Shown here: in pieces, positions 1 to 64,000 of the stretch
Layout: the number at the start of each line of letters is the position of its first letter
How positions within the stretch are numbered: position 1 is the first letter of the stretch
NCBI GenBank assembly: GCA_041497115.1
Contig: JBGQFW010000010.1
Location: forward strand, 113 to 64,112
Direction: 5' to 3'
Source: Candidatus Methylomirabilia bacterium
GTDB taxonomy: Bacteria > Methylomirabilota > Methylomirabilia > Rokubacteriales > CSP1-6
Length of the DNA: 64,000 nt
Notes under the pieces: model-generated
What the model saw: only the letters and a program-made list of their open reading frames with translations
Told to the model about the DNA's origin: nothing
The model's database searches: none
Translations under genes and position numbers: made by a program

Positions 1-1078
1 TCAGCATGTGGCGGATGATCGGGTGCTCGTCCACGATGCCGGCCGCGCCCAGGACGTCGCGGGCGAGCCGCGCGCCGTCGAGCGCCATCTGCACGTTGTT
101 CATCTTGGCCATCGAGACCTGCTGGGGTCGCAGCGTGCCGAGATCTTTCAACCGGCCGAGCTGCAGGACGAGCAGCTGGGCCTTGGTGATCTCGGTGAGC
201 ATCCACACGAGCTTCTGCTGCACGAGCTGGAACGAGGCGATCGGCTTGCCGAACTGGATCCGCTGCTGCGCGTACTGCAGCGTCCAGTCGTAGCAGGCCA
301 TCGCCGCGCCGACGGCGCCCCACGCAATGCCGTAGCGCGCCTGGTTGAGGCAGCCGAGCGGCCCCCGCAGCCCCTTCACGTTGGGCAGCTTGCCGGCGAG
401 CGGAATCTTGCAGTCCTGGAAGGCCAGCTCGGAGGTGATGGAGGCCCGCATCGAGAACTTGCCGTGGATGTCGAGCGTCGAGAAGCCCGGCGTCCCCTTC
501 TCGACGAGAAATCCATAGATCTCGCCGTCGTCCTCCTTGGCCCACACCACCGCGACGTCGGCGATGGAGCCGTTGGTGATCCACAGCTTGGTGCCGTTGA
601 GCACGTAGCCGTCGGCGACCCGCCGGGCGCGCGTCTTCATCGCGCCGGGATCGGAGCCGTGGTCGGGCTCGGTCAAGCCGAAGCAGCCGACCTTCTCGCC
701 GGTGGCGAGGGCGGGCAGCCACCGGTCCTTCTGCGCGTCGGAGCCGTACGCGTAGATCGGGTACATCACGAGACCGCTCTGCACCGAGGCGGCCGAGCGC
801 AGTCCGGAATCGCCGCGCTCCAGCTCCTGCATGATCAGCCCGTACGCCACGTTGTTCAGGCCGGCGCACCCGTACCCTTTCAGCGTGGCGCCGAAGACGC
901 CGAGCTCGCCGAGCTTCGGGATCAGGTGGACGGGAAACGTCCCCGCCCGGTGGTGCTCGGCGACGACGGGCAGGAACTCGGCCTCCACCCAGTCGCGGAC
1001 GGCGTCGCGGATCATCCGCTCGTCGTCGGAGAGGAGCGTCTCGATGCCGTAGTAGTCCACGCCGCGGAACTTCTCCAT
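1..1078 (-). CDS. gcdH: Glutaryl-CoA dehydrogenase-like acyl-CoA dehydrogenase. The C-terminus is cut by the window edge, and the gene is not in the ORF track because it has no stop codon.
   Basis: Manual reverse translation from the ATG at 1078-1076 gives MEKFRGVDYYGIETLLSDDERMIRDAVRDWVEAEF...GCFGLTEPDHGSDPGAMKT...YGIAWGAVGAAMACYDWTLQYAQQRIQFGKPIASFQLVQQKL...LGRLKD...DEHPIIRHML. This is a typical GCDH/ACAD pattern. The frame stays open to base 1. Confidence 0.85.
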   Translation of the reverse strand, partial: MEKFRGVDYYGIETLLSDDERMIRDAVRDWVEAEFLPVVAEHHRAGTFPVHLIPKLGELGVFGATLKGYGCAGLNNVAYGLIMQELERGDSGLRSAASVQSGLVMYPIYAYGSDAQKDRWLPALATGEKVGCFGLTEPDHGSDPGAMKTRARRVADGYVLNGTKLWITNGSIADVAVVWAKEDDGEIYGFLVEKGTPGFSTLDIHGKFSMRASITSELAFQDCKIPLAGKLPNVKGLRGPLGCLNQARYGIAWGAVGAAMACYDWTLQYAQQRIQFGKPIASFQLVQQKLVWMLTEITKAQLLVLQLGRLKDLGTLRPQQVSMAKMNNVQMALDGARLARDVLGAAGIVDEHPIIRHML

Positions 1079-1096
1079 GGCTGCCTCCGGGTGGAT

Positions 1097-1768
1097 TTAC
1101 AGGCGCAGCGGGTTGAAATCGGTCTCGAAGTCGAACGTGTCGATGTGCTCGCGGGCCTTCAGCCACCCCACCGCCGCGTAGGTCAGCGGCGTGGCGGCAC
1201 CCTCGTAGAGAACCTTGACCAGCCACTGGTTGGCGAAGATCGTGACGAGCCCGCCCGCCGATATCGTGCCGGCGAACGCGAGGCCGACGAAGACGAAGGA
1301 GTCCAGCCCCTCGCCCACGATGGTCGAGCCGATCGTGCGCACCCACAGCCAGCGCCCCGCCGTCGCGATCTTGAGCTTGGCCAGCACGTAGGCGTTGGCG
1401 AACTCGCCGACCAGGTAGGCGGCGAACGAGGCGGCCAGGATCCGCGGCGCCTGCCCGAGGATCTCGTCCCACGCGGCCTGGCCCTTCCAGAACGCCGCCG
1501 GCGGCAGCGCGCCGCCCGCCCAGACCGCCGCCACCATCACCGCGTTGCAGGCGAACCCCAGCCAGATCACCCGCCGGGCGGCGGCGTACCCCCACACCTC
1601 GGTCAGCACGTCGCCCAGGATGTAGGAGACCGGAAAGATGACGATGCCGGCGGTGAGCGTGAGATGGCCGACCGCGATCAGCTTGGCGGCGGTGATGTTC
1701 GCCGTCAGCAGGCAGGTGACGAACAGCGCGGTGCACGCGATGAAGCGCCAGGACATGACCGCGATCAT
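1097..1768 (-). CDS. yhhQ: Queuosine-precursor transporter, VUT/YhhQ (DUF165) family membrane protein
   Basis: 223 aa polytopic hydrophobic protein with ...[17 protein letters not shown]...[13 protein letters not shown]... motifs. It is divergent from queC. Confidence 0.8.
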
Positions 1769-1779
1769 ACTATGAGGCG

Positions 1780-2472
1780 ATGGAGGCCCGGCCTCGCGCG
1801 GTGGTGCTGCTGAGCGGCGGCGTGGACTCGGCGACGGCGGCGGCGCTGACCGCGCGAGAGGGGTTCGCGCTGCACGCGCTCAGCTTCGCCTACGGCCAGC
1901 GCCACGCCGCCGAGCTCGACGCCGCCCGCCGCGTCGCGCGGGCGCTCGGCGTCGCGCGCCACGAGGTGCTGACGATCGACCTGCGCGCGTTCGGCGGCTC
2001 GGCGCTGACCGCCGACATCCCGGTGCCGAAGGACCGGACGCCCGCCGAGATGGGCGCGGACATTCCGGTGACCTACGTTCCCGCGCGCAACACGATCTTC
2101 CTCGCGTTCGCGCTGGCGTGGGCCGAGGTGCTGGGGGCCGCCGACATCGTGCTCGGCGTCAACGTGTACGACTATTCCGGGTATCCCGACTGCCGCCCGG
2201 AGTACATCGAGGCGTTCGAGCGGATGGCCGCCCTCGCCACGCGAGCGGGCGTCGAGGGACGGCCGCGGACCCGCATCCGCACGCCGCTGATCCGGATGAC
2301 CAAGGCCGAGATCATCCGCGCGGGGCTGGCCGCCGGCGTGGACTACGCGCTGACGCTGTCCTGCTACGACCCCTCACCGGACGGCGCCGCGTGCGGCCGC
2401 TGCGACGCGTGCGCGCTGCGCCGCAAGGGGTTCGCCGAGGCGGGCGCCGCCGACCCCACGCGCTACCGCTGA
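1780..2472 (+). CDS. queC: 7-cyano-7-deazaguanine synthase
   Basis: [16 protein letters not shown]-loop motif, [14 protein letters not shown], and the C-terminal Cys cluster [17 protein letters not shown]. Confidence 0.9.
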
Positions 2473-2479
2473 GGCGGGG

Positions 2480-3007
2480 TCACTCGCCGGAGAACTTCTG
2501 CGCGTTGCCCATCGCCGGCCACACGTAGGCCTGCACGTTGGCCATCGCCTGCTTGATGTGGTTGCGGTCGTGATGGACCCACTCCTGGAGCAGGTCACGC
2601 ACGCGCAGCAGCCCGACCGTGGGATGGCGCCCGGCGCGGTCGAGCTCGGCCGCCAGCAGCCGGCCCACCAGGGACGCGCTCTCCTCGCGCAGCGCGGCCA
2701 GCTCGTCGAGCAGGCCCGGCATCGGCCGCGCGCAGTCGCGCCGGGCGCGGGCGACCTCGGCAGGGTCCCAGCTCTCCAGCGCCGGCGTGTCGGCGCCGAG
2801 GATGATGCGGATGCGGCCGGCGAACCCGCGCCGCTCGGCCTCGATGAGGTGGCCGACGACCTCCTTGGCGCACCACTCGCCCGGCGCGGGATGCCAGACC
2901 GCGACGGGCTCGGGCAGGGCGCCGAGCTCGGCGGACAGCGTGCGCATCGCGGCGCGGAGCAGGGCGGCGACGGCGGTGGGCGTCAGCGGCGACGGGGGGT
3001 CGGTCAT
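2480..3007 (-). CDS. DinB-family (DinB_2-like) metal-dependent protein
   Basis: This is the C-terminal 175 codons of track ORF 2480..4294, starting at the in-frame ATG at 3007 (MTDPPSPL...). It contains WCAKEVVGHLIEAE and HHDRNHIKQ His motifs. The upstream part of the track ORF is a shadow of the HD-domain gene. Confidence 0.7.
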   Translation of the reverse strand: MTDPPSPLTPTAVAALLRAAMRTLSAELGALPEPVAVWHPAPGEWCAKEVVGHLIEAERRGFAGRIRIILGADTPALESWDPAEVARARRDCARPMPGLLDELAALREESASLVGRLLAAELDRAGRHPTVGLLRVRDLLQEWVHHDRNHIKQAMANVQAYVWPAMGNAQKFSGE

Positions 3008-3015
3008 GGCCGCCT

Positions 3016-4422
3016 CTACACGTTCGTCACGATCGCGGGCGGCTCCTCGCCCAGCGCGCGCTCGAGCGCGACGGCCAGCGCGGCGTCGTGCTCGTGGCTG
3101 GTGGCGAAGATCCGGCACTGGGCGACCTTGCCCGGCAGGTACTTGAGGATCTCGGTGAGCGGCTCCTCCGACACCTTCTGGCTGGCGGCGTCGTAGACGT
3201 AGATCTGGCGGTCGCCCATCTTGAGCGGGTTGAGCGGGCGCGGGTCCTGCAGCGCCATGTCGATCTTGAAGGGGAACGTGCGCAGCGCGGCCGGCAGGTA
3301 CGCGCGGACGCGCTTCTCGACCTCTTCCGCGAGCAGGAACGCGTGGCCGCGGCGCGGCTCGAAGAGGTCCAGCACCACCTCGTGCGACATCCGCCACTTG
3401 AGGCGCCGGTCGAGCACGTGGCGCCACTCGGCGCCGAGCGCGCGCCGCTCGGCGTCGTCGGCGTCGTGCCAGCGCCCGACCTCCTCGAGCAGCGTCCACT
3501 CGGTCAGGTGCAGGTAGGGGTGGAGCTCCTTGCGCAGGTCGTAGGGAAACGCGATCCGCATCGTGTCGCGGAAGATCTCCTTGAGGTGCAGGTCGATGCC
3601 GCGCGTGGTGCGGTGGTAGTAGACGTTGGTGTACATGTAGAAGCGGGCGTTGAGGAACATCGTGAACGCCTGCAATCCGCCGCGGTCGAGCGTCAGCCCC
3701 CGCTCGGAGAAGAACGAATAGTAGATGATCCGCTCGATGTCGATGGGGCCGACCGCGACCCCGCACATGTAGGAGTCGCGCAATACGTAATCCATGTTGT
3801 CGGCGGTGAACACGCCCGACAGCAGGGGCTTCAGGAACGGCAGCCACTTCGGATGCGACTCCAGCGGGTGCGTGTACGACTTCCCCATCATGTAGCAGAT
3901 CCACTCCGGATCGATCCGCTCGTCCGCGTTGAAGGGGCCGCTGGGGCTGCGGCGCAGGCCGCGCAGGACGTCGGCCAGCTCCTCGCGGATGATCCGCTGG
4001 CCCAGGAGCTCGTGGGTCAGGTCGTAGTCCACCAGGAAGTTGTCGTCGAAGAAGTGGCCGAACGGCCCGTGCCCGACGTCGTGCAGCAGGCCGGCCATGC
4101 GCAGCAGCTCCTCGATCAGCGGCGCCGACGGCGCGTCGGGGAAGATCGCGCGCAGCGACGGGTAGAGCTGCTGGGCGAAGCGGCCGGCCAGGTGCATGGC
4201 GCCGAGCGAGTGCTGGAAGCGGCTGTGCTCGGCCGCCGGGAACACCCAGCGGGCGGACTGCAGCTGCGGCACCCGGCGGAGCCGCTGGACCCACGGGGTG
4301 TCGATCAGGTCCTGCTCGGTGGCCTCGCCGGGAATGTCGCCGGGGCGCGTGTAGAGGATGTACTGGTGGATCGGATCGGCGATGAGACCGCGCCCCTGGT
4401 AGGTGTCGGCGGCACCCTTCAT
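3016..4422 (-). CDS. HD-domain phosphohydrolase, dNTP triphosphohydrolase-like (SAMHD1/Dgt family)
   Basis: 468 aa with RFQHSLGAMHLA...LLHDVGHGPFGHFFD...DNMDYVLRDSYMCG motifs. Confidence 0.75.
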   Translation of the reverse strand: MKGAADTYQGRGLIADPIHQYILYTRPGDIPGEATEQDLIDTPWVQRLRRVPQLQSARWVFPAAEHSRFQHSLGAMHLAGRFAQQLYPSLRAIFPDAPSAPLIEELLRMAGLLHDVGHGPFGHFFDDNFLVDYDLTHELLGQRIIREELADVLRGLRRSPSGPFNADERIDPEWICYMMGKSYTHPLESHPKWLPFLKPLLSGVFTADNMDYVLRDSYMCGVAVGPIDIERIIYYSFFSERGLTLDRGGLQAFTMFLNARFYMYTNVYYHRTTRGIDLHLKEIFRDTMRIAFPYDLRKELHPYLHLTEWTLLEEVGRWHDADDAERRALGAEWRHVLDRRLKWRMSHEVVLDLFEPRRGHAFLLAEEVEKRVRAYLPAALRTFPFKIDMALQDPRPLNPLKMGDRQIYVYDAASQKVSEEPLTEILKYLPGKVAQCRIFATSHEHDAALAVALERALGEEPPAIVTNV

Positions 4423-4459
4423 GAGGCCGAGTGTACCGTCTGCCGCGTCGCGGGGCGGC

Positions 4460-5458
4460 TCACCGCCGGCCGTACTGGCGCTGGTAGTACGCGCGGAACT
4501 CGCCGCTCTTGAGCGGCCGCCACCACGCCTCGTGCTCGCGGTACCAGCGCACCGTCGCCTCCAGCGCCGAGGCGAACGGATAGCGCGGGGCCCAGCCGAG
4601 CTGCCACGTCTTGGCCGAATCGAGGGCGTAGCGCCGGTCGTGACCGGGCCGGTCGTCCACCAGCTCGATGAGGCTCTCGGGCTTGCCGAGCAGGCGCAGG
4701 ATCTCGCGGGTCAGGTCGATGTTGGCGACCTCCTGGCCCCCGCCGATGTTGTAGATCTCGCCGTCGCGTCCCTGCCGCAGCACGAGGTCGAGCGCCGCGC
4801 AGTTGTCGAGGACGTAGATCCAGTCGCGGATCTGGCGGCCGTCGCCGTAGAGCGGCACCCGCTGGTCGTCGAGCGCGTTGGTGACGAACAGCGGGACGAT
4901 CTTCTCCGGGTACTGGTAGGGGCCGAAGTTGTTCGACGAGCGCGTGATCACCACCGGGATGTGATGCGTGTTCCAGTAGGCGAGCGCCAGCAGGTCGCCG
5001 CCCGCCTTGGCCGCCGCGTACGGGTTGGACGGCCGCAGCGGCGAGTCCTCGCGGGCCACGCCGCGCACGAGCGAGCCGTACACCTCGTCGGTGGAGACGT
5101 GCAGCAGCCGGGGGACGCGCAGCTCGCGCACCGCCTCCAGCAGCACGCGCACGCCGAGGACGCTCGTCTTGAGGAACTCGTCGGGGTCGAGGATCGAGCG
5201 GTCGACGTGGCTGGGCGCGGCGAAGTTCACGAGCGCGTCGACGCCGCGGGCGGTGTCGCGCACACAGTCGGGATCGCAGATGTCGCCGTGGACGAAGCTG
5301 TAGCGGGGATCCTGGTCGAGATCGGCCAGGTTGGCGGGGTTGCCCGCGTAGGTGAGCTTGTCGAGGTTGACCACCTCGTCCTCGGCGTGCTCGGTGAGCA
5401 CCCAGCGGATGAAGTTGGAGCCGATGAAGCCGGCGCCGCCGGTCACGAGCAGGCGCAT
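4460..5458 (-). CDS. rfbB: dTDP-glucose 4,6-dehydratase
   Basis: [30 protein letters not shown], and the PGHDRRYALD tail. The in-frame ATG at 5458 overlaps the rfbA stop by 1 nt (TGATG). Confidence 0.9.
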   Translation of the reverse strand: MRLLVTGGAGFIGSNFIRWVLTEHAEDEVVNLDKLTYAGNPANLADLDQDPRYSFVHGDICDPDCVRDTARGVDALVNFAAPSHVDRSILDPDEFLKTSVLGVRVLLEAVRELRVPRLLHVSTDEVYGSLVRGVAREDSPLRPSNPYAAAKAGGDLLALAYWNTHHIPVVITRSSNNFGPYQYPEKIVPLFVTNALDDQRVPLYGDGRQIRDWIYVLDNCAALDLVLRQGRDGEIYNIGGGQEVANIDLTREILRLLGKPESLIELVDDRPGHDRRYALDSAKTWQLGWAPRYPFASALEATVRWYREHEAWWRPLKSGEFRAYYQRQYGRR

Positions 5459-6345
5459 CAGCGCTCCTCGGCGAGCAGGCGCAGCAGGTACTGGCCGTAG
5501 GCGTTGTCGCGCATCGGCTTGGCGATGCGCTCGACGTCGGCGGCGCCGATCCACCCCATCCGGTACGCGATCTCCTCGAGGCAGGCCACCATCAGCCCCT
5601 GCCGCGTCTCGATCGTCTGGATGAAGGTGGACGCCTGCAGCAGCGCCTCGTGGGTGCCGGTGTCGAGCCACGCCACGCCGCGGCCGAGCCGCTCGACGGC
5701 GAGCCGGCCCTCGCGCAGATAGGCGGCGTTCACGTCGGTGATCTCGAGCTCGCCCCGGGCGGAGGGCGTCAGGCCGGCGGCGATCTCCACCACGCCGGCG
5801 TCGTAGAAGTAGAGTCCCGTCACCGCCCACGGCGAGCGGGGGCGCGCCGGCTTCTCCTCGATGGCGACGGCGCGCCCGGCCGCGTCGAACTCGACCACGC
5901 CGTAGCGCTCGGGATCACGCACCCAGTAGGCGAAGATCGTGCCCCCCTCGCGCCGCTCGGCCGCGCGGCGCAGCGACTCGGGCAGGCCGTGGCCGTAGAA
6001 GACATTGTCGCCGAGCGCCAGCGCGACGGGCGCCGACCCGATGAACGCGCGGCCGATGACGAACGCCTCCGCGATGCCCCGCGGCTCGGCCTGTACTGCG
6101 TAGTGGATCGCGAGGCCGAGCTGGCCGCCGTCGCCGAGCAGCCGCTGGAACGCCACCTGGTCGCGCGCCGTCGTGATCACGAGAATCTCGCGGATCCCCG
6201 CCAGCATCAGCGTGGACAGCGGATAGTAGACCATCGGCTTGTTGTAGATCGGCACGAGCTGCTTGGAGACCGCGAGCGTCAACGGATAGAGGCGCGTGCC
6301 GGAGCCCCCGGCGAGAACGATGCCCTTGCGCGCGAGGCTGCTCAT
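5458..6345 (-). CDS. rfbA: Glucose-1-phosphate thymidylyltransferase
   Basis: [17 protein letters not shown]...[31 protein letters not shown]...LGDN. The in-frame ATG is at 6345. Confidence 0.9.
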
Positions 6346-6391
6346 CGCGTTTCGGGAGTATAACATCGGGAATGGGGGTAAACTCAGCGCC

Positions 6392-7609
6392 ATGAAAACG
6401 CTGAAGGAAATGCTGGCAGAGGCCCGCCAGATCGTCCCCGAGGAGGGACCGGCGGAGCTGCAGCGCCGCCTGGCGTCGGGCGAGCCCCTTGCCGTCATCG
6501 ACGTGCGCGATCCCGACGAGTTCCGCGACGGCCACCTCGAGGCGGCCGCGAACATCAGCCGCGGGTTCCTCGAGTTCCGCATCGCCTCGGCGGTCGCCGA
6601 CCAGACGACGCCGGTCGTCCTCTACTGCCAGACCGGGCTGCGCTCGATGCTGGCCGCCCGGGCGCTCAAAGAGCTCGGCTACCAGCACGTCATCAACCTG
6701 CAGGGCGGCTACCAGAAGTGGGTGCAGTCGGGGCTGCCCACCGTGCGCGACCAGGCCATGACCCCCGACCAGATCCAGCGCTACAGCCGCCACTTCCTGC
6801 TCGCCCCGGTGGGCGACAAGGGCCAGCGCCGGCTCCTTCGCAGTCGGGTGCTCCTGATCGGGGCCGGCGGCCTCGGCTCGCCGACCGCGCTCTATCTCGC
6901 GGCGGCCGGCGTGGGCACGATCGGGCTGATGGACGGTGATGTGGTCGACATCACGAATCTGCAGCGGCAGATCCTCCACACCACCGCGGACATCGGCAAG
7001 CCCAAGGTCGAGTCGGGGACGCGGGCGCTCAAGGCGCTGAACCCCGACGTCAACGTGATCCCGCTGCCCATGCGCATCACGGTGGACAACGTGATGGACG
7101 TCATCAAGGACTACGATCTCGTCGTCGACGGCTCCGACAACTTCGAGACGCGCTACCTGATGAACGACGCCTGCTACCTCGCGGGCAAGACGAACATCCA
7201 CGGCTCGATCTTCCAGTTCGAGGGGATGGCGACGGTGTTCGCGCCCAACGAGGGGCCGTGCTATCGGTGTCTGTATCCGACGCCGCCGCCGCCGGGGCTG
7301 GTGCCCTCCTGAAGCGAGGCCGGCGTCCTGGGCGTGCTCCCAGGAGTGATCGGGCTGGTGCAGGCGACCGAGGCGGTCAAGCTCATGCTCGGCATCGGCG
7401 AGCCGCTGATCGGCCGGCTGCTGACCTACGACGCGCTCGGCATGCGCTTCCGCGAGGTCCGGCTGCGGCGCGATCCCAACTGTCCGCTGTGCGGCGGCGC
7501 CCCAACGATCAGGGACCTGTCGATCCATCGCGAGGGGTCGGCCGCGTGCGCGATCGCGCCGGGCGGCCAGGGCGAGGCGGTCGGCGCCCCGGCGCGGGCC
7601 GGAGGCTAG
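6392..7609 (+). CDS. Rhodanese-MoeB/ThiF (E1-like adenylyltransferase) fusion with an in-frame TGA at 7310-7312. It is either a candidate selenocysteine codon or a disrupted gene.
   Basis: Track ORFs 6296..7312 and 7334..7609 are in the same frame. The N-terminus has a rhodanese loop ([11 protein letters not shown]). It is followed by YSRHFLL...[12 protein letters not shown] (nucleotide binding), [39 protein letters not shown], and NCPLCGG. Confidence 0.8.
7326..7345 (+). other. Candidate bacterial SECIS-like hairpin downstream of the in-frame TGA
   Basis: A 7-bp stem, TCCTGGG (7326-7332) pairing with CCCAGGA (7339-7345), carries a 6-nt loop CGTGCT. The stem starts 13 nt after the TGA, and the apical loop starts 20 nt after it. 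Confidence 0.4.
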
Positions 7610-7629
7610 TCGCCACGCCCTCCGTCCTG

Positions 7630-8562
7630 ATGTGGCTCGACGAGCCCGGCGACTACCTGCGCGCCGCCCAGGCGGCCGGGCTCGCGTCGTCCGTCGAGCT
7701 CGTCACCACGCCGCTGAAGGCGGACCCGCCCGACGACCTGCTCGCGCGCGCCGACGCGCTGCTGGCGTGGCGGCCGCCCGCGCGGCTGGCCGCCCGCGCA
7801 CCGCGCCTGGCCTGGATCCAGTCGCTCACCGGCGGCTGCGAGCAATGGCTCACCGCCGACCTGCCGGCGCGCGCCGTGCTCACCTGCGCGCGGGGCACCC
7901 ATCGCGTGCAGATGTCCGAGCACATCCTGGCCGCGCTGTTCCTGTGCGCGAAGGATCTCCCCGCCATCGTGCTGGACCAGGCGGAGCGCCGCTGGCGCCG
8001 TCGCGTCAATCCCACGCTGGCCGGCGCCACGCTGGGCATCCTCGGGCTGGGCGCCATCGGCGCCGAGGTCGCGCGGCTGGCCGCGCTGCTCGGCATGCGC
8101 GTGACCGGCACCAAGCGCGACGTCACGCCGGTCGCCGGCGTCGAGCGCGTGTATCCGCCCGCCGAGACCGGCCGCGTGCTGGCCGAGGCCGACTACCTGC
8201 TGCTGCTCCTGCCCTCGACGGACGACACGCGCGGGATCCTCGGCAAGGCCGCGCTCGGCCGCATGAAGCCCGGCGCGTTCGTGCTCAACTTCGGCCGCGG
8301 CGACCTGGTCGTGGACGACGATCTCGTGACGGCGGTGCGCGAGCGCCGCATCGCCGGCGCGGTGCTCGACGTGTTCACCGCCGAGCCGCTGCCCGGCGAG
8401 CACCCGTTCTGGACGACGCCGGGCATCGTCGTGCTGCCGCACGTCGGCGGCCTGCACCCCCGCCGCGACATGCTGGTGGCCGAGCTCTGGCAGGACAACC
8501 TCGCCCGCTTCCTCGCCGGCCGCCCGCTGCTGCAGGTCGTGGACCGCGCCCGCGGCTACTAG
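7630..8562 (+). CDS. D-isomer-specific 2-hydroxyacid dehydrogenase family, NAD-binding
   Basis: LGILGLGAIGAEVARLA Rossmann motif, LLLLLPSTDDTRGIL, NFGRGDLVVDDDL, and VLDVFTAEPLP...HVGG. The in-frame ATG is at 7630. Confidence 0.8.
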   Translation: MWLDEPGDYLRAAQAAGLASSVELVTTPLKADPPDDLLARADALLAWRPPARLAARAPRLAWIQSLTGGCEQWLTADLPARAVLTCARGTHRVQMSEHILAALFLCAKDLPAIVLDQAERRWRRRVNPTLAGATLGILGLGAIGAEVARLAALLGMRVTGTKRDVTPVAGVERVYPPAETGRVLAEADYLLLLLPSTDDTRGILGKAALGRMKPGAFVLNFGRGDLVVDDDLVTAVRERRIAGAVLDVFTAEPLPGEHPFWTTPGIVVLPHVGGLHPRRDMLVAELWQDNLARFLAGRPLLQVVDRARGY

Positions 8563-8563
8563 C

Positions 8564-9328
8564 GTGGCCCGCGCCGTCGCCGCCGCCGCGCTGGCGTGGA
8601 CGCTGGCGGTCGCGCTGCCGGCCGCGGCCGACGAGCTCATCGTGCTCTGCCCCCGCGGCGTGCAGACGCCGCTGGCCGCCGTCGCCGAGCGCTTCCGGAC
8701 GGAGACCGGTCATCGCGTGCGCTTCGTGTACGGCACCGCCGGCGGCCTCGCCCGGCGCGCGGCGGCGCTGGAGCCGGCCGACGTGATCGTGACCGGCGCG
8801 CGGAGTCTCGACGACCTGATCGCGCGCGGCGTCGCCGCCGGCGACACGCGCGTGGCGGTCGGCACGGTCGGCGTCGGGATCGCGGTGCGGGCGGGCACGC
8901 CGCTGCCCGACGTCTCCACGCCCGAGGCGCTGCGGCGGACGCTGCTGGCGGCGGCATCCATCGGCTATGCGGACCCGGCGCGCGGCGGCCAGGGCGGCAT
9001 CCACTTCGCGGCTGTCGTGGAGCGGCTCGACCTCACCGAGACGCTGGGCCCACGCACCCGGCTGTTCGCCGAGGGGTTGCAGGGGCTCGAGCGGGCGGCG
9101 GCCGGTGAGGTGGCGCTGGCGGTCGCGCCGATCAGCGAGATCCTGCCGGTGCCGGGGCTGGCGCTGGCCGGCCCGCTGCCGCCGCCGCTGCAGGCGCGGC
9201 TGGCTTACGCCGCCGCGCTGCTGGCGCGGTCGGGCGCGCCCGACGCCGGCCGGGCGCTGCTGGCCTTCCTGGCCGGGCCGGCCACGCGGGACATTCTCGC
9301 GCGCGGCGGGTTGGAGCCGGGCGGCTGA
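8564..9328 (+). CDS. Periplasmic substrate-binding protein, ModA-like (PBP2 fold)
   Basis: GTG start 1 nt after the previous stop. Signal peptide AAALAWTLAVALPAAA. The overall pattern (L.V....G...P....A..F....G..V.F.YG..G.L......E.ADV) resembles molybdate/tungstate-type binding proteins. Confidence 0.55.
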   Translation: MARAVAAAALAWTLAVALPAAADELIVLCPRGVQTPLAAVAERFRTETGHRVRFVYGTAGGLARRAAALEPADVIVTGARSLDDLIARGVAAGDTRVAVGTVGVGIAVRAGTPLPDVSTPEALRRTLLAAASIGYADPARGGQGGIHFAAVVERLDLTETLGPRTRLFAEGLQGLERAAAGEVALAVAPISEILPVPGLALAGPLPPPLQARLAYAAALLARSGAPDAGRALLAFLAGPATRDILARGGLEPGG

Positions 9329-9525
9329 GCCCGATCACCCCGACATCGAGAACAGCACGGCCGCGACCAGCAGGAGCCACCAGCGAAGGTTGGCCATGAC
9401 GACGTGGGATTTGCAAGCCGAGGACCAGCCGGCGGCGCGTCGCAACCCGTTGCGATGATGGACCCCTCGCAGCCTCGGCCGGGGCCCGGACTGTCGGCGG
9501 CCCGACGGTGCGGTACAGTCCAGCC

Positions 9526-10026
9526 ATGACACCCGTCGTCGGGGGGACGCTCTCCCCCGCCCTCGTGGAGCGGCTGAGCCAGCGCGATCTGCCGCAGCGC
9601 CTGGGCGTGGGGCTGCCGTTCGTCACGGTGGACGCCGAGGGGCGGCCTCATCCCATGCTGGTCTCGTATCTAGAGCTGCGGGCGTATGACGCGCGCACGG
9701 TGGGGCTCGTGATCCAGGCGCGCAGCGCGAGCGCGCGCAACCTGGCCGAGCGCGGCGCGGGCACGCTGATCCTCGTCGAGCCCGACGTGATCGTCTACGT
9801 GAAGCTGCGCGCGCTGGACGGCCCGCTGCCGGTCGACGGGGGCGAACCGCTCGGCCTCGGCTTCTTCCTGCTGGAGGTGGTGGAGACGCGCGAGGACACC
9901 GCCGCCGACTGGGAGGCCGGCATGCGCATCACCGGGCCGATCCGCTATGCGCCGGCGCCGACGCTGGGCGAGCCGTGGGCGCGCGCGACGCTGGCCGCCC
10001 TGGCGGCGCCGCGCGCGCGGGCCTGA
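9526..10026 (+). CDS. Pyridoxamine-5-phosphate-oxidase-like (split-barrel FMN-binding fold) family protein
   Basis: About 166 aa starting at the in-frame ATG at 9526. The family assignment rests on general resemblance only. Confidence 0.45.
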   Translation: MTPVVGGTLSPALVERLSQRDLPQRLGVGLPFVTVDAEGRPHPMLVSYLELRAYDARTVGLVIQARSASARNLAERGAGTLILVEPDVIVYVKLRALDGPLPVDGGEPLGLGFFLLEVVETREDTAADWEAGMRITGPIRYAPAPTLGEPWARATLAALAAPRARA

Positions 10027-10032
10027 CGCGGG

Positions 10033-11118
<1,086 letters not shown>

Positions 11119-11178
11119 GTCGAACCTCCTTGGGGCGAACGCGGAATCCAGTATAGCGCGGCGCCCCGCGGGCAGCGG

Positions 11179-11700
11179 TCAGCGGCTGACCTCGCGCACG
11201 AGGTGGCCGAGCTCGGGCAGCAGCAGCCGCTCGAGCGCCAGCCGGCAGGCGTTGGGCGACCCCGGCAGCGAGACGACGATGCGGCGGGCGTGCACGCCCA
11301 TCTGCGCGCGCGACAGCATCGCCGCCGCGCCGACTTCCTGGTAGGACAGCACGCGGAACAGCTCGCCGAAGCCGGGCAGCCGCTTGTCGAGCAGCGCGGT
11401 CACCGCCTCGTAGGTGGAGTCGCGCGAGGTGATGCCGGTGCCGCCGGTGAGGAGGACGATCTGCACGCGGGCGTCGGCACACGCCTCGCGCACCACGCGA
11501 GTGACGTCGGCGGGCTCGTCGCGGACGATCGCCGAGCCGACGACGACGTGGCCGGCGCCGGTCAGGAGCTCGCGCACGAGGGCGCCGCTGGTGTCCGTCT
11601 CCGCCGTCTTCGTGTCCGACACGGTCAGCACGAAGCACCCGATCGCCGTCGGCGCCGTCTTGCGATGCTCGTCGGGCGTGGAGGGCAGCGGCCGGCTCAC
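11179..11700 (-). CDS. moaB: Molybdenum cofactor biosynthesis protein B (MoaB/MogA family)
   Basis: LTVSDT...LLTGGTGITSRDSTYEA...MLSRAQMGV...SLPGSPNA. The GTG start at 11700 overlaps the glcF stop (GTGA). Confidence 0.8.
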   Translation of the reverse strand: MSRPLPSTPDEHRKTAPTAIGCFVLTVSDTKTAETDTSGALVRELLTGAGHVVVGSAIVRDEPADVTRVVREACADARVQIVLLTGGTGITSRDSTYEAVTALLDKRLPGFGELFRVLSYQEVGAAAMLSRAQMGVHARRIVVSLPGSPNACRLALERLLLPELGHLVREVSR

Positions 11701-13019
11701 GACGACGGACCTCCGCCGGCGCGATCGAGGATCTCCACGAGGTGCAGCACCGGCAGATCGAGGCCGCGCGCGCGCAGCCCGGTCTGGATCTGCAAGATGC
11801 AGCCGGGGTTGGCGGTGACGACCGCCTCCGCCCGGGTGGACTCGACGTTGGCGATCTTGCGGCGCAGCAGGCGGTCGGCCATCTCCGGCTGCGTGAGGTT
11901 GTAGATGCCGGCCGAGCCGCAGCACCAGTCGGCCTCCGGCAGGTCCACGAGGCGCAGGCCGGGGATCTGGGCGAGGAGGTCGCGCGGCTGGCGGCGGATC
12001 TTCTGCCCGTGCACGACGTGGCAGGGATCGTGATAGGTGACGGTCAGCGGCACCGGCGCCAGCGGCCCCCGCAGCGGCGCCCGCGCCAGGAACTCGGCGA
12101 TGTCCTGCACGGTCCGCGCGAAGCGCGCGGCCCGCTCGCCCCAGCCCGGCACGCCGGCCAGGAGCGCGCCATACGCCTTCATGTGGGCGCCGCACCCCGA
12201 CGTGTTGACGATCACCGCCTCGGCGCCGGCCGCCTCGAACGTCTCGATCGTCCGCCTGGCCATCTCGAGCGCGCGCGCGTGGTCGCCGCCGTGCGCGTTG
12301 AGGGCGCCGCAGCACCCCTGGCCGGGCGGCGCCAGTACGTCGCAGCCGTTGCGCGCCAGCACGCGCGCCGTCGCGCGGTTGTGCGCGCCGAACACGACCG
12401 ACTGCACGCAGCCGGTCAGCAGCGCCACGCGCGCGCGGCGGGGAGCGGCGGCGGGCGTGAGCGACGGCAGCGGCGCGCGCTCGCGGGCGGCGGGCAGCCG
12501 CGGCAGCAGCGCCTCCCACGCCGGCAGCGTGCCCGGCAACAGGCGGGCGACACCGGTCGCGCGCACCAGCGCCTGCAGACCGCTCGCCTGGTAGAGACGC
12601 AGCCCGGCGGCGGCGGCGCGCAGGACGCGCGGACGGCCCAGCAACAGCCCGAAGTTGAGCCAGCGGAAGACGCGCCGTCCGACACCGCCCGGCCGCTGGC
12701 GCTCGATCTCGGCCTTGGCGGCCTCGATGAGGCGCCCGTAGGGGACGCCGGAGGGGCACGCCGTCTCGCACGCCCGGCAGTCGAGGCAGAGCGAGAGATG
12801 CGCGACCGTCGGCGCAGTGAGGCCGATGCGCCCCTCGGCGAGCGACTTGATGAGGAAGATGCGCCCGCGCGGCGAGTCCATCTCGGTGCCGAGCTCGGCG
12901 AACGTCGGGCACGACGCCAGGCACAGGCCGCAGTGCACGCACTGGTTCACGCCCTCGACGCTGAGCCCGTGCAGCGCCAGCGCCGGCGGCGGCGGCGTCT
13001 CGGACGTCGCGGGGGCCAT
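11697..13019 (-). CDS. glcF: Glycolate oxidase iron-sulfur subunit
   Basis: Two ferredoxin-type motifs (CVHCGLCLASCP and CLDCRACETACP) plus two CCG domains (GCCG and WCCGSAG). The in-frame ATG is at 13019. Confidence 0.85.
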   Translation of the reverse strand: MAPATSETPPPPALALHGLSVEGVNQCVHCGLCLASCPTFAELGTEMDSPRGRIFLIKSLAEGRIGLTAPTVAHLSLCLDCRACETACPSGVPYGRLIEAAKAEIERQRPGGVGRRVFRWLNFGLLLGRPRVLRAAAAGLRLYQASGLQALVRATGVARLLPGTLPAWEALLPRLPAARERAPLPSLTPAAAPRRARVALLTGCVQSVVFGAHNRATARVLARNGCDVLAPPGQGCCGALNAHGGDHARALEMARRTIETFEAAGAEAVIVNTSGCGAHMKAYGALLAGVPGWGERAARFARTVQDIAEFLARAPLRGPLAPVPLTVTYHDPCHVVHGQKIRRQPRDLLAQIPGLRLVDLPEADWCCGSAGIYNLTQPEMADRLLRRKIANVESTRAEAVVTANPGCILQIQTGLRARGLDLPVLHLVEILDRAGGGPSS

Positions 13020-13027
13020 GGTCTCCG

Positions 13028-14329
13028 TCAGATCCCGGCCACGAAGCGGCCGGGGTTGAGCACGTTGTTGGGATCGAGCTGCGCCTTGATGCGCTGCATG
13101 ATACGACCGGCGGGACCGGCGTCGTCCCACACCGGGACCTGCGACTTCACCGCCAGCGGCGCCCACGCCAGCGTCGAGTGACCGCCACCGGCACGCGCGA
13201 GCTCCCGCCACTCGGTCAGCACCGCCGCCACCGTGGCCGCCTCGCGGCCGCTCGTCAGCGCGCCGGTGACGGCGCCGACGCCGGCGTGAGCGGTCCACGC
13301 GCTGGCCAGGCCGTGCCGGCGCGCGGTCGCCGCGCCGCGCTCCATGGTCTCCGCCGCCAGCGTCGGCAGCACGCCGAAGGTCATGACCGCCGCCGGCGAC
13401 GGGAAGGCGTCGCGCGCCAGCGCGGCCAGTCGCGGCCACGCCGCCGCCGCCAGCGTCGTCGGCGCGCCGCCGCCGAGCGGCGCCACCAGGCCGGCCAGCT
13501 CGCCCATCTGCGCCTCCACCTGCTCGCGCAGGCCGTCGAAGCCGACGACGAGACTGACCGGGCCCAGCCCGAGCGCGGCGCCGGCGGTGGCGTCCACGAT
13601 CTCCACCGCGTTGGGGATCAGCTCGCCGCCCAGGAGCGCGCGCACGGCGGCGCCGCACGCCTCGAGCCGGTCGAAGGTCACCGCCACCAGCCGCTCCTCG
13701 TCGGGCCGCGGCCGCAGCTTGAACGTCGCCTCCACCACGATGCCGAGCGTGCCGTAGGCGCCGACGAAGAGCTTGGGCAGGTCGTAGCCCGCCACGTTCT
13801 TCACGACCTTGCCGCCGCCGTGCACGACGGCGCCGTCGGCGGTGACCACGGTCACGCCGATCAGGAGGTCGCGCACGGTGCCGTAGAGATGGCGCCGGGG
13901 CCCCGAGGCGTTGGCGGCGATGACACCGCCCAGCGTGGCGCGCGCGGCGTCGGGCGGGTCGAGCGACAGCCACTGCCCGCGCGCGGCGAGCGCCGCCTGC
14001 AGCGCCTCGAGCGTCATGCCGGCCTCGGCGGTGACGGTGAGGTCGCCGGGCTCGTGCTCGAGGAGCCGGCTCAGGCGCGTGAGGCCGAGCACCATGCCGG
14101 CGCGCGCGGGCGGGGCGCCGACGGCGGCGGCGGTGCCGCCGCCCCACGGCGTGATCGGCAGCCCGGCAGCGGCCGCCTGCCGGACGACCGTCGCCACCTC
14201 GTCCACCGAGCCGGGGAACACGGCGACGTCGGGCGTGCGCCCCTCGACGACGAAGGGCGACAGCTCGACACCGGTGAGGACGTTCGGGGCGCCGAGCGTG
14301 GCCCGAAGCGTGTCGAGCAGCGCCTCCAC
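13028..14329 (-). CDS. glcE: Glycolate oxidase FAD-binding subunit
   Basis: FAD_binding_4-type pattern: PWGGGT, GGVIAANASGPRR..YGTVRDLLIG, KNVAGYDL. The start is taken as the GTG at 14329. There is no in-frame ATG near the domain start, so the start is uncertain. Confidence 0.7.
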   Translation of the reverse strand: MEALLDTLRATLGAPNVLTGVELSPFVVEGRTPDVAVFPGSVDEVATVVRQAAAAGLPITPWGGGTAAAVGAPPARAGMVLGLTRLSRLLEHEPGDLTVTAEAGMTLEALQAALAARGQWLSLDPPDAARATLGGVIAANASGPRRHLYGTVRDLLIGVTVVTADGAVVHGGGKVVKNVAGYDLPKLFVGAYGTLGIVVEATFKLRPRPDEERLVAVTFDRLEACGAAVRALLGGELIPNAVEIVDATAGAALGLGPVSLVVGFDGLREQVEAQMGELAGLVAPLGGGAPTTLAAAAWPRLAALARDAFPSPAAVMTFGVLPTLAAETMERGAATARRHGLASAWTAHAGVGAVTGALTSGREAATVAAVLTEWRELARAGGGHSTLAWAPLAVKSQVPVWDDAGPAGRIMQRIKAQLDPNNVLNPGRFVAGI

Positions 14330-14345
14330 GACGTGCCGCCCGCGC

Positions 14346-15821
14346 TCAGAAGCGCTGGGCGAGGCCCCGCTCTTCGATCGCGTGCGGCCGATAGGCGACC
14401 GGCCCGGCCTCGACACACGACTTCTTCGTCGGGAACATCTTGCCGGGATTGCAGAGGCCGGTCGGGTTGAACGCGCGCTTGAGCTTCTCCATGAAAGCAA
14501 GATCGGCGGCGGAGAAGATGAAGGGCATGAAATCGGATTTCTCCAGCCCGATGCCGTGCTCGCCGGAGATCGAGCCGCCGACCTCGGCACAGACCTTCAT
14601 GATCTCGGCGCCGGCCGCCACGACCCGCGCCTCCTCGCCCGGCTTGCGCGGGTCGTAGAGGATGTTGGGATGCAGGTTGCCGTCGCCGGCGTGGAACACG
14701 TTGCCCACGCGCAGCCCGGCGGCGGCCACGATCGCGTTCACGCGGCCGAGCACGTAGGGCAGCTTCGTCCTCGGAATGACGCCGTCCATCACCATGTAGG
14801 CGGGCGAGACGCGCCCGTAGGCGCCGAACGCCGACTTGCGCCCCTTCCACAGCAGCTGCCGCTCGGCCTCGTCGGCCGCCGTGCGCACCTCGCGCGCCCC
14901 CGACTCGCGGCAGGCGGCGACGATGCGCTCCGCCTGGGCCTCCATGCCGACCCGCAGCCCGTCCAGCTCGATCAGCAGCGCGGCGGCGGCGTCGCGCGGA
15001 TAGCCGCAGCCGAACGCGTCCTCCACCGCCTGGATCGTCAGCTGGTCGATCATCTCCACCGCGGCCGGCACCAGACCGCGTGCGATGATCGCCGAGACGG
15101 CGGCCGACGCCTGCTCGATCTGATCGAACACGGCGAGCACGGTCTTGACGGCCTGGGGCTTGCGGAGGATCCGCACCGCGATCTTGGTGGCGATGCCGAA
15201 GGTCCCCTCGGAGCCGACGAACACGCCGGGCAGGTCGTAGCCGGGCGCGTCGCGCGTCCGGCCCCCCAGCCAGACGATCTCGCCGTCGGGCAGCACCACC
15301 TCGAGGCCGAGGACGTGGTTGACGGTCACGCCGTACTTGAGCGTGTGCGGTCCGCCCGAGTTGTTGGCGATGTTCCCGCCGATCGTGCACGCCTGCTGGC
15401 TGGAGGGATCGGGCGCGTAGTAGTAGCCGCGCGGGCCGACCGCCCACGACAGGTGCAGGTTGACGAGGCCCGGCTCGACGACCGCGACCTGGTTGTCGTA
15501 GTCCACCTCGAGCACGCGGTTCATCCGCATCAGCGAGAGGACGAGCCCGCCCTCGGCGGGCAGGCAGCCACCCGACAGCCCGGTGCCGGCGCCCCGCGCG
15601 ACGAAGGGTAGCCCCTCGCGGTTGGCGACGCGCACGACGGCGGCCACGTGCTCGGCGCTGATCGGGAACACGACGAAGTCGGCGAGGGCGCGGAAGAGCG
15701 TGAGCCCGTCGGACTCGTAGACCAGCAGCTCGTCGGGCTCGGACAGCACGCCGCCCCGTCCGACGATGGCCTCCAGCTCCCGGCGGAGCGTGGACTTGCG
15801 ATCAGCGGTCAGGGTGGCCAT
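14346..15821 (-). CDS. glcD: Glycolate oxidase subunit GlcD (FAD-linked oxidase)
   Basis: ARGAGTGLSGG, ACTIGGNIANNSGGPHTLKYGVT, GYDL, GSEGTFG, and HAGDGNLHPN...SGEHGIG. The in-frame ATG is at 15821. Confidence 0.9.
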   Translation of the reverse strand: MATLTADRKSTLRRELEAIVGRGGVLSEPDELLVYESDGLTLFRALADFVVFPISAEHVAAVVRVANREGLPFVARGAGTGLSGGCLPAEGGLVLSLMRMNRVLEVDYDNQVAVVEPGLVNLHLSWAVGPRGYYYAPDPSSQQACTIGGNIANNSGGPHTLKYGVTVNHVLGLEVVLPDGEIVWLGGRTRDAPGYDLPGVFVGSEGTFGIATKIAVRILRKPQAVKTVLAVFDQIEQASAAVSAIIARGLVPAAVEMIDQLTIQAVEDAFGCGYPRDAAAALLIELDGLRVGMEAQAERIVAACRESGAREVRTAADEAERQLLWKGRKSAFGAYGRVSPAYMVMDGVIPRTKLPYVLGRVNAIVAAAGLRVGNVFHAGDGNLHPNILYDPRKPGEEARVVAAGAEIMKVCAEVGGSISGEHGIGLEKSDFMPFIFSAADLAFMEKLKRAFNPTGLCNPGKMFPTKKSCVEAGPVAYRPHAIEERGLAQRF

Positions 15822-15856
15822 GAATGCCCGGAGTATACCCCGTTCGCTGCTCCGTC

Positions 15857-18139
15857 CTAGAGACCGCCCAGCAGGACCGTGGCCGCGCCGACGATCGCCT
15901 CGGCGTCGATGCCGTAGTGGCGGTAGAGGTCCGCACGGGTCCCCGACTGGCCGAAGGCGTCCACGCCGAGCGCCTGCTGCGGGACGCCGAGCGCGCCGCC
16001 GAGGAACGCGAGCGCGTGCGAGTGGCCGTCGAGGACCGACACGATGGGAACGTCCTCCTCGTCGGCCGTGACGAGGCTCTCCAGATAGGGCCGGGGCTCG
16101 CGCAGGCCGCGGTAGAGCCGGTCGGGACTGGTGACGACGAAGACGCTCGGGAACGCGCCCCGCTCGCCCAGGCGCCCGGCGGCCGCCATCGCCTCCGGCA
16201 CCGTCACGCCGGTGGCGAAGACGTGGACGGCCCGCTCGGGCGTCCAGCCCGGCGCGCGCCGCCCGTCGAGCAGGCGATAGCCGCCGGCCAGCACGGCCGC
16301 CCGCTGCGCTGCGCTCGGCGCCGGCGCCAGCCGCTGGTCCACCGGCGCCGTGCTCAGCCGCAGGTAGAGACTCTCGCGCCGCGCGGCCACCGCACGCAGG
16401 CCGGCCAGCAGGATCCACTCCACCTCGCGCGCGAACGCCGGCTCGTAGTACGCGAGGTCGGGCAGCGTGAGGCCGATGCCCGGCGTGATGACGGACTGGT
16501 GGGCGCCCCCCTCGGGCGCCAGGCTCACCCCCGACGGGGTGGCGACGACGACGAAGCGCGCGCCGGCGTAGAGCGCGTGGTAGAGCGCGTCGAGGCCGCG
16601 CGTGACGAAGGGGTCGTAGAGCGTGCCGATGGGCAGCAGCGTGCGGCCGGACAGCTCGGCCGTCAGCCCGAGCGCGGCGAGCAACAGGAAGAGATCGTGC
16701 TCGGCGATGCCGAGCTCGATGTGCTGGCCGCCGGGACCCTCGCGCCACTTGAGGGGCTGCGGCACGTCGGCGAACGGGTCCGGCCGCGCCTCGGGAAAAT
16801 AGATCCCCTTGCGGTTCATCCAGCCGGCCAGATGCGTCGTCACCGCGACGTCGGCCGAGACCGTGACGATCGCATCGCCGACCGGCAGCCGGCCGAGCGC
16901 GGTGAGGGCGCGCCCGAACCCCTCCTGGGTGGACGCCAGCTCGGGGTACGCCTCGTCGAGCGCCTCGGGGACGTCGGGCGCAGGTGGCGCCGGCGGCGGC
17001 GTGAACAACGGCGGCAGCGCGGCGATGTGCCGCCCCTCGGGCGAGTCCGGTGCGAACGCCGCCCACTCCTCGCCCGGCGCGACGCCGAGCGCCGCCCGCA
17101 GCTCGTCCAGCTGCGCCGCGCTCGTCACCATCGTGTGGTTGAGCGGATCGCCCGCGAACGGCAGCCCCCAGCCCTTGACGGTGTGGGCGAGAATCACCGA
17201 CGGCCGCTCGCGCTCGCGCCCGGCCGCCGCGTACGCGTCGAGGATCAGCGCGAGGTCGTGGCCGCCGAGGTCGGCGACGAGGTCGGGCAGCGCGGCGTCG
17301 GCAACATCGGCGAGCAGCCGGTCGAGCCCCGCGTCGAGGCCGCCGCCGGGCGCCGTCACCAGCGCCTTGCGCACCCCGCCCGCCGGCAGGCGAAGCACCC
17401 GTTGATACTCGGTCGCGGTCATCGCCTCGAGCCGGGCGCGCAGCCGCTCGCCGCCGGGCCGCGCGAAGCGCGCCTGCAGCCGGCGGCCCCAGCGCAGCTC
17501 GTCCACCCGCCAGCCGCCCGCCCGGAACATGTCGGCGAGCTGGCGGGGCCGCCCGTCGGGGACGATGCGATCGAGGCTCTGCCGATTGACGTCCACGATC
17601 CACAGCACGCCGCCGAGGCGCCGGACGACCTCCTCGCCGAGCATCTCCCCGACGTTGCCCTCGTCCAGCTCGGCGTCGCCGACCATGATCACGAACCGCT
17701 CGGGCGTCCCCACGCCGCCGTGGTCCACCAGATAGCGGCCGGCCAGCGCGCCGAAGGTCGCGGCGACGGCGCCGAGCCCCATCGAGCCGGTCGAGAGATC
17801 GACGACCTCGGGATTCTTGCGGCGGCTCGGATACGCCTGCAGCCCGCCGAAGACCCGCAGGCGCTCGAGATCCTTCGCGCGGAGGCGGCCGCGCAGGTAC
17901 TGGATCGCGTAGAACGCGGGGGACGCGTGGGCCTTCACGGCGACCACGTCCGTCGGGCGCAGCGCCTCGAAGTAGAGCGCGGTGAGCAGGCTGACGACCG
18001 ACGCCGACGACGCCTGATGGCCGCCGACCTTCAGGCCGTCGGTGGCCGGGCGCGCGTTGGCGGCGTGCACCATCCACGCCGACAGCCAGAGCACGCGACG
18101 CTGGATCCGGTCGAGGATGTCGAGCGGCGTCGCGGCCAT
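15857..18139 (-). CDS. Thiamine-diphosphate-dependent E1 enzyme, AceE-like (homodimeric pyruvate dehydrogenase E1 / transketolase superfamily)
   Basis: 760 aa with KVGGHQASSASVVSLLTALYF, the GDAELDEGN TPP motif and transketolase-like central and C-terminal regions. Confidence 0.7.
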   Translation of the reverse strand: MAATPLDILDRIQRRVLWLSAWMVHAANARPATDGLKVGGHQASSASVVSLLTALYFEALRPTDVVAVKAHASPAFYAIQYLRGRLRAKDLERLRVFGGLQAYPSRRKNPEVVDLSTGSMGLGAVAATFGALAGRYLVDHGGVGTPERFVIMVGDAELDEGNVGEMLGEEVVRRLGGVLWIVDVNRQSLDRIVPDGRPRQLADMFRAGGWRVDELRWGRRLQARFARPGGERLRARLEAMTATEYQRVLRLPAGGVRKALVTAPGGGLDAGLDRLLADVADAALPDLVADLGGHDLALILDAYAAAGRERERPSVILAHTVKGWGLPFAGDPLNHTMVTSAAQLDELRAALGVAPGEEWAAFAPDSPEGRHIAALPPLFTPPPAPPAPDVPEALDEAYPELASTQEGFGRALTALGRLPVGDAIVTVSADVAVTTHLAGWMNRKGIYFPEARPDPFADVPQPLKWREGPGGQHIELGIAEHDLFLLLAALGLTAELSGRTLLPIGTLYDPFVTRGLDALYHALYAGARFVVVATPSGVSLAPEGGAHQSVITPGIGLTLPDLAYYEPAFAREVEWILLAGLRAVAARRESLYLRLSTAPVDQRLAPAPSAAQRAAVLAGGYRLLDGRRAPGWTPERAVHVFATGVTVPEAMAAAGRLGERGAFPSVFVVTSPDRLYRGLREPRPYLESLVTADEEDVPIVSVLDGHSHALAFLGGALGVPQQALGVDAFGQSGTRADLYRHYGIDAEAIVGAATVLLGGL

Positions 18140-18179
18140 GCCCGAAGTATACGTCCCGGGCGGCGCGGCGAGGCCGCGC

Positions 18180-19256
18180 TCAGGCGACTTCGATGGCGTT
18201 GCGACCCAGCCGCTTGGCGACGTAGAGCGCGCGGTCGGCGGCGGGGATCAGGTCCTCGCTGCGCAGCACGTCCTCCGGCAGGGCGGCGATGCCGACGCTG
18301 ACGGTGAGCGGGCCGTGACCGAAGGGGTGGCGCTCGATGACGTCGCGGATGCGCTGGGCGTACTTCACGGCGCCGTTCTTGGGCGTGTTCACCAGGAGCA
18401 CGGCGAACTCGTCGCCGCCGTAGCGGGTGACGATCGAGAAGCTGCGCGAATGGGCGACGATGAGCTGCGCCGTCTCCCTGAGCGCCTCGTCGCCCGCGCG
18501 ATGGCCAAGCTGGTCGTTGATGTTCTTGAATCGGTCCACGTCGAGCAGCACGAGCGACAGCGGCTCGCCGAAGCGGGCGTGGCGCTTGGCCTCTTCATCG
18601 ATGCGCAGCGCGAAGTAGCGGCGATTGTAGACGCCGGTGAGCGGGTCCTTGAAGGAGAGCTCCTCCAGCCGCGCGTTGCGGATCGCCACCGCGGCCTGCG
18701 ACGCGAGAGCCTGGATCAGGCTCTCGAGCTCGGGATCGAACGACACCAGCTCGCCCGCCGCGTTGCGCGCGTTGATGAGCTGGAGCACGCCGATCACGTC
18801 CCCGGTCGGGTCCTGGAGCGGGACCACGAGGACCGAGCCGGTCTGATACTCCAGGCGTTCGTCGAGCTCCCGGTTGAAGACGTACGGGCGCCCGGTGGGG
18901 ACGCCGTAGGCGTCGGGGAGGCTGATCGACTGGCCGGTGAGCGCCACGTAGCCGGCCAGGCTCGGCTTCGTCAGCTTCAGCGGCTGGGTCGTGAGCCGTC
19001 GCCGCATCTCGCTCGCGCCCATGCGCCCGGCCAGCACGTCGTTCTGCGCCACCGCAAAGCGCAGGACGTCGCCCTCGCGGAGGAAGAGGGTGCCGCCCTC
19101 GGCGTTGGTGAACCGCCGGGCCTCGCAGACGATCCGCTCCAGCAGCGTGGACAGCTCGCGCTCGCTGGTGAGCGCGATCCCGACCTGGATGAGCTGCTTG
19201 AGCAGGAGGGTCACCTCGGGAGCGGACTTCGTGGGCTCGCTCGCATGCTCGCTCAT
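18180..19256 (-). CDS. GAF-domain diguanylate cyclase (GGDEF)
   Basis: N-terminal GAF domain (LLERIVCEARRFTNAEGGTLFL...). It is followed by DPLTGVYNRRYF...LDVDRFKNINDQLGHRAGDE...RYGGDEFAVLL...ADRALYVAKRLGRN. Confidence 0.85.
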   Translation of the reverse strand: MSEHASEPTKSAPEVTLLLKQLIQVGIALTSERELSTLLERIVCEARRFTNAEGGTLFLREGDVLRFAVAQNDVLAGRMGASEMRRRLTTQPLKLTKPSLAGYVALTGQSISLPDAYGVPTGRPYVFNRELDERLEYQTGSVLVVPLQDPTGDVIGVLQLINARNAAGELVSFDPELESLIQALASQAAVAIRNARLEELSFKDPLTGVYNRRYFALRIDEEAKRHARFGEPLSLVLLDVDRFKNINDQLGHRAGDEALRETAQLIVAHSRSFSIVTRYGGDEFAVLLVNTPKNGAVKYAQRIRDVIERHPFGHGPLTVSVGIAALPEDVLRSEDLIPAADRALYVAKRLGRNAIEVA

Positions 19257-19270
19257 CGGCTTGCGGCAAC

Positions 19271-19287
19271 TGCGAGCCGCATGCCAC
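19271..19287 (-). promoter_or_regulatory. Possible sigma-54-type promoter (TGGCAT-N5-TCGCA) upstream of the GAF-GGDEF gene
   Basis: On the minus strand, TGGCATGCGGCTCGCA has GG and GC separated by 10 nt, with one mismatch in the -12 TTGC box. It lies only 14 nt from the annotated ATG, which is suspiciously close. Confidence 0.3.
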
Positions 19288-19411
19288 CGGGTCGGTCGAC
19301 CTCCAAATTGCCGCTGTCACAGGGTTTTTGTGGTCGGATCGGGACCGAAGTCGGGTGACCGGCGGAAAGTTCGTTACCACTTGGTGATTTTCTTAACGCC
19401 CCTGGTTCGGC

Positions 19412-19417
19412 TACAAT
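19412..19417 (+). promoter_or_regulatory. Possible -10 hexamer TACAAT just upstream of the NtrC-family gene (near-leaderless transcript)
   Basis: TACAAT lies 10 nt before the ATG at 19428. There is no Shine-Dalgarno sequence between them and no convincing -35. Confidence 0.25.
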
Positions 19418-19427
19418 CGAATCGCCC

Positions 19428-20780
19428 ATGAACTCAGTTCTGGTCATCGACGACGAACGCAACATCCGCTCCCTCGTCGCGCGGGTGCTCGCCCAGGACA
19501 ACATCGAGATCCACACCGCCGGCACCGGCAAGGAGGGGCTCGAGCTGGCCGACCAGGTCGATCCCGACCTCGCGCTGGTAGATCTTCGATTGCCCGATAT
19601 CGACGGCATCCAGGTGCTGCGCGAGCTGCGGACACGCCACCCGCAGACGGCCGTCATCATGATCACGGCGTTCGGCCACATCGAGAGCGTGGTGGTGGCC
19701 ATGAAGAACGGCGCCACCGACTATCTCGAGAAGCCCTTCCAGCACCTCGAGAAGCTGCGCATCACGGTGAGCCGGGCGCTCGAAGAGGTCAAGGCCCGGC
19801 GCGAGATCAACCGGCTGCAGGGGCTGCAGCAGGGGCGGTACCGGACCGCCCAGATCATCGGTGAGTCCACCACCACCCGGCGGCTGCGGGAGGTGATCAC
19901 GCAGCTGGCGCAGAGCGAGGCGCACACGATCCTCGTGCAGGGCGAGAGCGGCACCGGCAAGGAGCTCGTCGCGCGGGGGCTGCACTTCGAGAGCGCGCGC
20001 CGCACCTCGCCGTTCATGGAGGTCAACTGCGCGGCGATCACCGAGACGCTCTTCGAGAGCGAGATCTTCGGCCACGAGAAGGGCGCCTTCACCGACGCCA
20101 AGGCCACCAAGAAGGGGCTGATGGAGCTGGCCGACGACGGCACGCTCTTCCTCGACGAGGTGGGCGAGATTCCCCTCGCGAGCCAGGCCAAGCTGCTCCG
20201 GTGCCTGCAGGAGCGCACCTTCAAGCGGGTGGGCGGGATCCGCGATCTCAAGGTGGACGTGCGCGTCATCGCCGCCACCAACCGGTCGCTGGAGACGATG
20301 GTGAAGGAGGGGAAGTTCCGCGAGGACCTCTTCTATCGCCTGAACGTCATCCCGCTCACGATTCCGCCGCTGCGCGAGCGGAAGGAGGACATCCTGCCGC
20401 TCGCCCGCCACTTCCTGGTCGAGGCGAACAGCACCTTCCACAAGACCGTCAAGCGCCTGGCCACCGAGACCGAGACGCTCCTGCTGGCCTACGCCTGGCC
20501 GGGCAACGTCCGCGAGCTCAAGAATCTCATCGAGCGGCTCGTGATCCTCAGCACCGGCGACACGATCGAGGCCGATCAGCTGCCGATGCCGGTCTCCGGC
20601 GCGGGCGACGGCCCGCTGGCCGAGGAAGTCTCCCGCGAGCCGCGCACCCTGGAGGCGGTCGAGCGCTCTTACATCCTCAAGGTGCTCCGTCAGGTCAACG
20701 GCAACAAGAGCGAGGCAGCCAAGATTCTCGGCATCACCCGCCAGACCCTCCGCAAGAAGCTCCCCGAAGCCTCGGCCTGA
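19428..20780 (+). CDS. Sigma-54-dependent response regulator (NtrC family: REC, AAA+, Fis-type HTH)
   Basis: REC domain (VLVIDDE...DLRLPDIDG...KP). Walker [15 protein letters not shown], the sigma-54 contact (GAFTGA) motif. LFLDEVGE. C-terminal [23 protein letters not shown]. Confidence 0.9.
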
Positions 20781-20789
20781 GCCCCTGAT

Positions 20790-20842
20790 TGATTCCTGAC
20801 CGCCCCCCCGGGCTGGGGGCCAGGGGGCCTGGATAGGAATCA
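20790..20842 (+). promoter_or_regulatory. Imperfect palindrome TGATTCC...GCCCCC...GGGGGC...GGAATCA. It is a candidate enhancer (UAS) for promoter P1, or alternatively a stem-loop after the NtrC-family gene.
   Basis: Outer 7-bp arms at 20790-20796 and 20836-20842, with inner 6-bp arms at 20802-20807 and 20823-20828. The GGAAT box starts exactly 87 nt upstream of the -24 GG, the same spacing as at P2. Confidence 0.4.
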
Positions 20843-20921
20843 GCCGGAAGGCCTGAAGCGCCACTGCGACAGGCATCAAAAACTCGATGTGAATAAGGGA
20901 GTTGTGGTCCACAGTCGGGTT

Positions 20922-20937
20922 TGGTACCCGCCTTGCG
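20922..20937 (+). promoter_or_regulatory. Sigma-54 (-24/-12) promoter P1: TGGTACCCGCCTTGCG
   Basis: GG (20923-20924) and GC (20935-20936) are separated by exactly 10 nt, matching TGGYAC-N5-TTGC. It lies 47 nt upstream of the ATG at 20984 and directly downstream of a sigma-54 activator gene. Confidence 0.7.
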
Positions 20938-20983
20938 TAACACCGGTCACGGTCGTCAGAGAGGCACGGGGGGGCAATTGACG

Positions 20984-22822
20984 ATGAGGCTGGCCATCCG
21001 GAAGGTGCAGATCGAGGACGCCGCGAAGCTGCAGATGCTGGTGGCGGAGAACATCGACGCCATCGAGCCCGGGCTCGTCGTCCTCGACTCGCGCCTGATC
21101 CTCGGCCATGCCACGATCGACGTGATCGGCGCGGACGCCGCCGGCGCGCTGGTGCTGATCGCCGCCGGCATCACCGCCAACGAGGAGATGCTGCTCAAGG
21201 CGGTCGAGGCGTATTCGTGGTGCCGCGAGTATCCCGAGTCGCTCGAGCGGCTCTACCCGAGCTGCGTGATCTCCGATGAGCGGCCTCCGCGCCTCATGTT
21301 CGTCGTCGAGCGGATGCCCGACGCCTTCCAGCGCAAGATCCGGCAGCTCGGCTTCCCCGAGGTGGACTGCGTCGAGTTCCGGCTGCTCGACGTCGAAGGC
21401 GCGAGTGCCGTCTACTTCGAGCCCATTCTGAAGATCCGGCGCGCCATCGCGGCGCCCGACCGGCCGGCGCCGCGGATCGAGACGCCGGCACCCGAGGCCG
21501 GCGCCGCCGCGACGGGCGACAAGGTGATCGCGATGAACGGCGCGCTCGCCGCCCGCGCCACCAGCCTCAAGCTCCAGAAGCTCCTGAACCAGGCCGTGGC
21601 CGAGGGGCCGATCACGGGCCCGCGTGCCGCCGACCGGCCGGCGCCCCCGCGCGAGCCGGCGTCGGTGGTGAGCATGGTGAGCCGCCAGTCCATCGCCAGG
21701 GTGCCGCGGCCCGAGCGCCCGCGCCCGGCCGTCGAGCCGGTGGCGCTGCGCCAGCCGCAGCCGCTGATCGCCGCGCCGGCGGCGAGCGTCGTCGAGCCGG
21801 AGCCGGCCCCGCGGCCCGAGCCCGAGCCGATCGTCGCGCCCGAGCGGCCGACGCTGCAGCTGGAGGCGCCGGTGGCCGTCGCCGAGCCGGCGGCGGTCGC
21901 CGAGCTGGTGGCCGCGCTCGCGCCGGTGAGCGCCGACGCCGCGCCGCTGGCCGTCGTCGAGCCCGTGGTGGTCGCGGAGGCGGTGCCCGAGCCGGTCGCC
22001 ATCGCGCCGGATGCCGCGATCGTGGCGCAGCTCGAGCGCGCCCTCGCCGAGCTCGAGACCGAGCGCCGGCCCGAGACCATCGCCGTCGAGCCGGAGCCCG
22101 CGCTCGAGACGCTCACTGTCGTCGCGACCCCGGAGCCGGCGCTCGAGACCGAGCGCGTCAGCCTGCGGTGCCTGTCCGAGCTCTCGATCGACCCGAGGGA
22201 GCCGGCCGCGCTGTCGACGCCGAGCGCGCCGGTCGTCGTCGCGCCCGAGCCCGCCGTCGCCGTCGAGGCCGAGCCTCAGGAGAAGCGCATCTCCTTCAAG
22301 GATCTGGCCGCCGCGCTGCTCGGCGGACCCGCCGCCGCCGCGCCCGTCGCGCCGGTGGCGGCGGCGCCCATCGTCGCCACGGCGCCCGTCGAGATCGAGC
22401 CGGTCGTGGTCTCGATCGTGATCGAGCCGGTGACGACCGTGGCCGAGCCCGAGCCGGCGCTCGCGCTGGTCGAGCGCGAGCCCGCGACGCCCGCCGAGCC
22501 CGAGACGTCGCGGGCCGCCCTCGAGGAGATCGTCGCGCTCGCCGCCGTCGAGACGCCCGAGATCGAGACGGCCATCGACATCGACGAGCCAGCCGGCGAG
22601 GATACGCTGACCGTGGAGGCCCTGGTCCAGAGCGTGCCCGTCGCCACTCCGGCGCAGGCGCCGACGCCCCCCGCGGCCGTGATCGAGCAGCAGGTCACCG
22701 ACACCGCCAAGCAGGTGCTGACGGCGATGCCCCAGGAATTCGAGGGGCTCAAGTTCCCCAACGACGGAGTGCTGACGCGCCAGTGGATGGAGTTTCTCAG
22801 CCAGATGTCGAACACGAAGTAG
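20984..22822 (+). CDS. Hypothetical protein: an N-terminal globular domain of about 160 aa (possibly a degenerate NucS/PD-(D/E)xK-like fold), a Pro/Ala/Glu/Val-rich acidic low-complexity region of about 400 aa, and a short C-terminal motif
   Basis: The ATG at 20984 is chosen because the track start at 20921 lies inside the promoter. N-terminus: MRLAIRKVQIEDAAKLQMLVAENIDAIEPGLVVLDSRLILGHATIDVIGADAAGALVLIAAG. Tail: FEGLKFPNDGVLTRQWMEFLSQMSNTK. Confidence 0.65.
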   Translation: MRLAIRKVQIEDAAKLQMLVAENIDAIEPGLVVLDSRLILGHATIDVIGADAAGALVLIAAGITANEEMLLKAVEAYSWCREYPESLERLYPSCVISDERPPRLMFVVERMPDAFQRKIRQLGFPEVDCVEFRLLDVEGASAVYFEPILKIRRAIAAPDRPAPRIETPAPEAGAAATGDKVIAMNGALAARATSLKLQKLLNQAVAEGPITGPRAADRPAPPREPASVVSMVSRQSIARVPRPERPRPAVEPVALRQPQPLIAAPAASVVEPEPAPRPEPEPIVAPERPTLQLEAPVAVAEPAAVAELVAALAPVSADAAPLAVVEPVVVAEAVPEPVAIAPDAAIVAQLERALAELETERRPETIAVEPEPALETLTVVATPEPALETERVSLRCLSELSIDPREPAALSTPSAPVVVAPEPAVAVEAEPQEKRISFKDLAAALLGGPAAAAPVAPVAAAPIVATAPVEIEPVVVSIVIEPVTTVAEPEPALALVEREPATPAEPETSRAALEEIVALAAVETPEIETAIDIDEPAGEDTLTVEALVQSVPVATPAQAPTPPAAVIEQQVTDTAKQVLTAMPQEFEGLKFPNDGVLTRQWMEFLSQMSNTK

Positions 22823-22836
22823 TGGGAAAGGAATTC

Positions 22837-24378
22837 ATGTCCTCTCCGGTGCCGGTGGTGCCCGCTCCCGAACCCCTGCGCGTCCTGGTCGTCGACGACA
22901 ACGCGTCGCTGCTGCGCTTCCTGGTGTCGGCCTTCTCGGCCAACGGCTGCACCGTCAGCCAGGCCGCCGCCGCCGAGCAGGCGCTGGGGCAGATCACCGA
23001 GCAGGCGTTCGACCTCGTCGTCTCCGACATCAAGATGCCCGGACTGTCGGGGCTCGACCTGCTCCGCGCGGTGAAGGGCAAGCAGCCGGCGACGCCGGTC
23101 GTGCTCATCACCGGCAACCCGTCGGTGAACTCGGCGGTGTTCGGCCTGCGCCATGGCGCCTACGACTACCTGCCGAAGCCGTTCTCGATCCGGGAGATCC
23201 AGCAGCTGCTGGCCCGCGTGCGCAGTGACCGCCAGAAGTGGGACGGCCAGGCGCCGCTGCCGGCCGGGCTCACCGAGGAGCTGGCCCGCCGCCAGCGGGG
23301 CGTGGAGGTCCTGTTCCGCATCGGCGACCTCGCGCTGCAGGGGCTGGACACCGCCACCTTCGTGGACGAGGTGCTCCGGCTCATGGTGCAGAGCCTCAAG
23401 AGCGACGCCGCCCTCGTGCTCCTGCGCGACGAGCAGGGCACGTTCAGCTCGAGCCAGCAGGGCGAGCCGACGCTGGTCACCCGCCTGCTGACGATGCTGC
23501 AGCGGTCGTTCGAGGACCTGGTCGCCACCGGCGGCAAGGAGATCCTCCCGCTCGCGACCGGCGGCGAGCCGCTCGACGCGATCGCCGCCGTCATTCCCGG
23601 TCTTGGGCGCTCCATGGGCATCGTCTGCCTGGCCCGCGAGACGGACTCCGGTGGCTTCCTGCCCGACGAGCGCGAGATGCTGCTCGGCTACGCCCAGACC
23701 ACGGCGGTGGCGCTGCAGAAGCTGATCCTGCGCGAGAACGTCGAGCGCAACCTCGTCGACACGATCACCGCCTTCGTCAACGCGATCGAGTCCAAGGACC
23801 GGTACCTGAAGGGCCACTCGGCGCGCGTCGCCCTCTTCGCGGCGGAGATCGCCCAGACGCTCGGCATGACGACCGAGATGGTCGACGTCGTCCGGCGCGG
23901 CGCCATGCTGCACGACCTCGGGAAGCTGTCCATCATGGACTCGATCCTCCGCAAGCCCGAGCGGCTGACCGCCGAGGAGTTCGCGATCATCAAGAGCCAT
24001 CCGGTGGTCGGCGCCAGGATCCTCGAGCCCCTCCGCTTCCTCTCCCGCGAGACGTGCGCGGTGCGCCACCATCACGAGCGGTTCGACGGCACCGGCTACC
24101 CCGACGGCCTCCGCGGCGAGGACATCCCGCTGGTGGCGCGGGTGGTGACGGTGGCCGACGTGTTCGACGCGATCACCTCCAACCGGCCGTATCGCACGGC
24201 GATGCCGCTCGACGCGGCCCGGGAGGAGATCGCGCGGGGCTGCGGCAGCCACTTCGATCCGGTCGTGGCGGAAGGGTTCCTCCGGATCCCGATGGCGCGG
24301 CTGGAGGAGATCACCCGCCACTACGAGAGTCTGACGAGCGCCGCCTTGAGCGCGCCCGCGCTGGCCCAGGCGAATTGA
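22837..24378 (+). CDS. Response regulator with REC, GAF and HD-GYP (c-di-GMP phosphodiesterase, RpfG-like) domains
   Basis: SD GGGAAAGGAA precedes the ATG at 22837. REC domain (RVLVVDDN...SDIKMPGLSG...KPF), HD motif (HSARVA...HDLGK) and HHERFDGTGYP. Confidence 0.85.
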   Translation: MSSPVPVVPAPEPLRVLVVDDNASLLRFLVSAFSANGCTVSQAAAAEQALGQITEQAFDLVVSDIKMPGLSGLDLLRAVKGKQPATPVVLITGNPSVNSAVFGLRHGAYDYLPKPFSIREIQQLLARVRSDRQKWDGQAPLPAGLTEELARRQRGVEVLFRIGDLALQGLDTATFVDEVLRLMVQSLKSDAALVLLRDEQGTFSSSQQGEPTLVTRLLTMLQRSFEDLVATGGKEILPLATGGEPLDAIAAVIPGLGRSMGIVCLARETDSGGFLPDEREMLLGYAQTTAVALQKLILRENVERNLVDTITAFVNAIESKDRYLKGHSARVALFAAEIAQTLGMTTEMVDVVRRGAMLHDLGKLSIMDSILRKPERLTAEEFAIIKSHPVVGARILEPLRFLSRETCAVRHHHERFDGTGYPDGLRGEDIPLVARVVTVADVFDAITSNRPYRTAMPLDAAREEIARGCGSHFDPVVAEGFLRIPMARLEEITRHYESLTSAALSAPALAQAN

Positions 24379-24752
24379 CGACGCCGCGCAAGAAGATCCT
24401 CATCGTGGACGACGCGGGGCCGGTGGTCGTGCTCTGCGTCAACGTGCTGCAGGCGCTGGGCTACGCCGTCAAGGGCGCCAATCGCGGCGAGGCCGCGCTC
24501 GAGCTCCTCGGCAAGGAGCCGTTCGATCTGATGGTGCTCGACTACAAGATGCCGGGGCTGAGCGGCTTCGAGGTCTTCGCGCAGGCCCGGCCGCTCCACC
24601 CCAACATGGCCATCGTGCTCGTGACCGGGCACGGCACTCCGGAGATCGTCAGCGAGGCCACTCGCATGGGTTTCAGCGCTATCCTACTCAAGCCGTTCAC
24701 GTCCGACGAGCTGCGCGGGACCGTTGAAAAGGTCCTGGCGGACCGCGGTTGA
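24375..24752 (+). CDS. Single-domain CheY-like response regulator
   Basis: KKILIVDD...LDYKMPGLSGFEV...LVTGHG...LLKPF. The only start upstream of the REC core is the TTG at 24375, which overlaps the previous stop (TTGA). Confidence 0.7.
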   Translation: MTTPRKKILIVDDAGPVVVLCVNVLQALGYAVKGANRGEAALELLGKEPFDLMVLDYKMPGLSGFEVFAQARPLHPNMAIVLVTGHGTPEIVSEATRMGFSAILLKPFTSDELRGTVEKVLADRG

Positions 24753-24818
24753 CGGGGGCTCGCGATGCACCCGCAGCCAAGCGTACACGCTCGCGGTTCG
24801 GCCACGGCGGAGGTCGTA

Positions 24819-25565
24819 ATGGGTTCCCTCCACAGCGGGTTGCAGTGGGGTGTCGACCGGATGCTGTCGGTCGGCTACGGCCTGCTCTACGACTATATCT
24901 TCGAGAAGTTCACCCCCTACCAGCACCTGCGCACGGAGGTGCTGGAGCTGATCGCCGCCTCGGCCAAGGAGGCGCCGGACCGCCGCGACGTGCAGGTCCT
25001 CGACGTCGACTGCGGGCCGGGCAACCTGACCTTCGTGATCGCGGAAGCCGGCTTCTCCGTCGTGGGGCTGGAGCCCTACGGCGCCCTGGTCGAGCTGGCC
25101 CGGGAAAAGCGGCGCGCCAAGCGCCTGGCCAATCTCGCGTTCACCCAGGGCGACCTCGCCACCGGAAAGACGTTGCGCGAGGGGTCGTTCGACCAGGTCG
25201 TGAACGTGCACTCGCTCTACGCGCACGCGGATCCGAAGGCGCTACTGGTCCAGGTCCACCGGGTGCTCAAGCCCGGCGGCCACGCCGTCTTCGTGAACCA
25301 CACGCGACGGGCGGACGTGCGCGCGACGTTCCGCGAGGTGCGGGCCCGCGAGGGGCTGGCCTCCGCGCTGCGCTGCCTGTTCCTCTGGCTGCTGCCGCAC
25401 TCGCTGTTCGAGGCCGCCCGCCGGCGGACCGGACCTCACTACTGGGGCGAGGCCGAATTCGCCTCGAACCTGCGCGCGGCGGGGTTCACGGTGCTGCAGG
25501 TCCGGCGCACGTTCCTCAACGGCGCCAGCCTGCTCGTCTGGGTCCGGAAGAACACGGCGGAGTAG
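24819..25565 (+). CDS. Class I SAM-dependent methyltransferase (paralog 1)
   Basis: VLDVDCGPGNL motif I and VLKPGGHAVF. The ATG at 24819 has a GGAGG SD at 5-nt spacing. The track start at 24765 is also possible. Confidence 0.75.
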   Translation: MGSLHSGLQWGVDRMLSVGYGLLYDYIFEKFTPYQHLRTEVLELIAASAKEAPDRRDVQVLDVDCGPGNLTFVIAEAGFSVVGLEPYGALVELAREKRRAKRLANLAFTQGDLATGKTLREGSFDQVVNVHSLYAHADPKALLVQVHRVLKPGGHAVFVNHTRRADVRATFREVRAREGLASALRCLFLWLLPHSLFEAARRRTGPHYWGEAEFASNLRAAGFTVLQVRRTFLNGASLLVWVRKNTAE

Positions 25566-25568
25566 CGG

Positions 25569-26327
25569 ATGGAGCTCGCGGGATCGATGGGTAATCGCGT
25601 CGCGTCGCCGCCGACCCTCGAGCGGCTGATCGCGGTCGGCTACGGGCTGACCTACGACGCCATCGTCCGCGGCTTCGGCCCGTACGAGGCGCTGCTCGAC
25701 GAGATCGTGGCCCTGGTGGGGCGCGCCGCGGTGCCGGGCCCGCCCACCGGCACGCGCGTGCTCGACGTCTCGTGCGGGATCGGCACCGTCGCCGAGCGGC
25801 TGGCCCGTCGCGGCTGGACGGTGGTGGCGCTCGACCCGGTCGCGCATCTGGTCGGTGTGGCCCGCCGACACCATCGCGACAGCGGCCTGTCGCTCAGCTT
25901 CCAGCACCTCGACGTCGCCCGCGAGCCTCCGCCCGAGGCCGGCACCTACGACGTCCTCGTCAGCATGCACACGCTCTACTGGCATCCCGATCCTGCCGCG
26001 TTGCTGGCGGCCTGCCGGCGGGCGCTGCGACCGGGCGGCTACGCGGTGTTCCTGACGTACGAGCGGCCCGCCCACGTGCTCCGCACGTTCGCGCAGGTGC
26101 GCGCGCAGCGCGGCTGGCTCCAGGCCCTGCGCGCCCTGCGCTGGCTCCTGCCGACGGCGCTGTTCGACGCGTTCCGCAGCGTCCGGCCCCGCTATCTGAG
26201 CCGGACGGAGTTCCTGGCCGCACTGCAGACGGCGGGCTTCGAGGTGCTGGAGACGCGCGAAACCTTCCTGGCGGGCATCAGCCTGCTGGCCTGGGCCCGG
26301 GTCAGCGACCCCAAGGGGGCGTCGTGA
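25569..26327 (+). CDS. Class I SAM-dependent methyltransferase (paralog 2)
   Basis: VLDVSCGIGTV motif I and ALRPGGYAVF. It is collinear with paralog 1 over its full length (VGYGL.YD.I...F.PY..L....). Confidence 0.75.
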   Translation: MELAGSMGNRVASPPTLERLIAVGYGLTYDAIVRGFGPYEALLDEIVALVGRAAVPGPPTGTRVLDVSCGIGTVAERLARRGWTVVALDPVAHLVGVARRHHRDSGLSLSFQHLDVAREPPPEAGTYDVLVSMHTLYWHPDPAALLAACRRALRPGGYAVFLTYERPAHVLRTFAQVRAQRGWLQALRALRWLLPTALFDAFRSVRPRYLSRTEFLAALQTAGFEVLETRETFLAGISLLAWARVSDPKGAS

Positions 26328-26354
26328 GCCTGATCAAATCGTTTCCGCATGTGC

Positions 26355-26384
26355 CATTCCGCCGGAGGGGTCCGGTAAGGAATG
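26355..26384 (+). promoter_or_regulatory. Palindrome CATTCC-g-CCGGA-gggg-TCCGG-taa-GGAATG. It is a candidate enhancer (UAS) for promoter P2.
   Basis: 6-bp outer arms and 5-bp inner arms. The GGAAT box (26379) starts exactly 87 nt upstream of the -24 GG (26466), as at P1. The two sites share the box AGGAAT(C/G)AGCCG. Confidence 0.4.
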
Positions 26385-26464
26385 AGCCGACCGCGTCGGC
26401 GCACGCAGCGGAGATGATCAATATTCGTCTTATATGGGAGCTATTTATAGCGAGGAGTGGGCGT

Positions 26465-26480
26465 TGGTACCGGCCTTGCT
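26465..26480 (+). promoter_or_regulatory. Sigma-54 (-24/-12) promoter P2: TGGTACCGGCCTTGCT
   Basis: GG (26466-26467) and GC (26478-26479) are separated by 10 nt. It is nearly identical to P1. It lies in a locally AT-richer intergenic region, about 90 nt upstream of the ATG at 26569. Confidence 0.7.
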
Positions 26481-26568
26481 TTACGTAACAGTGCCCGCAA
26501 CCGCGGGGGTCGAGTTGAAGCCTCGCACTGGCAAGCGAGCAAACGGTGAGCGGAGACAGGAGAACGAG

Positions 26569-27246
26569 ATGAACACGATCACGAAGCGAGTCATTGCAGT
26601 CGCAGGCCTGGCAGTCCTGGCGCTGGCCGGGGTGCCGGCCGTTGCCAGTGCAGACGGCGCCCGGCTGTACGAGATGACCGAGAACATGAAGCTGACGGCG
26701 CACGGGAAGTTCGAGCATCGCAAGGCGACGTCCGAGCTGATCGGGACCGCCGACGCCGGCACGCCCCTGTGCCCGGCGTGGCTCGGGGTAGCGTCGTGCA
26801 CGATCAACGCGACGGGCTCGGACAACATCAACCTGGCCACCGGGCTGGGCAACTTCGGCGGGACCTTCACCGTGGTGGTGCAGGGCGACAACAACTCCGA
26901 TTCCCCGGAGTTCGTCGTCATGAAGGGCACCTTCAAGGGCAAGATGGATTTCTCGCCGGCGATCATCTACGGCATTCCGCTCGGTCACGTGGTGGGCAAG
27001 CTGCAGCCCACCGGGAGCGCTGACGTTCCGTTCACCGGCACCTTCCGGCTGCCCTTCGTGCTGCCGTACCCGGATGTGGCGGTGTTCGGGGCTGCGCCGC
27101 TGCCGCTGAACCCGATGGACCGCTACGACGTCACGCAGACGACGCGGCCCCTCTACCTGCTGGACGACATGCAGCAGATCATGCCCGTGCAGGCCAGCGA
27201 GTTCGGGGCCGGCTACGCGACCGTGAAGTTCGAGATCAGCTTCTAG
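26569..27246 (+). CDS. Secreted hypothetical protein (Sec signal peptide, beta-rich, two Cys)
   Basis: SD GGAGACAGGAG. Signal peptide MNTITKRVIAVAGLAVLALAGVPAVASA. I recognise no family. Confidence 0.7.
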   Translation: MNTITKRVIAVAGLAVLALAGVPAVASADGARLYEMTENMKLTAHGKFEHRKATSELIGTADAGTPLCPAWLGVASCTINATGSDNINLATGLGNFGGTFTVVVQGDNNSDSPEFVVMKGTFKGKMDFSPAIIYGIPLGHVVGKLQPTGSADVPFTGTFRLPFVLPYPDVAVFGAAPLPLNPMDRYDVTQTTRPLYLLDDMQQIMPVQASEFGAGYATVKFEISF

Positions 27247-27260
27247 GAGACGCACGGACC

Positions 27261-27614
27261 ATGAGCGCCGTGGCGATCGCAGAGCGTGAGGACCGTCGGA
27301 CGGACGACGCGCAGGCCCTCGAGGGCCTGCTGCGTCTGCGTCTGGCCGGTCCCCTCACCGCGGCCACGGCGCCGACGCTTCGCACGCGCGTGCGGGATGC
27401 GGTCAGCCGCGGCCGGGCGCGCGTGGTCGTGGATCTGCAGGCTGTGACCGGGCTCGATGCCGCCGGCATCGCGGCCCTGCTCGATGCGCGTCGCGTCATC
27501 CAGGCGCAGGACGGCGGCACACTCGTCCTGCGCGCCAACGGAGTCGTGTGCCGGGCGCTCAAGGAAACGGGGACGATCGCCGCCTTCGCGCTCTGGAACG
27601 GTCCCGGAATGTGA
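27261..27614 (+). CDS. STAS-domain protein (anti-sigma-factor-antagonist fold) lacking the phosphorylatable Ser
   Basis: LRLAGPLTAATAPTLR...VVVDLQAVTGLDAAGIAALLDA...LVLRANGVVCRALKETG. The DSSG position reads DAAG. Confidence 0.75.
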   Translation: MSAVAIAEREDRRTDDAQALEGLLRLRLAGPLTAATAPTLRTRVRDAVSRGRARVVVDLQAVTGLDAAGIAALLDARRVIQAQDGGTLVLRANGVVCRALKETGTIAAFALWNGPGM

Positions 27615-28280
27615 TCTCGGTGGAGCGCCAAGGGGCTGACGCCCCGTCCACATCACAGTCCCCGCGCCCTGCCGAGCAGGGCGTCGTCATCTCACGCGGG
27701 ACTCGCGTCTATCTGCGCACCATGACGCTCAGGGACCTCGACCTCTTCAACCGCTGGGTCGAGGACCCGTTCCTGGAGCGCATGGTCGGCAGCGAGCTCC
27801 TCCAGTCGTACAAGCACGTGTGGGACAAGTCGCCGGCGTTCTACGAGGCCGTGCTGACCGATCCCACCCAGGTCGTGCTGGTCATCGAGGCCTGCCGCGG
27901 CTGGACGGCACCGGTGGGGGTGGTGCGCCTGTTCAACATCCACCTGCTGGAGGGGTACGCGTTCCTGGAGACGATCATCACCGATGTCCGTGCAATGAAG
28001 CGCGGTTTCGGCGTGGAAGCGGGTAAACTCATCTCCTACTATGGGGTGGACGTCCTCGGCCTGCGGCGCATCGAGGCGAAGGTCTACGAGTACAACGTGC
28101 TCAGCATGAACTCACTCCGGCGCAACGGCTTCCAGCAGGAGGGTGTCCTCCGCCAGGCGGGGTTCGACGGCGAGCGCTACTGGGATCTCGTGATCTTCGG
28201 CATCCTCAAGGACGAGATCGAGGCCGTGCGCAGGCGGGACAAGGTCTACCTTCCTCTCGATTCGTCCGAGGGGAACGGGC

Positions 28281-28294
<14 letters not shown>
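27611..28294 (+). CDS. GNAT-family N-acetyltransferase (RimJ/RimL-like)
   Basis: VYLRTMTLRDLDLFNRWVEDP...RRIEAKVYEYNVLSMNSLRRNGFQQEGVLR. The GTG at 27611 overlaps the STAS stop (GTGA). Later starts (GTG 27620, or the ATG of MTLRD) are possible. Confidence 0.7.
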
Positions 28295-30428
<2,134 letters not shown>

Positions 30429-30438
30429 AAGGACGACC

Positions 30439-33117
30439 ATGCCGATCAGCCGCCGCGACTCCAAGAAGGCCAAGATCCTCTACATCGAGGACAACCGCGA
30501 GAACCGGATGCTGGTCCGCGCGATCCTCGAGGCCGAGGGCTACACGATCGTCGACGCCGAGGACGGCCTGGCCGGCATCGAAGCGGCGATCCGGGAGGAG
30601 CCGGCGCTGATCCTGCTGGACGTGAACCTGCCGGCCATCGACGGGTACGAGGTCGTCGCGGTCATCAAGTCGTTCCCCGCGTTCGCCACCACGCCGGTCA
30701 TCGCGGTGACCGCCTACGCGATGGAGGGCGACCGCCAGCGCACGCTGGTGGCCGGCTGCGACGGCTACATCCAGAAGCCGATCGACGTGGACGCGTTCCC
30801 GAAGCAGGTCGAGGAGTTCCTGCACGGCAAGCGCGAGCACGTCGAGGAGCGCGAGGCGGGCATCTACCTCCGCGAGCTGAACCAGCGCCTGGTCTACCGG
30901 CTGGTGAACCAGGTCGAGGAGCTCAAGCGCCTCAACCAGCACTTCGTCCGCCGCGCCACCCAGCTCGCCGACCTGCATCGCGCGGTGCAGGACATCACCT
31001 CCGAGGTCGGGGTCGCCCCGATGCTCGAGCAGCTGCTGCCTGCGCTGTCCCGCGCGCTCGGCACCCGCAGCCTGACCGTCGAGCTGGCGGACTCCGACGT
31101 GAAGGTGGCGGCGAGCGGTGAGGCGGCCGAGCGGCCGCGCAGCGTGCTGGCCGGCGCCGGCGTGGCGCCGGGCGACGACTGGACAGAGGTGGACTGGACG
31201 CTGCCGCTGATCGTGCGGGGCCACTCGCTCGGCGTGATGACCGCGCGGCACGTGCTGCCGCCCGGCGCCAAGGCCGACGAGGAGCAGCTGCTCAACATCG
31301 TGGCCAACCAGGTGGCGATCGCCGTGGAGAACGCCCGGCTCTACGACGGCGTCGTGCAGCGGGCGGCCGAGCAGCAGAGCCTCGTCGAGGCCGGCCATCT
31401 GCTCGCGTCCTCGCTGCGGCTGGCCGACGTGCTGCAGCAGTTCACCGAGCTGGTGCGCTCGCGCGTCGGCCTCGACGTCGTCCGCATCTGGCTGCAGGAG
31501 GGCACCGGCGACTATCGCCTTCACGCGCAGGCCGGCCTGGCCGAGCAGCCCGACGACCGGCGCCAGCACTTCGAGCCCGGCGAGGGCATCGTCGGCTGGG
31601 TGATGGAGCACCTCGCGCCGCTCGTCATCCCGGATCTGCAGGTGGATCCGCGCCTCAAGGGGCGCGAGTGGGCGAAGTCCGAGGGGCTGATGTCGCTGGT
31701 GGCGGTGCCGCTGCTCCTGGCGGACGCGCCGGTCGGCGTGCTGGTCGGCGTGGCCCGGCAGCGACGCGACTTCAACCGCGAGGAGGTGGCGCTCGTCCAG
31801 GCGCTGGCCACCTCGGCGGCGGTGGCCATCCGCAATGCGCGGCTGCACGAGGAGACCCAGCTCCGCCTGCGCCACACCGAGACGCTGGTGTCGGTCAGCC
31901 AGGCGATCGGCGCCACGCTCGACCTCTCGGAGGTGCTGCGGCGGGCCACGCGCGAGATGGTGCGCGCGCTCGGCGGCGACATGGGCGTCGCCTGGTTGAT
32001 CACGCCCGACCGCTCGCGATTCGTGCCGCTGGTCGGCTACCACATTCCCAAGGACGTGCTCAACACGCCGGTCGCGGCCAGCCTGGAGATGGCGGATCCG
32101 GTGATCCGCGCGCTGCAGATCTCGAAGGGGCCGATCGCCGCCGCCGACAGCCAGAGCGAGGCGTGGAGCAGCATGCCGGCGGCCCGCGCGGTGAGCCACA
32201 AGTCCATGCTCATCCAGCCCATCTACTGGAAGGACGAGCTGATCGGCGGCTTCTCGGTCCTGTGGCTCAAGGAGGCGCACCGCTTCACGCCCGACGAGCT
32301 GCGGCTGGCGGAGGGCATCGCGCTGCAGGGCGCGCTGGCCATCGAGAACTCGCGGCTGTTCGAGGGGGTCAAGCAGCAGATGGCCGAGCTCAAGCAGACC
32401 CAGGCCCAGCTCGTGCAGTCCACCAAGCTGGCCGCCATCGGCGAGCTGGCCGCCAACATCGCCCACGAGATCAACAACCCACTCACCACCGTGCTCGGCT
32501 TCGCCTCCTTCATCGCCGAGCGGCTGCCCGCCGAGGATCCGATGCGCGAGGAGCTGGGCCTCATCCAGGAGGAGGCCTCGCGGGCGCGCGACATCGTGCG
32601 CGACCTGCTGCAGTTCAGCCGCCAGCGCGACTTCATGCCGGAGCCGACCGACCTCAACACCGTCCTCGAGCAGGTCGTGGGCATGGTGCGGCGGCAGGGC
32701 GCCTTCAACACCGTCACCGTCAGCGAGGCCTACGCCCCCGATCTGGCGATGGTCGAGATGGACGTGTCCCGCATCAAGCAGGTCTTCCTCAACATCATCA
32801 ATAACGCCGTCTACGCGATGAAGGACGGCGGTACGCTCACGATCCGCACCACGCCCACCGCCGACACCGTGCGGGTGGCCTTCGAGGACACCGGCCCCGG
32901 CATCCCGCCCGAGATCCTCGGCCGCATCTTCGACCCGTTCTTCACGACGAAGCCCGAGGTGAGCGGGACCGGGCTCGGCCTGTCCGTCAGCCTCGGGATC
33001 GTGCAGAGCCACGGCGGGACGATCGACGTGCAGAGCGCGCTGGGCAAGGGCACGACGTTCACGGTGACGCTGCCGTTCAAGCTCGACGGCGGCGAGGGCG
33101 CCGGGACGGCCGACTAG
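30439..33117 (+). CDS. Hybrid signalling protein: N-terminal REC, multiple GAF domains, HisKA and HATPase_c
   Basis: REC domain (KILYIEDN...LDVNLPAIDG...KP). Repeated GAF signatures (VAIAVENARLY, AAVAIRNARLH, GALAIENSRLF). H-box ANIAHEINNPL, DTGPGI and GTGLGLS. Confidence 0.85.
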   Translation: MPISRRDSKKAKILYIEDNRENRMLVRAILEAEGYTIVDAEDGLAGIEAAIREEPALILLDVNLPAIDGYEVVAVIKSFPAFATTPVIAVTAYAMEGDRQRTLVAGCDGYIQKPIDVDAFPKQVEEFLHGKREHVEEREAGIYLRELNQRLVYRLVNQVEELKRLNQHFVRRATQLADLHRAVQDITSEVGVAPMLEQLLPALSRALGTRSLTVELADSDVKVAASGEAAERPRSVLAGAGVAPGDDWTEVDWTLPLIVRGHSLGVMTARHVLPPGAKADEEQLLNIVANQVAIAVENARLYDGVVQRAAEQQSLVEAGHLLASSLRLADVLQQFTELVRSRVGLDVVRIWLQEGTGDYRLHAQAGLAEQPDDRRQHFEPGEGIVGWVMEHLAPLVIPDLQVDPRLKGREWAKSEGLMSLVAVPLLLADAPVGVLVGVARQRRDFNREEVALVQALATSAAVAIRNARLHEETQLRLRHTETLVSVSQAIGATLDLSEVLRRATREMVRALGGDMGVAWLITPDRSRFVPLVGYHIPKDVLNTPVAASLEMADPVIRALQISKGPIAAADSQSEAWSSMPAARAVSHKSMLIQPIYWKDELIGGFSVLWLKEAHRFTPDELRLAEGIALQGALAIENSRLFEGVKQQMAELKQTQAQLVQSTKLAAIGELAANIAHEINNPLTTVLGFASFIAERLPAEDPMREELGLIQEEASRARDIVRDLLQFSRQRDFMPEPTDLNTVLEQVVGMVRRQGAFNTVTVSEAYAPDLAMVEMDVSRIKQVFLNIINNAVYAMKDGGTLTIRTTPTADTVRVAFEDTGPGIPPEILGRIFDPFFTTKPEVSGTGLGLSVSLGIVQSHGGTIDVQSALGKGTTFTVTLPFKLDGGEGAGTAD

Positions 33118-33121
33118 ACGC

Positions 33122-34105
33122 TCACGCCAGCCCGGCGGCGACGCGGGCGGCGCCGAGCAGCGGCGCCCGCGGGTTGAGCGAGACGTGAATCGGTATCGAC
33201 TCCAGCAGCACGTTGAGCCGCCCCTTGTCACGGAACGCCGTGACGAAGCCGCCGGCGGCCAGCCGCTCGATCATGCGCGGCGCGATGCCGCCTCCCACCA
33301 GCACGCCGCCGACCGCCATCGCGGTGAGCGCGAGGTTGCCGGCCTCGGCGCCGTAGAGGCCGACGAAGACGTCGAGCGCCTTGTCGCACAGCGCGTCCCG
33401 TTTGGGCAGCCCCATCTCGGTGACGACGGCGGGCGGATCGACCGTGCGCATCCGCTCGGCGACGGCCGGCGACTCCTTGGCCCAGCCGGTGTCGCGCAGG
33501 AATCGGTAGATGTTGAACAGGCCGGGGCCCGCCAGCACGCGCTCGTAGGAGACGCGCCCGAACTCCTTGCGCAGATAGCGCAGCAGGTCGTCCTCGAGCT
33601 CGTTGCGCGGCGCCAGGTCGCCGTGACCGCCCTCGCTGGCGATCACGATGCGGTGGTCGCCGTCACGGATGATGAGGGCCTCGCCGAGGCCGGTGCCGGC
33701 TGCGATCAGCACCAGGTTGCCGCGCCGCGGAACGCCGGCCTGCAGCGTGCGGAGCTCCTCCTCAGGCAGCCCCAGCACGCCGTGGGCGGCCACCTCGAGG
33801 TCGTTGAGCAGCGTCACGCGCTCGGCGGGGATGGTGGACGACAGCACTCGCGCATCGATCACCCACGGCAGGTTGGTCGCCACGGCCCGGTCGTCGACCA
33901 CCGGCCCGGCCACCCCCAGGCAGGCCGACTCGATCACCGGCCGGGGGCCGGCGGAGAGGAACTGCTCGATCGCGGTCTCCAGCGAGGCGAGCTCGCGGCT
34001 GGGCATCGTGGCGTCCCGCAGCATCCGCAGGCCGCCCCGCCCGTCCGTTTCGAAGAGCGCGAGAGCGGTCTTGGTGCCGCCCACGTCGCCGCCGAGAACG
34101 ATCAC
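33122..34105 (-). CDS. glk: Glucokinase (ROK/Glk family)
   Basis: VLGGDVGGTKT...NDLEVAAHG...GTGLGEA...EGGH. The GTG at 34105 overlaps the aldolase stop (GTGA). Confidence 0.85.
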   Translation of the reverse strand: MIVLGGDVGGTKTALALFETDGRGGLRMLRDATMPSRELASLETAIEQFLSAGPRPVIESACLGVAGPVVDDRAVATNLPWVIDARVLSSTIPAERVTLLNDLEVAAHGVLGLPEEELRTLQAGVPRRGNLVLIAAGTGLGEALIIRDGDHRIVIASEGGHGDLAPRNELEDDLLRYLRKEFGRVSYERVLAGPGLFNIYRFLRDTGWAKESPAVAERMRTVDPPAVVTEMGLPKRDALCDKALDVFVGLYGAEAGNLALTAMAVGGVLVGGGIAPRMIERLAAGGFVTAFRDKGRLNVLLESIPIHVSLNPRAPLLGAARVAAGLA

Positions 34106-35028
34106 TTCTGGGTGCCGGCGTAGATGCCCATGACGGTGGCGAGGAACTTCAGCGCGTCGGGCTTCTTGCGCTGGAACGAGTTGCGGCCGATGATCGAGCC
34201 GAACCCGCCGCCATCCCGGATCGCCCGCACCTCGTCGAACACCTGGTCGTCGCCGGCGGTCGGCCCGCCCGAGAAGATGACGATGCGGCGGCCGTTGAAC
34301 GTGGACTGCACCACGTGGCGGACGCGCTCGGCCTGCGTGCCGATCGGCACCGCCTGCGCCTCGTAGACCTTCTTGGCGGCGGCCTGCTCGAGGTGCGCCG
34401 CCGGCAGCTTCACCTTGACGATGTGGGCGCCGAGCTGGGCGGCGATGTGCGCGGCATAGGCGGTGACGTCGATGCCCGTCTCGCCCTCCTTGGAGAGGCC
34501 GGAGCCGCGCGGATACGACCACACCACGACGACCAGCCCGCTCGCCTTGGCCTCCTCGGCGAGCGGGCGCAGCGCGCTGTACATGTCCAGGCGGTGCGTC
34601 GAGCCCGGATAGATCGTGTACCCGATGGCGACGCAGCCGAGGCGGAGGGCGTCCCGCACCGATCCGGTGATCGCCTGGATCGGATCGCGCTCCTCGTAGA
34701 GCACGTCGTGATTGTTGAGCTTGAGAATCAGCGGGAGCTGGCCGGCGAAGTCCCGCGCGCCCGCCTCCAGGAAGCCGAGCGGCGCCGCGTAGGCGCTGCA
34801 GCCGGACTCGATCGCCAGCTGGAAGTGATAGTGCGGGTCGTACCCCGCCGGGTTCGGCGCGAAGCTGCGGGCCGGCCCGTGCTCGAACCCCTGGTCCACC
34901 GGCAGGATGACCATCCGACCGGTGCCGGCGAGCGTGCCGGCGTTGAGCATGCGCGCCAGGTTGGTTAGCGTGCCCGGGCTGTCGCTGCCATACCAGCCCA
35001 GGATCTCGCGGACACGATTCGTCGTCAT
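34102..35028 (-). CDS. Class I fructose-bisphosphate aldolase (DhnA/FbaB-type DeoC-family aldolase)
   Basis: MVILPVDQGFEHGP, ILKLN, IVKVKLP (Schiff-base Lys context), and GGFGSIIGRNSFQ. Confidence 0.8.
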   Translation of the reverse strand: MTTNRVREILGWYGSDSPGTLTNLARMLNAGTLAGTGRMVILPVDQGFEHGPARSFAPNPAGYDPHYHFQLAIESGCSAYAAPLGFLEAGARDFAGQLPLILKLNNHDVLYEERDPIQAITGSVRDALRLGCVAIGYTIYPGSTHRLDMYSALRPLAEEAKASGLVVVVWSYPRGSGLSKEGETGIDVTAYAAHIAAQLGAHIVKVKLPAAHLEQAAAKKVYEAQAVPIGTQAERVRHVVQSTFNGRRIVIFSGGPTAGDDQVFDEVRAIRDGGGFGSIIGRNSFQRKKPDALKFLATVMGIYAGTQK

Positions 35029-35029
35029 G

Positions 35030-37666
<2,637 letters not shown>

Positions 37667-37737
37667 CGCGCTGGCACTTCCCCCCCGCCGGCCCGAGCCA
37701 AGGCCGTGCCGGAGACTTTGAAGCAAGGGGTACCCCC

Positions 37738-37766
37738 GAGTCAACCGCCCGTTAACTCCTTGACTC
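37738..37766. repeat. Inverted repeat GAGTCAA-N15-TTGACTC in the divergent GH63 / ABC-permease intergenic region
   Basis: Perfect 7-bp arms. The right arm doubles as a TTGACT -35 hexamer, 17 nt upstream of AATAGT (37783-37788). The left arm gives TTGACT on the other strand. Confidence 0.5.
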
Positions 37767-37835
37767 GCCCCTGCCGTTGCCAAATAGTAGGCGCACTCGA
37801 CCGCGGATCCCGCCCGGCGGCGCGGCGACTGGAGG

Positions 37836-38768
37836 GTGTGGTTGTTCCAATACATCGTCTCCCGCGCGCTGTGGCTGGTCCCCACCCTGCTGGCCATGGC
37901 GCTGGTGACCTTCCTCGTGATGCACGCCACGCCCGGCAGTCCGCTCGATCCGGTCGCCGAGGGGGCCAACCCGCTGTCGCCGGAGGCCCAGAAGAACCTC
38001 GCCGAGCACTACGGGCTGGACAAGCCGCTCTGGCAGCAGTTCGGGATCTTCATCACCAAGGCCGTGCGCGGCGACTTTGGCTTCTCGTTCGTCTACAAGA
38101 CGCGCACGGTCGCCGAGATCCTGCGTGAGACGTTTCCCGTCTCGCTGTTCCTCGGCTCGATGGCGCTGGTGCTGGCGGTGGCGGGCGGCCTCACGCTGGG
38201 TATCCTGGCCGCCGTCCACCAGAACCGCGGCTGGGACTACCTGTCGGTGACGCTGGCGACCGTCGGCGTCGCCGTGCCGAACTTCGTGCTGGCCGTGTTC
38301 CTGATCATCCTCTTCTCGTTCGTCGTGCCGCTGTTCCCCACCGGCGGCTGGGACTCGCCGCGCGACTGGGTGCTGCCGACGGTCACGCTGGCGGCGGCCC
38401 CGATGGGGATCATCGCCCGCTTCACCCGCGCGAGCATGCTCGAGGTCATCCGGGCCGACTACACGCTGACCGCGCGCGCCAAGGGGCTGGCCGAGACGCC
38501 GGTGATCTTCAAGCACGCGCTCAAGAACGCGCTGATCCCGGTCGTCACGCTGCTGGGACCGCTGTTCGCCGCGGTGGGGACGGGCTCCTTCTTCGTCGAG
38601 TCGATCTTCCGGGTGCCGGGGATGGGCCGCTTCTTCGTCCAGTCCATGACGGGCCGCGACTATCCGATGATCATGGCCGTGGTCCTGACGTACGGCGCCT
38701 TCCTCGCGATCATGAACCTCGCCGTCGATCTGGCGTATGGCACTCTCGACCCCCGCATCCGATATTAG
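37836..38768 (+). CDS. ABC transporter permease, DppB/OppB family
   Basis: [36 protein letters not shown]... and the EAA-loop region [11 protein letters not shown] start. Confidence 0.85.
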
Positions 38769-39669
38769 CCTCGACGGGGGGCTGCGCCCCCCCGACGGCG
38801 TGCTCGTCGAGCGATCCGCCGCGCGGCCGGGAACCTCGCTCTGGCGCGACGGGGTCCGGCGGCTGCTGCGCAACCGGCTGGCGATGGCGGGCGGGATCGT
38901 CGTCGTCGTCCTCTGCCTCATCGCGATCTTCGCCGACGTGCTGGCGCCCAAGCCCTACACGAAGACCAACTTCGGACGGCTCAACGAGTCGCCGTCGCGC
39001 GACTATCCGCTCGGCACCGACCAGCTGGGCCGCGATCTGCTCTCGCGGATGATCTACGGCGCGCGGGTGTCGATGCTCGTCGGGCTCGGCGCCCAGCTCA
39101 TCGTGGTGTCGATCGGCGTGCCGATCGGCGCCCTGTCGGGTTACCTGGGGGGGCGCGCCGACCTGTTCCTCACGCGCTTCATCGACGTCATGTACGCCTT
39201 CCCGCGGCTGCTGTTCGTGATTCTCGTCATGTCCATGCTGGGCGCCGGGCTCATGAACATCTTCATCGCGATCGGCCTCACCGGCTGGGTGGGCATCGCC
39301 CGCCAGACGCGCGCGCAGGTGCTGGCCCTCAAGGAAAAGGAGTTCGTGGACGCCGCCCGCGGCCTCGGCGCCGGCGTCGCCCGCCTGCTGACCCGTCACA
39401 TCCTGCCCAACGCGCTCACGCCCATCGTGGTGGCCGTCACGTTCGGCATCCCCGAGGCGATCTTCACCGAGGCGGCGCTGTCCTTCATCGGCGTGGGCAT
39501 CAACCCGCCCACGCCGTCGTGGGGGCAGATGGTCGGCGAGGGGCAGCAGTTCATCCGTTCCTACTGGCACCTCTGCGTGTTCCCGTCGATCGCCATCGCG
39601 ATCACCATGCTGTCGTTCACGTTCTTCGGCGACGGCGTGCGCGACGCGCTCGATCCCAAGATGAAGTAG
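38737..39669 (+). CDS. ABC transporter permease, DppC/OppC family
   Basis: LLRNRLAMAGG...PLGTDQLGRDLLSRMIYGARVSM...AARGLGA. The start is uncertain: the ATG at 38737 overlaps the upstream gene by 32 nt. Confidence 0.8.
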   Translation: MALSTPASDISLDGGLRPPDGVLVERSAARPGTSLWRDGVRRLLRNRLAMAGGIVVVVLCLIAIFADVLAPKPYTKTNFGRLNESPSRDYPLGTDQLGRDLLSRMIYGARVSMLVGLGAQLIVVSIGVPIGALSGYLGGRADLFLTRFIDVMYAFPRLLFVILVMSMLGAGLMNIFIAIGLTGWVGIARQTRAQVLALKEKEFVDAARGLGAGVARLLTRHILPNALTPIVVAVTFGIPEAIFTEAALSFIGVGINPPTPSWGQMVGEGQQFIRSYWHLCVFPSIAIAITMLSFTFFGDGVRDALDPKMK

Positions 39670-39691
39670 GCATCCCAACGAGGAGGGTCCC

Positions 39692-41428
39692 ATGAGACGT
39701 CCCCCGATCTCCGATGCGCAGATGAACCTGCTGGCCGACCGGCTGAGCGCGGCCGGCGTCGGCCGCCGCGACTTTCTCCGCGTGGCGGCCGGGCTTGCCG
39801 CCCTCGGCGCCGCCGGATTCAACGTCCGGCCGGCCTCGGCGGCGCCCAAGCTGGCCGCCGGCGAGAAGCTCGCCAAGGAGCAGCACCTCCGCTTCGGCGG
39901 CGGCGGCTGGTATCAGAACGATCCCTCGAGTCACGACTTCAACAAGGATCTCTACTGCACGGGCGTGCCGACGCTGTGGGCGGGGCTGATGAAGTTCAAT
40001 TCGGACTTCCAGCCGATCCCGTACGTCGCCGAAAAGGTGACCTCCAACGCGGACGGGTCGGTGTGGACCTTCAAGATCCGCAAGGACTCGAAGTGGTCGG
40101 ACGGCAGCCCGTGCGGGGCGAAGGACTTCGAGTGGTCCTGGAAGCGGCAGATGGATCCCGCCAGCGCCAACCCGTACTCGAGCTATTTCTACGACATCAA
40201 GGGGGCGGAGGCGTTCAACAAGAAGCAGGCGCCCGACGCGTCCGGCGTCGGCATCGTCGCCAAGGACGACTGGACGCTCGAGGTGACGCTCGAGGGGCCG
40301 CGGGGGTACTTCCCCGTGCTCTCGGCGTACCTCGCCGCGCTTCCGTCCCACCGCCCCTCGATCGAGAAGTTCGGCGACAAGTGGACCGAGGCCGCCAACA
40401 TCGTCTGCAACGGCCCCATGGTCCTCGAGGCGTGGGAGCACAACAAGGTCATCGTGCTGCGCCGGAACAAGCACTTCTTCGGCGCCAAGGACGTCACGCT
40501 CGAGAAGGTCACCATTCCCATCATCTCGGTCGCCTCCGGCGCGCTGCCCTACGACAACAACGAGCTCGACCTGACCGCGCTGCAGACCGGCGATCTCAAG
40601 CGGTTCCGCGACGACCCCCGCACCCAGAAGCAGGTCTTCCGCTACCCCTTCCCGGGCACGTGGTACCTGCTGCCCCAGGTGACCAAGCCGCCGTTCGACA
40701 ACGTGAAGGTGCGGCGGGCGGTCGCCCACGCCGTCGACCGCGACAACGTCGTGCGGGTCGCCGACGGCTTCGCCATCCCCGCCCACGCGATGATTCCGCC
40801 CGGATTCCCCGGCGCGGTGGACGACAAGAAGATCCGCGACGTGCAGAAATTCGACCCGAAGCTCGCCATGGCCGAGCTCAAGGGCACGCCGTTCGAGGGG
40901 GGAAAGAACTGGCCGCGCATCGTCCTCTCGATGCGCGACGAGGCGCTCGGCGCCAAGCCGCTCGCCGAGGCCGTTCAGTCGGTCCTCCTCGAGCACCTGA
41001 ACATGAAGACCGAGCTCGAGGTGCTCGAGCAGCGCGTCTTCCGGGAGCGGCTCTGGAAGCAGGATCTGCAGTTCGTGTGGATCCGCTGGTTCATGGACTA
41101 TCCGGACCCGCACAACGAGTACTTCGACACCTTCTACGGCAAGAAGACGTCGGGCAAGCGCCAGGCCTGGGTGAACGACGCCTTCGACAAGGAGCTGGAG
41201 GCCGGGCGCGACACCCGCGACGCCAAGAAGCGGCTCGTGCACTACGCGAAAGCCGAGGAGATCATGCAGACCGACGTCGGCTACGTGCCGGTGGCGTGGG
41301 TCGCGCGGTGGGCCGCCGCCAAGCCGCAGCTGCGGGGGCTGGAGAAGAACCGGCAGGGCGAGTTCGTCGTCGACGGCAACATCTACGTGGACATGCTGCC
41401 GCATCTCTACATGGTCGAGAAGGCGTAG
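39692..41428 (+). CDS. ABC transporter substrate-binding protein, family 5 (peptide/nickel/opine type) with a Tat-like signal
   Basis: RRDFLRVAAGLAALGAAG twin-arginine signal. 578 aa with typical SBP_bac_5 length and pattern. Confidence 0.85.
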   Translation: MRRPPISDAQMNLLADRLSAAGVGRRDFLRVAAGLAALGAAGFNVRPASAAPKLAAGEKLAKEQHLRFGGGGWYQNDPSSHDFNKDLYCTGVPTLWAGLMKFNSDFQPIPYVAEKVTSNADGSVWTFKIRKDSKWSDGSPCGAKDFEWSWKRQMDPASANPYSSYFYDIKGAEAFNKKQAPDASGVGIVAKDDWTLEVTLEGPRGYFPVLSAYLAALPSHRPSIEKFGDKWTEAANIVCNGPMVLEAWEHNKVIVLRRNKHFFGAKDVTLEKVTIPIISVASGALPYDNNELDLTALQTGDLKRFRDDPRTQKQVFRYPFPGTWYLLPQVTKPPFDNVKVRRAVAHAVDRDNVVRVADGFAIPAHAMIPPGFPGAVDDKKIRDVQKFDPKLAMAELKGTPFEGGKNWPRIVLSMRDEALGAKPLAEAVQSVLLEHLNMKTELEVLEQRVFRERLWKQDLQFVWIRWFMDYPDPHNEYFDTFYGKKTSGKRQAWVNDAFDKELEAGRDTRDAKKRLVHYAKAEEIMQTDVGYVPVAWVARWAAAKPQLRGLEKNRQGEFVVDGNIYVDMLPHLYMVEKA

Positions 41429-41480
41429 CGGCGTCGGGGCGGGGTGGGGTGACGCCCACCCCGCCCCGCGTCGGCGAGGA

Positions 41481-41981
41481 GTGGCGCCAGTGAGTGAGCA
41501 GCACCTTCGGGAGGAGCTGTACGCGGCGTTCAAGAATCGGGCGCTGCTGTATCACCATTTCTTCGACGCGCTCCGCCGCGAGCACGGCGAGGCGCGGGCG
41601 ACGGAGATCATGGGCCGCGCCATCTACGCGCGCGGCACCGAGATCGGCCGCCGGTTCGCCCGCTACGCGCCGGGCGACCTGGCGGGGCTGCGCGACGCCT
41701 TCGTGGGCGGGGTGCCCGACGACGGGCGGATGTTCGCGCCGAAGGTCACGCGCTGCGACGCCGGCGGGCTCGACATCGAGCTGACCCGCTGCCCCCTGCA
41801 GGACGCCTGGCGCGAGGCGGGGCTGCCCGATGCCGAGATCGCGCGGCTCTGCCAGATCGCCGGCCGCATCGACAACGGCACCTTCGAGACCGCCGGCTTC
41901 GAGTTTTCCGCCGACACCTGGCAGCCGGGCCGCAGCGGCTGCTGTCGCCTCCACATCCGACCGGGCGCCGCCCACCGCTAG
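41481..41981 (+). CDS. L-2-amino-thiazoline-4-carboxylic acid hydrolase-like family protein
   Basis: About 165 aa with TRCDAGGLDIELTRCPL...LCQIAGRIDNGTFE...GCCRLHI. The family resemblance is from memory only. Confidence 0.45.
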   Translation: MAPVSEQHLREELYAAFKNRALLYHHFFDALRREHGEARATEIMGRAIYARGTEIGRRFARYAPGDLAGLRDAFVGGVPDDGRMFAPKVTRCDAGGLDIELTRCPLQDAWREAGLPDAEIARLCQIAGRIDNGTFETAGFEFSADTWQPGRSGCCRLHIRPGAAHR

Positions 41982-42014
41982 CGTCCGGCCCCGTCCTGGG
42001 AGCATGCTGGGCCC

Positions 42015-43211
42015 GTGAACACGGTGCTGCTGCGCCTGGTCCCCGGCGCCCTCCTGCTCATCGCGTCCGCCCTCGCCCTGAGCGGCAGCCTGCGGACGGC
42101 GGTGTGGCCGCTGGTGCCCGCCTACCCGCTGGTGGTGCTGGGCGGCGGTCTCCTGCTGGCGTGGCGGTTCGATCGCAGCCGTCTCGTCCTCGCCCTCGCG
42201 GTCCTGCTGCTGACCGAGCGCGCGCTGGTGCTGTGGGCGCCGTTCGGCGGGGGCGGCGAGGTCAGCCGCGCGGTGTTCGGGGCGCTCGCGCTCCTCGTCC
42301 CGCTCGACCTGGCCGCGCTCACCTGGCTGCCCGAGCGCGGCCTGTTCGCCCGCCCCGGCCGCCTCGCGCTCGGCGTGCTGGGCGGCGAGATCGTCCTCGT
42401 CACGCTGTTCTGCCAGCCCCTCTTCCTCCCGCTCGCCACGCGCCTGGACGGCATGCACGCCGGCCCCGGGCTCGGCGGGCTGCCGGCCGTCTCGCTCGGC
42501 GCCTTCGTGCTCGCCTTCGCCGTGCTGGCGCGACGGGCCGTGCTGCAGGTGACCGCGGTGGAGAGCGGGGCCGTGTGGAGCCTGGTGGCCGCGCTCCTGG
42601 CGCTGGCCTCGGGGGGCGGCGGCCTCGACTCGAGCGTGTTCCTCGCCACCGGCGGTCTCATCCTCGTGCTCTCGCTCATCGAGACGTGGCACGGCATGGC
42701 CTACAACGACGAGCTCACCGGGCTGCCCGCCCGGCGCGCGCTGAACGAGGCGCTGGCGCGCCTGCGCGGCGTGTACGCGGTGGCCATGGTGGACCTCGAC
42801 CATTTCAAGCGCTTCAACGACGAGCACGGCCACGACGTCGGCGATCAACTCCTCCGCATGGTGGGCGCGCGTCTGGGCGAGATCGGGGGCGGCGGGCGGG
42901 CGTTCCGCTACGGGGGTGAGGAGTTCGCGGTGCTCTTCTCCGGCCGCGACGCCGACGAGGCGCGCGGCCACATGGAGGCGGTGCGCCGGACGATCGAGCG
43001 CTCGCCGTTCGTCCTGCGCGGCCCCCACCGGCCGCGCGCGCGACCGGAGGGGCCGGCGGCGGCCGTCGAGCGCCGGCGCATCGCGGTCACCGTCAGCGTC
43101 GGCATCGCCGCCACCGACAGCGAGGCGGTGACGCCCGAGGAGGTCGTGCGGGCGGCGGACCAGGCCCTCTACCGCGCCAAGCAGGCGGGGCGCAACCGGG
43201 TCGCGACGTGA
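42015..43211 (+). CDS. Membrane-anchored diguanylate cyclase (GGEEF)
   Basis: About 6 TM helices, then DELTGLPARRAL...VDLDHFKRFNDEHGHDVGDQ...RYGGEEFAVLF...ADQALYRAKQAGRN. Confidence 0.8.
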   Translation: MNTVLLRLVPGALLLIASALALSGSLRTAVWPLVPAYPLVVLGGGLLLAWRFDRSRLVLALAVLLLTERALVLWAPFGGGGEVSRAVFGALALLVPLDLAALTWLPERGLFARPGRLALGVLGGEIVLVTLFCQPLFLPLATRLDGMHAGPGLGGLPAVSLGAFVLAFAVLARRAVLQVTAVESGAVWSLVAALLALASGGGGLDSSVFLATGGLILVLSLIETWHGMAYNDELTGLPARRALNEALARLRGVYAVAMVDLDHFKRFNDEHGHDVGDQLLRMVGARLGEIGGGGRAFRYGGEEFAVLFSGRDADEARGHMEAVRRTIERSPFVLRGPHRPRARPEGPAAAVERRRIAVTVSVGIAATDSEAVTPEEVVRAADQALYRAKQAGRNRVAT

Positions 43212-44230
43212 GCCGTGCCCGCGGCGGCTTCGTGTCGCCGCTGGCCACGTGGTTCGCGGGTCCGGCCTCCCTCCGCGCGTTCCGCCGCCGGCGACTGGGC
43301 CGCACGCCCACCGTCCTGGCGCCGCGCGACCGGGCCTGGCGTCGCGTCGCGCCCGCCTTCGCCGCCGCCGTCGCGATGGCCGCCGCGGGGCTGCCGTTCC
43401 AGATCGCCGACGCGCGACGCTACGATCGTACGGGCGATCCGCGCCGCCTGCGCCCGGCGCTGGCCGCGGGCGCGACGGTCTTCCTCCCCCAGGTGCACCA
43501 GGTGCTGCCCCGCCTCATGCGGCTCATGGTCGCGCTGCGGGTCGCGCTGCTCGGGCCGCTGCGCGAGGAGTGCTCGTTCCTGTTCCTCGTCGAGGGGCGG
43601 GGGCGCACCGGGATGGGACTGCACCACGACGGCCCGGTGGACGCGTTCTGGCTGCAGCTCGAGGGGCGGCGCACCGTGACGCTCGGCCCGCCGGTGCCGC
43701 CGGGCACGCCCGAGGACCTCGATCCGCGCCGGGCGGCGCGGCGAGGCTGGCGAAGGCTCGAGCTGCCGCCCGGGACCCTCTTCTACCTGCCGCCGTGGAC
43801 GCCGCACGACGTCGTCTGCCACGGCCGCTCGCTGGCGCTGTCGCTCACGTGGCGCCGCCTCGATGCGCGGGGCCACCGCGCGGCACGACGGCCGGTCGCC
43901 CGGCGCCGCGGGCTCGCCGCGTGGGATGTGGTCTCCGGGCGCGTGAGGGCGGTGCCGCCGCCGGCGCGGCGCCGGCTCTTCACGCAGGTGCCCGCGCTCG
44001 CGGTCGGCGCGATGCTCGTCACGCCCGACGGCGCGCTGCGCCTGCCTCCGGCGGCGCGCGCGCTCGCGCGGCGGCTGGCGCTCATGCCGAGCTTCGCGCG
44101 CCCGGCCGGCCCGCGCGCGTCGGCGGCGCTGGCGCCACTGATCGAGCACGGCATCGTGGGACCACAGGAGCTGCCGCTCAGGATCGAGCCCGCCCGGCCG
44201 CAGGCCCTCGATGGCTGGCGATTCGCGTGA
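43208..44230 (+). CDS. Cupin_4 / JmjC-domain protein (2-oxoglutarate/Fe(II) oxygenase-like)
   Basis: GMGLHHDGPVDAFWLQLEGRRTV...GTLFYLPPWTPHDV fits the HxD...H facial triad of JmjC/ribosomal-oxygenase-like cupins. The GTG overlaps the GGDEF stop (GTGA). Confidence 0.5.
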   Translation: MSRARGGFVSPLATWFAGPASLRAFRRRRLGRTPTVLAPRDRAWRRVAPAFAAAVAMAAAGLPFQIADARRYDRTGDPRRLRPALAAGATVFLPQVHQVLPRLMRLMVALRVALLGPLREECSFLFLVEGRGRTGMGLHHDGPVDAFWLQLEGRRTVTLGPPVPPGTPEDLDPRRAARRGWRRLELPPGTLFYLPPWTPHDVVCHGRSLALSLTWRRLDARGHRAARRPVARRRGLAAWDVVSGRVRAVPPPARRRLFTQVPALAVGAMLVTPDGALRLPPAARALARRLALMPSFARPAGPRASAALAPLIEHGIVGPQELPLRIEPARPQALDGWRFA

Positions 44231-44251
44231 GAGAGGGCTTCGGCCTGAGCG

Positions 44252-45541
44252 TCAGCCGGCGGCGGGAGCGCCGTGACGCCGCCGGCGCCGGCCGCCGCGC
44301 CGCGAGCGACGGCGGCGCTGGACCGCGGGCGCGCCCTCGTCGGGCGGCGCGGCCACGTCGGCGGGCTCGTCGCCCGGCTCGTCGCCGGGCTCGGGGGCGG
44401 GCATCTCGGCCGGCGCGCCGTACTGGGAGGCCTCGACCACCGCCCGGCGCGCCTCGTAGCTCTCCGCCGCGGTGAGCGGCCGCGCGACCGGCCGCGAGGC
44501 CGCCGCCTCCACCGGCTCCGGCGCCGCCCCCGGCGCGCCGGCCCCGTCCACCAGCGTGATGTGGCCGGCGCGGCTCACCGACAGCTCGCGCAGCCGCCTC
44601 AGCCGCGTGATCAGCCGCGGCGAGCCCGGGGGCCGGCTGAAGCCGTGCGACTTCAGCGCGTTGGCCAGGGCGTCGAGGGTGATGGTGCGGCCGGCCGAGC
44701 GCTCGATCAGGTCGCGGGCAACCCCCAGCAGCTCGTCGTGCGGCGCCGTGTGCGGCTCCTCGGCGGCGGCGTGCGCGACCGGGGGCGGCGCGTGCAGCGG
44801 CGCGCCGTCGCGCCGGGGGCCGCGGCGACCGCGCCGGTGCCGCCCGCCCCGCGACTCGCCGTAGGACTCGCTCGGCGCGGCGACGACGGGCTCCTCGACG
44901 GGCGGCGCGGCCAGCGCGGGCGCCGCGCTCGGCACGCCGGTGAGGCGGCGATACGAGAGGCGGCGGAACGCGATGCCCAGGCTCGTGGCGACGTCGCCGA
45001 CCGCATCAAATGCCCGGTCGTCGGAGATGACTTCCAGCACGTCGCCGGGGCGCGCGGTGCCGAGCCAGACACCGGCGGCCACCGCGATCCGCAAATCGCT
45101 CCAGTCCTTCACCCCCACCGACGGCGCGCTGTGCAGGAGCTGGGCGCCGTGGCCGGCCAGCAGGCGCGCCGTGTCGTGGCCGATCACGCGCCAGTTGCCC
45201 ACGGCGATGAAGTCGGTGCGGCGGCCGAGGCGGTCCACCGCCAGGTGGTCGATGACCCGCGCGATGTGCTGCACGCGGCTCGTGTTCTCCACGTCGAAGA
45301 AGATCGCGCGCCGGGTGGTGGGCAGCGGCCGCTCGGGCTCGGGGGGGCGGGCCGCCGCGCGCGCGGAGAACGTCAGCTCGGGCTCGGCCAGCGGCAGGTT
45401 GTGACCCGGCGGATCCGGCGGCCCCTCGACCGGCGGCAGGGGCTCGAGCGCGACCGGCTCGGGGGGTGGCGCCGCCGGGCGCGGTCCGCGGCGGCGGCCG
45501 ACGCGGCGTCGTTTGGTGGACTTTCGATGTTCGGTCGTCAC
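44252..45541 (-). CDS. NYN (LabA-like, PIN-like nuclease fold) domain protein with a C-terminal OST-HTH/LOTUS-like region and Arg-rich termini
   Basis: AIFFDVENTS...DLRIAV...VISDDRAFDAV (NYN pattern). ITLDALANALKSHGFSRPPGSPRLITRLRRL (LOTUS-like). The GTG at 45541 is chosen to avoid overlap with the divergent small ORF. Confidence 0.55.
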   Translation of the reverse strand: MTTEHRKSTKRRRVGRRRGPRPAAPPPEPVALEPLPPVEGPPDPPGHNLPLAEPELTFSARAAARPPEPERPLPTTRRAIFFDVENTSRVQHIARVIDHLAVDRLGRRTDFIAVGNWRVIGHDTARLLAGHGAQLLHSAPSVGVKDWSDLRIAVAAGVWLGTARPGDVLEVISDDRAFDAVGDVATSLGIAFRRLSYRRLTGVPSAAPALAAPPVEEPVVAAPSESYGESRGGRHRRGRRGPRRDGAPLHAPPPVAHAAAEEPHTAPHDELLGVARDLIERSAGRTITLDALANALKSHGFSRPPGSPRLITRLRRLRELSVSRAGHITLVDGAGAPGAAPEPVEAAASRPVARPLTAAESYEARRAVVEASQYGAPAEMPAPEPGDEPGDEPADVAAPPDEGAPAVQRRRRSRRGGRRRRRHGAPAAG

Positions 45542-45610
45542 GTCGCGCCCGTCTCCCGGGCGCGGATCGAGCGTATCACGGATGGCGGAGCGCGGCAGGT
45601 GGAGTGTACG

Positions 45611-45829
45611 ATGCGCCGCATGAGCGAGACGGCCCAACCCGGCGAGGCGGAGATCCTCCACGCGCTGATCCGCCGGCGCTACGGCGACCGGCTCACCGCC
45701 GAGGAGCTCGACAGCGTGCGCCGCGGCGTGGAGGCGCTCGTCGAGCAGGCCGCCGCGCTGCGGGCGGTGCGCCTGGCCAATGCGGACGAGCCCGTGCAGC
45801 GCTTCGTCCCGTTCCGCGCCGACGCGTGA
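45611..45829 (+). CDS. Small protein (72 aa), GatC/AtzG-like (DUF4089-like) putative amidase partner
   Basis: Tail ...LRAVRLANADEPVQRFVPFRADA resembles GatC/AtzG C-termini. Its stop overlaps the amidase GTG (GTGA). Confidence 0.4.
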   Translation: MRRMSETAQPGEAEILHALIRRRYGDRLTAEELDSVRRGVEALVEQAAALRAVRLANADEPVQRFVPFRADA

Positions 45830-47214
45830 ACCCGGTCTTCTCCTCCGTCCGCGCGCTGTCCGACGCCCTGCGCCAGCGGCTCGTGTCGCCCGTCGAGCTG
45901 GCCGAGACCTTCCTGGACCGCCTCGAGCGGCTCGGCCCCCGCTACAACGCGGTCGTCACCGTCACCCGCGCGCGCGCGCTGACCCAGGCGCGCCGCGCCG
46001 AGGGCGAGATCGCCGCCGGCCGCTGGCGCGGGCCGCTGCACGGCATCCCCTACGGCGCCAAAGACCTGTTATCGACCGCCGGCATCCCGACCACGTGGGG
46101 CGCCGCCCCGCTGCGCGAGCAGACGTTCGACTTCGACGCGACGGTCGTGCGCCGCCTCGAGGAGGCGGGCGCGGTGCTCGTGGCCAAGCTCGCGATGGTC
46201 GAGCTGGCCGGCGGGATGGGCTACCGCCAGCCGAACGCCGCCTTCACCGGACCCGGCATCTCGCCGTGGGCCGACGATGCGTGGAGCGGCGGCTCGTCCA
46301 GCGGCTCGGGGTCGGCGGTGGCGGCGGGGCTGGTGCCGTTCGCGATCGGCTCGGAGACGTGGGGCTCGATCCTCTCGCCGGCCGCCTACTGCGGCATCAC
46401 CGGGCTGCGGCCGACCTACGGGCGCGTGAGCCGTCACGGCGCGATGGCCCTCGCCTGGACGCTCGACAAGCTCGGCCCGCTCGCGCTGACCGCGGACGAC
46501 TGTGGCCTCGTGCTCGGCGCCATCGCCGGCCCCGACCGCCACGACCCGACCGCGGCCGACCGCCCGTTCGCCTACGCCGCCACCGACGTCACGGGCCGCC
46601 GCTTCCGCTTCGGCGTCCTGCGCGACGTGGCGGCGACGGCGGAGCCCGCCGTGCAGGAGGCCTTCGCGCGCTCGCTCGAGACGCTGAAGAAGATCGGCAC
46701 GGTCGAGGAGGTGACGGTCGCCGACCTGCCCTACGAGGCCATCACGCGCACGATCTTGATGGCCGAGGCGGCCAGCGCCTTCGAGGACCTCATCGAGCGC
46801 GGCGGCATCGCCGCGCTGACGGCGCCCGAGGACCGCGTCACGCCCTACGCGCGCGACGCCATCCTCGCCAAGGACTACCTCAAGGCGCTGCGGCTGCGCG
46901 CGCACGTCATGCGCGAGGCCGACCGCGTGCTCGCGCGCTTCGACGCGCTCGTGGCCCCCGGCCGGCCGGCCACCGCGCCGCCCCTCGACCAGGAGTTCCG
47001 CGACCTGCACCGGCCGCCGAAGGACCCCATGGGCGCCATCGGCAACGTGGCCGGGCTGCCCGCCATCGCGGTGCCCAACGGATTCAGCGCCCGCGGGCTG
47101 CCGACGAGCCTGCAGTTCATGGGGCGCGCCTGGGAGGACGACACCGTGCTCGCCTGCGGGCGCGCCTGGCAGGGCATCACCGACTGGCACCTGCGCCACC
47201 CGGCCGCCGGGTAG
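45826..47214 (+). CDS. Amidase-signature (AS) family amidase
   Basis: GIPYGAKDL, GGSSSGSGSAVAAGLVPFAIGSETWGSILSPAAYCGITGLRPTYGRVS. Ser-cisSer-Lys family signature. Confidence 0.85.
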   Translation: MNPVFSSVRALSDALRQRLVSPVELAETFLDRLERLGPRYNAVVTVTRARALTQARRAEGEIAAGRWRGPLHGIPYGAKDLLSTAGIPTTWGAAPLREQTFDFDATVVRRLEEAGAVLVAKLAMVELAGGMGYRQPNAAFTGPGISPWADDAWSGGSSSGSGSAVAAGLVPFAIGSETWGSILSPAAYCGITGLRPTYGRVSRHGAMALAWTLDKLGPLALTADDCGLVLGAIAGPDRHDPTAADRPFAYAATDVTGRRFRFGVLRDVAATAEPAVQEAFARSLETLKKIGTVEEVTVADLPYEAITRTILMAEAASAFEDLIERGGIAALTAPEDRVTPYARDAILAKDYLKALRLRAHVMREADRVLARFDALVAPGRPATAPPLDQEFRDLHRPPKDPMGAIGNVAGLPAIAVPNGFSARGLPTSLQFMGRAWEDDTVLACGRAWQGITDWHLRHPAAG

Positions 47215-47225
47215 CGCCCCGCGCC

Positions 47226-48197
47226 GTGCGCCCACGCCTCGGCGTGGCCTTCGACGGTCGCGCCCCGCTGCCGGTCCTCCGCGCGCAGGCGCAGGCGGCC
47301 GAGGCCGCCGGCGCCGACGGCGTGTGGATCTCGAGCCACCTCTTCCTGCGCGATCCGTTCACGCTCGCCGCCGCCGTGCTCGCCGCGACGAGCCGCGTGC
47401 GCGCGACGCTGATGGCGGTCAGCCCGCACGTGATGCACCCGGTGCACATGGCGATGGCCGCCGCCACGCTCGACGAGCTCGCGCCGGGGCGCGTGGCGCT
47501 GTGCGTCGGGACCGGCGCGCCCGACGACCTCGCCGCCGCCGGCGTGACACCCCGGCGGCCGCTGCGCGCGCTGCGGGAGACGGTGGAGGTCGTGCGCGCC
47601 CTGCTCGGCGGCGAGCCCGTGACCTACGCGGGCGAGCTCTTCCGCGTGGACCACCGGCGGCTCGGCCCCGGCCGCCGCCCGGTGCCGATCGTCCTGGCCG
47701 CGGCCCGCCCGCGCGCGCTCGCGCTGGCCGGCGCCGTCGCCGACGGCGTCGTCCTCTCGAACGCCTCGTCCGTCGAGTTCGTGCGCGCCTGCCTCGCCCA
47801 CGTCGCCCGCGGCGCCGGCGGCCGGCCGCTCGCCCGCGCCGGGCTGGTGTACGCCGCGGTCGCCGAGGGCGAGGCCGAGGCGCTGGGCCGCTTCCGCCGC
47901 CAGCTCGCCGTCACGCTGCGCGCGCCTCACCACGCGGAGAATCTCGCGCTGGCCGGCGGCGCGCTCGACCAGGACGCGCTGCGGCGGGCGGTCGCGCGCG
48001 AGGACTGGGCGGCGGCCGAGGCGCTCGTCGGCGACGACGTGGTGCGGCGCCACACCGCCGCCGGCCCGCCCGCCCGGGTGCGCGAGCGGCTCGACGCCTA
48101 CCGCGCCGCCGGCCTCGACGAGATCGTGCTGGGCGGGCTCGCCACGCCCGAGGAGACCGCGCGCGCGGTGGCCGTCGCGCGCGGCGGGACGGGCTGA
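47226..48197 (+). CDS. LLM-class (luciferase-like) flavin/F420-dependent oxidoreductase
   Basis: GADGVWISSHLF...LDELAPGRVALCVGTG... TIM-barrel LLM pattern. The in-frame GTG is at 47226. Confidence 0.7.
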   Translation: MRPRLGVAFDGRAPLPVLRAQAQAAEAAGADGVWISSHLFLRDPFTLAAAVLAATSRVRATLMAVSPHVMHPVHMAMAAATLDELAPGRVALCVGTGAPDDLAAAGVTPRRPLRALRETVEVVRALLGGEPVTYAGELFRVDHRRLGPGRRPVPIVLAAARPRALALAGAVADGVVLSNASSVEFVRACLAHVARGAGGRPLARAGLVYAAVAEGEAEALGRFRRQLAVTLRAPHHAENLALAGGALDQDALRRAVAREDWAAAEALVGDDVVRRHTAAGPPARVRERLDAYRAAGLDEIVLGGLATPEETARAVAVARGGTG

Positions 48198-48202
48198 CGC
48201 GC

Positions 48203-49201
48203 ATGCGCTTCAGCGTGCAGCTGCCCACGTGCACCGAGGGGCTCGTGAACCCGGTCCCGTTCGCGGCGCCCGCCGACTTCGTGCGGCTGGCCCAGGCGGC
48301 CGAGCGGCTCGGCTACGACGCCGTGTGGGGCAACGACCACGTCACCGCGGCGCCCTACGTGCGCCGGACGTGGGCCGAGCCGCCGAACTTCTACGAGGTC
48401 CTCGTGACGCTGGCCACCGTGGGCGCGCACACGACGCGGGTGCGGCTGGGCACCGCGCTCATCGTGCTGCCGCTGCGCGATCCGGTCCTGCTCGCCAAGC
48501 AGGTCGCCACCCTCGACCGGCTCACGAACGGCCGCGTGATCCTCGGCGTCGGCCTCGGCGCCTACCGCCGGGAGTTCGAGGCGCAGTGGCCGCGGCGCGC
48601 CGCCGCCCGGCGCGGCGACATCTTCGACGAGTCGCTGGCGGCCCTCCGCCTCCTCTTCACCGAGCGCGAGGCGAGCTATGCCGGCGCCCACGTCGCGTTC
48701 GAGAAGCTCGAGTGCTATCCCAAGCCGGTGCAGCAGCCGCTGCCGGTGTACGTCGGCGGCCACAACGAGGCGGCGGTGGCGCGGGCGGCGCGGCTGGGCC
48801 AGGGCTGGCTGCCCGGCTGGCGCCCCTTCGACGAGGTCCGGGCGCGCACCGCGCTGCTGCGCCGCCTCACCGCCGAGGCCGGCCGCGATCCGGCGAGCAT
48901 CGAGGCCGCCGTGCAGTTCACGCTCGTGCTCGGCCGCACCGACGCCGAGGCCTCTGCCCGCTACCGTGCGACCGGCATGGGCCGCCACCGCGTGTCGCTC
49001 GCTCACACCGGGCGCGATCCGGCCCTGGCCGAGGCCAACAACCTCATCGGCAGCCCCGCCCGCGTCCTCGAGCAGCTCGCCCGCCTGGCCGACGCCGGCG
49101 TGGACCACGTGTGCGCCATCCAGTTCCCGCACGAGAGCGTGAGCGAGATGCTCGAGCAGATGGAGTGGTTCGCCCGGGACGTCGTCGCCGTCTTCCGGTA
49201 G
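48203..49201 (+). CDS. LLM-class flavin/F420-dependent oxidoreductase
   Basis: GYDAVWGNDHV...LGTALIVLPLRDPVLLAKQVATLDRLTNGRVILGVGLG. The in-frame ATG is at 48203. Confidence 0.75.
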   Translation: MRFSVQLPTCTEGLVNPVPFAAPADFVRLAQAAERLGYDAVWGNDHVTAAPYVRRTWAEPPNFYEVLVTLATVGAHTTRVRLGTALIVLPLRDPVLLAKQVATLDRLTNGRVILGVGLGAYRREFEAQWPRRAAARRGDIFDESLAALRLLFTEREASYAGAHVAFEKLECYPKPVQQPLPVYVGGHNEAAVARAARLGQGWLPGWRPFDEVRARTALLRRLTAEAGRDPASIEAAVQFTLVLGRTDAEASARYRATGMGRHRVSLAHTGRDPALAEANNLIGSPARVLEQLARLADAGVDHVCAIQFPHESVSEMLEQMEWFARDVVAVFR

Positions 49202-49204
49202 GGT

Positions 49205-50431
49205 ATGCTATCCGGCATGACACCCTCGAGCGCCGACGCCTTCGAATCGCTGCTCTCCAGCCGGGCCCGCATCGGCTGGGGCGTGCCCGTGGCCACGCCG
49301 CGCCCGTCCATGTCCGCCCTCTACGAGTTCGGCGGCGGCTATCCCGATCCGGCCTCGTTCCCCTACGAGGGGATGATCGAGGCCACCGCCGACATGATGA
49401 AGGACGAGGGCGCCGCCGCGATGACCTACGGCGAGCCCCAGGGCTACCGCGGGCTGCGCGAGCTCGTCTGCTACAAGTACGCGCTGTTCGAGAAGATGAA
49501 GGTCGAGCCGGACAACATCATCGTCGCCAACGGCTCCGGCCAGGCGCTGGCGCTGGCCTTCGGGGCCTTCATCGATCCGGGCGACGCGGTGATCGCCGAG
49601 GCGCCGACGTTCTCGGGCTCGCTCAACACGATCCGCCGGCACGGCCCGCAGATCCTCGACGTGCCGGTGGACGCCGAGGGCATCGTCACCGACGCCGTGC
49701 GCGAGCGGCTGGAGGGGCTGCGCCGCCAGGGGCGCCGCTGCAAGCTCATCTACACGATCGTGAACTTCCAGAACCCGGCCGGGCCCAGCCAGTCGCTGCG
49801 GCGCCGGCAAGAGCTGGTGGCGCTGGCCAACGAGTACGAGACCCTCATCCTCGAGGACGACGCCTACGGCGAGCTGCGCTTCGAGGGGCAGACGCTGCCG
49901 CCGCTGTACACGCTCGACACCCAGGGCCGCGTGATCCGGGCGGGCACGCTCTCGAAGATCCTCGGCGCCGGCGTGCGGCTGGGGTGGCTGTGCGCGCCCA
50001 CGTCCATGATCGGGGCGTTCCAGGGGTTCCTCTTCGGCGGCGGCGTGAACCCGTTCATGTCGCGGGTGGCCACGTACTACCTGCGCTCGGAGATGCCGGC
50101 ACACGTCGCCCGTCTCATCGACGTCTACCGCGCCAAGCGCGACGCGATGCTGCGCGGGCTGGACGAGGTGCTCAAGGACACCGACGCGGAGATCAGCCGG
50201 CCCGAGGGCGGCTTCTTCCTCTGGATCCGGCTGCCCGGGGGCACCGACACGAAGCGGCTGTCCGCCCTCGCGGTGGACAAGCGCGTGCAGTACACGCCGG
50301 GCGCCGCGTTCTACGCCAACGGCGGCGGCGAGGAGCACATCCGCCTGGCGTTCAGCTACGAGCCGCCCGAGAAGTGCTACGAGGGCGGCCGCCTCATCGC
50401 CCAGGCCATCGTGGCCGCCCGCGCGCGCTGA
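49205..50431 (+). CDS. PLP-dependent aminotransferase, class I/II (2-aminoadipate/aromatic aminotransferase-like)
   Basis: YGEPQGYRGLRE...NGSGQAL...NFQNPAG...LEDDAYGELRF...GTLSKILGAGVRLGW (the PLP Lys is in SKIL). Confidence 0.8.
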   Translation: MLSGMTPSSADAFESLLSSRARIGWGVPVATPRPSMSALYEFGGGYPDPASFPYEGMIEATADMMKDEGAAAMTYGEPQGYRGLRELVCYKYALFEKMKVEPDNIIVANGSGQALALAFGAFIDPGDAVIAEAPTFSGSLNTIRRHGPQILDVPVDAEGIVTDAVRERLEGLRRQGRRCKLIYTIVNFQNPAGPSQSLRRRQELVALANEYETLILEDDAYGELRFEGQTLPPLYTLDTQGRVIRAGTLSKILGAGVRLGWLCAPTSMIGAFQGFLFGGGVNPFMSRVATYYLRSEMPAHVARLIDVYRAKRDAMLRGLDEVLKDTDAEISRPEGGFFLWIRLPGGTDTKRLSALAVDKRVQYTPGAAFYANGGGEEHIRLAFSYEPPEKCYEGGRLIAQAIVAARAR

Positions 50432-50444
50432 CCGGCGAGGGGCC

Positions 50445-53180
50445 ATGGGCGGCCTGCGACCGCTCGCCCGCTCGGTCCCCGTGGTGGTCGCCCTGCTCGC
50501 CGGCGCGGCGTGCGCGACCTCGCCGATCGTGTCACCGGCCCGCCTCGCAGGGGCCGAGGACGAGCCGCCCCGCATCCAGGCGCCCGCGCCGGCCTCGCCC
50601 CGCCGGCTCCTGACCCACGCGGCCAAGGCGCCGGCGCTGCCCGCCGGCATGCGCGGCTGGCTCCCCGCCCACGAGGGTGATCCGATCCTGGTCGTGCTCA
50701 CGCCGACCGCCGGCAAGACGCCGACCTCCGAGCGGGTCCGCGACGAGGTGATCGCGCCGATCCTGCGCGCGATCGGCTTCACGCGCGGCGTGGGCGCGCT
50801 GCGGCGGCCGCCTCCCGACGGCGTCGCGCTGCCCCGGCCCGAGTTCGCCCCGCTCGCGCGCGCGGTCGCGCTCGAGTACGCGGCGGACCCGCGGCTCCTC
50901 CGCCCGGAGACGCAGGAGATGCTCGACGTCTTCCTGGGCGCCCGCGAGCCCGACGCCGACGTCGATCGCGCGCTGCTGCTGGGTGAGGGCATGACGTTCG
51001 CCCAGTACCGGGCGGGGATCGAGCGGCGCGAGATCGTCTTCCCGTTCCAGCAGGTCCACTGCGAGCCGGCCCGCTGCGTGCTGATCGAGCACGCGCTGCT
51101 GATGGCGACCGCCTGGGAGGGCGAGAGCGTCCGCTCCGTGCAGGGCGCGCTGCTCGGCGACTACCTGATCGCCAACGCCGCGTCGCTCGATCCCGGCGCG
51201 GTGGTGACGGCGGCCCACCGCTCGCTCCTCGCCGTCCGAGGCATCGAGCGCGCGAGCGTGCCGCGCCCGGCGAAGGGGCCGACCCTGGTGCTGCTGCCGT
51301 TCGGGACGGACGCCGGGGGCCGCCCCCTGCTCCGCTACGCCTACCGGATGCAGCAGGAGGCGACCTGGCGGGGCCGGCCCGCCCGCTTCCTGCTCTGGGC
51401 GGACGCCGGCGACGGCAAGCTGCTCGCCCTCGAGCCGCTGACCAAGGCGGCCGGGGCGCAGGGGCGGACGTTCAACCGCGACGCCGGCCAGCCGGGCGCG
51501 CCGCTCGTGCAGTTCCAGGTCGACGCGCCGACGGCGAGCGGCGAGTTCATGCTGGTCAACGCGAACGCGTCCGTGCGATTGAACTACCGCGGGGACGGCT
51601 ACAACGCGTCGGAGGTGACGATCCTCGCCGGCGGCAACGGCAGCACTACCTCGTTCGCGAATTTCGACCAGCCCCCGATCAACGCACTCGCCGGCACGCT
51701 GTGCGCCGAGCCCGTCCCCGGAGGCCACGCGCCGAACCCGGCGTTCCAGCAGGTGAGCCTGTTCGCCACGCTCATGCGCCACCGGGACACGATCCGGGGC
51801 GCCGGAACGTTCGAGCCGTATCCCGACGGCCTGTGGGCGCCGACCGTCGAGTATTCGCCGTTCGGCTGCAACGCCGACCAGACCATGACCTTCGGCGCCT
51901 GCTCCGGCTACTGGAGTGCCGCGTGCCCGGACGCCCCCGACGAGCTGCTGAACTTCGCCCACGACAACACGATGGTCGCCCACGAGATCGGCCACAGCGC
52001 CAACTCGCGGCTCGTCGAGGGACGACCCTGGGACTGGTGCGCGCCGGGCGGACCGCCGGACTGCGATCTCCCGCAGGGCTGGGGGCTGTTCCACGACCTG
52101 GCCGACTTCTGGGGCGCGCACCTGGAATCCACGAACTGCATCGGCGGCTGGGTCGCCAAGAACGTCGGCGGCACGAACGCGAGTCTCTACTGCTCACCCA
52201 AACACAGCGAGCGGGACTGGTTCCCACGCAAGCTCGAGGTCACGGTGGGGGCGACGACCGGCGATCATTTTCCCGAGCACCGAGATCCGATGGTCGGCGG
52301 CGTGAACGCCTACGCCGACGGGCAGATTGCCGGCGCCGCCCTGTGGGAGGTGCGGGTCGGCATGCGAAGCAAGTGCCGCCCCTCCGGGGTGCCGCAGTTC
52401 GGCGTGCGCTTCCAGCGCGCGCTGATGCACTCGGGGTTCTTCGACGCGTTCGTGCCCGACTCGACCGATCTCGGGATGTACCGGCGCCTCGTCGAGCTGC
52501 TGCTCAAGATGGTCGAGCAGTGGGCGACGGCGGGGCTGCCCGGCGGGCCGCCGGCGTTCGCGCACAACGGCGCCCACACGACGAACAAGGTGACGGCGGG
52601 ATTCGCGCGCGCGGGGATCTTCCTGGTGCCGTGGCAGTGCCTGGACGCCGACCCGTCCAACGACACGATCCTGACCTGCCCCGCCGCCAATCCGGGCGCC
52701 GACGCCGTGGTGGACGTCGACGACGGCGACCCCGCCGACGACGATCCCATCGTCGATCGTGACTTCCTGCGCGCGGGCGGCCCCGCCCCCGTCTTCCACG
52801 TCTGGACGGGGCCGCGGTACCGGCTGGACGGCCCGAACGGGCAGAGCACGATGCTGAGCCCCGCGCCATGCAACGACGAGTTCCACGTGGAGGCCACCAC
52901 CGACCCGACGTTCGCGACGGTGACCGCGACGAGCCCGTGGACGCGGGTCAATCGCCTGCCGACCGGCGGCGCGCCGACCTGCTACGGCACCTGGAGTCCC
53001 AACGCCACCGAGTGGGCGGCGCTGCAGGCGGGCGGCGTCCCCTCGCGGATCTACTACCGCGCGCGGACGCGCGACGCGAGCGGCGGCACCGTGCGACTGT
53101 CCACCGAGCCGGGCAACGGCCTCTGGTCGGTGCCGCCGCCCTACGCGGTCATCACCAGCGACGGGCGCTCGGACTACTAG
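50445..53180 (+). CDS. Large exported (possibly lipoprotein) zinc metallopeptidase-like protein with an HExxH motif (thermolysin/fungalysin-like clan MA)
   Basis: Signal VVVALLAGAAC. NTMVAHEIGHSANSRLVEG...C...QGWGLFHDLADFWG resembles the M36/M4 active-site block. 911 aa. Confidence 0.6.
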   Translation: MGGLRPLARSVPVVVALLAGAACATSPIVSPARLAGAEDEPPRIQAPAPASPRRLLTHAAKAPALPAGMRGWLPAHEGDPILVVLTPTAGKTPTSERVRDEVIAPILRAIGFTRGVGALRRPPPDGVALPRPEFAPLARAVALEYAADPRLLRPETQEMLDVFLGAREPDADVDRALLLGEGMTFAQYRAGIERREIVFPFQQVHCEPARCVLIEHALLMATAWEGESVRSVQGALLGDYLIANAASLDPGAVVTAAHRSLLAVRGIERASVPRPAKGPTLVLLPFGTDAGGRPLLRYAYRMQQEATWRGRPARFLLWADAGDGKLLALEPLTKAAGAQGRTFNRDAGQPGAPLVQFQVDAPTASGEFMLVNANASVRLNYRGDGYNASEVTILAGGNGSTTSFANFDQPPINALAGTLCAEPVPGGHAPNPAFQQVSLFATLMRHRDTIRGAGTFEPYPDGLWAPTVEYSPFGCNADQTMTFGACSGYWSAACPDAPDELLNFAHDNTMVAHEIGHSANSRLVEGRPWDWCAPGGPPDCDLPQGWGLFHDLADFWGAHLESTNCIGGWVAKNVGGTNASLYCSPKHSERDWFPRKLEVTVGATTGDHFPEHRDPMVGGVNAYADGQIAGAALWEVRVGMRSKCRPSGVPQFGVRFQRALMHSGFFDAFVPDSTDLGMYRRLVELLLKMVEQWATAGLPGGPPAFAHNGAHTTNKVTAGFARAGIFLVPWQCLDADPSNDTILTCPAANPGADAVVDVDDGDPADDDPIVDRDFLRAGGPAPVFHVWTGPRYRLDGPNGQSTMLSPAPCNDEFHVEATTDPTFATVTATSPWTRVNRLPTGGAPTCYGTWSPNATEWAALQAGGVPSRIYYRARTRDASGGTVRLSTEPGNGLWSVPPPYAVITSDGRSDY

Positions 53181-54019
53181 CGCTTCCGGCGCTTCGCCGC
53201 GGAGCGCCGGCGCCGGCGCAGCGGGGCGGGATCCGGGCCCGGACGCGGCCGGGGCTTGGGCCGCCGCGGCACCGGCACCACCCGCGGCGGCTTGGGCGGC
53301 CGGCCGCGCGCGCCGAGCGCCGGGGCCTTGGGAACCGGGGGCAGCGGCACGTTGACGGTGCCCGCCGGAACGTCGTGGGCGATCACCTCGGAGTCGAACT
53401 GCAGGGCCCCCGCCCCGAAGCCGACCGTGAAGGCGGCGACGCCGAGCACGTAGTGGCTGGCGAAGTCGAGGTCGGCGAGGATGCACACCGTCGGCGCGAC
53501 GTGCACGTCGTTGACCTGGTACTGGCCCTGGTGCACGTTCGGCTGGAAGTTGCGGATGATGATCTTGAAGTAGAGCCGCTCGTCGGCCTCCTGCCCCGGC
53601 GCCGGCGCCGGGTACGGCGCGAACATCTGCGGCGTGATCTGGTAGCCGCGCCACGTGCTCCCCGGCGGCGAGCCGAACACCTCGCCCAGCCTCTGCGTGA
53701 CGCTGTTGGCGCCGGTGCTCTGCGCGAGCGCCGTCCAGACCCAGCCGGCCTGCGTGTAGTTGGCGTCCTTGGGGGCGGCCGCGAACTCGATCTGGCCGTT
53801 GTGCTGCCCGTCGGGGCCGACCTGGTGGCCCGCCCGGAACTGCATGCCGATCTTCAGCCCCTTGAGGCGATACGCGGCGCTGGCGGGGACGGTGGCGGTG
53901 CCGAACAGCGTGATGACGCCGACCTCGCTGACCCGCAGCAGATTGCGGTTCAGCGGATCCCAGTACACCTCGCGGGTCTTGATCCAGAGTCCCTGGTCGG
54001 CCCGTCCTCCAACACCCAT
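53177..54019 (-). CDS. Hypothetical beta-rich protein with a Pro/Arg/Lys-rich polybasic C-terminal tail
   Basis: Strong SD (GAGGAGGGG) 5 nt before the ATG at 54019. No signal peptide. Tail ...PKPPRVVPVPRRPKPRPRPGPDPAPLRRRRRSAAKRRKR. I recognise no family. Confidence 0.6.
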   Translation of the reverse strand: MGVGGRADQGLWIKTREVYWDPLNRNLLRVSEVGVITLFGTATVPASAAYRLKGLKIGMQFRAGHQVGPDGQHNGQIEFAAAPKDANYTQAGWVWTALAQSTGANSVTQRLGEVFGSPPGSTWRGYQITPQMFAPYPAPAPGQEADERLYFKIIIRNFQPNVHQGQYQVNDVHVAPTVCILADLDFASHYVLGVAAFTVGFGAGALQFDSEVIAHDVPAGTVNVPLPPVPKAPALGARGRPPKPPRVVPVPRRPKPRPRPGPDPAPLRRRRRSAAKRRKR

Positions 54020-54114
54020 GGTTCCCCTCCTCGCGGGGCGCGTGCGCCGGTCATCGGCCGCGCCGACCGTAGCACCGGGGCGCGGCCTCGGCAACCGCGG
54101 GGCGGCGCGCGGCG

Positions 54115-57100
54115 TCAGGCGACGAGCGTGCGGCGGACGGCGGCGGCGCGCTCGAGCCAGCGCGGCTGGTCGAGCCGGCGGAAGAGCGCCTCGGCCCCGG
54201 CGAGCGCCTCACGCGCGCCCCCGGCGTCGCCGCCGGCGTGGCGCGCGCGCGCCAGCACCAGCAGCGCGCGCCCCTGCAACGGCAGCATGCCGAGCTCGCG
54301 GGCGAGCGCCAGCGCGCCCTCCAGCGCGCGCGCGGCGGCGGCCACGTCGGGCGGGTCCTGGGCGAGCGCCACCTCGCCCGCCAGCCGCAGCGCCCACGCG
54401 TGGACGCCCCGCGCCCCCGTCGTGCGCGTGATCTCCACGTGGATCTGCGCCAGCGGCAGCGCCTCCTCGGCGCGCCCGGCCGCCAGGTAGGCCTCGCCGA
54501 GCCCGCCGCCGCGCAGCAGGTGGCCGATGCGATGGCGCAGCGCGATCGCCCGCCCGATCGCCTCCTCCAGCAGCGCGATCGCGTCGGCGGCGCGGCCGGC
54601 CTCGCAGTACGCCGAGGCCAGCGTGCCGGCCAGCTCGAGGAAGAGCGCCGGCAGCTCGGCCGTCTCGCTCAGCGCGCGGGCTTCCTCGAGCACGGCGACG
54701 GCCGTCTCGGGCGCGCCGCGGCGCAGGGCCAGCGTGCCCCCGCCCAGCGCGGCGAAGATGCGGCTGGGCGCGTGATTGTGCCGGGCGGCGAGCGCCTGCG
54801 CCTCGGCGGCCAACCCCTCGGCGGCGGCGAACTCGCCGAGCTCGGCGAGCGACCACACCATCACCGTGCGCGTGTAGACACCGGGCAGGTGCATGATGCC
54901 GAACCGCTCGCGCTCGTCCACGCCGGCCAGCCGCTCCAGCGTCACGCCGGCCCGCTCCACCGCCCGCCGGAAGTCGCCGCGCGCCCAGTGCACGAGCGCG
55001 AAGACCGCGTCGGCCAGCACGCGCAGCCCGCGGTCGCCGGCGGCCTCGCCCAGCGCGGTGGCCCGCGCGCCGTACTCCGCCGCGCGCCCGAGGTCGCCGC
55101 GCAGCGTGTGGTAGTTGAGCAGGAACGCGGCGACGAGCCCCTGGCGGCGCGGATCACCCAGGCGCGCGGCGAGCGCCTCGGCATCGATGAGACACGCGAG
55201 CATCCGCCGGTACTCGGCCAGCGGCCCGAGCGCGCTGCGCAGGTCCAGCCGCAGGTCCACGCCGGCCTCGAGCCGCTCGCGCGTCTCGGGCAGCGCGGCC
55301 AGCGCCTCCAGCGCCTGCTCGAAGGCCGCGGCGGCGGCGCGATGCGCCGAGCGCGCGAGGGCCTGCCGGCCCGCCTCGCGGCCGTAGCGGCACGCCTTGT
55401 CCCACAGCTCGCCGCGCCAGGCGTGATGCGCCAGCCGCGTGACGTGCTCGACGGAGCGATCGGGCCGCGCCTCGAGCGCCGTCACGATCGCGGCGTCGAG
55501 CGCGCGGCGGCGCTCGCGCACGAGGCCGGCGTAGGCGACTTCCAGCGTCAGCGCGTGGCGGAAAGTGTACTGGGCCTCGGGTGGCGGCCGCGTCTCGGTG
55601 AGGAACTCCGCGTCCTGCAGCCGGGCCAGCACCGGCCCGACCGCGGCGGGCGGCGCGACCCCGATCGCCTCCAGCAGCCGCCGCGGCACGTCGCGGCCGA
55701 CCGCGGAGGCGGCCTCCAGCACGTGCTTGTCGCCGGGCTCCAGCCGGTCGATGCGCGCGGCGAGCACCGAGCGGACCGTCTCCGGCAGATGGGTCGCCGC
55801 CGGCGGGCGCGCCATGCGATAGGCGCCCGGCGGCCCGGTGAGGACGCCGGACTCCACCAGGTGGCGCACGCTCTCCTCGATGAAGAACGGGTTGCCCTCG
55901 GTGCGCTCGAGCAGCAGCGGGGAGAGCGGCCCCGCGCTCGCCGCGTCGCCGACGAGGTCGGTGACGAGCGCGTGCGCGTCGGCCGGCGCCAGCGGGTCCA
56001 CGCGCAGCTCGCCGACGCGCGCCGCCGCCGGCCACGCGTGCTGGTGCTCCGGCCGATAGGTGACGAGGACGAGCACCGGCGCCGCCGTCGCGCCGATGAC
56101 GAGGCCGTCGAGCACGGCGAGCGTGTCGGCGTCCACGTCTTGCAGGTCCTCGATCAGCAGGCAGGCGGGCTGCCGGTCGGGGCGGGCGACGAGCAGGTGG
56201 CGCACCGCGCGGATCGTGCGGCGGCGGCGCGCGTCGCCGTCGAGCTCGGGCCACCCGGCGTCGTCGGCCGGAGCCAGCGGCGCGTCGAGCAGCGCCAGCA
56301 GCGGCGCGATGAGCGCGGCCGGGTGATCCGCCGGCAGGCCGAAGATCACCTTGTCGCCGACCACCGCCGGCGGATCGGAATCTTCGACCCCGAGGTAGGC
56401 GCGGATGAGCTCGACGACCGGCGCGTAGGGCGTGCCGCGCGTCCACGTCGAGGCGGTGGCCTCCAGCACGAGCCAGCCGGCCGCCCGCGCGGCCTGCGCG
56501 AACTCCCAGGCCAGCCGTGACTTGCCCACCCCGGGCTCGCCCACCAGCGCGACGACCTGGCCGCAGCCCGCCGCCACCTCGTCGCGCGCCCGGGCCAGCG
56601 CGGCCTGCTCGCGCTCGCGGCCGACGAAGCGGCTCAGCCCGCGGGCGGCGGCCAGCGCCAGGCGCGTGCGCACGGGGCCGCGGCCGGTGACCTCCCAGAC
56701 GGCCACCGGCCGGGCGAGCCCCTTGACCGCCACCGGCCCGAGCGCGCGCATCTGCACCCACCCCTCGGCCAGCCGCGCCGTGTCGGCGGTCGCGACGATC
56801 GTCCCCGGCGCCGCGAGCCCCTCCATGCGGGCGGCCAGGTGCGTCGTGAGGCCGATCGCGCTGTAGTCGAGCGAGAGGTCGTTGCCGATGGCGCGCACCA
56901 CCACCTCGCCCGAGTTGAGCCCGACGCGGATGCGCGGCTCGACGGCGTGCGTGCGGCGCAGCTCGACGGCGAGCGCGGCGAGCGCCGCCTGCATCCGCAG
57001 CGCGGCGTAGCAGGCGCGCACGGCGTGGTCCTCGTGCGCGACGGGCGCGCCGAACAGCGCCATGATGCCGTCGCCCATCACCTGGTTGACGGTGCCCTCG

Positions 57101-57384
57101 TAGCGATGCACCGCCTCGATCATCCGGGCGAGGACGGGGTCGAGGACCGTGCGCGCGTCCTCGGGGTCGCGGGCGGCGATCGCCTCCAGCGAGCCCTTCA
57201 TGTCGGCGAACATCACGGTGACCTGCTTGCGCTCGCCCTCGACGGCCGCCCGCGAGCCCAGGATCTTCTCGGCGAGGTGGCGGGGGGTGGTGACCGGCGC
57301 GGGGACGGCGCCGAGGGCAAAGCCGCACGCCATGCAGAACCGGGCCGCCGCCGGATTCTCCTCGTGACAGCGTGGGCACGTCAC
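54115..57384 (-). CDS. Multidomain STAND-type signalling protein: zinc ribbon, class III adenylate/guanylate cyclase, AAA/NB-ARC-like ATPase and TPR repeats
   Basis: CPRCHEENPAAARFCMACG. Cyclase block VTVMFADMKGS...GDGIMALFGAP...RVGLNSGEVV. P-loop LVGEPGVGKSRL. Long Ala/Leu-rich TPR-like C-terminus. Confidence 0.85.
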   Translation of the reverse strand: MTCPRCHEENPAAARFCMACGFALGAVPAPVTTPRHLAEKILGSRAAVEGERKQVTVMFADMKGSLEAIAARDPEDARTVLDPVLARMIEAVHRYEGTVNQVMGDGIMALFGAPVAHEDHAVRACYAALRMQAALAALAVELRRTHAVEPRIRVGLNSGEVVVRAIGNDLSLDYSAIGLTTHLAARMEGLAAPGTIVATADTARLAEGWVQMRALGPVAVKGLARPVAVWEVTGRGPVRTRLALAAARGLSRFVGREREQAALARARDEVAAGCGQVVALVGEPGVGKSRLAWEFAQAARAAGWLVLEATASTWTRGTPYAPVVELIRAYLGVEDSDPPAVVGDKVIFGLPADHPAALIAPLLALLDAPLAPADDAGWPELDGDARRRRTIRAVRHLLVARPDRQPACLLIEDLQDVDADTLAVLDGLVIGATAAPVLVLVTYRPEHQHAWPAAARVGELRVDPLAPADAHALVTDLVGDAASAGPLSPLLLERTEGNPFFIEESVRHLVESGVLTGPPGAYRMARPPAATHLPETVRSVLAARIDRLEPGDKHVLEAASAVGRDVPRRLLEAIGVAPPAAVGPVLARLQDAEFLTETRPPPEAQYTFRHALTLEVAYAGLVRERRRALDAAIVTALEARPDRSVEHVTRLAHHAWRGELWDKACRYGREAGRQALARSAHRAAAAAFEQALEALAALPETRERLEAGVDLRLDLRSALGPLAEYRRMLACLIDAEALAARLGDPRRQGLVAAFLLNYHTLRGDLGRAAEYGARATALGEAAGDRGLRVLADAVFALVHWARGDFRRAVERAGVTLERLAGVDERERFGIMHLPGVYTRTVMVWSLAELGEFAAAEGLAAEAQALAARHNHAPSRIFAALGGGTLALRRGAPETAVAVLEEARALSETAELPALFLELAGTLASAYCEAGRAADAIALLEEAIGRAIALRHRIGHLLRGGGLGEAYLAAGRAEEALPLAQIHVEITRTTGARGVHAWALRLAGEVALAQDPPDVAAAARALEGALALARELGMLPLQGRALLVLARARHAGGDAGGAREALAGAEALFRRLDQPRWLERAAAVRRTLVA

Positions 57385-57436
57385 GCCGCGAGCGTAGGTG
57401 CGGGCGCCGGGCGCGTCAAGGTGGGCGCGCGGCGGC

Positions 57437-58588
57437 TCAGCGGAACTTCGGCATGACCTCCGCGGCGAACCAGCGGAGCTGCTCGAGCATGACCGCCTGG
57501 GGCGTGCCCATGCTGATGCTCATGTTCACGTGCTCGAGGCCGGGGAAGCGCGCTTGCAGGTCGCGCAGGTGGGCGACCAGCTCCTCGGGCGGCCCGGCGA
57601 ACCAGGCGCCCGTCTTCATGTAGTGCTCGACGCTCGGCACGCCGGCGGCGCCCCAGCCGCCGCGCCGGCCCGCCGCCTCGACCTGGGCGGGCGTGATGCC
57701 GGGCACGAAGCCGAGCGGCGCGAACATCTTCACGTGCTCCTCGTAGAACGGCGTGATCTCGCGCACCGCCTTCTCGCGCGTCTCGGCGAGGTGGAAGAAG
57801 ATGCCGAGGCAGAGGTTCTCGCCGAGCGCCAGCGGGCGGCCCGCGCGCGCGGCGGCCTCGCGGTAGCCGTGGATCGGCCCCTCCGCCATCGTGGCGGCGC
57901 CGCCGCCGATGATGCCGCGGATCCCGTGGCGCACCATGAAGTCCAGCCCGCGCGCGCTCGCGCTGACGATCGGCTGCCAGCACTCGACCGGGCGGCGCAG
58001 CGGCCGGGGCACCAGTGTCAGCTCGCGCAGCTCGTAGCCGCGGTAGGGCACCGCCGGCGGCAGCGTGTAGTGCTTGCCGTGGTGCGCGAACGACTCCTGC
58101 TCGAACGCCTTGAAGATGATCTCGACCTGCTCCTCGAACAGCTCGCGGTTGGCCTCGGCATCGAGGATCGGCGCCCCGAACGTCTCGACCTCGCGGCTGT
58201 GGTAGCCGCGCCCCACGCCGAAGATCACGCGCCCGCCGGTGAGGATGTCGGCGGTGGCGTAGTCCTCGGCTAGCCGCAGCGGATGCCACATGGGCGCGAT
58301 GTTGAAGCCGCAGCCGATCCGGATCCGCTTCGTCACGTGGGCCAGGTGCACGGCCGTCATGAGGATGTTCGGCAGGCACTCGTAACCCTCGTGCTGGAAG
58401 TGGTGCTCGGCCAGCCAGATCGCGTAGTAGCCCAGCTCGTCCATGGCGCGGGCGACCGCCTCGGTCTTGGCGAACACCGAGGCGAGGCGCTCGTTGGAGT
58501 ACCGCCGCTCGTTGGCCGGCGTGGCCTGCTGGCCCATGTCGGGCAGGTCGACGTGGCCGGGATAGACGGTCGCGAACTTCGTGATCAT
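57437..58588 (-). CDS. LLM-class flavin-dependent oxidoreductase/monooxygenase
   Basis: GYYAIWLAEHHFQHEGYE...LAEDYATADILTGGRVIFGVGRGY. The ATG at 58588 overlaps the upstream stop (ATGA). Confidence 0.8.
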   Translation of the reverse strand: MITKFATVYPGHVDLPDMGQQATPANERRYSNERLASVFAKTEAVARAMDELGYYAIWLAEHHFQHEGYECLPNILMTAVHLAHVTKRIRIGCGFNIAPMWHPLRLAEDYATADILTGGRVIFGVGRGYHSREVETFGAPILDAEANRELFEEQVEIIFKAFEQESFAHHGKHYTLPPAVPYRGYELRELTLVPRPLRRPVECWQPIVSASARGLDFMVRHGIRGIIGGGAATMAEGPIHGYREAAARAGRPLALGENLCLGIFFHLAETREKAVREITPFYEEHVKMFAPLGFVPGITPAQVEAAGRRGGWGAAGVPSVEHYMKTGAWFAGPPEELVAHLRDLQARFPGLEHVNMSISMGTPQAVMLEQLRWFAAEVMPKFR

Positions 58589-59799
58589 GGGGTCGCTCCC
58601 TTCGGCAGCTCGGAGCGCGCGGCTCCGGTGGACAGCAGACCGTCGATCTCGGCGGCGTCGAGTCCCGCCTCGCGCAGGATCTCGAGGCTGTGCTCGCCCA
58701 GCCGCGGGGGCAGCCGGCGGATGTCGGCGGGCGTCCGCGAGTAGGCGGCGGGGATGCCGGGCAGCCGCAGGGTGCCCTCGCTGGGGTGCTCGACGATCTG
58801 CCAGAAGCCGGTGGCCTCCAGGTGCGGGTCGCGCAGCAGCGTCTCCAGCGAGTTCACGACCATGGCCGGGATGTTGTGGCGGTCCAGCTCGGCGAGCCAC
58901 TGAGCACTCGTCCGCGTCAGCGCGATCGCCGCCAGCGCCTCGTAGAGCGGCTCGATGTGGCGCAGCCGCGAGCCGAGCGTCTTGAAGCGCGGGTCGGCCA
59001 GCAGGTCGGGGCGGCCCGCGAGGGTGAAGAAGTCGCGCCAGTTCTGGTCGGTGTAGGGCAGGATCGCCAGGTGGCCGTCGAGGGTCTTGAACGGCCGCCG
59101 GTAGCGGTTGAGCACGCGCTTGTAGCCGACCGTCTCCACCGGCGGCACGAACGTCTCGCCGTAGAGGTGCTCGACCATGACCCAGGCGGCGAGGCTCTCG
59201 AACATCGGCACCTCGACCTCCTGCCCCTCGCCGGTGCGCGCCTTGTGGAAGAGCGCGGCGAGCACCGCCGCCAGCAGCGTCATCGAGCTGGTCTTGTCGG
59301 CGACGATGGTCGGCATGTAGCGCGGCTCGCCGACGACCGCGCTCTGCAGCGACGCCAGCCCGGAGGCCGCCTGGATGACGTCGTCGTAGGCCGGCTTGTC
59401 GCCGTAGGGGCCGGCGGCGCGGAAGCCGTAGGTGCCGACGTAGACCAGCCCCGGGTTGACCGCGCGGAACATGTCGTAGGAGAGGCCGAGCCGGCGCGCC
59501 GCCCGCGGCCGATAGTTGTGCAGCAGCACGTCGGCGCCCGCCGCCAGCCGCAGCAGCACGCGACGGGCCGACTCCTGCTTGAGGTCGAGCACGAGCGAGC
59601 GCTTGTTGCGGTTCACCGCCAGGAAGAAGGCGCCCATGTCGGGGTTGCGCATGGGGCCGAGCTGGCGCGTGGTGTCGCCGTCGGGCGGCTCGACCTTCAC
59701 GACGTCGGCGCCGAGATCGCCGAGCTGCTGGCCGGCCCACGGCCCCAGCACGACCGTCGTGCAGTCGATGACGCGCACCCCGTGCAGCGGTCCCGGCAT
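58585..59799 (-). CDS. CaiB/BaiF family (class III) CoA-transferase
   Basis: LHGVRVIDCTTVVLGPWAGQQLGDLGADVVKVEPP.GD and GPYGDKPAYDDVIQAASG. Confidence 0.85.
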   Translation of the reverse strand: MPGPLHGVRVIDCTTVVLGPWAGQQLGDLGADVVKVEPPDGDTTRQLGPMRNPDMGAFFLAVNRNKRSLVLDLKQESARRVLLRLAAGADVLLHNYRPRAARRLGLSYDMFRAVNPGLVYVGTYGFRAAGPYGDKPAYDDVIQAASGLASLQSAVVGEPRYMPTIVADKTSSMTLLAAVLAALFHKARTGEGQEVEVPMFESLAAWVMVEHLYGETFVPPVETVGYKRVLNRYRRPFKTLDGHLAILPYTDQNWRDFFTLAGRPDLLADPRFKTLGSRLRHIEPLYEALAAIALTRTSAQWLAELDRHNIPAMVVNSLETLLRDPHLEATGFWQIVEHPSEGTLRLPGIPAAYSRTPADIRRLPPRLGEHSLEILREAGLDAAEIDGLLSTGAARSELPKGATP

Positions 59800-59808
59800 G
59801 GCGGCGGC

Positions 59809-60978
59809 TCAGGCCGGCGCGAAGATCGAGGAGCGCCCCGGGTCCCCCGGGGTGGTCCGAGCGTCCGGGGGTGGGGGGGCCATGTCGGGGCCCCCCCGTG
59901 AATTGAACGTCGCGTCGCGCTGGAGGACGGGCATGACCCGCTCGGCGAAGAGGCGCATGTTGAGCTGCGCCTCCTCGTGCGGCATCCCGCCGTAGCCGAA
60001 CTCGGTGACCAGGTGATCGAGGCCGGTCAGCCGCTGCAGCTCGGCGATCTGCTGGATGCAGTCGTCGGGGGTGCCGACGACCTGGATCTTGACGTAGAAC
60101 TCGGTCGCCTTCCGCCGGTAGCCCTCGTCCTGCATCTTGGAATAGGTCTTGGCCATGCCGCCGTAGAACTCGTAGCCCTTCACCGAGGCGAGGTGGCCGT
60201 CGGAGAACTTGTAGTGCTTGTCGATCGAGTCGAACTTGCGCGCCAGGTACTGCACCGCGCGCTCGTGCGCCTCCTCGCGGCGCTCGGCCACCGAGACGTT
60301 GGTGAGGATGATCGGCGGCTGCGGCGTGTGGCCCACGCCGGCCGCGATCTCGCGGTAGCGCCGGATGTCCTCGGCGGCCTTCGGCCACTCGTTCTGCATG
60401 ATCACGAGCACGCCGAAGCCGAGCTTGGCCATGATCTCGGCCGACTCCGGGCTGACCGACGAGGCGTAGAACCGCCGCTCGGGGTGCGAGACGGGGCGCG
60501 GCCGGATGGACGTCGGCGGGATCTTGAAGAACTCTCCGTCCCAGTCGAAGACCTCGTGGGTCAGCGCCTTGACGACGATCCGCGCCGCCTCGGCGAAGCG
60601 CGGGCGCGCCTCCTCCATGGGGATGCGGAACCCCGCGTACTCCACGCTGGCGGCGCCGCGGCCGAAGCCGAACAGGCAGCGGCCGTTGGAGAGCACGTCG
60701 AGGAGCGCGATCTCCTCGGCGACCCGCACCGGGTCGTGCCAGGGCAGCACGATGACGGCGGTGCCGAGCGCGATGCGCTGCGTGCGCCCGGCGAAGTAGC
60801 TCAGCAGCTGGGTGGGCGAGGGCGACATCGCGTAGCCGGTGAAGTGGTGCTCGAGGGCGAACAGCGAGTCGAACCCGAGCGGCTCGGCGAGGTCGCCAAG
60901 GGCCAGGTGCTCGGCGAACACCGAGGCGTCGGTGCGGCCGTCCTTCGTCAGCATATTCAGCGCGATCCCGACGTTCAT
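59809..60978 (-). CDS. LLM-class flavin-dependent oxidoreductase/monooxygenase
   Basis: GFDSLFALEHHFTGY...VAEEIALLDVLSNGRCLFGFGRG. Confidence 0.8.
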   Translation of the reverse strand: MNVGIALNMLTKDGRTDASVFAEHLALGDLAEPLGFDSLFALEHHFTGYAMSPSPTQLLSYFAGRTQRIALGTAVIVLPWHDPVRVAEEIALLDVLSNGRCLFGFGRGAASVEYAGFRIPMEEARPRFAEAARIVVKALTHEVFDWDGEFFKIPPTSIRPRPVSHPERRFYASSVSPESAEIMAKLGFGVLVIMQNEWPKAAEDIRRYREIAAGVGHTPQPPIILTNVSVAERREEAHERAVQYLARKFDSIDKHYKFSDGHLASVKGYEFYGGMAKTYSKMQDEGYRRKATEFYVKIQVVGTPDDCIQQIAELQRLTGLDHLVTEFGYGGMPHEEAQLNMRLFAERVMPVLQRDATFNSRGGPDMAPPPPDARTTPGDPGRSSIFAPA

Positions 60979-61760
60979 GCGCTCCTCCCATTGCGATGGC
61001 CCAGGCGCGACGAGATCGCGCGCGCGGTCCGCCTGGCCTCGACGGCCAGCCGGCGCGCGTGCGGACGCACGCGGTCGGTGGGGCCGGCGATCGTGCAGGC
61101 GCCCGCCACCCGGCCGTGCTGGTCGAAGATCGGCGCCGCCACTCCCGCCGCCCCGCGCACCATCTCGTCGAGGCTCACGCTCACGCCGGTCCGCTGGATC
61201 TCCTCGAGGGCGGCGCGCAGGGCCGGCAGGCTCGTCATCGTCCGCTCGGTGTGGCGCGCCAGCGGCAGCGCTTTCAGGATCTCCTCGCGCTGCTCCGCCG
61301 GCAGGAACGCCAGGATGGCCTTGCCGCTCGACGTCGCGTGCAGCGGCCGGCGGTCGCCGACGCCCGCCGCGTAGCGGATGATCTGCACGCTCTCGACCTT
61401 GTCCACGTAGACCACCGACACGCCGTCGGCGCCCAGCGTGGCGAGAAACACCGTCTCGCCCGTGCGGCGCATCAGCTCGGCGAGCGCCGGGCGCGCCACC
61501 GCGGCGAGGTCGCGCTGGGCCGGCGAGGCGCTGCCCAGGTCGAGGGCGCGCGGGCCGAGCCGGTACTCGCCGGCGCGCCCCTGGTGGAGGTACCGACGGG
61601 CGGTCAGCGCGCGCAGGAGCGGCAGCAGGCTGCTCTTGGGCGCCTCGAGCTGCGCGCTCACCTCGCGCAGCGCGAGCCCCTCGCGGCTGGCCGCCACCAC
61701 CTCGAGGATGTCCACGACGCGATTGGCCGCCCGGTGGCCGGCGACCGCCCGGACGATCAC
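60975..61760 (-). CDS. IclR-family transcriptional regulator
   Basis: RVVDILEVVAASREGLALREVSAQLEAPKSSLLPLLRAL (wHTH domain) and SVSLDEMVRGAAGVAAPIFD (IclR effector domain). Its GTG at 61760 overlaps the upstream stop, and its stop overlaps the next ATG. Confidence 0.85.
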   Translation of the reverse strand: MIVRAVAGHRAANRVVDILEVVAASREGLALREVSAQLEAPKSSLLPLLRALTARRYLHQGRAGEYRLGPRALDLGSASPAQRDLAAVARPALAELMRRTGETVFLATLGADGVSVVYVDKVESVQIIRYAAGVGDRRPLHATSSGKAILAFLPAEQREEILKALPLARHTERTMTSLPALRAALEEIQRTGVSVSLDEMVRGAAGVAAPIFDQHGRVAGACTIAGPTDRVRPHARRLAVEARRTARAISSRLGHRNGRSA

Positions 61761-62950
61761 CGCGTCACCTCGAAGCCGAAGACGCGCGCGGCGTTGAGGC
61801 CGAGGACTTTTGCGCGCGCGCCGTCGGTCAGGCCGCCCATCGTGCGCTCGATCGCCTCGGCGGAGTGCGGCCACGTCCCCTCGTGATGGGGATAATCATT
61901 GCCCCACATGAAGTTGTCCGTGAGGTTCATGGGCTCGGCGAGAGCAAGGCCGGCCGGATCCTCCTGGAAGGACGCGAAGCCGTGCTCGCGAAAGTACTCG
62001 CTGGGCAGCCGCGCGAGCTTGGGGCGCACCCAGAAGTGATGCTTGCGATAGGCCTCGTCCATCGCGTCGAGCAGCCACGCCACCCAGCCGATGCCGGCCT
62101 CGATCGTCCCGAAGCGCAGCCGGGGAAAGCGCGCGAGCACGCCGGAGGCGCACAGGTTCGCGACGGGCTCGATGGTCGGTGAGAGCGAGTGAGACACGTA
62201 GTTGATGACGGCGCCGCCGTTGCCGCGCGCGGCCCGCGGGTCGCGTCCCGTCGAGACGTGGAAGGTGATCGGCAGGCCGGCGTCCTGGATCGCCGCCCAC
62301 AGCGGGTCGAAGACCGGCAGGTTGTAGTTGGGATGGTCCACGTCGTGGGCGCCCCACACCGGCTTGCACGGCAGGGTCAGCGCGCGGAAGCCGAGCGTCG
62401 CCACGCGCTGCACCTCGGCGATGGAGCCCGCCAGGTCGGCGGTGGCGATCGCCGCCGCCGGCGACATGCGGTGGTTGTAGCGGGCGAACGTCTCCCACGC
62501 CCACTCGTTGTAGACGCGGCACTGGGCCATCGCCAGCGCGGGGTCGGGCGTGGCCCACATGGACAGCCCCTTGTTGGGGAAGATCACCTCGGCGTCGATG
62601 CCGTCGCGGTCCATGTCGCGCAGCCGCTGCTCGGGGTCGGCGCCGGAAAGCTGGCGCAGGCGGTCCTCGCCCTCGAGGTCGTCGGTGCGCAGCCGGTCGG
62701 GCCGATGCCCCTCGGAGACGCGCCACTTCACGCCGGCGGCGTCGACGATGACCTTCGGCACGCGGTCGCGGTACTTCGCGTCGATGCGCGTGGCCCAGAG
62801 GTCGGCCGGCTCGTTGGCGTGGGCGTCGGCCGAGACGATGAAGTACTTGCGGGGATCGTCCGGGCGGGCGGTGCGCGGCCAGCGCGCGTGACCGGGCGTC
62901 GTGAGCCGCCAGACGTTGGCCTCGTTGATCGTCAGCTCGCGCGTGCTCAT
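61757..62950 (-). CDS. Amidohydrolase_2 (ACMSD-like decarboxylase/hydratase) family metal-dependent hydrolase
   Basis: IVSADAHANEP...FHVSTG...GNDYPHHEGTWP. The ATG at 62950 overlaps the upstream stop (ATGA). Confidence 0.8.
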   Translation of the reverse strand: MSTRELTINEANVWRLTTPGHARWPRTARPDDPRKYFIVSADAHANEPADLWATRIDAKYRDRVPKVIVDAAGVKWRVSEGHRPDRLRTDDLEGEDRLRQLSGADPEQRLRDMDRDGIDAEVIFPNKGLSMWATPDPALAMAQCRVYNEWAWETFARYNHRMSPAAAIATADLAGSIAEVQRVATLGFRALTLPCKPVWGAHDVDHPNYNLPVFDPLWAAIQDAGLPITFHVSTGRDPRAARGNGGAVINYVSHSLSPTIEPVANLCASGVLARFPRLRFGTIEAGIGWVAWLLDAMDEAYRKHHFWVRPKLARLPSEYFREHGFASFQEDPAGLALAEPMNLTDNFMWGNDYPHHEGTWPHSAEAIERTMGGLTDGARAKVLGLNAARVFGFEVTR

Positions 62951-63396
62951 GCCGTCCTCCTCCAGTGCACCAGCGTGAACGGGGGCGGCGCGTCGTCGTG
63001 CGGCTCGAACACGGCCGCCACCGGGGCGCCGATCGTGACGGGCTGCGTCGGGTCGCCGAGCAGGTTGCCGATCATCCGCACGCCGCCGGCGTGCGCCAGC
63101 TCGACGAGGACCACGACGTAGGGGCCGTGATCCCGCAGCGCGGGATGCACGGGATGCCACGCGCGCTCCCAGCTGTAGACGACCCCGCGCGGCTCGACGA
63201 CCGCCCACTCCAGGTCGAACCCCAGGCACCGGTGGCAGATCCACTCCGGGCCCCACTGCCACCCGCGGCAGCCGCGGCAGCGCTGCACGCGCAGCTCGCC
63301 CCGCCGCGTGCCCTCCCAGTACGGGGCGTCGAGCCCGTCCGCCTCGGGCACCGGACGCGGCAGGCCGGCCGGCAGGTAGGTGGCGGGCCCGCTCAC
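62947..63396 (-). CDS. Zn-ribbon/OB-fold protein (DUF35 family), typical partner of thiolase-like proteins
   Basis: APYWEGTRRGELRVQRCRGCRGWQWGPEWICHRC...VVVLVEL..GVRMIGNL. The GTG at 63396 overlaps the upstream stop (GTGA). Confidence 0.7.
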   Translation of the reverse strand: MSGPATYLPAGLPRPVPEADGLDAPYWEGTRRGELRVQRCRGCRGWQWGPEWICHRCLGFDLEWAVVEPRGVVYSWERAWHPVHPALRDHGPYVVVLVELAHAGGVRMIGNLLGDPTQPVTIGAPVAAVFEPHDDAPPPFTLVHWRRTA

Positions 63397-64000
63397 AGCG
63401 TCTCCTCGGTGCCGAGCAGCATGCTGGACACCGGCGTGACCATCGGCCCCGAGATCACCATCGCGACGCGCGCTCCCGGCACCGGGTTGGGCGACTGCCC
63501 GCGCAGCTGGCGCACCGCCTCGATCTGCAGCTCGAGCCCGTGCATGTAGCACTCGGCGAGATTGCCGCCGCTGGTGTTGAGCGGCAGCCGCCCGCCGGGC
63601 GCGCTGAGGTTGTCCAGCGTGAGGAACTCGTTGGCCTCCTCGGCGGCGAAGAACTCGTGCTCGACCAGGCTCATGAGCACGCCGCCGGTGAAGTTCTCGT
63701 AGCTCTGCACGACGCTCACGTCCTTGGGGCCGAGGCCGGCCATCGCGTACAGGCGCGGCGCGACCGTGATGAAGCTGGCCGAGGCGTAGGTGGGCGCGTT
63801 GTGACCGCGGGCGCCGTTGCGGTACTCCGACCCCTGGGCCGCGCCGAGCAGGTAGGCCGGCCGCTGCCGCAGGTCACGCGCGCGCTCGGCGGCGACGAGG
63901 ATCAGCGCGGCGGCGCCGTCGTTCTCCATGCAGCAGTCGAAGAGGCGGAACGGCTCGACGATCCAGCGCGCGGCGTCGTACGCCTCGGCGGTGAGCGGCC
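63393..64000 (-). CDS. Thiolase-like (SCP-x/nonspecific lipid-transfer type) protein. The N-terminus lies beyond the window edge.
   Basis: ...FDCCMENDGAAALILVAAERA...NTSGGNLAECYMHGLELQIEAVRQLRG... The frame stays open to base 64000. Confidence 0.7.
   Translation of the reverse strand, partial: PLTAEAYDAARWIVEPFRLFDCCMENDGAAALILVAAERARDLRQRPAYLLGAAQGSEYRNGARGHNAPTYASASFITVAPRLYAMAGLGPKDVSVVQSYENFTGGVLMSLVEHEFFAAEEANEFLTLDNLSAPGGRLPLNTSGGNLAECYMHGLELQIEAVRQLRGQSPNPVPGARVAMVISGPMVTPVSSMLLGTEETL

Follow-up and report, generated by a model that had tools for sequence, protein, structure and literature searches.

A conserved in-frame TGA and adjoining hairpin predict selenocysteine at the catalytic cysteine position of a rhodanese-MoeB-like protein in Rokubacteria/Methylomirabilota

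Two open reading frames, 6296..7312 and 7334..7609, follow one another in a common frame on the forward strand of the stretch of DNA analysed here, which is 64,000 nt long, belongs to a soil Rokubacteria genome and is referred to as the window. The question raised by this locus is whether the TGA that closes the first frame (7310..7312) is a genuine stop, an error, or a sense codon, and if it is a sense codon, which residue is inserted there. A sequence-only reading had taken the two frames for a single E1-like gene with a candidate selenocysteine (Sec) codon. The one-gene interpretation is borne out by the shared frame, the conservation of the TGA and the in-frame constraint described below, and the positions which that reading gave for the TGA, stem, loop and ORFs were all exact. 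On the evidence assembled here, the UGA is very probably decoded as Sec.

A rhodanese-E1 gene with an internal TGA

The recoded coding sequence occupies 6392..7609 on the forward strand (405 codons and a TAG stop) and encodes a rhodanese joined to a ThiF/MoeB-type E1-like adenylyltransferase, with the predicted Sec as residue 307. Translation starts at ATG 6392 (MKTLKEML), a choice supported by the starts of orthologues. The N-terminal rhodanese domain (6449..6727, residues 20-112; Pfam PF00581, E = 1.7e-20) carries the active-site loop YCQTGLRS, in which Cys79 is encoded by TGC 6626-6628, and the pattern Y-C-Q-[TS]-G-L-R-S is kept in 76/76 orthologues. It is followed by the adenylation domain (6782..7486, residues 131-365; Pfam PF00899, E = 8.9e-86), which includes GAGGLG and two zinc CxxC motifs, CYRC (7259-7270) and CPLC (7481-7492). 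The motifs of this domain are invariant or nearly so in 76/76 orthologues, the catalytic ones being intact, and its matches in the PDB are ThiF and MoeB (E about 1e-57). When Cys is put at the Sec position, the whole protein scores 524.3 bits against NCBIfam NF006444, for which the curated cutoff is 449, and the match is full-length (residues 4-373 against profile positions 3-373 of 387). The sequence-only reading had considered an N-terminal rhodanese fused to a Sec-containing E1 domain an unusual relay; the order N-terminal rhodanese plus MoeB is the architecture of a curated family, NF006444/PRK08762, and is not unusual.

Beyond the second zinc motif lies a C-terminal tail (7493..7606) in which PTI[KR]DLSIH-x(3-7)-C is conserved, the linker of Ala, Gly and Pro varies, and the last residues are [KR]AGG (ARAGG in the window gene). 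The conserved tail Cys is additional to rhodanese Cys79 and Sec307. A Gly-Gly ending was found in 88/145 Sec-type orthologues and in 0/13 Cys-type loci. The tail surfaced in a search for sulfur carriers, in which the small GG-ending ORFs nearby proved to be only the C-terminal part of moeB itself.

Alignments place the TGA in the column of E. coli ThiF Cys184, E. coli MoeB Cys187 and the crossover-loop catalytic Cys of Uba4 (ScUba4 Cys225 / CtUba4 Cys202); the positions of this Cys in ThiF and Uba4 are documented (PMC7527816, PMC12596934). The expectation that the TGA sits in the conserved Cys column, for which an alignment with such homologues had been proposed as a check, is thereby confirmed. 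Close Cys-type homologues (12-14) have TGC or TGT at the same column.

Conservation of the TGA, the frame and the hairpin

Codon 307 was scored in the 159 related loci whose core region is complete; they come from Rokubacteria/Methylomirabilota metagenome-assembled genomes and from soil metagenomes. The codon is TGA in 147, TGC or TGT in 12, and TAA or TAG in none, so that relatives with TGA or TGC at this codon, which the sequence-only reading had suggested looking for, do exist in both forms. Among species-representative genomes TGA was found in 77/79 scorable loci; one further locus outside the scorable set is also Sec-type, which brings the species-representative count to 78/80. The metagenome loci have TGA in 68/80. 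Within the Sec-type clade there are 132 different core proteins, which diverge by up to 24% in amino-acid sequence.

The TGA might instead be a sequencing or assembly error, or the mark of a decaying pseudogene; a single-base change of TGC to TGA would be an easy error if one sequence were considered. However, the same TGA is present at 147 independent loci from many studies, whose contigs follow several naming styles (contig_, k141_, NODE_), and the exact 306-aa product recurs on 6 contigs from separate assemblies; GCA_041497935.1 and GCA_041478235.1 are among the genomes with this exact gene. Both sides of the TGA are under strong coding constraint and every catalytic motif is intact. The probability of an error or a pseudogene is thus negligible.

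The genetic code is not reassigned, because within the window most genes end in an ordinary UGA stop. GC3-based scans of the window and the related loci found moeB as the only gene with an in-frame TGA; the other candidates from these scans were rejected as adjacent genes sharing a frame by chance.

The stretch from the TGA to the first possible in-frame restart codon (codons +1..+7, 7313..7333, forward strand) encodes SEAGVLG. These amino acids are invariant in 74 distinct orthologues, with GCN and GGN codons differing at the third position, and pairwise diversity at the three codon positions is 0 / 0 / 0.17. The corresponding values are 0.12/0.075/0.36 upstream of the TGA and 0.096/0.029/0.32 downstream. 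The comparative data thus show that the TGA is conserved while frame and purifying selection carry on downstream, that codons +1..+7 are translated by read-through, and hence that the UGA is read through.

This pattern bears directly on the possibility of genuine termination at the TGA, with a 306-aa rhodanese/half-E1 protein assembling with a 91-aa piece re-initiated at GTG 7334. Public gene callers do report a 306-aa protein and an ORF of 83-87 aa, codon +8 is GTG without exception, and a GAGG precedes it at 7316-7319. The sequence-only reading had argued against two genes on the grounds that the 7334 ORF has no Shine-Dalgarno sequence; the GAGG shows that premise to be inaccurate. This GAGG is, however, separated from the GTG by 14 nt, and the hairpin loop contains the GTG itself, both of which count against re-initiation. 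A split gene would leave codons +1..+7 untranslated, yet SEAGVLG is exact and changes occur at third positions only. A real stop would also be expected to drift among TGA, TAG and TAA, as happens at the ends of these genes, where the three stops interchange freely (TGA 79, TAG 61, TAA 5), whereas the internal codon is TGA in 147/147. Finally, the protein would be interrupted precisely at the codon for its catalytic Cys, with loss of the loop that is best conserved in the family. A split gene is therefore highly improbable, and the public annotation, with a protein ending at residue 306 and an additional ORF of 83-87 aa, is artefactual.

Read-through at a single UGA directs attention to the RNA that follows it. 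The predicted SECIS core (7325..7345, forward strand), identified by folds and conservation, has a stem of 6-7 bp, (U)CCUGGG / CCCAGG(A), and the apical loop CGUGCU. After a spacer of 13 nt (7313-7325), the 5' arm TCCTGGG occupies 7326-7332, the loop CGTGCT 7333-7338 and the 3' arm CCCAGGA 7339-7345; the stem thus starts 13-14 nt after the UGA, and the 6-nt loop begins 20 nt after it with G at position 2. Bacterial SECIS elements are described as stem-loops that directly follow the UGA and carry a small apical loop whose first or second nucleotide is G (PMC1088965, PMC13582414). The window hairpin has this form, with a single-sequence z of only -1.5 to -1.8: 12/200 shuffles fold as well for 61 nt (z = -1.79) and 19/200 for the 28-nt core (z = -1.45). 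In a single sequence the hairpin is not statistically unusual and is weak evidence by itself, and for this reason the argument rests on comparative data.

In those data the hairpin stands out. The 20-nt block at 7325-7344, GTCCTGGGCGTGCTCCCAGG, occurs in only two variants across 147 loci, with A in 137 and G in 10 (U-A to U.G). Over the whole gene, 6 of 213 conserved fourfold-degenerate codons never vary synonymously, and these six (codons +5..+9 and +12, counted from the TGA) are all in or adjoining the hairpin. The same six codons do vary in the Cys-type homologues (12-14). The rare proline codon CCA at the hairpin is kept in 93% of genes, compared with 6% gene-wide, and its sole variant, CCG, keeps the pair as U.G. 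The frozen synonymous sites show that the hairpin is under selection at the RNA level. The SECIS-like hairpin of the sequence-only reading thus holds up in its exact geometry and in its frozen synonymous sites; its standing in the single sequence is weak.

Other observations on the hairpin count against the Sec reading or were set aside. The core stem is almost invariant and shows no compensatory double change in the Rokubacteria set. A lower SECIS stem suggested by RNAalifold (CNGG/UCGG) is invariant on one side, which makes covariation unassessable, and it is not claimed. Cys-type homologues fold a register-shifted hairpin at the equivalent place, and hairpin energy was rejected as primary evidence, being a weak discriminator of Sec-type from Cys-type genes (mean -11.4 vs -9.0 kcal/mol). 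Rfam was searched with the whole window, using gathering thresholds, and with the region 7200-7500 down to E <= 10, and gave no SECIS or tRNA-Sec family; the sole match, Atu_Ti3, was judged to be due to chance.

The inserted residue and its possible role

The evidence presented above concerns read-through and does not itself identify the inserted residue. The UGA could be recoded to Cys by a SelB/SECIS-dependent tRNA of the tRNA(ReC) type, or to Trp or Cys by near-cognate read-through stimulated by the hairpin, and tRNA(ReC) systems that recode UGA with a SECIS have been reported in MAG-rich phyla (PMC13582414). A costly signal for the insertion of Cys would be hard to explain, as a single mutation would give TGC, the codon found in sister clades. 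Furthermore, the published Sec-MoeB family is defined by the same column and hairpin, and the phylum is reported to be a wide user of Sec. We consider decoding to a residue other than Sec very unlikely.

A Pfam survey of about 40 window ORFs found no selA, selB or selD in the 64-kb window, and ARAGORN and Rfam found no tRNA-Sec there. The same genes were also absent from about 0.83 Mb of related loci (ARAGORN was run on 80 loci). Support for Sec use by this lineage comes from the literature, at the level of the phylum: passages in PMC13188914 (citing Deng et al. 2026) and in PMC13582414 describe the phylum as rich in selenoproteins. The conserved neighbours of the gene are rfbA, rfbB, an HD protein and an HtrA-like protease; the SBP_bac_11 gene that comes next in the window is present in 1/80 loci only. 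No MoaD/ThiS-like or Moco gene was found near the moeB locus, and MoeB is a function assigned by name only.

If Sec is inserted, the hairpin would act as a bacterial SECIS, bringing SelB and its Sec-tRNA(Sec) to a ribosome that has paused on the UGA. By analogy with Uba4/MOCS3 and ThiF, the E1 domain would adenylate the C-terminal glycine of a putative ubiquitin-like sulfur carrier. The specific chemistry of Sec307 is less certain. Replacing the usual Cys, it may attack the acyl-adenylate to give an acyl-selenoester; alternatively, it may resolve an acyl-disulfide to which the Cys79 persulfide of the rhodanese domain gives rise. The relay would yield the carrier thiocarboxylate, and a selenolate, which surpasses a thiolate both as nucleophile and as leaving group, would make the relay step faster. 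ThiF C184 and ThiS become joined in an acyl-disulfide (PMC12596934), and E. coli ThiF and MoeB are reported to lack a thioester at this Cys (PMC13139853). Two unlikely variants would make the enzyme, with its Cys79, Sec307 and tail Cys, more than a Sec counterpart of MoeZ. One is a self-contained, carrier-less relay, in which the protein's own Gly-Gly tail would serve as a built-in acyl-adenylate and thio- or seleno-carboxylate carrier; in the other, selenium and not sulfur would travel via a Se-S or Se-Se intermediate.

These findings correct a systematic misannotation, in which well over a hundred MoeB-like genes of Rokubacteria/Methylomirabilota were ended at residue 306 and supplied with a spurious small ORF. 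Within this lineage, which is widespread in soil and groundwater, the predicted Sec form of this E1-like sulfur-relay enzyme predominates, at 77 of the 79 scorable species-representative loci. To our knowledge, what selenium does at the catalytic cysteine of an E1 has not been the subject of biochemical tests in the MoeB selenoprotein family. The lineage is well suited to that question, both for acyl-selenoester versus thioester chemistry and for faster resolution of persulfides.

Comparison with known systems

[quoted passage not shown] We know of no Sec forms of these model enzymes. Uba4/MOCS3, the eukaryotic activator of Urm1, and the bacterial MoeZ/MoeBR, all of them sulfur-relay enzymes, are closer in that the adenylation domain with its zinc CxxC pairs and the rhodanese Cys persulfide are present in one polypeptide (PMC7527816, PMC6007339), and the crossover-loop Cys of Uba4 (CtUba4 C202 / ScUba4 C225) falls in the TGA column. 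They differ from the window protein in a C-terminal rhodanese, in having Cys and not Sec, and in having a known carrier (Urm1, CysO or MoaD). NCBIfam NF006444/PRK08762, which combines an N-terminal rhodanese with MoeB, has the same domain order and motifs as the window protein, but the profile is made of Cys proteins, and the public records of the window clade end at residue 306.

The closest counterparts are selenoproteins. Genes for a selenoprotein termed "MoeB protein" were described from the Sargasso Sea by Zhang, Fomenko & Gladyshev in 2005 (PMC1088965), MoeB-like selenoproteins were found again in the GOS survey of 2008 (PMC2398784), and the family is listed in reviews (PMC9312934, PMC13188914). 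The statement in the sequence-only reading that such selenoproteins had already been catalogued was correct (PMC1088965, PMC2398784, PMC13188914). In the marine Sec-MoeB proteins of 2005, Sec occupies the identical column, within ...CYRCLY..PPP..LVPS-U-x(E/V)AGVLGVLPG. The homologous hairpin is formed by the same VLGVLPG codons with the same loop CGUGCU, the marine genes having GUCCUGGG-CGUGCU-CCCGGGA or GUUUUGGG-CGUGCU-CCCAGGA and the window gene GUCCUGGG-CGUGCU-CCCAGGA. Hairpin and loop are kept in the marine genes despite a GC3 of 0.32-0.44, and their C-to-U changes preserve pairing. The E1 domains are 57% identical over 166 residues, and a catalytic rhodanese domain is present in both.

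The two sets also differ. The marine genes have a GC content of 0.41-0.47 and come from unknown taxa, whereas the set described here is from Rokubacteria/Methylomirabilota, with 72% GC, and only the latter has the long tail ending in [KR]AGG. The rhodanese is C-terminal (MoeZ-like) in the marine proteins and N-terminal in the window protein; the marine C-terminal rhodanese aligns to the N-terminus of the window protein, so that the order is permuted. Domain order is a difference and not a defining feature of the Sec-MoeB family. The marine family is thereby linked to a permuted architecture that shares one SECIS, which is informative on how Sec codons and SECIS elements travel with a domain. 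The window gene is a real, misannotated addition to a selenoprotein family known since 2005.

Gene architecture and the catalytic cysteine column

The in-frame TGA (7310-7312, + strand) lies in one frame that joins the upstream ORF to a continuation including CPLCGG, and orthologue starts place the start codon at ATG 6392 (+; MKTLKEML). The sequence-only reading had described this TGA, the one-frame ORFs, and the spacer, stem and loop downstream, all of which were as stated. A domain search of the joined 405-residue protein identified Rhodanese at residues 20-112 and ThiF at residues 131-365. The protein also matched NCBIfam NF006444/PRK08762 ("MoeB" with N-terminal rhodanese) over its full length, scoring 524 bits (cutoff 449), so the fusion of an N-terminal rhodanese to an E1 domain is a known architecture. 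The motifs YCQ[TS]GLRS (rhodanese loop), GAGGLG, CYRC and CP[LV]C were kept in 76/76 orthologues.

Alignment to solved structures placed the TGA in the column of Cys184 of E. coli ThiF and Cys187 of E. coli MoeB (positions counted off printed alignments), and also in that of the crossover-loop Cys of Chaetomium Uba4. The spacing from the TGA to the two cysteines of the zinc CxxC motif, 17 and 14 residues, agrees with C208/C211/C225 of ScUba4, and the column thus corresponds to the catalytic Cys202/Cys225 of Uba4. The proposed position at a conserved active-site cysteine was therefore borne out. This cysteine forms the Urm1 thioester in Uba4 (PMC7527816) and, as Cys184 of ThiF, the ThiS acyl-disulfide (PMC12596934). 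Rhodanese, ATP-binding and zinc motifs are intact. Judging from Uba4/MOCS3/MoeZ and ThiF, the E1 domain would adenylate a ubiquitin-like sulfur carrier at its C-terminal Gly; the predicted Sec307 might then form an acyl-selenoester, or resolve an acyl-disulfide made by the Cys79 persulfide, and the carrier thiocarboxylate would be released.

The C-terminal tail (7493-7606, +) comprises ∼38 residues past the zinc motif. In the 3′ ends of the related loci compared (L001-L160), a variable linker separates its conserved PTI[KR]DLSIH-x(3-7)-C from a terminal [KR]AGG. A Gly-Gly ending, the hallmark of MoaD/ThiS/Urm1 carriers, was found in 88/145 orthologues with TGA at the residue-307 column (Sec-type), compared with 0/13 loci with TGC or TGT there (Cys-type); P0002, the closest Cys-type database protein, does end in Gly-Gly. 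The window protein lacks a beta-grasp domain.

Conserved neighbours of the gene (rfbA, rfbB, an HD-domain protein and an HtrA-like protease) are uninformative on the carrier and on which pathway is served (Moco, thiamin, Cys or tRNA thiolation). In one subclade (L060, L067, L070-L072, L074, L076, L078) a tRNA-Arg(TCT) lies on the opposite strand 0.1-3 kb downstream, a synteny unlike that of the window, where a 2-hydroxyacid dehydrogenase and an SBP_bac_11 gene come next. Elsewhere in the window, two complete class-I SAM methyltransferase ORFs (24753-25562 and 25566-26324, +), in the same frame with a single TAG between them, look like tandem paralogues. Long high-GC3 ORFs of 444-1043 aa at 20897-22819 (+), 50049-53177 (+), 44255-45955 (-) and 46878-48209 (-) had no Pfam match at E <= 1e-5.

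Conservation of the TGA and read-through

Dozens of clusters found by protein search are exactly 306 residues long, are 86-89% identical to the query and all end ...GLVPS; full-length homologues found alongside them (∼404 residues, 75-80% identical) read ...GLVPSC(S/A/G)EAGVLG. Database clusters stopping at exactly residue 306 include dozens among P0050-P0120. The exact 306-aa product occurs in two NCBI MAGs (GCA_041497935.1, GCA_041478235.1) and two JGI metagenomes (3300053057, 3300052991), and public gene calls at these loci (L161-L164) give a 306-aa 'MoeB' and a separate ORF of 83-87 aa. P0001 (ENA, 400 aa), in which ∼95 residues of the E1 domain are duplicated internally and the end is still ...GLVPS, is probably a two-strain chimera created by assembly.

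With one genome per species (GTDB representatives), TGA was found in 77/79 scorable loci and TGC in 2; L053, outside these 79, is Sec-type as well. JGI metagenomes, searched with a Cys-type query as seed, gave TGA in 68/80 loci, TGC in 11 and TGT in 1. The suggested search for orthologues with TGA or TGC at the same codon thus recovered both states: of the 159 loci whose core region is complete, 147 carry TGA and 12 a Cys codon, with no instance of TAA or TAG. The terminal stop of the same genes varies (TGA 79, TAG 61, TAA 5). Among the Sec-type genes there are 132 distinct core proteins, diverging by up to 24% in amino-acid sequence; Cys-type sequences fall into two separate clades. Many studies contributed these loci, and several contig-naming conventions (contig_, k141_, NODE_) are represented. 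This conservation across diverse loci excludes an assembly error or pseudogene, leaving a sequencing error or decayed gene a negligible probability.

Nearly all loci are labelled Candidatus Rokubacteria, Rokuibacteriota or Methylomirabilota. Six Sec-type loci, 78-84% identical to the window, come from MAGs labelled Binatia, Acidoferrum, Limnocylindria or Dormiibacterota (L023, L028, L053, L068, L070, L075), and are more likely mislabelled or misbinned Rokubacteria contigs than cross-phylum spread. MAG SMAG_U8953 (DATEMW01) contains the gene in both forms, Sec-type (L047, TGA) and Cys-type (L079, TGC), which could be paralogues with divided roles or reflect a mixed bin.

Pairwise diversity at the three codon positions was 0.12/0.075/0.36 upstream of the TGA and 0.096/0.029/0.32 downstream. 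The first in-frame start candidate past the TGA is GTG at codon +8 (7334), and the seven codons ahead of it showed a diversity of 0/0/0.17: SEAGVLG is invariant, while its GCN and GGN codons take all four third bases. A split gene restarting at 7334 is extremely unlikely, since this constraint precedes the first possible restart, the GAGG at 7316-7319 lies 14 nt from the GTG, and the GTG itself is inside the hairpin loop. Among the ordinary stop codons of the window UGA is the most frequent, so the genetic code is not reassigned. Decoding of this UGA as Cys or Trp, via tRNA(ReC) or near-cognate read-through, is very unlikely. Judged from sequence conservation, these patterns show that UGA is read through at the catalytic-cysteine position.

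The downstream hairpin

The predicted SECIS follows a 13-nt spacer after the TGA and consists of a 5′ arm TCCTGGG (7326-7332), a loop CGTGCT (7333-7338) and a 3′ arm CCCAGGA (7339-7345), all on the + strand. The hairpin by itself, as put forward in the sequence-only reading, is a weak argument, because single-sequence z-scores were unremarkable (-1.79 and -1.45) and Cys-type genes form a register-shifted hairpin at the same place (-6.7 to -10.8 kcal/mol, against a Sec-type mean of -11.4). The shifted form (L077, L079, L081-L090, L093, L110) pairs CUGGGC/GCCCGG around a 5-nt loop GUGCU, using the same codons, and could be a SECIS precursor or remnant.

Comparison across genes gives a strong signal. 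When 74 distinct Sec-type genes were aligned by codon, 213 fourfold-degenerate columns were conserved (mean codon entropy 1.1 bits), and only 6 of the 213 lacked synonymous variation, namely codons +5 to +9 and +12 downstream of the TGA (GTC CTG GGC GTG CTC ... GTG). At codon +10 the rare Pro codon CCA is used in 93% of genes, compared with 6% gene-wide; the sole variant, CCG, replaces a U-A pair with U.G. The 20-nt block 7325-7344 has two variants only among 147 loci. In Cys-type genes, codons +5, +6, +7 and +10 are variable and codon +9 is always CTG, not CTC. RNAalifold returned a 6-bp stem CCUGGG/CCCAGG with loop CGUGCU and did not support a lower stem; Rfam had no match for the hairpin. 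Bacterial SECIS elements lie immediately 3′ of the UGA with G at the first or second loop position (PMC1088965, PMC13582414). The synonymous-site comparison shows selection on the hairpin at the RNA level.

Selenocysteine and the MoeB selenoprotein family

Scans of the 64-kb window and the related loci found no tRNA-Sec, selA, selB or selD and no second in-frame-TGA gene. Sec use in this lineage is supported solely by published work: 63 predicted selenoproteins are credited to a Methylomirabilota MAG (Deng et al. 2026, as cited in PMC13188914), and PMC13582414 reports Sec-type [NiFeSe] hydrogenases from Methylomirabilota. The feature itself is genuine, and the conserved column, read-through and hairpin selection support the original proposal, on comparative grounds, that the TGA of this rhodanese-MoeB/ThiF fusion is recoded as selenocysteine.

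The listing of MoeB-like selenoproteins in computational surveys, put forward in the sequence-only reading, is correct. "Molybdopterin biosynthesis MoeB protein" was described as a new selenoprotein family with 11 sequences from the Sargasso Sea (PMC1088965), was found again in GOS with 19 sequences (pfam05237; PMC2398784), and is listed in reviews (PMC9312934, PMC13188914). In the marine sequences (supplementary file of PMC1088965), Sec occupies the column identical to that of the window, and the hairpin downstream is the same and falls on the same codons, e.g. GUCCUGGG-CGUGCU-CCCGGGA. The variant GUUUUGGG-CGUGCU-CCCAGGA has two C-to-U changes that keep the pairs as G.U, and some copies have one internal mismatch. 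The marine genes have a GC of 0.41-0.47 and a GC3 of 0.32-0.44, yet keep the GC-rich hairpin codons, which answers the worry that the hairpin merely reflects high-GC codon usage. The marine and window E1 domains share 57% identity across 166 residues, and the marine rhodanese, which aligns with the window's, is C-terminal rather than N-terminal. The shared Sec column, hairpin and domains place the window gene, with its permuted domain order, in the MoeB selenoprotein family known from in silico work of 2005; what is new is the phylum, the permuted architecture and a Sec form in the majority.

Follow-up and report, generated by a model that had tools for sequence, protein, structure and literature searches.

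A conserved sigma-54, c-di-GMP and two-component signalling island in Rokubacteria, the likely control centre of a lineage-specific regulon

Several described regulatory systems resemble the signalling island that we analysed within a 64-kb stretch of DNA (the window). As in AtoS-AtoC and ZraS-ZraR, the island activator has a REC-AAA+-HTH_8 architecture, with AtoC as its best NCBIfam match; the core of the second island kinase is closest to AtoS and ZraS (239 and 196 bits, its best matches); and the target promoters combine a -24/-12 element with an upstream activating sequence. However, the island proteins score below the equivalog cut-offs (activator, 480 versus 714 bits; kinase, 239 versus 646), the kinase gene lies inside a target operon instead of adjoining the activator, its product has a receiver at the N-terminus followed by three GAF domains, and the content of the regulon is unrelated.

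Other systems share parts of this content. The island resembles RpfC-RpfG, the DSF system of Xanthomonas, in that one cluster encodes a REC-HD-GYP response regulator, a sensor kinase and enzymes that may act on small molecules; the HD and GYP motifs of the island protein are intact. In contrast to that system, the island encodes neither an RpfF-type crotonase nor a kinase of hybrid RpfC architecture, in its phosphodiesterase a GAF-like insert separates REC from HD-GYP, and sigma-54 control is predicted for the gene. The PhcBSRQ quorum-sensing system of Ralstonia relies on a signal that a SAM methyltransferase produces and that a kinase with its two response regulators detects. The island also encodes methyltransferase, kinase and several receivers together, but the likeness is one of gene content, with no specific similarity to PhcB seen. 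It has a pair of paralogous methyltransferases as well as a GNAT, and the output is a sigma-54 activator rather than a LysR-type regulator. In the LuxO/sigma-54 relay of Vibrio, hybrid-type membrane kinases feed an NtrC-family activator, a feature that the island would share, and the better-scoring NCBIfam matches include LuxQ and LuxO; the island differs in lacking an Hpt protein and in targeting protein-coding operons, not small RNAs. Finally, control of a diguanylate cyclase by a STAS protein is known from the Pseudomonas partner switch HptB-HsbR-HsbA-HsbD. The island, too, encodes a STAS protein beside two-component and c-di-GMP genes, but it has no PP2C/anti-sigma kinase partner, and its STAS protein lacks the phosphorylatable serine (GLDAAG) and is missing from 7 of 16 syntenic loci.

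We re-derived the gene calls by GC3-based frame analysis together with Pfam and NCBIfam scans, and searched for promoters by pattern. All 13 genes and both sigma-54 promoters were found where the original prediction had placed them (Table 1). Within each operon the genes are packed closely, either 3-14 nt apart or overlapping by 4-14 nt; for example, the TTG start of the CheY-like gene and the stop codon before it overlap by 4 nt, and the 3' end of the GNAT gene overlaps the start of the 7TM kinase gene by 14 nt. The genes around the island are housekeeping genes, with no hint of mobility. Two metatranscriptomes yielded only a handful of near-identical fragments.

Table 1. Features of the signalling island and their positions in the window
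Feature	Position	Strand	Remarks
GAF-GGDEF diguanylate cyclase, 358 aa	18180..19256	-	Pfam GGDEF 1.4e-41, GAF 3.3e-17
P0, sigma-54-like -24/-12 element TGGCATG-N4-CTCGCA (tentative)	19271..19286	-	just upstream of the GGDEF gene
GGTGATTTTCTTAAC, element upstream of the activator gene	19383..19397	+	kept in every locus, also where GGDEF is absent
Sigma-70-type -10 box TACAAT (predicted)	19412..19417	+	10 nt before the activator ATG
NtrC/AtoC-type response-regulator enhancer-binding protein, 450 aa	19428..20780	+	REC-AAA+-HTH_8
P1 distal upstream element CCTGATTGATTCCTGACCG	20784..20802	+	conserved block CTGG....TTTCTG.CC in P1 alignment
P1 proximal upstream activating motif ATAGGAATCAGCCGG	20833..20847	+	86 bp before the -24 element; activating role predicted
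P1, sigma-54 promoter TTGGTACCCGCCTTGCG	20921..20937	+	TGGYAC-N5-TTGC match at 20922
Hub protein (Orph), 612 aa	20984..22822	+	acidic, pI 4.47
REC-(GAF-like)-HD-GYP c-di-GMP phosphodiesterase	22837..24378	+	RpfG-like architecture
Single-domain CheY-like receiver	24375..24752	+	Pfam Response_reg 3.1e-24
MT1, class I SAM methyltransferase, small-molecule type	24765..25565	+	start possibly 24819
MT2, class I SAM methyltransferase	25569..26327	+	paralogue of MT1
P2 proximal upstream activating motif TAAGGAATGAGCCGA	26376..26390	+	motif alignment; activating role predicted
P2, sigma-54 promoter TTGGTACCGGCCTTGCT	26464..26480	+	TGGYAC-N5-TTGC match at 26465
Exported all-beta protein (Sec), 225 aa	26569..27246	+	signal peptide MNTITKRVIAVAGLAVLALAGVPAVASA before cleavage at DG
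STAS-domain protein, 117 aa	27261..27614	+	Pfam STAS 4.7e-14
GNAT acetyltransferase (Acetyltransf_3)	27611..28294	+	Pfam 2.6e-09; alternative start 27722; 69-88% identical in all syntenic loci
7TM-GAF histidine kinase	28281..30428	+	Pfam HisKA_7TM, GAF, HisKA, HATPase_c
REC-3xGAF histidine kinase	30439..33117	+	Pfam REC, 3x GAF, HisKA, HATPase

When we compared loci across Rokubacteria/Methylomirabilota, 16 of 22 genome loci shared one core order: activator, hub protein, REC-HD-GYP protein, CheY-like receiver, methyltransferase(s), exported protein, GNAT, 7TM kinase and REC-GAF kinase. The same order recurs at 56-69% identity in a more distant metagenome contig (L039). The original prediction had named the lack of co-conservation elsewhere as its own refutation; the genes are co-conserved elsewhere, and so that refutation fails. 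To the left of the island a transketolase-like gene, and to the right glucokinase, aldolase and GH63 genes, are also conserved in most loci, so that some of the synteny simply reflects shared gene order among related genomes. This could favour a merely inherited arrangement in which the two operons have no functional linkage. Against it, the core is kept beside different flanking genes in L007, L008, L016 and L039, a -24/-12 element and a fixed-distance motif are common to both promoters, start and stop codons overlap within the operons, and divergent lineages may have a single operon. We therefore disfavour chance or inherited juxtaposition as very improbable. The 15-kb block, conserved across the uncultured phylum Rokubacteria, is a real signalling unit.

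The pattern TGGYAC-N5-TTGC has exactly two matches in the window, both on the plus strand and in the two intergenic gaps that had been named before; the expected count is 0.04, and none of 100 shuffles reached two. Of the 13 genome loci that cover the region before the hub-protein gene, 12 have a strict P1 match there; L016 and L039 have a relaxed TGGTCy variant. Similarly, 14 of 16 syntenic genome loci have a strict P2 match upstream of the exported-protein gene, the two without one in the island slot being L008 and L016. The most divergent lineages, L016 and L039, have only 60-80 bp in front of the exported-protein gene, so that the two operons may there form one transcript from P1. Both promoters carry the upstream motif RRAATCANCC at a fixed distance of 84-89 bp, and their upstream regions in the window align at 71%; the distal element of P1 contains the inverse of the proximal motif. 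Across 924 kb, RRAATCRNYC matched 43 times; 22 of these matches precede sigma-54 sites, and 19 have a spacing of 84-89 bp to the -24 element, a strong concentration at that distance. The conservation of the promoters and the cis elements common to both argue for the co-regulation on which the original prediction depended: given the shared -24/-12 element and fixed-distance motif, P1 and P2 are probably co-regulated. Two features count against the sigma-54 model, namely a -24 box that reads TGGTAC, not TGGCAC, and an activator loop that reads GAFTDA, not GAFTGA.

The activator itself matches Sigma54_activat (1.2e-68), Response_reg and HTH_8 in Pfam; in 17 loci its L1 loop is invariantly GAFTDA and its HTH helix nearly invariant. 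The GGTGATTTTCTTAAC element upstream of its gene resembles the P1/P2 motif in reverse, occurs in the opposite orientation in the divergent lineage (GGTAAGAAATTGG), and is a candidate autoregulatory site. The -10 box reads TACAAT or TAGAAT in the aligned GGDEF-bearing loci and in L005, L014 and L017, and GCTATTTTA or similar in the divergent lineage; a generic sigma-70 scan returned nothing at its threshold. From these sequences we propose that the activator mRNA is near-leaderless and starts from a predicted sigma-70-type promoter. On the other strand, P0 is kept as TGGCAyG-N4-CTCGC in 9 of 10 GGDEF-bearing loci within an otherwise poorly conserved spacer; its assignment as a sigma-54-like promoter element of the GGDEF gene is tentative, because its -12 box reads TCGC, not TTGC.

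The first product of P1, the hub protein, had no match in Pfam, NCBIfam or PADLOC and no sequence-level match in the PDB. In its AF2 model (pLDDT 86.9), the N-domain (nt 20984-21439) resembles the catalytic domain of NucS/EndoMS (Foldseek match to 5gke, E 2e-6, TM 0.52). The C-terminus of NucS is a short partner-binding peptide, and the hub protein also ends in a short, invariant peptide, PQEFEGLKFPNDGVLTRQWMEFLSQM (nt 22730-22819). In contrast to NucS, it lacks the ExK catalytic residues and the N-terminal DNA-binding domain, shows no sequence-level similarity, and contains a disordered insertion of 300-550 aa (about 430 aa in the window, rich in P/A/E/V). This architecture and the peptide are kept in 12 loci, and the N-domain family is widespread, with 579 clusters at 50% identity. 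The protein is thus neither an orphan nor simply scaffold-like, as it had been called: modelling indicates that its N-domain is a nuclease-dead, NucS-like PD-(D/E)xK fold. A nuclease fold beside methyltransferases that match the PADLOC model mad2 might evoke a defence or toxin system, but the ExK residues are lost throughout the hub-protein family, mad2 is the only PADLOC match and covers just the generic SAM-binding fold, and the neighbourhood is housekeeping without signs of mobility; we disfavour this reading as scarcely credible. A paralogue, Orph2, is encoded at a separate locus, where 2-3 GAF-GGDEF genes, 59-63% identical to the island cyclase, run divergently from it and canonical sigma-54 promoters occur on both strands. 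Gene neighbourhood is what suggests a possible tie between the hub protein and c-di-GMP.

The cyclase has an intact GGDEF motif, with RSFS in place of the RxxD I-site. Its gene is present in 10 syntenic loci and absent from L005, L014, L017 and the divergent lineage. By their distribution, the GGDEF and STAS genes are accessory, dispensable parts of the island, each missing from some syntenic loci. The phosphodiesterase retains the HDLGK and HHERFDGTGYP motifs; the REC and HD-GYP parts of its predicted architecture were borne out (Response_reg 1.3e-26, HD_5 9.2e-39); the GAF match (0.0036) is weak and below the Pfam threshold. The CheY-like receiver is 54-87% identical across loci, and 68-87% in all except L014. 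Rather than three receiver proteins, as first counted, the island holds four receiver domains, each with its phospho-acceptor Asp.

The two kinases had been put forward as partners of the receiver proteins, including the activator. This is plausible: the core of the REC-GAF kinase resembles AtoS and ZraS, and the activator resembles AtoC. The 7TM kinase has about seven hydrophobic segments in aa 1-290, no periplasmic domain, and a core closest to the hybrid-type kinases HrmK, TorS, BarA and LuxQ. The four receivers are 18-33% identical to one another and gave no pairing signal.

The exported protein, previously regarded as a secreted orphan, has at least 340 homologues, none of them named; among genome representatives they are confined to Rokubacteria/Methylomirabilota. 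It has a single N-terminal hydrophobic segment and no Pfam match. Its AF2 model (pLDDT 82.7) gave no significant PDB match, nor did its sequence; the weak, non-significant fold matches (best E 0.07) are to beta-barrel and lipid-binding folds. A sigma-54-type -24/-12 element accompanies every dispersed copy that we inspected, joined in several cases by the upstream motif; the regulon thus probably reaches beyond the island to the dispersed Sec genes. These copies, together with the Orph2/GGDEF locus, speak against the earlier description of a self-contained module.

Since Sec is the first gene of an operon encoding a kinase without an extracytoplasmic domain, it could instead be a periplasmic co-sensor of the 7TM kinase (cf. 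LuxP-LuxQ, TorT-TorS) and not an output. However, the family is multi-copy and fast-diverging, with stand-alone copies far from any kinase; the island-slot copies fall into at least seven clades mixed with dispersed paralogues; and identity to the window copy falls to 35-37% in loci whose 7TM kinase is 88-89% identical. We consider this role improbable. Somewhat less improbable, though still unlikely, is an autoinducer-type circuit, which by analogy would resemble PhcB-PhcS of Ralstonia or CqsA-CqsS/LuxO of Vibrio: the methyltransferases, with or without the GNAT, would make or modify a small hydrophobic signal that Sec carries or presents and the 7TM kinase senses. The methyltransferases are 44% identical over 232 aa, and their PDB relatives are small-molecule and lipid methyltransferases; MT1 matches Methyltransf_23/31/11/25 in Pfam, and there are weak matches to UbiG, PmtA, fatty-acid O-methyltransferase and HQNO methyltransferase. 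They share one sigma-54 regulon with this membrane kinase, which has no periplasmic domain, and the weak fold matches of Sec, to beta-barrel and lipid-binding folds, also point this way. Against such a circuit, the NCBIfam matches all lie far below any family cut-off, L016 has a single methyltransferase gene, and the lipid-binding and barrel matches of Sec are non-significant. Moreover, the kinase keeps 86-90% identity, yet Sec varies and paralogues replace one another in its slot, a poor fit with a specific carrier-sensor pair.

We rate the general kind of system, an enhancer-binding-protein two-component regulon with c-di-GMP enzymes, as already known. The island is, as a whole mechanism, likely to be the control centre of a sigma-54 regulon specific to the Rokubacteria/Methylomirabilota lineage, in which a single activator apparently turns on the genes for its own sensor kinases, for c-di-GMP synthesis and breakdown, and for two protein families that are unstudied. 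The activator, made from its own sigma-70-type, near-leaderless promoter, would bind A/G-GAATCA-N-CC, whose inverted partner lies some 45 bp upstream of it, and open P1 and P2, probably together with the weaker P0 before the divergent GAF-GGDEF gene. P1 would yield the hub protein, a phosphorylation-gated HD-GYP phosphodiesterase, the CheY-like receiver and two small-molecule methyltransferases; P2 would yield the exported beta-protein, sometimes the STAS protein, the GNAT and both kinases; and the dispersed exported-protein genes would apparently be switched on too. The REC-GAF kinase would be the likeliest phosphodonor of the activator, giving the proposed positive feedback, and the 7TM-GAF kinase the likeliest donor to the stand-alone receiver, the HD-GYP receiver and/or the second kinase's receiver. 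The output may, as first suggested, combine protein or small-molecule modification with a secreted factor. For the organism, a membrane- or GAF-sensed cue would thereby become a self-amplifying transcriptional switch that may reset c-di-GMP locally, through the cyclase and the gated phosphodiesterase with the hub protein as organiser, and alter the set of exported proteins.

Because the G+C content of the window ranges from 66 to 79%, we called genes by third-position GC and then checked the calls against Pfam and NCBIfam. With these three sources, we found every gene that the original prediction had listed for the island, the 15-kb block of sigma-54, c-di-GMP and two-component genes, each where it had been placed. 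In both operons, neighboring genes are separated by gaps of 3-14 nt or overlap by 4-14 nt.

Genes of the island and its two main sigma-54 promoters (window positions)
Feature	Position	Strand	Evidence or remark
GAF-GGDEF protein	18180-19256	minus	Pfam GGDEF 1.4e-41
NtrC/AtoC-type activator (REC, Sigma54_activat, HTH_8)	19428-20780		Pfam
P1, TGGTACCCGCCTTGC	20922	+	GG at -24, GC at -12, 10-nt spacing
Acidic protein, 612 aa	20984-22822		without family match
REC-(weak GAF)-HD-GYP protein	22837-24378		Pfam HD_5 and Response_reg
CheY-like receiver	24375-24752		
Class I SAM methyltransferases MT1 and MT2			two genes, mutual identity 44%
P2, TGGTACCGGCCTTGC	26465	+	GG at -24, GC at -12, 10-nt spacing
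Exported protein, 225 aa	26569-27246		classical signal peptide, without family match
STAS protein	27261-27614		
GNAT protein, HisKA_7TM-GAF kinase, REC-3xGAF kinase	after STAS; island end 33117		

The window is a piece of the chromosome of an uncultured Rokubacterium, and near-identical DNA is present in many sediment metagenomes. We considered the idea that the block is a mobile island and rejected it, as its neighbors are ordinary metabolic and housekeeping genes, the window contains no tRNA gene and the dip in GC is modest. A search of the window against Rfam gave no match. Elsewhere in the window, positions 42000-48000 and 54000-58000 reach 76-79% G+C, clearly higher than the island's 66-71%, and frame analysis of 44252-45829 gave overlapping candidate ORFs on both strands, so that gene calls are uncertain there. 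Positions 42015-44230 encode a second GGDEF protein, membrane-anchored (398 aa, GGEEF) and bearing no relation to the island, and after it, with overlapping stop and start codons, a JmjC/cupin-like protein. Two adjoining, well-supported ORFs at 50445-54094 (911 aa on the plus strand and 305 aa on the minus strand) had no Pfam match at E <= 1e-5. Finally, the minus strand at 54115-57384 encodes a 1089-aa protein that combines a zinc ribbon, an adenylate/guanylate cyclase domain and an AAA_16 (STAND-type) ATPase; this protein could be a source of cyclic nucleotide for the many GAF domains nearby.

To assess conservation of the island, we compared 17 proteins encoded by it and its flanks with 22 genome loci, each taken with 10-kb flanks. 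We found a common order in 16 of the 22 loci, with protein identities of 56-92%: activator, acidic protein, REC-HD-GYP protein, CheY-like receiver, MT1, MT2, exported protein, (STAS), GNAT, 7TM kinase and REC-GAF kinase. Part of this synteny is plain collinearity, since the transketolase-like and the glucokinase/aldolase/GH63 flanks are also conserved in most loci. Three loci (L007, L008 and L016) retain the core between different flanks. A scan of metagenomes, in which the queries were the acidic protein's most distant relatives, recovered a contig of lower GC (L039) that carries the whole core at 56-69% identity next to a different left flank, as well as several short contigs on which the activator, acidic-protein and HD-GYP genes are adjacent. 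The GGDEF gene is absent from L005, L014, L017 and the divergent lineage, the STAS gene is absent from 7 of the 16 syntenic loci, and one lineage encodes only one methyltransferase. We therefore define a core of ten genes, to which GGDEF and STAS are accessory. The original prediction would have fallen had these genes been found together nowhere else; the retention of core order in the 16 loci and in L039 instead supports the block as a conserved unit.

We accepted as sigma-54 promoters sites with GG at -24 and GC at -12, a 10-nt spacing and a sequence close to TGGCAC-N5-TTGCW. Both P1 and P2 have this form, with T instead of C at -22. The pattern TGGYAC-N5-TTGC occurs twice in the 64 kb, against 0.04 sites expected, and no shuffled sequence reached two; the two occupy the gaps where P1 and P2 had been predicted, both on the coding strand. 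A strict TTGGTAC-N5-TTGCT precedes the acidic-protein gene in 12 of the 13 genome loci in which the region is represented, and the exported-protein gene in 14 of 16. The loci without a strict match are the most divergent ones: P1 has a looser -24 box, TGGTCy, in L016 and L039, and L008 and L016 have no strict -24/-12 site before the exported-protein gene of the island. In L016 and L039, the gap before that gene measures 60-80 bp and contains no clear upstream motif, and all eleven genes may form one transcript from P1.

The regions upstream of P1 and P2 in the window can be aligned at 71%. Across loci, (A/G)(A/G)AATCA-N-CC recurs as a proximal motif in both promoters, and its inverse is found within a distal block that they also share. 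On both strands of 924 kb, we found 43 matches to the motif; 22 of them precede a sigma-54-like site, and in 19 cases the distance to the -24 element is 84-89 bp. The activator gene lies 140 bp upstream of P1. Together, the common -24/-12 element, the fixed distance of the motif, the alignment of the two upstream regions and a practically invariant HTH and L1 loop in the activator argue for co-regulation of P1 and P2 by the adjacent activator, as had been proposed. The gene for sigma-54 itself, rpoN, is not in the 64-kb window.

RNA reads were rejected as evidence for promoters, because the two metatranscriptomes gave few near-identical fragments and the peaks in depth represent conserved AAA+ and HATPase segments cross-mapped from other organisms. 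A few contigs from a freshwater metatranscriptome (X25) differ at 0-6 positions from 19625-19952 (activator), 26644-26785 (exported protein) and 27903-28302 (GNAT/kinase junction). These contigs hint at transcription in situ, or possibly at DNA carry-over.

The activator has the domains of the NtrC family: a REC domain with the phospho-acceptor Asp, an AAA+ sigma-54 interaction domain and HTH_8, as judged by Pfam and alignment. It scored 480 bits against the AtoC equivalog model (NCBIfam NF008469; cut-off, 714), and by sequence it is AtoC-like, not AtoC. The GAFTGA L1 loop of such proteins contacts sigma-54; in all 17 orthologues the loop reads GAFTDA, one residue off. The recognition helix is likewise practically invariant among the 17, which fits a conserved DNA site.

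Upstream of the GGDEF gene, we found a probable third sigma-54 promoter, P0 (minus strand, window 19271-19286), with the sequence TGGCAyG-N4-CTCGC located 15-30 nt before the start codon. The site is kept in 9 of the 10 loci that bear the GGDEF gene, in a spacer that is otherwise poorly conserved; because its -12 element reads TCGC, we class it as tentative. On the activator side of the spacer, loci closer to the window conserve a TACAAT/TAGAAT box only 10 nt before the activator ATG (box to ATG, window 19412-19430), which implies a near-leaderless mRNA. The leader of the GGDEF gene would also be very short, and leaderless mRNAs may thus be common in this lineage. Just upstream of the box lies a conserved element, GGTGATTTTCTTAAC, which is retained in loci that lack the GGDEF gene, is inverted in the divergent lineage and resembles the P1/P2 motif in reverse. 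This resemblance weakly suggests that the activator may regulate its own gene through the element.

The c-di-GMP enzymes encoded by the island retain their catalytic motifs. The GGDEF protein has an intact active site (RYGGDEF, aa 278-284); five residues upstream of GGDEF, RSFS stands in place of an RxxD I-site, so that product inhibition is not expected. The HD-GYP protein carries HDLGK at aa 359, HHERFDGTGYP at aa 412 and an N-terminal receiver, and is a predicted RpfG-like c-di-GMP phosphodiesterase. In the alignment, the acceptor Asp is present in all four receivers of the island. Receiver similarity was uninformative for pairing these receivers with kinases. The core of the REC-GAF kinase is closest to AtoS and ZraS, which are partners of sigma-54 activators, and that of the 7TM kinase most resembles hybrid-type kinases. 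On the basis of what is established for these families, we infer that the activator may receive its phosphate from the REC-GAF kinase, and one or more of the remaining receivers from the 7TM kinase, a tentative assignment that we rate slightly below an even chance.

The modifying enzymes are of general types. The methyltransferases are generic class I enzymes of the small-molecule type (NCBIfam, PDB), with weak matches to UbiG/UbiE, PmtA, fatty-acid and HQNO methyltransferases, and the GNAT is of the RimJ/PseH/SpeG kind, below NCBIfam cut-offs. We also considered whether the STAS protein is an anti-sigma-factor antagonist of the SpoIIAA/RsbV type and rejected this reading: the protein has GLDAAG where that type has DSSG with the phosphorylatable Ser, and there is no anti-sigma kinase or PP2C phosphatase partner among the island genes.

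The exported protein begins with a Sec-type signal peptide, in which there is an AxA site but no lipobox. A polar core (LYELTENM, QGDNxxDSPE, GKMDFSPA and FTGTFRLPF) and two Cys are strongly conserved in its family, and modelling predicts an all-beta fold containing long hairpins; the confident model had no significant fold match in the PDB (best E 0.07), and the sequence had no match there. A C-terminal Phe and weak porin-like matches raise the possibility of an outer-membrane barrel, for which the strands, inspected by eye, are not clearly amphipathic. The exported protein had been described as an orphan, yet it has at least 340 homologues, all unnamed. In GTDB, sampled at one genome per species, its relatives are confined to MAGs of Candidatus Rokubacteria/Methylomirabilota.

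This family occurs in multiple copies, with three loci in one MAG and stand-alone copies in unrelated contexts. Island-slot copies belong to at least seven clades, among which stand-alone paralogues are interspersed, and in loci whose kinases are 88-90% identical to those of the window, the slot copy is only 35-63% identical. Evidently, different paralogues have come to occupy the slot in different lineages, a pattern noted from the window and L001, L002, L004, L013, L020 and L021. Each of the stand-alone copies that we inspected carries its own sigma-54-type -24/-12 element, several with a recognizable upstream motif, so that the regulon probably reaches beyond the island, which the original prediction had considered self-contained. 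The multiple copies, the swapping of the slot and the stand-alone promoters also argue against a dedicated role of the exported protein as co-sensor of the 7TM kinase; rather, the family is probably the main exported output of the regulon. A STAS gene also follows one stand-alone paralogue (in L001), and thus the STAS and exported-protein genes may travel together. The mRNA leaders of the exported-protein genes (window 26494-26539), including those of stand-alone paralogues, share two recurring short GC-rich hairpins, CCCG-N5/6-CGGG and CTCGC-N4/8-GCGAG. A structured leader RNA was rejected, as covariation was negligible (RNAalifold) and Rfam gave no match.

The acidic protein, too, had been called an orphan; an exhaustive profile search showed that its family comprises 579 clusters (50% identity). 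Conservation is good over the first 150 residues, which give a confident fold (pLDDT 86.9), for which the best structural matches are the EndoMS/NucS catalytic domain (E 2e-6, TM 0.52), over only about 121 columns of that domain, and other PD-(D/E)xK proteins. We asked whether the protein belongs with NucS and rejected this assignment. The motif Asp is kept (D46, invariant), but the ExK position reads A-A-G or A-x-G throughout the family; the family profile had no match among PDB sequences, and the protein had no Pfam or NCBIfam match and lacks the N-terminal DNA-binding domain of NucS. Given the family-wide loss of ExK and the lack of sequence similarity, the acidic protein, nuclease-like in its predicted fold, is almost certainly not a nuclease. 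The remaining 300-550 residues, of variable length, are rich in Pro, Ala, Glu and Val and end in the invariant peptide FEGLKFPNDGVLTRQWMEFLSQM. In divergent members, a W-x-x-F-L peptide recurs several times within the disordered region, and these repeats look like a multivalent docking motif.

A paralogue subfamily, Orph2, from Rokubacteria (one record is labelled Binatia), combines the conserved N-terminal domain with repeated GELAPQWRKFLD peptides and an extra C-terminal domain. In five contigs (L023-L027, e.g. L024:7487-11614), its gene is divergent from two to three tandem GAF-GGDEF genes, whose products are 59-63% identical over the full length to the GGDEF protein of the island; one copy has a degenerate active site (DGDGF). 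In the spacer, each strand has a canonical sigma-54 promoter: TGGCAC-N5-TTGCT faces Orph2, and TGGCAT-N5-TTGCT faces the cyclases. The pairing of GAF-GGDEF genes, divergent sigma-54 promoters and a disordered protein with a NucS-like domain thus exists twice, with the activator gene inserted between the partners in the island. Of all the evidence for P0 as a real promoter, this twofold occurrence is the strongest. As a matter of neighborhood and not of mechanism, it further suggests that the family works with c-di-GMP enzymes, an idea that we still consider unlikely to be right. We give quite a low probability to a bolder proposal: that the family is a new type of c-di-GMP-linked hub, repeatedly paired with GAF-GGDEF proteins under divergent sigma-54 promoters and recruiting receivers or cyclases through its W-x-x-F-L peptides, while a dedicated activator drives a hypervariable, paralogue-swapping exported set, the whole forming a programmable surface or secretome switch peculiar to Rokubacteria.

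Our data suggest the following model. A cue sensed in the membrane by the 7TM kinase and/or by the six GAF domains would increase phosphorylation of the activator, which, bound at RRAATCANCC sites, would open P1, P2, probably P0 and the dispersed promoters of exported-protein genes. Opening of the promoters would yield more of both kinases, and hence positive feedback; it would also supply the cyclase together with the phosphorylation-gated phosphodiesterase, possibly brought together by peptide motifs of the disordered hub protein, a CheY-like receiver serving as phosphate sink or adaptor, and three modifying enzymes along with a new set of exported proteins. We are fairly confident of this regulon architecture. 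As to its output, our best guess, which we regard as doubtful, is a change in the set of exported proteins coupled to a local change in c-di-GMP.

The individual parts of the island are familiar: AtoSC/ZraSR-type two-component systems, an RpfG-like phosphodiesterase, GGDEF, STAS and GNAT. In its logic, the island is most nearly analogous to LuxO-type relays and to the Phc and Rpf circuits. The defining genes of these are missing from it; for example, the Rpf/DSF cluster has an RpfF-type enoyl-CoA hydratase synthase, and no island gene encodes a crotonase-family domain. A reading as a defense system was rejected, as PADLOC returned only a generic methyltransferase-domain match, mad2. In the library that we searched, we found no paper that links Rokubacteria with sigma-54 and none that describes this combination of genes.

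Rokubacteria have large genomes and abound in soil and sediment. None has ever been cultured, and to our knowledge almost nothing is known of environmental sensing in the group. Should the output be no more than a routine response to stress or surfaces in this lineage, the value of these findings would lie mainly in annotation. That the hub family is found with GAF-GGDEF proteins more than once offers a concrete lead to what may be a new partner protein for c-di-GMP, and two sizeable families of unknown function, the hub protein and the exported beta-protein, now have a regulatory context. The locus itself represents a compact, conserved and tractable regulon, with a defined activator, a predicted DNA site, two to three promoters and two candidate kinases.
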